This document shows, in pieces, positions 1 through 37,650 of a stretch of 37,650 nt of DNA. Below the pieces are notes generated by a model. The model made no database searches. It had not been told where the DNA came from and saw nothing but the letters and a program-made list of their open reading frames with translations. Location of the stretch: the NCBI GenBank assembly GCA_049999805.1, contig JBNGIO010005989.1, positions 1 to 37,650 on the forward strand, in the 5' to 3' direction. The DNA is from Folioceros fuciformis. Lineage: Eukaryota. The translations under genes and the position numbers were made by a program. The number at the start of each line of letters is the position of its first letter. The stretch's first letter is position 1.

Positions 1-2146
1 AAGGTTGTCACAGGCATACCCAAGCTTACAGAAAATGGATTGCAAGGTATATATGTGAAGCATGTCAACTTGGGAAACAGCCTAGGAATGCGTTCCCCCA
101 TGACAAACATGTTAGCAGATATGTGTTGGATGTTGTGCATTCAGATGTATGGGGTCCTACACAGACTGCATCAATCGGAGGCTGCAAGTACTATGTGACC
201 TTCATTGACGACCACACAAGGAAGGTGTGGGTCTATTTCATGAAAGAAAAAAGTGAAGTGATCACTCATTTTCATACTTTCAAGGCGATGGTTGAGAAGC
301 AGACAGGTAGGCACATCAAATGCCTAAGATCTGATGGAGGGGGAGAGTACTTCTCCAGAGAGTTCAGCAAATTCTTATCAGAACAGGGCATTCAACGGCA
401 GTACTCATGTCGTTATACGCCACAACAAAATGGAGTTGCAGAGCGCAAGAACAGGCACATAGCAGAAGTGGCGAGAGCATTGATGACAGAGAAGAAGATG
501 CCTCACTACTATTGGGCTGAAGCTGTAAGCACAGCAGTGTACATCATGAACAGAACTTCCACAGCAGCGGTGCACAGTGTAACACCGGAGGAGAAGTTCA
601 CAGGGAAGAAACCTGACTTGTCACACTTAAAGGTATTTGGTTGCATTGCTTATGTCCATATTCCGGATGAGTTGCAGACTAAGCTTGATCCAAAAGCAGA
701 AAAGTGTGTCTTCATTGGGTATTCTGTTACACAGAAAGGATACAGGTGCTACAATCCCAGTACACGGACTATGAGAGTAAGAAGAGACGTAGTCTTTGAT
801 GAAATGGGTAGCTGGTACTTTGAAGTACAAGGAAGTAGTGTAGCTGATGTGCTTGAAACTGAGGTAACAAGCAATGCAGGTCAACAATCACAAGTGTTGA
901 GTGGACCGCAAGCGTCATCAAACTCGACAAATGTTCAGAATCCATGGAGTGGCAGGTTGCGAGGTAGTGTGAGTCCTACGAGCTCCACAGCTGTGTCTCG
1001 CAAAGGGAAGGAAAAAGTCCAGGATTCAAAGATACCAGACCTAAGTGCAGGTGCGGATGATTCAAGCGACTCTGAGCAGAGCTTGGATGAGGAATTCGGT
1101 GTACCGAAAATTGAAACACCTGGTGCAAAAGAGGTTCAATCAGCCCCTGGAAGTGGTTCAATCCCACGGAGATCTGGAAGGCAGAAGGTTCCAATACAGC
1201 GGTTGACCTATGATAGCTATGTAGCTAGGCACCATGCCTATATGGCAAAGGTTGTACAGGATGTGGAACCAAGAAGCTTTGAAGAAGCTATTGGAGACAC
1301 AAAGTGGGAACATGCTATGGATGAAGAAATGAATGCGTTAAATCAGAATGCAACATGGGACCTAGTACAACTACCTGAAGGCAAGAAACCAATAGGTTGC
1401 AAATGGGTGTACAAGGTCAAACACAACGCAGATGGTAGTATCAACAGGTACAAGGCAAGGCTTGTGGCCAAGGGATATGCCCATACATATGGAATAGATT
1501 TTGAGGAGACGTTCAGTCCAGTTGCCAAAATGGCAACAATTCGAACCGTGATCGCACTAGCGGCATCGAAAGGTTGGGTCCTACATCATATGGATGTGAA
1601 GAATGCGTTTTTACATGGAGAATTGCTGGAAGAAGTATACATGGACCAGCCACCAGGATATGAGGATTTGGATCATCCAAATCATGTGTGCAAGCTGAAA
1701 AAAACGTTGTACGGACTGAAGCAAGCCCCGAGGGCTTGGCATGAGCGTCTTGCTCAGCATCTGATTCACATCGGATTCAACATGGCAGATGCGGATCATT
1801 CGTTGTATGTGTGCAAAAGTACAAAACGACTGGTCTTTGTGACTATTTATGTGGATGATCTAATCATTGGAGGTAATCAGTTGGATCAAGTGGAGCAGAT
1901 CAAAGAACTTCTACAACAAGAGTTCAAGATGGCAGACCTAGGTGAACTGAGGTTCTTTTTGGGCATTGAAATTATACGAACCAACACAGGCATTTGGCTG
2001 TCACAGCGGAAGTATGCGTCGGATATACTAACTAAGTATGGTATGGTTGAGTGCAAGCCAATCTCGAGTCCTTTGGATCAAAATCTAAAGCTCAGTGCTC
2101 ATGATGGTGAAGCACTTGAAGATCCAACAATGTACAGGAAGATTGT
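1..2146 (+). mobile_element. Ty1/copia retrotransposon fragment A (integrase + RT, truncated before RNase H)
   Basis: ORF 123-2171 has integrase (HSDVWGP, LRSDGGGEY, PQQNGVAERKNR, GKKP..GY) followed by RT (CKWVYKVK, YKARLVAKG, MDVKNAFLHG, YGLKQAPRAW, YVDDL). The INT-before-RT order defines copia. Homology breaks after MYRKIV at ~2146. Confidence 0.95.
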
Positions 2147-5100
2147 GCCATTAAGGGCTCTGGGTCTGTAATGATTGAATTACCTGACAGTTTATGGCTG
2201 ACTCTTACAGGCGTTTTGTTTGTTCCCTCCATTGTTGATTACGAAATTAGCTGAAGAACATTCCTATCGAGTCTGTTTTGATCATCAGGGTTGTTCTGTC
2301 ACCAGCGATGTCACCCGATCTGACTTGTTCCCAGGAACTACTTTCAACAATCTTTACCTTTTGAATGTGAGAACTCTGTCATGTCCAGCCACAGCTCATG
2401 TTACATAGCAAACTGACTTGTCTCCAACACAATTGTGGAAGTGCCGTCTTGGGCGTGTTAACTTTCATAAACTATCAAGCTTAGTTAACATTCATAAACT
2501 TTCAAGCTTAGTTAACAATGCCATTTTCCGAGACACCTTATCTTTTACCTTTGACAGTAAAGCATTCTGTGATTCCTGTCAACTTATCAAGGCCATCTCT
2601 AAGCCATATTCAGATCCAACTTATCTAGGGCCACCAGTCTACTCCACATAGTCCATAGTGATATTTGTGGCCCTATGTCCATAACGTTGTTTGGAGGAGC
2701 TTCATATTTCATCACCTTCTTAGACGAGTGGAGTCGTTACTGTACTGTTTATGTGCTTGCACACAAGAGTGAAGCCTTGCCCTGTTTCCAAGCTTACTTC
2801 GCATTAGCTCAATGTCAGACAGGACATAAGCTGAAAACTCTAAGAACTGACAATGGTGGAGAGTATACTAGCAATGATTTCACTTCATTCTGCGCTGAAG
2901 AGGGAGTTTTACACCAGTTCACTGTCCCCTATACACCAGCTCAGAATTCTTTTGCTGAACGGAAGAACAGGACTTTACAAGAAGCCACCCTTTCCAATCT
3001 TTCATTTGCGGGGCTTACTAGAGGTTATTGGGCAGAAGCTCTTATGGCTGCCACTTATGTCCAGAATAGGCTCCCCACCAAAGAGTTAGGCCTGATGACT
3101 TCCTATGAACATTGGACTGGTAAGAAGCCCCGTGTTTCTCATCTTTGTATATTTGGTGCTCCTACCTATGCCTTGGTTCCTTCTGCTCTTCGACATAAGT
3201 TGGATTTGCAGGCAGTGCGACGCATTTCCATAGGCTATTTTGATGAGGTAAAAGGGTACAAGCTTTTTGACCCTTCCACAAGGCAAGTCTCTTTTTCACG
3301 CAGTGTTGTTTTCCATGAACAAGCCCTCCTTCGACGACATGAAGCTGCTTTATCTCCTAGTTCTCTCACACCATTTGTTTTCATTCATGGTGTCCATGAT
3401 CATGAGGATACTGATGTGGATGCTACTATTTCAATTTTTGACTTGGATGACATTCCCAGCTCATCTTCCTTGGCTTCAAGGGGCAACACACAACTCGGTT
3501 CATCTACTCATCTTCAACCTGCAACACCAATAGCACCTGCAGCACCAGATGAGTCTTTTCCCTCCTTTGAACCCTTCGAAGCTGACATTTTACCTGATCT
3601 TGTTGCATAAGCTCCAGACCCTTTTGCATCTCCAGAACCTGCTTTGGACTCCATACCACAAACTGAACCAGAGCCAGACCCTTTGCCTGTACTAGTCTTG
3701 CATGGATCTATTTGCCATAGACCTCCACGTAGTGAATGGGCAGAACCCCCTTTTGTTGCTGGTCTTGCTTCCAGCCCAAACATTTTTCCTGTCTATTATG
3801 ATACTTCAAAACCAACTACTTACCAAGAAGCAATTGCAGGCCCTAAGGCTGAACAATGGAAGAGGGCCATTCAATCCAAGTATGATTCTTTGATAACCAA
3901 TAACACCTGGAAACTTGTTGACCTATCGAAGGGCAGAAAGCCAGTTGCATGTAAGTGGGTTTTCAAGAAAAATCTCAATACTGATGGCAATGTAGGTCGT
4001 TACAAGGCCAGGCTAGTCGCTAAAGGTTATAGCCAGATAGCAGGCTTCGACTATAATGAGACTTTTGCTCCAATTGTCAAGTCCAAATCAATCAATATAC
4101 TTCTTTCATTAGCAGCTCATTATGGTCTTCTAGTCCATCAGTTGGACGTAAAAACAGTTTTCCTTAATGGGTCATTAGAAGAAGAGATATATGTGATGTA
4201 GCCTGAAGGTTTTGAGATTGACATGGATAAAGTTTGTCAGTTGCTAAAGACTCTGTATGGTTTAAAGCAGTCTAGCCGAGCATGGAACTAAACTTTCCAT
4301 GCATTGCTGATAGAGTTAGGCTTACTTGTTTAGATGCAAATAGCAGTGTCTCTATCATTTGGGAAGGAGCAGATTTTTTAATTCTAGTGGTGGATGGGGA
4401 CAATAACTTCCTGTTCAGCACCTCTGCTGACTTGATGGCCAAAATTAAGCAAGTACTTCTTTCCCGTTTTGAAATGATCAACCTTGGACAACTTACTTTT
4501 TCTCTTGGTATGCAATTCCATTTTTCTGAGGACAAACATACCACGAGATTCATCAAGAGCATTTTATCCATCAGCTACTGTAGCGTTTGAATATGGCTGA
4601 TGCACGTCCTGTTTCCACACCTATGTCGATAGGTGACAAGTTATCTAAGGAGCAATGTCCATCGACTCAAGAAGAGAAGGACCTTATGGCAACTCGCCCT
4701 TATAGGCAAGCTGTTGGCAGCCTAATCTATTTGGCTGCATGGACACGTTTTGACATATCCAAGGCAGTAAGCTGCGTATCCCAGTTCTTAGAAAATCCTG
4801 GAGAGGTTCATTGGACTGCCATGAAGAGAATCTTCAGATATCTGAAGGGTACTTCTAGGCTAGGACTTACTTATACCAAGCAACCAGATGGACTTTTGCT
4901 TACTTCTTATAGCGATGCTAATTGGGCTGGAGACCTAGATAGTAGAAAAAGTGTAGCTGCCTATTGCAACTTACTTGGTGGCTCCGTTATTTCTTGGTCG
5001 AGCAAGAAGCTATCGACCATATGCCTATCATCTACAAAAGATGAGTATGGAGCCCTATCGCAGGCAGCTTGAGAAGTAATTTGGATACGATCCTTTTTGA

Positions 5101-6468
5101 AGGGTATACAACATCTGCCACCAAGTGCCACAACTTTGTGGTGTGACAATCAGTCTGTCGTAGCCCTTTCGAAGAACCGGTTTTTCATGCTAGATCTAAA
5201 CACATAGATCATTCATCATTTCATAAGACAAGCGGCAGATACAGGAGAGGTGGTAGTCCATTTTGTTCCTATAGGTGAGAATGTGGCAAGTCTCCTAACT
5301 AAGGCACTTCCTAAAGCTCTACACCTCAAGCATACCTCTGCAGCTGGTCTCAAGCTTATCTCAGTTGCACAAAGGACTGGTACAACACACTGAAGAAAGT
5401 AGCAGTCTCGTTGCCTCAGACATTAACATGGTATCCCTGCTCCTTAATCTTTCCCTTCAAGGTCTGTAGCAGCACCTCTGTTTTCTTCAACTCACTGAGC
5501 AGGGCTGCATCACAATGAGGATAGGGAGGTTTTTTTTTTAAGTCAAGCTTGAGGCAATGGGGACTGCATGCATGGAGGTAGGGAGGACAAGGTGGATGAA
5601 TCACCACTCCTAGGTAAACGCTTGTCCTTATTCATCGGGTTCGTCGTATCTCTTTTGGCTCTTCTCCTCAAAGTGAGTTTTCTTACTGTCACCGTAGACT
5701 TTGGTTGCACGTAAAACCAGTTTTTTGTTCCTACTCATTCAGGTTAGCAGCAACATTGCGGGATGTCATGTTGTAGGCATAATAGTAATGACGTTCACTG
5801 TCCTCTTCAAGCATGATAGATTTTAATAGCCAAGAGTATTCATGCTTCTATTCTTCAGTTTTTTTTTTTTGGATGTCGATATCAGTTGGGTAGTGGGGAC
5901 ATGTCTTCGTGTGCAGAAGCCACTGCTTTGGAGAATATGTAGCTGCTGGTATCCATTCTCTTCCACAGAGGGCGCACTCCAAGCCTCTGGGTGTATTATC
6001 ACTCCTTGAGCTGATGGTCAGACAGCTATGCTTGCGCCGAAGGGCCCAAAGGGAGATAAGCGCGAAGTTTTCAAGCTCATAAGAGGAGCAGGAGTGTAAG
6101 CTATGGAACGTGGAATCCGCAGCGGCCACTGAAGTAGTGTCTGTTGCAAGGACTAGTGCGTGTTTTATGCTCTGTTGTACTCATTCTAGCCAAGAACGAG
6201 AAGCATGTTTCAGAGTTTACATCATACATTCAATTTCATATTTTCGTGTTTTTCCCTTACCTGCTTATTTCAACTAAGAGGGAGTAAAGGAAACCAAGGT
6301 TAATTATGCATAGGTTAAATATTAATCTTGTAGTTTCACAAACAGTTACAACGGACTATTTCTTCATTGTATATATTCACATTTTCTCTTCAGTGATATA
6401 ACCGATTTTCATTGTTTCCTCCTACTGGCTGCACACGCGCACTTGTGCTCATAGCCCCGCACGCTTTC
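2147..6468 (+). mobile_element. Degenerate Ty1/copia element B (post-protease region, integrase, RT, RNase H, 3' UTR, 3' LTR); 5' end missing
   Basis: 2148-2230 reads IKGSGSVMIELPDSLWLTLTGVLFVP. Integrase at 2675-3610 (LRTDNGGEY). RT at 3800-4600 (YKARLVAKG) with stops and frameshifts. RNase H YSDANWAGD at ~4908, ending ~5393. PPT aagagggag at 6276-6284. Confidence 0.92.
6285..6468 (+). repeat. Putative short 3' LTR of element B, starting TA
   Basis: Starts TAAAGG directly after the PPT. Shares blocks with the LTR at 20464 (acagttacaacggacta vs acagttaaaacagacta; ataaccgattttc vs ataaccatttttg; terminal cgcttt). Right end approximate. Confidence 0.6.
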
Positions 6469-6469
6469 T

Positions 6470-7418
6470 TCGCGTTAGATGGCTAGGTCTACCAAGACCA
6501 CTTGTGTTGGGCATAATGACAAAAACAATCAGAGGGGAGGAGAAGGTAGCAGCTTTGCGATCCTTGTCCCAACCTTCACTTGTTTTGGAGGACAACTGAA
6601 CCCTCGAGACCTCCTGGAATTTTGACCTTTGGCTAGGGAAGGCAACATCTAGTTGCAATGGATTTATGGGCGCCATTGGGCCTTTTCTCACCAAGGGCTA
6701 GTGGCAGAGTGTTACACGAACTTGCACCAAACGGAGAAGCAATTGGCAGCCCTACTTGACTGGACTGCCAAGATAGACCCTTGGTGCTGGATAGTCAAGA
6801 GTATTCGTCAAGTTTAGGAAAGGCCTGAATCAGAAAGTGATGGTATCAGTTTGGCAAACAAAAACCACGGATGGTAGAAGGTCTTCAACATCTTCCCTAC
6901 CAGATGGAGCAGTGAACATGTTGATTGGAGGATTGTAGGCAAAGACCAAGAAAGGCTCGAAGACGGATCAGATCAAGGACCACAAGTGGAAGCTATTTAC
7001 CAAAATTGCCTTGGGTCTTGTCAATTATCAGTGCATTTCTTACTTCAGCAATGGTTTCTTGCATTTTCTACGGAGAGTGACTCAAGGGGAGAAACTAGAT
7101 TGGGGACTAATCATGTATGAAGCCTACACCTACTACAAAGAGAAGCTGCTACGACCCAACTCTGCAGATGAAGGAGGGGCTCGACCCTATGATTTGACCC
7201 CTTGTTCAGTGCACCTCTGGTCTACTGAAGGGCTGATGACAGATGAAGAATATGTAGATGCAGAGGGGCCATTTGCGGTCATTACCCTGAGAGATGTGGA
7301 TTCTACAGGTCAAGAAGAACAGGAACCTCAACCTACCGAGCCAGTACCAGACTCATCCTACGACACAGGTGGGGAAGAAGAAGGAGGGGCTCTACGTGTT
7401 TGGGACCCTACACTCTAG
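6470..7418 (+). pseudogene. Degenerate ORF of unknown, probably transposon-associated, function
   Basis: ORF 7011-7418 (..EKLDWGLIMYEAY.., acidic tail) is preceded by coding-like sequence broken by stops. No domain recognised. Confidence 0.3.
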
Positions 7419-7982
7419 AAGGATAGGAGTATAAGATGGGCTAAGATTGCTCATCGTGGTGTGGATTTTTGGTGTTTTGAAGGAGCCTAGGGTGGCGTTC
7501 TAAACTTGGCTGCGAAGCCCCTTTTCTATGCTGATTTTTGAAGGCTTCAATTCTTCATCCCAAGAGAATTGTCTCTCTTGTCCTTTACTCCAGATATCTC
7601 ACCTGAGACGTTGTTAGTTTTTGCCACCATAAGCAGCAAATCGCTCACGGCGATGGACTAGGGAAGCCTACAATGACAGTGGGTGTGGCCACTCAGCAAG
7701 GGTCCTCGGGGTTTCAAGGTCTTGTGCGTCCACAATTGGATTATGACAACCTGCACTGTTTGTAAGGATACAAGATCCTAAGCAAGAAGCAAGGGATAGG
7801 TGCCCCCTGTGGATCTGATGCTAGTAGGATATACTTGCCCGAGCGTTTGAGGCCACAAATCCCCTAGTGCTAAGTGCCTCTCGTTGCTGTGGTGAAAGGT
7901 CTGGAAGACCTAGAGGCAAAAAGAGAGGTTGTGGCATGGAGTGCTCAATTGGCAGCCTTCCCCTTGACTTGCCTTGCCTTGC

Positions 7983-8150
7983 CACATGATGAAGGATTGC
8001 AAAGAGTTATTCTACATAAAGGATGAAGGATTGCAAAGAGCCATTCTACACATGATGAAGGATTGCAAGAGCGTCATTCTACATAGGATGAAGGATTGCA
8101 CAGAGTCATTCTACACAAAGGATGAAGAATTGCATAGAGTCATTCTAAAC
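7983..8150. repeat. Minisatellite, ~32-34 bp unit, ~5 copies
   Basis: Repeated gatgaaggattgca(a)agagtcattctaca. Confidence 0.9.
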
Positions 8151-8395
8151 AGATTCTTAATACAAGGCATTGCGAGAATGTTAAGACTTTTGTGCGGTGG
8201 GATCCATATCATATAGGGACAAAGGTTTTCGGGATTTTGGCCAAATGGTATTTCAAAGGATCAAGGCTCATCACTATTGGTGGGAAGAGTAGTATACAAG
8301 GTTTGTGCAAAATAGTATGTTAAACATATTATTGGAGTATTACCGTATGCAATTGGTCTAGTTCAATTAGTAGTCCAAGCAACTTGATACCAATG

Positions 8396-8770
8396 TTGGC
8401 ACCATAAGCAGCACTTGCATTGCGGACTCCATTGGCACCACAAGCAGCACCGACTCCTTTGACATCACAAGCAACACCAACTTCACTGGCACCACAAGCA
8501 GCACTTGCATTGCAGACTCCACTAGCACCACAAGCAGCACCAACTCCACTAGCACCACAAGCAGCACCGACTCCACTAGCACCACAAGCAGCATTGACTC
8601 CACTGGCACCATAAGCAGCACCATCTTCACTGGCACCACAAGCAGCACCATCTCCACTAGCACCACAAGCAACACCATCTCCACTGGCACCACAAGCAGC
8701 ACCATCTCCACTGGCACCATAAGCAGCACCATCTCCACTAGCACCACAAGCAGCACCATCTCCACCACCC
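8396..8770. repeat. Minisatellite, 27-bp unit (ccactggcaccacaagcagcaccatct) with longer variants, >10 copies
   Basis: Directly visible. Translates as PLAPQAAPS (+) or GDGAACGAS (-). Confidence 0.92.
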
Positions 8771-8822
8771 CATAGATCCCTATGCGGGTGGTTGATGAGA
8801 GTAACACCCCATATGACAATCT

Positions 8823-9143
8823 TGTGCCAATGGATGGTTATGTTGGTACACAGCATAAGTCATATCAATGTAACGTTACTTCGAATGATTACTACTACAT
8901 GAGTCCAAGTGGGTCATCTTCTCCTGTGCCAATTGATGGTTATGCTCATACACTAGATTATGAGTCATATCAATGTAGCAATCCTATGAATGGTTACTGT
9001 TACATGAGTCCAAGTGGGTCATCTTCTCCTTCAAACCTGTGCCAATTGATGGTTATGCTGATACACTAGATTATGAGTCATATCAATGAAACAATCCTAT
9101 GAATGGTTATTGTTACATGAGTCCAAGTGGGTCGTCTTCTCCT
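8823..9143. repeat. Tandem repeat, ~102-113 bp unit, 3 copies
   Basis: tgtgccaat(t)gatggttatg...tacatgagtccaagtgggtcatcttctcct starting near 8823, 8925 and 9038. Confidence 0.9.
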
Positions 9144-9321
9144 TCAGGTGATAGTGCAGGTGAATTGATGCTGAATAAAGATGCAAATGAACCACTAATT
9201 GACACATTGAGAAGTGGTTAGAATAGACTATAGCTAGGCTGGTGTGGGCAAGAGGTTGGCTAGATTAGACAATAGCTAAATCAAAGTACAGTTTTGCTCA
9301 AAGTTTTGATTTGAAATGTTG

Positions 9322-9336
9322 AACCCTAAACCCTAA
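9322..9336 (+). promoter_or_regulatory. Telo-box-like motif (aaccctaaaccctaa) ~300 bp upstream of the PDF-motif gene
   Basis: Two overlapping plant telomere-type units. Function not demonstrable from sequence. Confidence 0.3.
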
Positions 9337-9639
9337 GATGGTTTTTCCATCTTGTTTTGTCAAATAAATAAATTACGTTTTGAATGTTGAACATTTATGA
9401 ATTTTTCGTCCATATACTTACTTCATAATACAAAGTTATACTTACACTCAAATACCGTATGTAGACATTGTACCTAGAGATGACGAGGGTGTCTTTGTGT
9501 GGGGGAATCAGCGCAAGGCAGGGCGAGGCAGGGCTAGGACCCGGTCCGGACCTAGGGCATTTTTGCCAAAGATTTGGCTCACAGATCCACCGGGGCTGAG
9601 GCCAAGGCCAGGGCATATGTATGTGGGAGCGCCGAAAAT

Positions 9640-11385
9640 ATGCCATCATCCCAGTGCTCGGTCGGCCTAGGCATGTCCGGTGTCTGCAACACGCATTCTG
9701 TCTTCCCATTGCTGGGTTGTAGTGCCCGCAGCAGACGACGGATCCTGCCTCTTCGGCAGCGGCAGCAGCTGGCTGGCAGTAGGCTGAGGGCTGGTGGCAG
9801 CTTCAGCCTCAGCTTCAGGCGTGGGCATCCGGCCACTGGACCTGCGTTTTCTGCTTCCCGGTGCGTCAGGATCAGAGCCCAGCTCAGTGACGGGCTTGGC
9901 GCAGACGTGCAGGGCTCCAAGCCCGCTGCTGGGGCTGGTGCGTGTGCATTTGAAGCTTGGTCGTGCCTTGTTGCCTATGCTATTGCCGCGTTTACTGCCA
10001 TCTCATGATTCTCTTCGATTCTTGTTGCCTCGGTGGCATTGCAGAGCCAGGGGACGGAGTTGAACAGCGGTGGCGCCTGTTTTTCTCCAATCCCAACCAG
10101 TGGTGGGATGATAGATACAAGAAGGTGAGTTCCCCACCTCCCTGGCTTCATTGCGCCCTTCATTCTTGTCTGGTTTTACCTGGCTAGCGCCCTAGCTAGG
10201 ATTCGAGGCAGCTGTATTCACCGGCAAGCCTGGTGTGCTGCCCTCTTGATCCAGAGGAGTCCCACCGACCCTGACTTTGTGAAGAAGGGCACCAGGGAAA
10301 CGCTGTGGATCGACAGCTCCACTCCCGCGTGGGTGCAACAAGAGCTGGCCAAGCTCCCTGCACAACCCAGGCCAGCGCCGCGGGGTCCTCCTCCCCCTTC
10401 GCGTCAGGGGCAGGGATACGGCAGCTCTCCACCAAGCACGGGCCCTTACAGACCTCCCGGCGGAGGAGCAGGAGCAGGGTCAGGAGGGAGCGGGTCGTTT
10501 GGCTACGGCGGGGGCCGGTATAACACCAGGGATACGAGGCCGCAGGTGTCGGAGGCCGAGCAAGCTGCTAGAGAGGAGCGTGCCAGGCAAATTCTGGCCA
10601 GCCCCATCGGAGGGAGCGGCAAGCCCGTGGACCCGAATGACACCCAGGAGGCGAGAGACGCCCGAGCGAAGGAGATTTTGGAGCGACCCATAGGAGGATA
10701 CCGGGAGAGGGTGCAGCCGACTGTGTCTCTCGGGGCCAAGCCGGGGACGAAGCCGGTGATGTCGGCCGAGGAAAGAATGGCTCGAGAGGAGAGGGCTAGA
10801 CAGATCGTGGCGTGCGTCCCGGGCACCATGCCCCCGGCCTGGCCCCCCGAGCCCGACGAGTACCCAGAGCTCATCGCCCTCGCCAAGGCCCGCCAGGACA
10901 AGGAACAGGAGGAGCGCGAGAAGCGAGCCAAGGAAATACTGGAGAGCCCTATCGGCGGCCGCCGCGACAGAGTCCAACCCACAGTGTCCCTGGGAGCCAA
11001 GGTGCCTCCCAAGCCCGTCATGTCCCCGGAGGAGCGCATGGCTAGGGAGGAGCGGGCCCGGCAGATCGTGGCTTGCGTCCCTGGAACCTACCCTCCGGCT
11101 TGGCCCCCAGAGCCGCACGAGTATCCTGAACTCATCGCTCTTGCCAAGAAGCGGGAGGAGGAGAGGCGAGCCGGCGGAGGGTTCCGCGGGGAGAGGGTGC
11201 AGCCTACCGTGTCTTTGGGAATCAAACCTCCCTTGACTCCGGAGCAGAGAGCTGCCAGGGAAGAGCGCGCCAGGCAAATCCTGGCCACGCCGCCTGGGAC
11301 GGCACCTCCGGCTTGGCCGCCTGAGTCGGAATCGCAATCGGAACTCAATTCTCCCCCTTCCTCCACTGCAGCAGAAGGCTCTTGA
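9640..11385 (+). CDS. Predicted organelle-targeted OSB-like PDF-motif protein with C-terminal repeats (~502 aa). Exons 9640-9937, 10045-10124, 10255-11385
   Basis: Exon 1 is S/R/A-rich, acid-poor and transit-peptide-like (..SRCVRIRA-Q). GT-AG introns 9938-10044 (phase 1; gtgcgt..ttgcag) and 10125-10254 (phase 0; gtgagt..atccag) join in frame to give EQRWRLFFSNPNQWWDDRYKK|RSPTDPDFVKKGTRETLWIDSSTPAWVQQELAKL, matching the PDF motif of OSB organellar ssDNA-binding proteins. No OB/SSB fold is evident. Start codon is inferred. Confidence 0.8.
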
Positions 11386-12553
11386 TGAGTTGAGTCGAGT
11401 TGTTTGCCGTCCTGCACTCTGTACAGGCTGTGTCCATTGCATCTCCGCTGGCAGCTCAACAGCGATATGGTGGAAGGTAGCACACGAAGGAGCAGTGTAG
11501 GGTAGTCTGTCAGTACTCCATGAGGTAGGGAATGGGGACGTTTGATCAGGGAGCTGGGAAGTTGCAACGGAGAGGGGGAAAGGTGGGTGATGGGAAAAGA
11601 AAAACCAGTCGCGGCATCAGAGAGTGGTCAGCTGTCTAGCTTTTTCCTCAGTACATGTGGCTCGGCTCCTATGGCAAGTTTAGTTGTGGAGCAAGATATC
11701 TCCCCTACTTAAGCCTTGGGTGTCTGCCCTGACGCAATTTGTGTACGGCTAGGCAAAGTTCTCTCCTCCCACAGCTTATGAGTTCAGAGAGATGGGAAGT
11801 TACACCATGTTCGACGAGACTTCACCCCTCCTCTAGATACACCTTTCGCATCTCCCATAACGCGCGTCGTCCTCTTCCTTCTCTGACTGTCTAGCTTCGA
11901 CACTACACTTTGCTCTCCATTTTTGTCCTCTTACACTGACAGCTTCGGAACTAACTTTCTCCTCCCGTTTCCTTCTCAGACGGTGCCTTCAACAACAACT
12001 TTGGCAGCCTCGTATTTGTGCTTTCAAGTTGTGCCCTAAACAAAGCCTGATCATGTAACCTGTTCCAACAACAAATGTTTATGTACAGTTGCCCAATTCT
12101 TCACGTCAATACCCCACGCCTGCCAGTTTCTGTTATCGTCTATCATCATTGTTAGCGATCCATGTCCCATGTCCACCACCCCAAAGGAAAAAAGCAAATG
12201 TATATGTGTACCTTGAGCCCCCGCTGGTTCGTCTCTTTGTTTTTTTTTTCCCCTCTTGAGGTTGAGCCCTGTGCCCAACTGCACCACTAACAATTTTCGA
12301 ACCAGCTCGCGCGAAATCCATTACGTACAACAAGTCCCTCTGGCGCCAAGCCTTGAAGGATTTCACAAGACCTTTGCCTGGAATTGCACAGGCCTCCAAA
12401 AGCCAAGCAAGAGCGACATGGTTACACAAAATAGGGCCATCAGTTTGGACAGGGATGGAGGCAAGCAGGCACATCAGCCCCGAGAAAAGTCAATATTCTC
12501 TGTGGCGGACAAAGTCGAGCACCCCTTACTACTTAGTTCACCACGGCCGGCTC

Positions 12554-15292
12554 TCACGGTCGGCCCTTACAACTGCAACAACCCGCTGCAAATCGATGCA
12601 CACGGTACCCATCCCTTACGACGATGTCTCTGTGTTCGAGCCTCGACATGATCTCCGTGGAACTGTGGCAGTCACTGCACATGCGTAAGTTCTTAGTAAC
12701 CACCAGAGATGTCCCACTCGGGGTGTTCAATAGACCGAAAGCCAGAGCTAGTTTCTCAGCATGCCCACAGAGCACATCTTCCTTTTCCTTCTCGCACAGA
12801 GGCTTTAACACCAACTTCGTGTGAGGTACATGGCCTCCTTCCTGCTTCAGGCGTGCAGTTGTGCTCTCTACTTTTAACGCAATATCCTCTCTTCTTTCTC
12901 CCACCACAAACTTATGTACCAGCTTTTTCACCTCAATGGTCGCCACTGCAGCTAACTTGTTGGCTCCTGCTACCGTTCTCTGTGTCTCAATCCTGTCTAC
13001 GTCGGCCCACCTACCTGCATCTGCGTAGACATTGGCCATGAGCACATAGGCAGCTGACCCCTGGGGGTCCAACCTCACAATGCTCTCGAAACAACGCATG
13101 GCCCTCCCTATATCCCCATGACTTTTGCAGGCAGTCAACAAAGACGTCAATCCCACAACATTACTTGGGTCCTCGCACCATGAAATCATGTTTTCCGCCT
13201 CATCTAAATGACCTGCACGCCCAAGAAGATCGATCATGCAATTGTAATGCTCAGTTGTAGGTTTGATGCCATGCTGCAGAGCCATGGAACGGAAGTGCTT
13301 GCGACCCTCATCCACCAATCCCTGATGGCTACACGCTCCTAGAAGGCAAGTAAAAGTAGCATCGTCAGGCTGAATACCTGCAACTAACATCTCCTCAAAA
13401 CAAGCTACTCCTCTTTGACCATCATCACAAGTACCATACCCAGATATGAGGGCATTCCATGTCACCACATCTTTTCTGTTCATGCTGTCGAAGACCTGGC
13501 GTGCATCTTCAATTCTACCACATTTCGCATACATGTCCACAAGGCTGGTGCCCAACACTACATTGTCCACAAGTCCTCTTTCCACGATCTGCGCGTGCAG
13601 CTGCCTGCCCTTCTGTAAGGCACCAGTGCTCGAACAGGCCTTCAGGAGGCACGCGAAAGTAACATGGTCAGCCAAAATCAGGCCCTCTTGCTCCATTCGT
13701 TGATACAGACCAAGTGCCTCTTGGCCAAGCCCTTGCTGTGCATACCCAGCAATCAGGGCATTCCATGTCACCACATTCTTTGTACCCGAACTTTCAAAAA
13801 CCCGGCGTGCATCTCCCAGCTCACCACATTTTGCATACATGTCCACGATGCAGGTGCCCACCAGTATGTCATCCCCCAATCCTCTTTGCACAATCTGTGA
13901 GTGGAGCTGCCTGCCCTTCTGCAAAGCACCAGTGCTAGCACACGCCTTCAGAAGACAGGCAAAAGTGACAACGTTGGCCACTGAAACACCCTCCTCCTCC
14001 ATCTGTCCATACAGAAGAAGCGCCTTACGTCCGAGACCTTGCTTGGCATAGCCAGCTATCAGTGCATTCCATGTCACCACATTCTTGGTGGTCATGCTGT
14101 CAAAAACCTGGCGTGCATCTTCCATCCCACCATATTTGGCGTACCCAGATATCAGGACATTCCATGTCACCACATTCTTTGTGGTCAAGCCGTCAAAAAC
14201 CTGGCGTGCAGCCTTCAGTTCACCACATTTTGCATACATATCCACCAGCCTGGCGCCAACCAACAAGTGAGGCGGAATGCCACTTTGCACCACATCATTG
14301 TGCACGTTTCTGCCCGCTCTCAAGTCAGCCGCAAATGCACAAGCTTGAAGGGCAGCTGCAAAGACGTGAGCATCTGCCTTCACTCCCGATCTACGCATCT
14401 CATGGTACAGCTGTATGGCCTCATAGGGTTTCCCATGGTTAGTATGAGCAGATATGATGGAAGACCACGTGATTACATCTGGCTTGCTTACCCTGTTGAA
14501 CACATCCACGGCCTCCTGCAGCCTACATCCAGATGCATACATTCGCAGAAAATGGTTCCCCAACAACGCATTCGACTCGTATCCAAGTTTCACACTAAGA
14601 TCATGAACTCGGCGCCCCAAAACCACATCCTTCTTCGCTGTACACAGTTTTAGCACGGTGCAAAACAGAGTCTGAGATATAGCATAATCTACCTGCGCCA
14701 GACATTCCAAGGCTCCAACGGCTTCAGACAGATTGCCCTGCTGGCATAACATACTCACTGTCCCAACCGTTACCCCGCCCATTTCCGCTTGTGCTCCAGT
14801 CCCAGATTCAGGGTTATCCGGACAACTAGACTTGGAAGGGGAGGCACCATAGCCCATCTGTCCATCCAAGGACACTAGCTGCAAATCAACCCAAGCTGGC
14901 TTGAGCATGCTGTTTAACCACAGGACCTCGCCAGAGCCCTTGCGCCGGAAGTCAGGCGAACGGTAGCTCTTCTTATCTCGCCTGTTATCCCACCACATGG
15001 TAGGCTCCAAAAAAAATTGCTGCCACAAGCGCTCCTGCTCCTCCTGCCTCAGGTCCTGCCAGCGACAATCGTCGGTGGAAAAGGCGTGCCGACCCACAAT
15101 CTGTCCAGGAAGTGCATGAGCTGGGCTCCGAGTCATTACACTACTGCTGCTGTTGCTCTTGGAAGCTTCCTTCACCAGGGATTGAGTCCCTGAAATGAGG
15201 TGCGCGGGAGCAGCTGGTAGAATCTCTGTAAACACACCAGTTGCAATTTGTTGTCTGGTCCATATCGGGTCCGGTTGGCATACCGTGACCAT
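12554..15292 (-). CDS. PLS-class PPR protein with E1-E2-DYW:KP (GRP-type) domain and N-terminal OSB PDF motif; candidate U-to-C RNA editing factor (PPR-1)
   Basis: 912-aa intronless ORF. L-S-P-L-S-SS-P-L-S-P-L-S-P2-L2-S2-E1-E2 array. Deaminase-type domain with HAEKLA, CSDCH and CSCKGRP end. PDF motif at aa ~86-142. Confidence 0.95.
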   Translation of the reverse strand: MVTVCQPDPIWTRQQIATGVFTEILPAAPAHLISGTQSLVKEASKSNSSSSVMTRSPAHALPGQIVGRHAFSTDDCRWQDLRQEEQERLWQQFFLEPTMWWDNRRDKKSYRSPDFRRKGSGEVLWLNSMLKPAWVDLQLVSLDGQMGYGASPSKSSCPDNPESGTGAQAEMGGVTVGTVSMLCQQGNLSEAVGALECLAQVDYAISQTLFCTVLKLCTAKKDVVLGRRVHDLSVKLGYESNALLGNHFLRMYASGCRLQEAVDVFNRVSKPDVITWSSIISAHTNHGKPYEAIQLYHEMRRSGVKADAHVFAAALQACAFAADLRAGRNVHNDVVQSGIPPHLLVGARLVDMYAKCGELKAARQVFDGLTTKNVVTWNVLISGYAKYGGMEDARQVFDSMTTKNVVTWNALIAGYAKQGLGRKALLLYGQMEEEGVSVANVVTFACLLKACASTGALQKGRQLHSQIVQRGLGDDILVGTCIVDMYAKCGELGDARRVFESSGTKNVVTWNALIAGYAQQGLGQEALGLYQRMEQEGLILADHVTFACLLKACSSTGALQKGRQLHAQIVERGLVDNVVLGTSLVDMYAKCGRIEDARQVFDSMNRKDVVTWNALISGYGTCDDGQRGVACFEEMLVAGIQPDDATFTCLLGACSHQGLVDEGRKHFRSMALQHGIKPTTEHYNCMIDLLGRAGHLDEAENMISWCEDPSNVVGLTSLLTACKSHGDIGRAMRCFESIVRLDPQGSAAYVLMANVYADAGRWADVDRIETQRTVAGANKLAAVATIEVKKLVHKFVVGERREDIALKVESTTARLKQEGGHVPHTKLVLKPLCEKEKEDVLCGHAEKLALAFGLLNTPSGTSLVVTKNLRMCSDCHSSTEIMSRLEHRDIVVRDGYRVHRFAAGCCSCKGRP

Positions 15293-16055
15293 GCTTCAAA
15301 GACTGACTTTCGGAAGACTGGGTACAAGTAACAAAAGTGCCCACCATCCAGCAGACCCACCAAAGAGCATGCCGCAGACCTGTCTACAACATTTGGGTGC
15401 TGTTAGCCAGAAGCCAGACTGGCGGATGTCCTGTACGCAGTTGTGGCAGGTGGACCACAGAGTTTTAGCACTCCCATGTTACAAACGTCCCAAAAGCACC
15501 ACACCCACGTCCCTGGAGAATCATCCAATCCGTCTTCGGGTTTTCCGAAAGGTTGGCTCTAGCACTGATTTATCGACCAGTCAGTCCAGTCATTGCAGTG
15601 AAGTGGGTTGAGAGACGAACTCTCAGTCACCATGGTTGCGTGGATTGAAACTGCCTCAGCTCTTGCAAGCACCGCTACAGAGGTTGAGTTTGTGGACTTC
15701 AAGACTTTGGCAGGAAAAGTTTTGCTCCACTGCACTGACATGCCGACAACCGAATGCAATCCGGTAGCCTGATTGCTCTCCTTTCCATAAGCACCGAAGA
15801 CGGGTCCTCCGGCTCTGGCCTGCACACTTCAGCACCGCCTCCAGGCGCTTCATCCGATTCAATGGCGGAGGTTCCTTGTGTTCATCCGTCCTTCCGGAAA
15901 AAACCTGTCAAGTGCGAAGCAGCCCACCGCCGTGGCGATGGGGGACACACGACCGGGTGCCCATTGCCGGCCAGCGGGCTACATAGAGTACAAGTGGTCT
16001 CCTGTACCTAGACTAACATGAAAACGAAAGCTTAGAGAGCAAAACTCCTTGACCG

Positions 16056-18596
16056 ATGGCCACCGTGTGGCAACTGGACCCGTTGTGGAGACAACACATT
16101 GCCATCGGTGTGTGTCCAGGGATTCCGGACGAACCTCCCGCTCAACGCACTGCGGAGGGTGGGAGTCGACCCCCGGCGAACAGCCAATCCTCTAGCTGCT
16201 GCAAGAGCGTTAGGAGTCCAGCAAATCCATTTCCGAGGAAACGTATGGGCGGGGACGGAGTTTCCATTGATGCTGAGCAGCAGGATTCCTTGGATTTGCA
16301 GATGGGTCAGCAGTCGAGATCTCCGGACAGGCCTAAACCTGGGAGGCGTGCACGATCGAAATTGGGACTGGGCCTCGTCACGCCTGGAACGGTGAGCATC
16401 TTATGTAGGCAGGGGAGGCTTTCTGAGGCGGTTGGAGCTCTGGAGTCTATGGCGCGCACAGACTCTGCCATTTCTCAGTCTCTATTATATACTGTAATTC
16501 ATCTGTGTACAGTTAGGAAGAATTTGGTTGCGGGGCGACGAGTTCATTGTCTCACTGCCGAACTCGGTTGCGACTCGAATGCGTATGTGGGGAACCACAT
16601 CTTGCGCATGTATGCGCGCGGAGGCAGACTGCAGGAGGCCATGGATGTGTTCACCAGGGTAGGCAGGCCAGATGTCTTCATGTGGGGCTCCATTATCTCA
16701 GCCCACGCTAAACATGGGAAGCCTAATGAGGCTATATACCTCTACCACGAGATGCGTAGGTCAGGGGTGGAGGCAGATGCTCACGTATTTGCTGCTGCCC
16801 TTCAGGCTTGTGCGTGTGCTGCCGACTTGGAATCTGGAAGAAAAGTGCACAGTGATGTGGTGCAGAGTGGCTTTCATATCAACTTATTTGTTGCCAACTG
16901 CCTGGTGGACATGTACGCGAAATGTGGCCAACTGGGAGATGCACGCCAAGTCTTTGATGACATGGTCACAAAGGACGTGGTGACGTGGAATGCCCTGATA
17001 TCCGGCTACGTCAAATGTGGTGAACTGAAAGGTGGACGCCAGGTGTTTGACAGCATGAGCACAAAGAATGTGGTGACATGGACTGCCTTGATCGCTGGGT
17101 ATGTCCAGCACGGGCTTGCACATGAGGCGCTTGAACTGTACGCACGAATGGAGCAGGAGGTACTCATTTTGGCTGACCACGTTACTTTTGCTTGCCTTCT
17201 GAAGGCCTGTGCAAGCACTGGTGCCCTACACAAGGGTAGGCAGCTGCACTCACTGATTGTCGAAAGAGGACTGCTGGATAACGTGCTGGTGGGTACCTGC
17301 CTGGTGGACATGTATGCAAAGTGTGGTGAACTGCGAGATGCATCCCGAATTTTCGACAGGCTGGCCACAAAGAACGTCGTGACATGGACCTCGCTCATTG
17401 CTGGCTATGCGCAGCAAGGACTTGGTCAGGAGGCTCTTGTTGTATATGGACAGATGGAGGAGGAGGGTGTTCTTTTGGCTGAGGATGCTACATTTGCCTG
17501 CCTTCTAAAGGCCTGTGGTAGCACTGGCGCCTTACAGAAGGGCCGCCAGCTCCACTCACACATTGTAGAAAGAGGATTGTTGGATAATCTGGTGCTGGGC
17601 AACTGCTTGGTGGATATGTATGCAAAATGTGGTGAACTGGAAGATGCCCGCCGGGTTTTCGACAGCTTGGCCACAAAGGATGTGGTGACATGGAATGCCC
17701 TCATATCTGGGTATGGTACTTGTGATGATGGTCTGAGAGCGCTAGCTTGTTTCGAGGAGATGTTATCCGGTGGTATGCAACCAAATCATGTAACTTTCAC
17801 TTGCCTCTTGGCAGCATGCAGTCATGAGGGTCTGGTCCACGAGGGTCGCAAGTACTTCGATTCCATGGCTGACCACTATGGCATCAAACCTTCTACAGAG
17901 CATTACAATTGCATGATCGATCTTCTTGGCCGTGCAGGGCGTTTAGATGAGGCTGAAAAGATGCTATGGCTATGCCATGGGCAAAGTAATGTTGTGGGCT
18001 TGAGGGCTCTGTTGAATGCCTGCAAAAATCATGGGGATATTGAGAGGGCGATGTGGTGCTTCGAAAGCATTGTGAGGGTGGACCCTCAAGGGGCGTCTGC
18101 GTATGTGCTCATGGCCAATGCCTACGCAGATGCAGGTATGTGGACCGATGTGGACAGGATTGAAAGGCAGAGAATGGTAGCAGGAGCTAATAAGAAACCT
18201 GCAGTGGCGACCATTGAGGTGAAGAAACAGGTACATCGATTTCTGGTGGGAGACAGAAGAGAGGATGTTACGCCAAAGGTGCAGAGCACAAATGCACGTC
18301 TGGAGCAGGAAGGTGGCCATCTTCCTCACACGAAGTTGGTGTTGAAGCGACTGTGCGAGAAGGAAAAGGAAGATGTGCTTTGTGGGCATGCTGAGAAGCT
18401 AGCTCTGGCTTATGGTCTAGTGAACACGCCAAGTGGGACTCCTCTGGTGGTAACGAAGAACCTACGCATGTGCAGTGACTGCCACAGCTCAACGGAGATC
18501 CTGTCAAGGCTTGAACAGAGAGACATTGTTGTCAGAGATGGGTACCGTTTGCATCGATTCGCAAATGGTTTCTGCAGTTGTAAGGGTAGGCCTTGA
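16056..18596 (+). CDS. PLS-class PPR protein with E1-E2-DYW:KP (GRP-type) domain; candidate U-to-C RNA editing factor (PPR-2)
   Basis: 846-aa intronless ORF with the same motif order as PPR-1. KKPAVATIEV box at ~18192, HAEKLA, CSDCH, C-terminal CSCKGRP. Confidence 0.95.
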   Translation: MATVWQLDPLWRQHIAIGVCPGIPDEPPAQRTAEGGSRPPANSQSSSCCKSVRSPANPFPRKRMGGDGVSIDAEQQDSLDLQMGQQSRSPDRPKPGRRARSKLGLGLVTPGTVSILCRQGRLSEAVGALESMARTDSAISQSLLYTVIHLCTVRKNLVAGRRVHCLTAELGCDSNAYVGNHILRMYARGGRLQEAMDVFTRVGRPDVFMWGSIISAHAKHGKPNEAIYLYHEMRRSGVEADAHVFAAALQACACAADLESGRKVHSDVVQSGFHINLFVANCLVDMYAKCGQLGDARQVFDDMVTKDVVTWNALISGYVKCGELKGGRQVFDSMSTKNVVTWTALIAGYVQHGLAHEALELYARMEQEVLILADHVTFACLLKACASTGALHKGRQLHSLIVERGLLDNVLVGTCLVDMYAKCGELRDASRIFDRLATKNVVTWTSLIAGYAQQGLGQEALVVYGQMEEEGVLLAEDATFACLLKACGSTGALQKGRQLHSHIVERGLLDNLVLGNCLVDMYAKCGELEDARRVFDSLATKDVVTWNALISGYGTCDDGLRALACFEEMLSGGMQPNHVTFTCLLAACSHEGLVHEGRKYFDSMADHYGIKPSTEHYNCMIDLLGRAGRLDEAEKMLWLCHGQSNVVGLRALLNACKNHGDIERAMWCFESIVRVDPQGASAYVLMANAYADAGMWTDVDRIERQRMVAGANKKPAVATIEVKKQVHRFLVGDRREDVTPKVQSTNARLEQEGGHLPHTKLVLKRLCEKEKEDVLCGHAEKLALAYGLVNTPSGTPLVVTKNLRMCSDCHSSTEILSRLEQRDIVVRDGYRLHRFANGFCSCKGRP

Positions 18597-19151
18597 GTAC
18601 AACCCACTGTTCAGTGTGTATAACGGAGAAAACTGACCCAGCTGTCTCGTCTTGGGGGATTAGTGTGCTTGCTCACCTCCCTTCCTGTTCAAACTGGGAC
18701 ACGGACATACTGGTAGATTTGCTAACACTGATCCACCTTTCGTCATGATAGAGCAAAACAGGATTGCTTCACCCATACTCTTCGACGATGGGGGGTCCAA
18801 CATCCCAGTTCCCGTCGAAAACGTTGAAACGTCAGGAATCCTCGAATTCCACATTCCAGTATTGCTGTGGTGTGGACTTTTTGCTCCAGGCTGATGTTGC
18901 TTTGAGAGATCCTCCTAGATAATGTGTAGGTCTTTAAAGAGCAGGTTCAGTTTGTGTGTCCACTTCTGTTGCAGGGGTCGTCTCCCACAACCAAGCAGAA
19001 TAGCCGTCTGCTTTGTCCTTTCAGGGTGTGTGCTTATGCATGGTACCTGGCCCTATCCTGCCCTGGTGGGTTGTTGATGTTGTCAGACCACTATGATCAT
19101 TGTCACTGACCGATGCTGTTATACTCTCCTTCGGAATGCGGGCCCTGACCG

Positions 19152-19527
19152 ATGGTCACATTCATGGCAACTGGACCCGTTGTCGATCCCGTGGTTGAAC
19201 ATTATGCTGCTATCAGTCCTAAAACTGAGCATCACAATTGGATAATTGATCTTCCTGGCATGCGGGTCATTTAAGGTGAGGCTGACAAGATGCGATTGTG
19301 GTTCAAGCGCCAAGGCAATGCGGTGGGATTGAGGTCTTTGTGCAATGCATGCAAAAGTCACGGGGATATCGAGAATGAGATGCCGTGTTTTGAAAGTATC
19401 GTTAAACTGGACCCTCAGCAGGAGTGTTCGTATGTTGTGCTCGGTCGTGGCCAATGGCTCCACAGATCCAGGTAGGTGGGCCGACGTAGACAGGATTGCA
19501 AAATTGAGAATGGTAGAGGGAGCTAAC
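19152..19527 (+). pseudogene. Internally deleted PPR pseudogene (N-terminus joined to L2/S2-E1-E2; no PPR array, no DYW)
   Basis: tgaccgATGgtcac..ggcaactggacccgttgt matches the PPR-2 start. Within ~50 bp it jumps to sequence homologous to EHYNCMIDLLG / NAVGLRSLCNACKSHGDIE..CFESIVKLDPQ / GRWADVDRI..RMVEGAN, with frameshifts. Confidence 0.85.
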
Positions 19528-20238
19528 TCATGCACAAGGGGGTCTCGTTGGGAAGCCCACGGTGAAGACAGCTTGTCACTCAACCTCCGTTCCCTTACTG
19601 CGATGACAGAGAAGTAGGTAGATCCTTGCCGGAGCCCATCTTGGGAAAGCACGAAAACGGATTGCATGATTCTCTAGGGAAATTATTTGGTTACTGTGAT
19701 TTATGGGCTGTTAGTAAGGGTAGCTTTCTATGATACCCAAATCTATTTGGATAAATAAATTTTAGGGCACTTTTCATATTTCATAACACCATGTACGTGG
19801 CCAAAAAATTCTGGATTTTAAGGGCACTCACCGGGACGAAACGCTACTGCTCCCGGTGATGCACTTCAGAACTGGTTTGTAAACAATGTGGCTACTCTAC
19901 AAAGTGGGGATGTACTAATGAAAGGCACTGCCCATAGCCCGTAAAGGTGCCAAATGTTGGCGCGAAAAGCGGAAAGGAGGGTTGGGGAGAGCCAAAATTA
20001 ATTGGGGAATCTTTCCTCCCTCCAAAAGCGGATTGCCCTGTTTTTAGTAGTTTTGGTTTTGTTTGTGCCACATGGAAAGCGGCCCTAACAAGGCAGTCCT
20101 AAAGCTTCGTGGTCTACCTAGCTACAAGTACATATAAGGGCCTTGCTTCTCTAGGCTAGGATTTTTCTGAACTCGTGGCCTCTCACAGCCTCTTTCGGCT
20201 GCGAGAAATCCACCAGTCTGGCTTCAGGCCCATATGAA

Positions 20239-20463
20239 GTAGACAAGGTCTGCAGCATGCCCTGTGGGTGGTTTGTCAATGGTGAGCACTATGGTTACAT
20301 ACAGTCAATCTTTCCAAAAGTTAGTCATTTGGAGCATGGTCACGGTATGGCAATCGTACCCGATGTGGACTCGACAACATATTGCACCTGGTGTGTCTCG
20401 AGGAATTCTACGAGCTGCTCCCATTCACCTCATTTTAGGGACCCAATCAATGGCAAACAAACC
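20239..20463 (+). pseudogene. 5' fragment of a fourth PPR paralog (leader + first ~43 codons) cut off by an LTR
   Basis: MVTVWQSYPMWTRQHIAPGVSRGILRAAPIHLILGTQS (from 20336) aligns with PPR-1 MVTVCQPDPIWTRQQIATGVFTEILPAAPAHLISGTQS. The ~100-bp upstream region matches the reverse complement of 15293-15387. Confidence 0.85.
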
Positions 20464-20645
20464 TGAAGAAATAGTTAAATAAGATTTTATGGTTTTATGA
20501 ACAGTTAAAACAGACTAAGAAACTTGTGTATATGTGCTTTAATTTTCTGCTAAGTCAATAACCATTTTTGTCTTTCTTACGCTCATGTCTTCGTTCACTC
20601 CTGCTCGTGCTCTTCTGATCCACAATCGCTTTATGGTATCAGAGC
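20464..20645 (+). mobile_element. 5' LTR (~170 bp, TG...TA) plus tRNA-iMet primer binding site of a copia element
   Basis: TGGTATCAGAGC at 20634-20645 follows an AT-rich segment similar to the LTR at 6285. Confidence 0.75.
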
Positions 20646-23600
20646 TGTAGGTAATCTGCATGAGCATCCATGTACGGCAAGGCACGATGCCTAAGAGAGG
20701 GACAACCTCACAGGTGTCTAGGAGGAAGGTATGCATAGACACAGGCAATTCCTTCCCCGCAGTGACGGGTTTCATCTACTCGAGTTGCCAGGAGAACGAT
20801 AACACATTTACTTTCCGGCAACCTGCTTTGCAACACGCAGCCCACCCTAACAGCTCAAGGCACAGCGTGAGCCCGTCATCCTTCCCTTGCAGAAGCGCAT
20901 CGGTAATTCCTCCAGCCGTTCCTGTATCGCCAATCAGTTGGTACCCAGACAAACAGGCTAAGGAAATTTAAGCCCTCATTGAGTTGGAAGACTACATGCG
21001 GAAGCGTGTCTTCTACACAAAAGTTTTAATAAAGAATAATTAAGAAGTACACTTAATTGTCCTTTTATAGGTATCATCCTAAAGGGTGTGTCCTTTCACT
21101 AGCCTAGCTAACTAATCCAACAGTTACTTTGCTAAGCTATCTTGACCTAAGGTTACATAACTCAAGTGGACTGCTACCTCTTCTAACTCTCCCTCTCAGT
21201 CACGTTAGAGTTATGAGAGCTCTTATAGAGATCAGTGCTTGTGAAAGTCTTTTAATGTAAGCTATCTACTTCAGCTCGGCTGTCAAATCTTCCAGTCGCT
21301 GACACTGTCAAGAAGTCTGTCGCAGACGACAACCCTTACAGTAGCGCACTAGTCAAGACCAGAACAGAAGTAATACACCAATTTCAGTTATCCTTGCACT
21401 TGATGGAGTCAGAAGAGATATCTTCACCACGTCTTCAAACTTTCCTGAGAGACAAAACTACTACAGTCTACAAGACCAAGTCCTTCCCTATGAAAACAAT
21501 GTCTGAATTTAGGAAGTGACTTTGTCAAGACATCAGCCATAGTAAGATCTGTAGGCACATACTGTATCTTTACTAAGCCCCTCTCAGCAGCACCTCTAAC
21601 ATAATGATGTTGTATCTCGATGTGCTTAGTGCGGGCATGAAACACAGGATTAGCCATCAAGGCAATGGCTGACATATTATCACTGTTGAGAATAGTGGGT
21701 CCCTTTTGATGCATTCCCAAATCCTCGCATAATTTCCTTTCCCACTCAGCCTCCTTCGTAGCTTCTGTCAATGCTTTGTACTCTGACTCAATACAAGACA
21801 AAGAAATAGAGGCTTGTTTCCTACAGGACCAATTTATCACTGTGGAAACAGCAAGGAAACAATAGGAAAGACTTTTGCGGGTATCAGCATCAGAAGCCCA
21901 ATCAACGTCTACGTAACAACTGAGCTGTAGACGCTTCTTCCCGCTGGGTTTGTAGCAGAGACCATAATTCGGAGTACCCTTTAGGTATCGCATTATTCTT
22001 TTGACTGCAACCCAGTGGTCTCTTCCTAGATTCTCAGAGAATTGAGCAACTGCATTCACAGTGTTAGATATGTCTGGTCTGGTCCAATTGCTAAGAAACA
22101 TGAGAGTTCCTACTGCCATTCAATATGGCACACTCTCCATTTCCTTCTTATCCTCATCAGACTGCGGACATGATGAGGAAGACAGCTTGACACCAACCGC
22201 ACCTGGAGTGGCTGCTGCTCGTGCATTTTCTAGATTAAACTTCTTCAACATCCCTGCAACATATCTCCCCTGATGAAGATAGATAGCTCTAGTGGACCTA
22301 TCTTTATGTACATGCATTCCAAGAATATACTTAACTTGACCAAGGTCTTTCATGTCAAACTCTTTACTGAGATCTACCTTAATCTGGTTAACCAGCTCCA
22401 CATTGTTACCTGGAATGACCAAGTCATCCACGTATAATGCTATTAATACAATTGAACTGTCTTTTCGCAGTACATAGAGATTGGTATCTGATTCACATTG
22501 CACAAAGCCAATCTTCTTGAGGTATGTATCAATTCGCTTGTACCATAGTCGTGGGCTTTGTTTGAGCCCATATGTACAGCGAAGAAGTTTACACACCTTA
22601 TAAGGATGTTTCTTATCCTCATAGTCCTCAGGCTGATCCATATATATTTCTTCTTCTAAATGACCATACAGAAAGGCTGTGCAGACATCCAGTTGGTAGA
22701 TGGTAAGGTTGAGTTCAGCACAAAGGGCTAGAAGCATCCTAATAGATGTTGCTTTGACAACAGGAGAGTAAACCTGGTCACCCTCATAGTCTACTCCCTC
22801 TCGCTGACTATAACCCTTGGCCACTAACCTTGCTTTGTATCTTATCCGGGGTTCTACCTCTTGAAATTTGGTTTTTAGTACCCACTTACACTTGACTGTA
22901 GTCCTGCCTGCAAGAAGATCCACTAATTGCCAAGTGTTATTTTTGACTAGAGAGTTATACTCATCGTCAATAGCTAATTTCCACTTATCAACTTCCAGTC
23001 TTGAATATGCTTCTCTAAGTGTGAGAGGATCTCCCTCTGAAAGAGCAAAGCTAGTAGCAAGAGAATACACCATGGGATAGACCCCAATATAACCAGCTTG
23101 ATTAAATTCTAGATCAAAAGGTTTTTCACCCCACAAATGTCTTGGTTGTCTTTGGCGTGAAGGATACCTGCGCTTAGGTACACTAGCATCTGTCCTCTGA
23201 GGCGAGATGTGAACATCTGCTGCAAGTATATCATTAGGAAGATACATATCTTGAGCAGTACCCATGGAGCCTTCACCTTCATCTTCCTTCCTTCGAGCAG
23301 AAGCCAAAGCTGCTAGGGATGAAGGATCCAATGGCATGGAACCATCAGGAAATGATGAAGAAGGGAAGTCAAAGGAGACATGGATATCGTTAAGAGGACG
23401 AGGACTATGGGTCGGAGAGCGGTCATCCTTGTCGCCATCCAGAATGGGGCCATGAGACGGAACATAACCTTCATCAAAAGTAACCATTCATGCAAAGACC
23501 GGAGTATGAGAGTGAGTGTCAACTAGCTTATAAGCCTTGCAGGCCTCCCCGTAGCCAACAAACACAAGTTTCCGCGCTCGAGAAGAAAGCTTGTCGCGTA

Positions 23601-25800
23601 GGGGGGAAGGGACATAGGCATAGGCGAGTGAGCTAAAAACCCGAAGATGAGAAATAATTGGCTTGTAACCAAACCAGCATTCAAAAGGAGTACGGCCAGC
23701 GACTGCCTTTGTAAGAAGCCGGTTCTTAATATAAGTAGCTGTGGAAATGGCCTCAGCCCAAAAAGACTTTGGCAGACGAGACTGGGCTAGCATAGCCCTG
23801 GCCATGGCAAGAAGATCGCCATTGGCCTTCTCCGCAATGCCATTCTGAGCAGAAGTGTAGAAAACCGTGAACTGCCGGGTTATCCCTCGTTCTTCACAGA
23901 ATGCTTGGAAGAGCTAATTGTTGAGTTCTCCAGGAGGCATTGTCAGAACGAATGCACCGCAGCTTGCACCCAGTGTGCAGCTCGGCCATCGAGACAAAGG
24001 GTTGGAACACACCAAAGGAGTCACTCTTGAGGCGGAGCGGATACATAAAGGAATAACGAGAATAATCATCTACGATTGTCATAAAATGGCGGGCTCCGCC
24101 TAAAGAAGTGACAGGAAGAGGTCCACACAAATCAACATGAACTAGTTCCAAGGGCTGAGACGCCCTGTGAGCAGGAAGACTAGAGTAAGGTGCACTTCGC
24201 TGCTTGGCCAACACACAGGCTTTACACAATGGTGGAGTCTTGGCCAAGGCGGGAAGCTTATCACGATAGAGATCCTGCATGGACATGGCAAGTAACTTGG
24301 CAGAGTTAAGATGCCCAAGCCTACAGTGCCATAAGAAGGTTGGCCCGGAGGACTGGGGCCTAGCTTGTAGTGCATCCTTGGTAGAATCCACAGCCGCAAC
24401 GCTGGAAGAATACACAAGGGTGCCGGAGAATATATATAGATCACTCTGGAGATTTCCTCGTGCTACCACTTGATGGGGCTTGGAGGGTCGATAGAGTAGA
24501 CAATTCTCTTTGCCAAACTCTAATTTATAAAGACCATCGTGCATAAGTGTCGAACGGAGATAAGGTTCTTTGCCATTTGCGGAACATGAAGTACATTCGT
24601 CAGCAGAAGGGTGGAATTATCTTCTAATGTGAAGGTCACATTCCCTGTGCCGAGTATGGCAAGACCAAAGTCATCTCTTAATAGCACATACTGAAGAGGA
24701 TCAGGTGACGCCGCATAGGTTGTAAACATATGCTTGGAACTGCAGATATGAGCAGTAGCTGCGGAGTCAATGAGCCACGATGTCTTTAATGCTGATGCAA
24801 CTAGGCACAGTGTAAGAGCAATCTCTGGTTTAGTCTGAGTCTTGGCCTTAGGAAGAACAGCCGTATTAGCGGACTTGAGCTCCCTCTTAGCCTCACCAGC
24901 TTGCTTCTTCTTGCACTCCCTCTCCCAATGGCCCGGAATTTGACACTAGTTACAAGTGCCTTGTTGCTTCTGGGTCTTGGAGGTAGAGGCAGAAGAAGCA
25001 GATTTTGGGTCAGTGTTTGAAGACATCCGCTTTGTGGGATTGTTGCTTCTCTTAGGCTGATGTTGAGACCGCCCTCGTGTCACAAACATCACTCGCTCAC
25101 CACCATGCTTAGATGTGCCAGTATTATAGCGAGAAGCCTCCTCTTGTAGGAGCGCCCCAGCAATCTCGGACATAGTAAGTGTGGATTGACCACCAGCCGC
25201 CTATGCTCGCTGAGAGTTACGGACCGACTGGTTGTGTGAAGAGACAAAAGATTGATAGCTAGTCGGAAGACTAGCCAGCAATTGTACAGCAGTATCGAAC
25301 TCAGACATAGTAGTGCCTAGTGCAGCCAAATGTGCCCGGAGGTAATGAAAACAACTCACCTGGTGGGCAATACTATCGCCTGGTTGCATACGAAGAGTAT
25401 AGAACTCCTGGCGCACTGTGACCAGGGTCATCACATTAGTGGATTGATAAATATCATTTATCTAATTCCACGCTTCTGCTGCTGTAGTTGCACCATCGGT
25501 ATGGTGTAATGTAGTGTTGTAAACACCAGATATTAACATATGCATGGCCTGACGATCAAGTTTTAACCAAGCTTCGACAGCCGACTGAGGTGCCAGAGGC
25601 TTGGTTGAAGTTCCTTCCACGATAGAAAGCAAATCTCGTGTATTCAAGGTTGTTTTCATACGTCGAGACTAGACTTCATACTTTGTACCGTTAAAATGGT
25701 CTTTTTCTTTCAAATCAGTTGATACGTTCATCACATGTATCACTGGTGCAACTGAGGGAGTAGTCATCGACATGAGGGTATTCGTTCCTGACATAATATT
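20646..25800 (-). mobile_element. Degenerate Ty1/copia element C: gag-PR-INT-RT-RNase H and 3' LTR (20646-21188); 5' LTR/PBS missing
   Basis: gag from ~25794 (HFNGTKYEV*SRRMK). Zinc knuckle CN*CQIPGHWEREC at ~24913-24954. Protease WLIDSAATAH at ~24750-24777. Integrase HVDLCGP. RT YVDDL in 22120-23487. RNase H in 21424-22119. PPT gagagggag at ~21189-21197. TATA-like ctataaaagg in the LTR. LTR ends CA at 20646 on the minus strand. Confidence 0.93.
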
Positions 25801-26165
25801 TGTAGGGTTATTAAAGCCCAATGTGCCTAGACTAATGTGTTTAGTCTAAGATTAGTGTCTAGTTAAGTATCATTAGTTTAGATTAGCTTAAGCTAATCTC
25901 TAGGAAGCTTCTTGTGCAGCTTCCTCTAGGCTTCTTGTGAAGCTTTCTAGGGAGCTCTTCTAGAGGGTACAAATACCCCCTTGAGCTCCCTTGTATGAGA
26001 GACTCTATTGTGAGAGTGTGACCTCTCTTTCTCCTCTCCTCCTTGCCTCCTCCTCTCCTCTCCTTCACCATGTAGCTCCTAAAGCGTTCCTTCAATATTA
26101 TCTATGTCTTGAATATATATTTAAGCAAGCAAAGTGTTATAACACAAGGCTTAGGATAAACATCA
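25801..26165 (+). mobile_element. LTR-like segment (possible solo LTR) abutting the gag start of element C
   Basis: Starts TG, has a TATA-like tacaaatacccc and a CT-rich tract, and has a candidate CA end at 26165 with imperfect flanks atatt/atata. End uncertain. Confidence 0.45.
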
Positions 26166-26217
26166 ATATAAAGAGCACAAGATAATTTATGGATATAAAT
26201 AGAGGTACTTGAGTTCC

Positions 26218-27395
26218 CTAATCAGAATTGGACTCCATACGGCGAATAGTTTCAACTTCGTTGACTAGGTTAGTGATGGACTCCCAAAGTTTCAGATAAT
26301 GGTGAGAACGTTTCTCAAAAGATGAAGCTTGTGCTTGGGTCTCGTGGTCCTTGTACTCCTTATAAGCAGCTTGCAGGGTCTCAAAGGGGGACGGAGGAGA
26401 AACTGGTTCCTCCTTAATACGAACTGCAACCGTTGTGGAAGGTGCTTGAACTTTTAAAGTGGACGCCGGGGGCACGCACCGCATAGCAAGAAGTCGATGA
26501 GGTTTTTCTTCTTGAGAAACTCATCCGAAACAGCTAGCCAGGGCCGGTGCTTGGAGCGCGCCTCCCGTGTGTGGGGTGGTTCCTTCTACCACCATGGGCG
26601 CGCTGCTATGACAAGCAAGAACACCCGAATTCAGAGCAGGCCCATCCTTTAGATCTAGAAGAGCACCGCTTGAAGCAAGCGCGCTTCTCGGATGAACAGG
26701 CGTGTGCTGAAAATTAGGGGACGCCCAAGCAAGATCTGTACATGCGCCTCTAAGATTGGCAGTCGTGCCAAGAATTGGAGTCGGATCAGAACGCGTGATC
26801 ACTTCATTGATTGGTGTGCTCTCCAGCGGAGGAGTCCCGACTCCCCGAATTGCGGACACGCCTCCCAAATCAGCAGTCGCTGCCTGAAATTGGAAGGGCG
26901 CACCGCCTGAATTTGTGGCGGCGTCCTGAACTTGTGGAGGTATCCCGCCTGGAATTGACGGCGAGATCTGCTGATTCACGGCCACGCCTCCTTTGCAAGC
27001 TGTTGTGTCTCTTCGAATCTCATCTGAATGACCTCCACACATGCACGGGTGATGTGCACGATTGTGGTCGCCTCCCACGTGCAGAGGCGAAAGGGGAATT
27101 TCTTCGTTTTCCTTAATTTCCTTGGAGATCTTTGTCTTGTGGTCCGTGTCGAGTTCCCTCCACTTAATGAAGAGGTGTGATTGTGTAATACTTTGGACGG
27201 TTGTGTCCATCCTTGATTTTCAAGTGTAAGCAGGAGTTCCTTCAACCATTCCTCTCGTAGGAGTCTTGGAGGTGCATATAGAGAATTGTATCCAGATCCT
27301 CTTGAAGTGTTGAAGTTGTGGCTACGTCCTCGTTGACGCTCCTTTTCCTCACGATAGCGACGGGCTATATCATAGGCACGTCTATTCCTTGCCAT
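26218..27395 (-). other. Fragmented orphan ORF(s), probably TE-associated
   Basis: Three consecutive minus-strand ORF pieces (MARNRRAYDIARRYREEK.., Pro/Ala-rich middle, helical C-terminal piece). No recognised domain. Confidence 0.3.
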
Positions 27396-27432
27396 TTTGA
27401 TTGAGTGTTGGGACAAGAAACAATGTAAGAAA

Positions 27433-28030
27433 TGTTGAAATAGCACCACTAGCTTATATGGACTTCACAGTTCCTTACTTATGGTGCACAGGATGCTACA
27501 TATATAGCCTTCAGGCGGGGCAACCCTCGATAAGGTAAGCCTTAGTCTCGAGGGTGCAATATCCTAGTATATCCTGATATATCCTGATAACACTTAGGTG
27601 ATAGATAACTACGAGTTCAATATGGGATAATCTACACTATCCTAAGTGTTGTATGCTCTTAATAACAATTCAATTAGAGCTTGATTTCTAACACTCCCCC
27701 TCAAGCTCAGACTATTTGTAACACTCCAAGTAGTTCACGAAAGTGTAAGAACTTATCTCTACCTAGCGACTTAGTAAAGATATCTGCTACCTGGTCTTCG
27801 GTCTTCACGTGCCGAAAATCTATCTTCTCAGATAATACCGCTTCCCTGATGAAATGATAATGTATTCTATGTGCTTCGAACGAGCATGAAACACAAGATT
27901 AGTAGCCAACCTCATGCTACTCATGTTGTCACAGTAGATTGTAACCTTGCTGTTCACTATATTTCCAAGATCATGTAGCAACTTCTGCAACCAAGCTGCT
28001 TCACAGGCTGCCATTGCAGCTCCTCGATAC
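27433..28030 (-). mobile_element. Copia 3' end: RNase H, PPT and 261-bp 3' LTR (27433-27693)
   Basis: YRGAAMAACEAAWL..IYCDNMS..FHARSKHIE. PPT gagggggag adjacent to the TGTT...AACA-bounded LTR. Confidence 0.88.
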
Positions 28031-29095
28031 TAGAAAGATTCAGATAGAAATAGTCTAGTCTAGCAGCAGCATATATATAATAGACCTGTAAATAAAACCA
28101 TACGTAAATAACTACAAAAAATATATCCAAAGACTTGAAACCCTAACTGCCGGGTGTACATAAGGTGCCGTGCATCTAATGAAATGCTTTTTCTCTCTCC
28201 TTTCAAAGATTTCTCTTTGGTATCAGAGCGAGGCTCTCACGAGATCGTGCACCCACACACTCAAATCCGGATGTAGCATGGCCAAATCCAAACTTGCCTA
28301 GCCACGTTGTGCACGGACACATGCACGCGCTCCAGACCCACTCGCGTGCGCCCGTTTTTGGCGCCGCGAGCCCGTTTTTAAGAGGCGCCAGCAACGAAGG
28401 GGTGCATGTTCCGCTGGATTGCCCACAGATCTAAGCGCGTGGACATAATTAGATGGTCGCCTGGTGTGCGCGCAGCCAGATCCATGAGCGCGCCCCGATT
28501 GCACGCCTGCAGATCCAACGGCGGCGTCTGCAGATTAGCACGGCAGCGCCAAGGGTTTTGCAGCTGTCCTAGCATGCACGCTAGCAATCCGTTGAGCGCA
28601 CATGTGATTTGAAAGGCGCGCGCCTACAAACTCGTGTGCGCTCGCCTCAGCGACCAGATTGGAGGACATGCGAGATGGCAGCTGTGGGCGTTGTTGCATT
28701 TTTCTGAGAACCCGAGCAATTCTGCAATTTTGCAATTCTGCCCACATGAAACTTTGCCACCATGCCGCATCGAGGCAACTGTAGGAGGCGCCATGCAACA
28801 GAGCAAGACGGGGATCCTACATCACATTTCCTATCAGACATAGGAGAGGCTCTTGCACGCTCACTTAGTCATGCAGGTCAGGGGAAGCCTCGATCACACC
28901 GCCCTACACTAGCACCCCTCGTAAGCCTAACCCACAATCATATTTCTGTGCACGCTATAAACAATTGGGACACCTAAGCACTAGAGCGAATTCAGATTCC
29001 CTAGACCAGGTGCGTCCATTGATCAAGGGGTGCACAATCACATCACGTTTCTGGAGCACAGCTTGGAGAGAGAGTTTGTGAGGCTGCAGGTTGTG
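28031..29095 (+). mobile_element. 5' end of another LTR element: LTR (~28031-28217), tRNA-iMet PBS, GC-rich leader, possible degenerate gag
   Basis: Interrupts the RNase H at ~28030. TGGTATCAGAGC at 28218-28229. Confidence 0.65.
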
Positions 29096-30117
29096 TCGTA
29101 CACTTTATACCCCTTTATGCCTTTTGAATATCCCACAAAAATCATCTGCTTTGCTTTGTAGTCGAGCTTTGTTCTTTGCTCCTTGTGTATGTGCACATAG
29201 ACCTTGCACCCAAAGATCTTAAAGTGAGAGATAGCTGGCTTCTTACCCGTCCAGCGTTCGAAGGGGGTGGAGTCTTTGAAGGTTGATGTGGGAATTCGAT
29301 TTTGAATGTAGGTGGCTATGTGTACTGCCTCTGCCCAGTACCTCCTTGATAATCCCGATTGATACAGCATGGCTTTAGCTGCTTCTTGTAGATATCGATT
29401 CTTAGATTCAGCAAGTGGGTTCTGGCTGGAGGTGTATGGGACAGTGATCTGCCTCCCTATACCAAGAGATCTACAGTAGTCCTGGAAGTCAGTGCTGTTG
29501 AACTCCCCTCCTCCGTCACTGCGAAGAGTTTTCACCTTATTCCTAGTTTGCCTTTGTGAGAAATTCACATAATCCATAAATCTCTCAAGTGCCTTTGATT
29601 TGTGGCGCAAGAAATATGTCATTGTGAAGCGATTGTAGTCGTCCACAAGCACCATAAAATACAGTGCGCCTCCAAGTGATTGGACGGACATTGGCCCGCA
29701 TAAATCTGTATGCACCACGACAAGGGTTTCCGTGGCTCTATTTTGCTCATGAGGCTTCTTGGCATTCTGCTTGGGGAGTTTTGCATGCACACATGCGTCA
29801 CAAAGCACATCCACTTCGGGGACTGTCCAGGGGACCTCCTCTTGGTATAAATGTTCACCCACCATGCTCTTCATTTTGTTGTAGTTTGGGTGTCCCAAGC
29901 GACAATGCCACAACAGCTGATTACTATCTACATCTAAGTGCCTGGCCAGATGCGTCCGAGGATGTGAGTTATTCACATGTATTCCAACATAAGTACGACA
30001 GTTGAGCCTATACAGGTCTAAATCCAACGCTCCGATGGCCATCTCGGCATGAGTTTTGCTATCAACCAGTCTACACTGCTTTTCATCGAAGCTCACTTTG
30101 ATGCTCCACTCTTGACA
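29096..30117 (-). mobile_element. Copia fragment D (GAG-pre-integrase + integrase)
   Basis: LWHCRLGH, CDAC, HTDLCGP, LRSDGGGEF, YWAEAV, GYSKGIKGYKVYD. Confidence 0.92.
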
Positions 30118-33100
30118 TAAAGATCGAAGGAGGATCGCGGGAGAGGCAAGAGAGAGATTCAAGAAGTGAGTAGTAGATAGCTTAGGCCGTGTGGCCTTAA
30201 AAGGTGTGCAGGGCAACCGTTGGTGGTGTCCCGTGAAGTGTGACGGTTGATACTTAGAGTCACGACCCTAATACTTTGCCTTTCTATATCTAGCGTTTCA
30301 TATCGGGATTATCTCTATTTAATTAATGCCTGGCTACTTAATAATAAATGTACTTTATCTTTACTCCCACTTAGCCTTGCATTCATTCTTTACTGCTGGA
30401 GTAACTTCACAGTCTTGGGTCTTCGCGAGCTGAGTGACGATGTCGGGATGCATGCTATTAGGCTAAGTATCCGGGTTTGCTACCAGCCCCAAAGCTCTAC
30501 AGAATTTTTCGTGCTTATCACGAGGTAGGGCTTTAGTCAGGATATCTGCTGTGTTCAAGTCTGTAGGTACACACTGCAGATTTGCATACCCTTGTGAGAT
30601 TACATGGCGAATGAAATGGTGCTTGATCTCAATGTGCTTAGTCCTAGCGTGCATAATAGGATTTTGTGCAAGTGCAATTGCTGATGGGTTATCACTAAGA
30701 AGTAGGGTAGAAGCTTCCTGTTTTTCTCCTAGTGAATTCAGCAACTCTCTTGCATGAACAATATCTTGAGCAGCTGTGGTGGTAGAGATGTACTCTGCCT
30801 CGGTGGATGAGAGTGCTACCACCTGTTGCTTTTTGCTATGCCATCCAATCACTGTAGAGTGAAATTCATCCTGCCCCAACATAAGGCAATGTGCACTGAT
30901 TGACCTGCGACTGTCAGAGTCAGCAGCCCAGTCAGCATCTGTGAAGCATGTAAGTAGCAAGTTAGTTGGACGTTTGCTGTATAGGAGCCCAAGATTTGGA
31001 GTGCCTCCAAGGTAGCGTAGGATTCATTGTACTGCGCCCCAATGTGCACTTCCATAGTTAGAGAGAAACTGTGAGGTAACTCCCACTGAATGGGAGAGCT
31101 CAGGTCTGGTCCAGTTCCTAAAGTATATCAGCATGCCTACAGCAGGTCTGTAGGGCACCAACTCCATTTGCTGTCTCTCTTGCTCAGTCTTGGGACATTG
31201 ATCTACTGACAGCTTTTCCCTTGTTGCCATGGGTGTAGGTGCAGGCTTTGCATTTTGGAGTCTAAACCTAGCCAAAACTTGATGTACAAATTGTGTCTGA
31301 TGGATGAAAATAGTATGCTTTATAAGGTTTTGGTGAATGCGTATTCCTAGGAAGAAGGTCAGCTGCCCTAAATCAGTCATGGAAAACTTTGACATCAGGA
31401 TTGACTTGACTTTGGTCATCAACTCTGGGCAGCTAGCTATTATGACAGCATCGTCTACATATAGTGCAAGGTAAGCGACCCCTTTGCTATCATGTAACTT
31501 GTATACATTTGAATCAGCTTCACTTTGAACGAGACCGCAGCTTTTAAGGTATGTGTCTATCCGCTTAAACCATTCTCTGGGTGACTGCTTTAGACCATAG
31601 ATAGTTTTGACTAATCTACATACCTTATGAGGCTGCTTTGGGCCTACATACCCCTCTGGCTGTTGCATGTAGATTGTTTCTTCCAAATTACCATTCAGGA
31701 AAGCTGTCTTGACATCCATGTGCTGTAACATGTAATCATGCTGGGCTGCAATAGTAAGAAGAGCTCGGATGGAGGTCGCACGTACCACAGGTGAGAATGT
31801 TTCTGTGTAATCAAGACCCTCTACCTGGCTGTAGCCTCGTGCTACCAAACGGGCCTTGTACCTTGCTATATTTCCATCTGCATGCAGCTTTGTTTTAAAC
31901 ACCCATTTACATGTGACAGGTTTTCTTCCTGGTGGCAAATCCTCAAGGACCCATGTTTTGTTATCAGTCAAGGACTGGTACTCAGATTCAATGGCCTCCG
32001 TCCATTTCTGTCCGTCCTTAGAAGTAATAGCCTCCTGATATGACTGTGGGTCTCCAACATCTATGGGTGTGCTGTCCTCTTGAACTAAGAATGACTGATA
32101 TGTGAGGGGTGGCTGTAGCCATTCAGCCGGAGATGATGTATGCCAAATCAGTTCCTCTCCTCAGATTAACTGGTTCAGGTGGCGGAACAGCTACTGGTGC
32201 TGGTATCTCCTCCTCCTCACTGTCAGCATGGTTTTCATCCGCTGAAAATTCATTCTCTGTATCATCATGTATGTTAGACTCACCCTCATCATGGTTGTTT
32301 GCAGACTCTTGAGTGTCTGCCTCTGCCTCATCCTCACTGTCATTGTCCGGGAACTCGCTTGGTTCTTCATCTGACTCACTGTCAGGGACTGAGTTACTTG
32401 GTTATGGCATACTAGCATGGACAGGTGGGTATAAGACGGATGTATGGTCAGGGCGAGTTTCCTCATTATCAACCAACTGGCTAGAGGATGCATCGTCTAA
32501 CAAGGTACGACTAGGTGATGGATTCAACAAGAGTTGTTCATGGAATACTACACTGCAGGCATGTGTAGTAAACCTAGTAGTGGGGTCATACAGTTTATAG
32601 CCCTTGACTCCCTCTGTGTACCCTATGAAGACGTATTTCCTAGCTTTGTAGTCCATTTTAACACGTTGCTTTTCTACAAGATGTGCATAAGCAGGGGAAT
32701 CAAATATTTTTAGGTGATTGATCCTAGGCCTGTGATTTGTCCACCTCTGAAATGGTGTTGCTCCATCAAAAGCTTTAGTGGGAAGCCGATTTCGAATATA
32801 GACAGCAGTAGCAACAGCCTCAGCCCAGTAAGTTATAGGCAAACCTGCTAGCTTCAACATAGATTTGGCGGTTTCTTGAACATGCTTGTTGTGGAGCTTA
32901 GCGATAGGATTTTGGGAGGATGTGTACGGCACAGTAACCTACAGGGTGTGGACTCCACATGCTGAACAGACCCCTGGGAAATGATAGGTTTTCTTTTTTT
33001 TGGGATTTGTGAGTGAGTGTTGTAGAGGAAAGGTTGGAAGGTTAGGTTAGAATAGTAGCTAGAGTGATGGTGAGTCAATAGGGTAGGTAGGTTGTGTGGT

Positions 33101-36100
33101 AGATAGGACGTGGGCTCTGGTTCCTGGGCCAAGGGTAAGTAGGCTAGCGGGCAGGCCAGAAGCAGGCGATTTCGGCCAGGCATCCAGGCAGTCGCTAGGT
33201 AGCTTGGCAACGGCTGCTGAGGAGCTGGCCGGCGCCCCAGCGGCAAGGGCAGCCTGCAGGTGGATCTAGGCAGCCGGGCAGTCGCCTAGGGTGGCCGATT
33301 GGTCAGGGGAGTCCTGGCCGGAGGGGGTGTCGATCGGCAGGCCGGCTGCCTACCGGATCCGGAAGCCAAGCACCGGCCTGGCTGCAGGAGCCCAAGCAGC
33401 CAGGCAGGCTAGCCTGGTCCTTAGGCAGGTGGATCTAGCAAGCAGCCAAGCCGAGCAGGCTGTCTGCCCGGCTAGATCTAGAGGCCGGAGGCCAGCTAGC
33501 GGCCTCTGGCTAGTCGACCTGGGCCAGCGGGCGGTGGCCAGGGGAATCGGGCAAGCGGGTTAGTGCAAGACGGCTACTTAACCAGGTGCGGGAGAAGCGG
33601 GCCGCCCTGTGGGCTGGCTGCCTAGCCAGATCCAGGTCGGGCTAGCCAGTAGGCAAGCTCAGGCACACGGGCAGGTTGGCTAGGGGGGGCTTGCCAGGTC
33701 CGGCTGACTTCCCAGCCAGATCTAGCCAGCCAGCGGGCTCAGGTGGCCCCCTGGCTGGATCAGGGGATGCATAGAGGGGTTGGCTCTTGGCGGACGAATC
33801 CAACAAGCTGCCAGGCTGATCAGGTTGGCTGCCTGACCGGATCCGGAAGGAGAGCAGGCTAGCTTGCGGCCTTTGGTAGGCGGCCGGCTGGGGGATATCC
33901 AGGCCGGGGAGGGATCCTGGCAAGTTGTTGGCCTAGCAGCAACTAGTTGAGGATCAGGCAGCCCTGCCCGGCCAGGCAGCCAGGCAAGGCTACCGGATCC
34001 TCAACCAGTTGCTGTTATGATCGATCAGGCAGCAAGGCGGCCGGGAAGCCGGACAGTCACTGGCTGCAGGAACCTAAGCAGCAGGCAGACAGGCCTGGAT
34101 CGTGGTGGGCAGGCGACCCTTGGGCAAACGCCCGACTGCTAGGCAGCCGAGACTGAATCGGGAGGCCGGCAAGTGGCTCAGTAGCTGCATGATCCGGGAG
34201 CAGGCTGGCGGATTCCGGCAGGCAGAGGCCGGTTTGCGGCCTCTGGGGATGGAGGAGCCCATGGCGGCTGGCCAAGTCGGGCTGCTAGCAGGCAAGCCGC
34301 CCGGCTTGCAGGAGCTGGCTGGGGTGGACTTGGGCCGGGCAACAGAGGCTGAGCCGGCCATCAGCGGCCAGCCAGCGGATCAGGCTGCAGGCCAAGCCAG
34401 GGGCGGCGCTGGACTTAAGCCAGGCAGGCCTCGGGCTGAGCGAGGAGGCAGCGAGGCAGACAGCCCGAGGACTAGCAGAGATCGTGCAGACGGCTAGCTG
34501 GTCTATGAGCAGGCGGGTTGTTGGCGGATTCGGAAAGCCTGGCTGGCCGCCTAGCCGGGTTGACGGGAGCAGATCGGGGCCGAATTCTGGTGGCGTGGTT
34601 AAGGATGGCTGTGGCTGCTCACGACGGGAGCCAGGCAACCTGGAGCACACAGGAGTAGCCGGCCTGTAGGTCTGCTAGCTGACTTGGGAGGCCGGCTGGT
34701 CGGGCTAGCCGAGCCGGCTGGTGGAACGGCGGCAGACAGACCTGGCCCGCTAGCAAGCAGTCAGGCAGCCGCCTAGCGACTGGCTAGGATGGATCTGGAT
34801 GGGTGCCAGGCAGGCGGCCTGGCTGATCAGCCACATAGCGGTTGGCCTGTAAAGGCCGGCTGTGGGCAGCAGCCAAGCCGGTGGCCGACCAATAGATCAG
34901 GTAGGGTCGGTGGTTGGAGGACCCAGCAGGCTGGCCAGGGTTGGATTCGAAGGCCGGGTAGCCGGCTGGGGCTGGCGACTGGCTGGGTTTAGACTGGTAG
35001 TGTGGCAAGCCAGGGGCGAGGTCGGATCCAAGCCAGGCAGGCCTCGGGTTGATCCGGGCCATGCTTGCAGTGCTGGCGGGCAAGTGAGGTTCAGGCCAGG
35101 CGGCCGCTGGCCAGCTACAGAGGCAGATCGGGACATAGCAGGATGGTTAGCTGATATGGGGGCAGAGCGCCTGGGGCTGGTTGGCTAGATGCAGCTGGAG
35201 GCAGGGCGGCGCTGAGTTCAGCCAGCTAGGACGGCACGGCTGGTTAACAGGGGAGTCTATTTACAAGGGGATGATCACTTAAGATCGGGCTGGCTGAACC
35301 AGGCACTGGTCGACCTGGCGAGCAGGCTGGAGGCTGACGGATCCGGGAGGCAGGAGGTCCGTCGAGCAGGCAAGGGGCCGGGTTGATCACCTAGTAGGGG
35401 TGGTTGCCGGTGGGATCCAGGTAGGCATAGGCACTCAAGGATGGCCAGGTCCGAAGGCAGGCCCCAATGACACTGTGGAGGGGTACCTTCTAGGTGCAGC
35501 AGTGGAAGTGTCTGGCCGAGCGGCCGGTGTGGAGTACCAGGTGCCCTCGCAGAAAGGGGAAAGACGGTGGCAAGGGTGTGCTTCATCTACTACTAGACGA
35601 TGGTTCCAGGCAAGAGTGTTGTCACTTTGATACACTCAAAATCACCAAGTGGGCTGCCAGGAGAATGAGTGCAGACGAAGCTGGGGGACACCACCCCAAC
35701 CAGAGGTGGTCGTTTGAAGGTAGAAAGCCCTTGGTACGGGCGTGCTCCTAGTGGGTGGGAAGCCCAGTGATAGTTATGTGGGCAGAGATGGTGGGTTGTT
35801 GCAGATGGTGGGTTGTCGCTTCCGATGCCAAGCCCACAAGGTGCTCATTCAGGGGCACTAGAGGGGTAGTTTTTCCGGGTCAGGGGTTCTTTTTCCGGGC
35901 CAGGGGTCTTGGCCAGCAGAGTGGAGGGAGGGACCTGAGGGCGAAGGGGTTGATTGTTGGTAGGGGCAACTAGTGTCCAGGAGGTTAGCGTTAGGCTTGG
36001 TTTAGGTGGGGTTAGGATTAGGTCATAATTAGGGTTAGGTTAGAGTTAGGTCTAGGTTAGAGGTAAGGGCGGCTTAGGTTAGAATTAGGGATAGGCTTAG

Positions 36101-37650
36101 GTCGGAGAGAGACTCTGGGCAGCAGACTGAGGCTAGCCCTAGTAGACAGAGATGGGGGTCCTGGGCCAGGGTAGTATAAGGGGGCCAGACCTGCTATTGA
36201 GGAAGGGGCGGTCTATGGCGTGATGTCCCCGGACTTTGTGGGCAGAACTCCTGGCTCAGGGCGCTGAGCCGGTTGAGATCGACCCAAAGTCCTGATTTCC
36301 CTTGCCACTAGGGGAACGTGGAGATCCCGGGACTGTCAAGATCCGTGTGGCCGGATCCGCAAGGGCTGCATGATTCGCAGGTTGGCTGAAGTGAAGGAAC
36401 AGGACCGTGAGCTGTAGGGCTATCCAGTCCTAGTATCCACACTATGCTTGAAGGCTGCAAGAAGTGAAGCCATTGTGTCCTAATTTCCAGGGGGGAAGCT
36501 GAAGAAAAGAGAGGAAGAGTTGGAGTGAAATGCATAGAAGTGAAGAGTGAGCTGCTGAAGTGTAGGAGTGTGTGTTGAAGTGGAGGGTGGAGGACTGAAG
36601 TGAAGAGGAAGGGACTGAAGTGGGAATCTTGAAGAGCTGAGGTGAAGGAGAAAGTGGCTGAAGTGGGAATCAAGAAGAGCTGAAGGACTGAAGAACAGGA
36701 GTGTGAGTTGGGCGAGCTGACTTAGGGGGTAGGCTAGGCTTCTAGCCTTTTTGTTGTGAGTGTATGGACAGACCTATAGACCAGCTGATAGGTAGAAGTG
36801 TGATAGGTAGCGTTCCTTGGCACTAGTTCACTTCCTTGGGAGCGAACCATAGGACTGCAACGACAATAGGGGAATGTGTGGCCCCTTGGGTGGTTCTTGG
36901 GTGCAAGAAATCACTCCACACCGGGCAATCCCTAGCTCCTTACAATAATCCTGAAACTGGTTCGAAGTGTACTCAGCTCCACCATCACTACGCAGGGCTT
37001 TGAGAAGTTCACTAGTTTGACGTTGAGCATAAGACAGGTATTCCTGGAAACAGCCGAAAGTTTGGCTTTTCTCCTTGATAAGATAGATGACGGCGTATCT
37101 GCTCCAGTCGTCCACAAAGGAAAGCATGTAGAGAGCACCGCCCATAGATGGAACAGACATAGGGCCACACAGGTCGGTATGGACCAACTCCAACAGTTTT
37201 GCGGCTCTTGTAGGATTCTCATCCTTGTATGGGAGTCAGTGATGTTTGCCGAAAACGCATGCCTCACAAAACTGTTTTTCAGCAAATTGAAGCATAAACT
37301 TCTCCCTGTATAAAGTATTGCTAGCCACCATGGTCTGCAACTTGTCAAAGTTGACATGACCAAGACGGCAGTGCCACAGCATGGACAGATCCTTTTGCTT
37401 GGAGTTGTGAGTAAAAAGAACACGTGCTGCTGTGGACTTGAGACCTAGCTTAGAAGTGATGTTAAGCTGATATAGGTCATGAAGAGGTGTCCCCTTAGCC
37501 AATATTTTATTTTTATACTGTGGGTCTGTGATGACACAGTGCAGCCCAGAAAAGGACACATCAAGCACATGTTGAGAGGTAAGTTTGCGGATAGATACTA
37601 GATTCTTGACCATAGAGGGTACATGCAGGACATCTAGTAAATGCAAAGTG
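30118..37650 (-). mobile_element. Degenerate Ty1/copia element E (integrase-RT-RNase H-3' LTR 30118-30363), interrupted by a 4-kb insertion and running off the window
   Basis: Integrase at 37646-36921 resumes at ~32941 (GIAR|*VTVPY). RT 31024-31971 (YVDDA). RNase H 30463-30960. PPT taagtgggag. LTR bounded by TAAAGAT...ATCTTTA. Confidence 0.93.
32947..36920. mobile_element. 3974-bp TG...CA insertion, probable giant solo LTR
   Basis: Termini TGTGGA...TCCACA. Flanks caggg (32942-32946) and ccggg (36921-36925) form a 5-bp TSD with one mismatch. Removing it restores the host integrase frame. GC-rich, non-coding, no internal direct terminal repeats seen. Confidence 0.8.

Follow-up and report, generated by a model that had tools for sequence, protein, structure and literature searches.

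We report that a gene in a 37,650-nucleotide stretch of DNA (hereafter, the window), probably from a hornwort, encodes a PDF-PPR-E-DYW:KP(GRP) protein, P0001, in which the PDF motif of the OSB proteins precedes a PPR array that is followed by a deaminase-like domain. This architecture is not a one-off: PDF-PPR members occur among the E-type, canonical DYW and KP proteins.

Results

Gene and protein layout

The list of open reading frames and the translation give a single intact, intronless frame of 912 codons plus a stop, with the parts laid out in Table 1. By composition (17 S+T, 7 K+R and 6 D+E in 83 residues), the presequence is a putative organelle transit peptide. Met1 and the first ~70 codons can be aligned with the neighbouring paralog P0002; no alignment with P0282, a second relative discussed below, is possible. 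Pfam recognizes the PPR array (PPR, 2.3e-78; PPR_2, 6.3e-79), the E_motif at residues 725-787 (1.2e-10) and, at the C-terminus, the DYW deaminase PF14432 (7e-32).

Table 1. Parts of the P0001 gene and its neighbour in the window
Feature	Position	Strand	Basis
P0001 gene	12554..15292	-	ORF translation; Pfam PPR, PPR_2, E_motif, DYW_deaminase
Ser/Thr-rich presequence, residues 1-83	15044..15292	-	composition; alignment with P0002
PDF motif, residues 84-143	14864..15043	-	OSB-side HMM; invariant columns; AF2 pLDDT
Low-complexity Gly/Ser/Pro linker between PDF motif and first PPR, residues 144-176	14765..14863	-	GQMGYGASPSKSSCPDNPESGTGAQAEMGGVTV; low pLDDT
PLS-type PPR array and E1/E2 motifs, residues 177-779	12956..14764	-	Pfam
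DYW:KP deaminase-like domain, GRP subtype, residues 780-912	12557..12955	-	PF14432; motif positions; alignment
Head-to-head paralog P0002, 846 aa, GRP type, without PDF motif	16056..18596	+	alignments; PDF HMM

Contigs of sequencing run X1 cover 14395-14918 and 14975-15500 onward with 0 mismatches; the second continues for more than 1 kb beyond the start codon of P0001 into intergenic DNA and may itself be DNA. No contig among those listed bridges 14919-14974, and the runs are only guessed to be RNA. At position 14964, within the PDF motif, 52 contigs with at least 85% identity were found in the run that holds the mismatch-free pieces of the gene, and 81-86 in runs from two other organisms. 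This pile-up is a hint that the PDF motif may be multi-copy, although a number of contigs does not translate into a number of genes.

Identity of the PDF motif

The 60-residue motif, EEQERLWQQFF..WWDNR..K..PDF..K..G..LWL...P.WV..L..LD, is a genuine PDF motif, with homology far beyond chance, as judged from the comparisons that follow. A phmmer search with an 86-residue segment against 1.84 billion representatives matched 583 proteins with E<=1e-3; of these, 161 stayed within E<=1e-10 and 17 within E<=1e-30. The matches include proteins named OSB1, OSB2, OSB3 and OSB4 in many angiosperms, some of which carry the Pfam SSB domain PF00436. The literal PDF tripeptide (P113-D114-F115 in P0001) occurs in 149 of the 150 matches listed, and in most of these it is preceded by WWxN at a distance of 13 residues, just as in P0001 (W100/P113). 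An HMM of 62 positions, built on the OSB side from 439 motif instances in 200 non-PPR proteins matched by phmmer, aligns through its positions 2-61 with residues 84-143 at 75.6 bits, compared with a maximum of 8.8 bits when residues 1-170 were shuffled 1000 times. Identity with the motif of a Eutrema protein named OSB1 is 58%, and P0001 retains every column found invariant in a set of 9 PPR-fused PDF motifs (14/14). Aromatic and basic residues are numerous (5 W, 3 F, 1 Y and 10 K+R in 60).

The sequence-only reading, which had proposed an OSB-type PDF motif between the putative transit peptide and the first PPR, is thus borne out on both the homology and the in-frame position. The peptide that it quoted is present on the minus strand and in frame; the placement given, 14867-15037, is one codon off and translates to QERLWQQ...LVSL, whereas the 57 quoted residues are residues 87-143 of P0001, at 14864-15034 of the window.

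On the motif itself, Pfam yields only a chance match to zf-FLZ (E 0.12); the database has no model for it, which is why the motif has been missed by domain surveys. Neither PF00436 nor any other OB-fold was found by Pfam in P0001 at E<=1, the remainder of the protein being PPR, E and DYW. P0001 therefore shares a module with the OSB proteins but is not itself an OSB.

In an AF2 model (mean pLDDT 80.5), the PDF motif reaches about 90 and is predicted as a helix, short strands and a second helix, whereas the linker (model residues 71-91) is at about 50; the model thus suggests a small, confidently predicted fold on a flexible linker. Searches for a solved relative gave only chance sequence matches in the PDB (E about 1), no Foldseek match of the motif model to the PDB at E<=0.001, and no VIA-align match with a Z of 5 or more among 48,161 chains, the highest being 4.5. 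The predicted fold would accordingly lack a solved relative in these searches, a result that does not by itself make the fold new.

The DYW:KP domain

The C-terminal domain of 133 residues carries HAE at 844, K867 (domain position 88), CSDCH at 872 and the terminal CSCKGRP, and aligns with HSE/DYW proteins with a 4-residue gap at the HPQS position. As described in the available excerpts of PMC9478123 and PMC11845758, the GRP subtype is marked by HAE in place of HSE, a final GRP, Lys88 and a shorter domain without xHP. The assignment of P0001 to the GRP-type DYW:KP factors, made already from the bare sequence, holds on HAE, the lysine at domain position 88 and the GRP end. In place of the PG box, P0001 has NKLAAVATIEV and P0002 NKKPAVATIEV; P0001 thus has KL where the name leads one to expect KP, and other HAE proteins vary at this position too (KKLA, KKVA). 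With its P/L/S array, E motifs and HxE...CxxC zinc site, P0001 has the make-up of a PLS-class PPR-DYW editing factor, and with its GRP-type domain it is a candidate U-to-C editing factor. According to the excerpt of PMC9478123, U-to-C editing has been shown only for the designer proteins KP2, KP3 and KP6, and KP2 and KP3 edit U to C without any PDF-like module.

Paralogs with and without the motif

P0002 is 65% identical to P0001, with a gap of ~66 residues at the PDF motif, and the PDF HMM finds no match in it. At the DNA level, ~190 nt of the 5' region of P0001 are absent from P0002. An apparent relic of the motif in P0002 (EQQ..L.Q...SRSPD), a protein-level impression, was dropped, as the DNA alignment shows no clear relic; consequently, gain and loss are not separable from the P0001/P0002 pair alone. 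P0282 (950 aa, HAE, ending in GGRP) is 53% identical to P0001 overall. It retains the motif, which scores 68.8 bits, while the presequence and linker of P0282 are not alignable with, and in the case of the linker not conserved relative to, those of P0001. Conservation of the motif between diverged flanks suggests that it is under selection. Of 5 GRP-type proteins in all, only 2 have the motif (P0001 and P0282, as opposed to P0002, P0288 and P0324), as does 1 of the 9 HAE-type homologs in the top list, so that the motif is dispensable for at least some close relatives of P0001.

Spread of the PDF-PPR architecture

Besides P0001, we found 67 PDF-PPR proteins. Among the 248 motif-bearing proteins collected, 48 have 1-3 N-terminal PDF motifs located 15-35 residues ahead of a PPR array, and among the 120 best full-length homologs, 24 carry the motif (19 of 115 new ones and 5 from the earlier set). 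The named sources are Sphagnum, Calypogeia, Selaginella, Diphasiastrum, Adiantum, Ceratopteris and Pteridium. A canonical HSE or ...DYW-type domain or end is present in 15 of the 67 (7 + 8), and a KP domain in one (P0282); most of the remaining proteins end after the E motif. A single-segment word-index search of limited sensitivity, restricted to near lengths, matched only P0006. A tree of the motif (59 columns, weak support, 6 starred of 98) suggests a single origin of the fusion. Taken together, these comparisons indicate that PDF-PPR arose early among the PLS-class PPR proteins of non-seed land plants and has since been passed on vertically and lost many times.

Two expectations of the sequence-only reading do not survive this survey. 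Given the PDF-PPR set, non-seed plants contradict the premise that PLS-DYW factors normally lack an additional folded domain at the N-terminus. A special link to the U-to-C clade is at odds with the E-type or canonical DYW ends of most PDF-PPR proteins, and co-occurrence with DYW:KP is only partial, the adjoining paralog being among those without the motif.

Our literature search returned no report of a PDF-PPR fusion; supplementary files, which lie outside that search, may bear on novelty.

Discussion

PPR arrays read RNA 5' to 3' from the N- to the C-terminus. An N-terminal PDF motif would therefore be placed on the RNA immediately 5' of the PPR footprint, and we consider it fairly probable (about 0.6) that the motif of P0001 acts there as a cis, sequence-independent grip on single-stranded nucleic acid. 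Such a grip could increase the affinity or the on-rate or prevent the target from folding, would do within one chain what trans-acting MORF/ORRM helpers do in seed plants, and would be independent of the direction of editing. A broader proposal, that PDF-PPR is an ancestral land-plant cis booster of PLS editors, lost from PPR proteins once the MORFs of seed plants arose, is considerably more tentative and rather doubtful as it stands.

What is known of the OSB proteins bears on this interpretation. The statements of reviews on their ssDNA binding reportedly go back to Zaegel 2006. The PDF motif of AtOSB1 is described as sufficient for ssDNA binding, and OSB1/2 as preferring ssDNA over dsDNA or RNA (excerpts of PMC6963530 and PMC4166229). 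By analogy, this preference would fit a DNA tether better than a grip on RNA. Under such a scenario, the motif would hold the editor on nucleoid ssDNA (transcription bubbles, replication or recombination intermediates) and concentrate it at nascent RNA, or else the protein would have a DNA-related role of its own. Binding of ssDNA in preference to RNA is indeed the only biochemistry reported for PDF motifs in these excerpts, and the motif of P0001 is homologous to that of the OSB proteins over its full length. Nevertheless, we regard the tether as unlikely: the motif always lies directly ahead of an RNA-binding array, on a linker of 15-35 residues, an arrangement suited to contacting the RNA strand that the array binds, and close paralogs without the motif would miss the tether.

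It is quite improbable that the motif is not a nucleic acid binder here at all but a protein-protein or self-association module, involved in editosome recruitment or oligomerisation. AtOSB2 is reported as a tetramer (excerpt of PMC6963530), PDF-PPR proteins carry 1-3 tandem copies, and the predicted fold, for want of a solved relative, speaks neither for nor against it; yet most of the conserved positions are aromatic or basic (W, F, R, K), as is typical of single-strand contacts, and the PDF motif alone is the part reported to suffice for ssDNA binding. Loss of function in mature P0001, through removal of the motif with the transit peptide or as a relic nearing loss, might be suspected from the motif-free P0002, P0288 and P0324, from a motif only ~83 residues from the N-terminus and from a gene known here from DNA. 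We give this explanation very little credence, because the invariant columns are all intact, with a score equal to that of other family members, the frame is open throughout, P0282 conserves the motif between flanks that have diverged beyond alignment, and the motif lies at a similar distance from the N-terminus (about 60-150 residues) in moss, liverwort and lycophyte proteins. Finally, although P0001 and P0282 are of the GRP type and have the motif, the view that it is an adaptation peculiar to the U-to-C (DYW:KP/GRP) clade and bound up with the reverse reaction is hardly credible, being contradicted by the 15 PDF-PPR proteins with a canonical domain or end, the mostly E-type remainder and the 8 of 9 HAE-type homologs without the motif.

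P0001 can be compared with several known systems. Like the OSB proteins, it is a putative organelle protein, and the homology with them extends over the whole motif, with the signature W..FF..P..WWDNR..K..PDFKHK.TGE.LWL...P.WV; however, in OSB proteins the 1-3 PDF motifs are C-terminal and come after an SSB-like OB-fold, whereas in P0001 the SSB domain is absent and the motif is N-terminal to the array and the deaminase-like domain. GRP-type DYW:KP PPR proteins of hornworts are reportedly the subject of Gerke 2020. With these and with the designer proteins KP2/KP3 built from them, P0001 shares the PLS array, E1/E2 and a 133-residue DYW:KP domain with HAE, K88, CxDCH and the GRP end; an N-terminal module is absent from the descriptions of the hornwort proteins in the excerpts of PMC9478123 and PMC11845758, and the native N-termini are omitted from the designer proteins (excerpt of PMC9478123). 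The PDF-PPR proteins of databases (for example, Selaginella XP_024517303, Adiantum KAI5076972, Ceratopteris KAH7429238, Sphagnum KAH9545198, many Diphasiastrum O6H91_* entries and Calypogeia proteins) resemble P0001 in the presequence, 1-3 PDF motifs (unannotated), short linker and PLS array, but end in an E motif or canonical DYW; among those found, only P0001 and P0282 combine the motif with KP/GRP.

MORF proteins act in trans, binding the PPR array. MORF/RIP, ORRM and RRM-PPR proteins such as PPR4 offer, by analogy, a parallel to an accessory module that may raise RNA binding by PLS PPR proteins; their folds are unrelated to the PDF motif. MORF genes are confined to seed plants according to the excerpt of PMC13386178, and no seed-plant PDF-PPR protein is among the matches listed in three sequence searches; the two ranges are complementary, and the idea of one substituting for the other is a correlation only. 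If PDF-PPR is indeed an ancestral cis booster of PLS editors, the many native editing factors assayed so far without their N-termini would have been tested in crippled form, and grafting the motif onto designer PPR-DYW editors (C-to-U or U-to-C) should give more activity or less need for cofactors.

Accounts of PLS-class PPR editing factors usually list a transit peptide, a PPR array, E motifs and a DYW domain. Heterologous assays discard the sequence upstream of the first PPR, where the PDF motif sits; PPR56, for instance, was cloned with only 14 native residues ahead of the first PPR (excerpt of PMC10482289). Dozens of proteins from mosses, liverworts, lycophytes and ferns, and from this probable hornwort, have in this region a conserved module with a predicted fold and a probable capacity to bind nucleic acid, which would be a component of the non-seed-plant editosome that has so far been missing. 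Through this module, the working of editing without MORF proteins becomes directly testable, and programmable editors, both C-to-U and U-to-C, are candidates for its addition. The shared PDF module, moreover, links the OSB family of DNA maintenance with a family of RNA editing.

Results

A segment ahead of the PPR array of P0001, a PPR-DYW protein encoded in the window, is a PDF motif of the kind found in plant OSB proteins. A phmmer search with residues 65-150 of P0001 (86 residues) against 1.84 billion representative proteins yielded 583 matches at E<=1e-3, 161 at E<=1e-10 and 17 at E<=1e-30. The literal PDF tripeptide occurs in 149 of the 150 matches listed, usually 13 residues downstream of WWxN, with identical spacing in P0001; a typical match comprises 250-500 residues, with 2-5 motif copies close to the C-terminus. 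Many matches in the profile search are named OSB1, OSB2, OSB3 or OSB4 by their source (Eutrema, Raphanus, Linum, Brachypodium, Tarenaya and others), and some of these contain the Pfam SSB domain. Because circularity had to be avoided, the HMM used for verification was built from 439 motif instances in 200 matched proteins, all lacking a PPR tract. Against this OSB-side model, residues 84-143 of P0001 scored 75.6 bits (positions 2-61 of 62), compared to at most 8.8 bits for 1000 shuffles of residues 1-170; the paralog P0002 gave no match. The OSB-type motif proposed in the sequence-only reading is thus borne out, and homology is secure. The peptide quoted there is found at residues 87-143 (window 14864-15034); the interval assigned to it, 14867-15037, is one codon off (it translates as QERLW...LVSL).

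In the reviews PMC6963530 and PMC4166229, the PDF motif is defined by 50 residues with a Pro-Asp-Phe signature, present in 1-3 copies behind an OB-like fold, and is described as sufficient for ssDNA binding in AtOSB1. OSB proteins possess an SSB/OB domain whereas P0001 has none, and therefore P0001 is not an OSB but only shares the PDF module with this family. Three other proteins, P0004 (Kingdonia uniflora, 1160 aa), P0011 (908 aa) and P0005 (719 aa), carry 9-13 tandem PDF motifs as opposed to the 1-3 described for OSBs. The green-algal match P0188 (eukprot Ulvmu1 identifier, 491 aa) combines an SSB domain with PDF motifs, in agreement with the reviews, which consider the motif older than land plants. 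The motif nearest to that of P0001 (62% over 58 columns) belongs to P0062, a short Logan protein (162 aa, 19 kb contig) that lacks PPRs and has a long presequence; it could be a PDF protein in its own right or only a first exon. A single gene model, P0044 (Coptis chinensis KAF9616283, 1526 aa), places PDF motifs (residues ~295-387) before the motor domain of a kinesin, which represents either a further fusion partner or merged gene models.

AlphaFold2, applied to residues 70-160 with a 48-row alignment, returned a mean pLDDT of 80.5 (~90 over the motif, ~50 in the linker that follows). The predicted order is a long helix, short strands at the PDF turn and a second helix. The folded module is tethered by a flexible linker to the PPR array that follows it. 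In the searches made, this confident small fold has no solved relative: Foldseek gave no match in the PDB at E<=0.001, and the best Z in exhaustive alignment to 48,161 chains was 4.5. This lack of a relative is not informative on function.

Residues 1-170 of P0001 have no Pfam match at all. P0001 and P0002 (12554-18596), both of the GRP-type PPR-DYW:KP class, share 65% identity, have start codons 763 bp apart and are surrounded by Ty1/copia fragments; Ty1/copia debris (Pfam RVT_2, rve, gag_pre-integrase) makes up most of the remaining window. This head-to-head pair amid transposable elements fits the expansion of intronless PPR genes by a retroposition/TE-linked route described in PMC13386178. 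Degenerate interstitial telomere-like units (GTTAGGGTTAGGTTAGA, 4.9 copies, 69% matches) adjoin retroelement fragments at 36011-36100. G+C content is 0.635 in 33001-36000 (GC skew 0.24), 0.563 in 9001-12000 and ~0.45 elsewhere. No Pfam domain was matched in the long ORFs at 10246-11385 (+) and 10480-11442 (-).

Features of P0001 and of the surrounding window
Feature	Position	Strand	Details
P0001 ORF	12554-15292	-	single open frame, 912 codons
PPR repeats in P0001			Pfam PPR 2.3e-78, PPR_2 6.3e-79
E motif in P0001	residues 725-787		Pfam
DYW deaminase domain in P0001	residues 820-910		Pfam, 7e-32
P0002, second PPR-DYW gene	16056-18596	+	846 aa, head to head with P0001
Ty1/copia RVT_2/rve/gag_pre-integrase matches	3-2171, 2675-3610, 22120-23487, 23894-24544, 29038-30216, 31024-31971

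The C-terminal 133 residues of P0001 contain HAE (844), Lys867 (position 88), CSDCH (872) and a terminal CSCKGRP, and in the alignment lack the four residues where canonical DYW domains have HPQS. According to PMC9478123 and PMC11845758, the hornwort GRP variant of DYW:KP is marked by HAE, Lys88 and a GRP end, and GRP-based designer proteins carry out U-to-C conversion. The earlier GRP-type assignment agrees with all three features in P0001, and this type points to a hornwort as the probable source organism. The N-terminal box (residues 780-789, window 12926-12955) reads NKLAAVATIEV, with KL instead of KP; P0002 has KP (NKKPAVATIEV), whereas P0001 lacks the name-giving proline. This position also varies in other HAE-type proteins in the alignment.

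PPR tracts are present in 8 of the 150 phmmer matches listed, from Adiantum, Ceratopteris, Pteridium, Selaginella, Diphasiastrum and two Logan contigs. A profile of nine PPR-borne motifs, searched against 5877 candidates, matched 247 proteins (120 listed). Among 248 pooled proteins, 48 have 1-3 N-terminal PDF motifs with a PLS array 15-35 residues downstream. Within the best 120 full-length P0001 homologs, the motif occurs in 19 of 115 new proteins and the 5 already found, including three PDF-PPR proteins of the liverwort Calypogeia fissa and two Sphagnum clusters with members from four species. A second PDF-PPR-DYW:KP(GRP) protein, P0282 (Logan, 950 aa), is 53% identical to P0001 and has HAE and a GGRP end. 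No source-named seed-plant PDF-PPR protein appears among the matches listed, and none of the 16 gymnosperm PPR proteins among the best 120 homologs has the motif.

The proposed link of the fusion to the U-to-C clade does not hold: among these 120 homologs, the motif is found in only 1 of 9 HAE-type proteins; with the two window genes included, 2 of 5 GRP-type proteins carry it; and all seven DYW-bearing members of the 48 end in GDYW. We therefore reject the clade-specific reading; the fusion is neither a one-off nor bound to U-to-C editing.

Between P0001 and P0282, the presequence and linker are unalignable but the PDF motif is kept, as would be expected if purifying selection acted on the motif as such. 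P0001 and P0002 have Met1 and ~70 N-terminal codons in common, and DNA alignment shows that P0002 lacks ~190 nt containing the motif; gain and loss are indistinguishable from this pair alone. PPR-borne motifs group together (6 label changes compared to 33.8 in shuffles) in a tree built from 101 motif instances, and the P0001 motif groups with fern PPR motifs; support in this 59-column tree is weak. Because PPR-borne motifs cluster and are spread over all non-seed lineages, we read PDF-PPR as an old fusion that was lost repeatedly. Position 14964, within the motif, is covered by 52 contigs (contigs, not genes) at >=85% identity from a run with 0-mismatch pieces of the P0001 gene, and by 81-86 contigs, likewise not genes, at this identity in runs of two other organisms, a further hint.

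Discussion

The presence of the PDF motif in P0001 is confirmed, and its functional reading is tentative. When a PPR array binds RNA, its N-terminal repeats face the target's 5' side, and the DYW domain lies at the nucleotide to be edited. The conserved module, rich in aromatic and basic residues (5 W, 3 F and 10 K+R in 60 residues), would contact the single strand immediately 5' of the PPR footprint, presumably independent of sequence, and so might add affinity or keep the site unfolded, in C-to-U and U-to-C factors alike. This putative contact is, in our view, the most likely mode of action. The main rival, tethering of the factor to single-stranded DNA in nucleoids, matches the ssDNA preference reported for OSBs. 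Less probable are a protein-contact module and a motif with no role in the mature protein.

In the literature covered, no paper describing a PPR protein with a PDF motif came up, although a prior mention elsewhere is possible. The words OSB, PDF and single-stranded are absent from a 2026 kingdom-wide survey of editing-factor domain fusions, and the motif is not among the extra domains described for Physcomitrium PPR proteins (RRM, LAGLIDADG, SMR, NYN, CBS, SAP). The PDF motif has no Pfam model, which would explain why these fusions, already public but unannotated, have been overlooked.

Taken together, the finding is better viewed as a PDF-PPR architecture that is widespread in non-seed plants and so far undescribed, of which P0001 is a KP/GRP-type example. 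MORF genes, according to PMC13386178, occur in seed plants only, and the complementary ranges of PDF-PPR and MORF, a correlation only, are suggestive.
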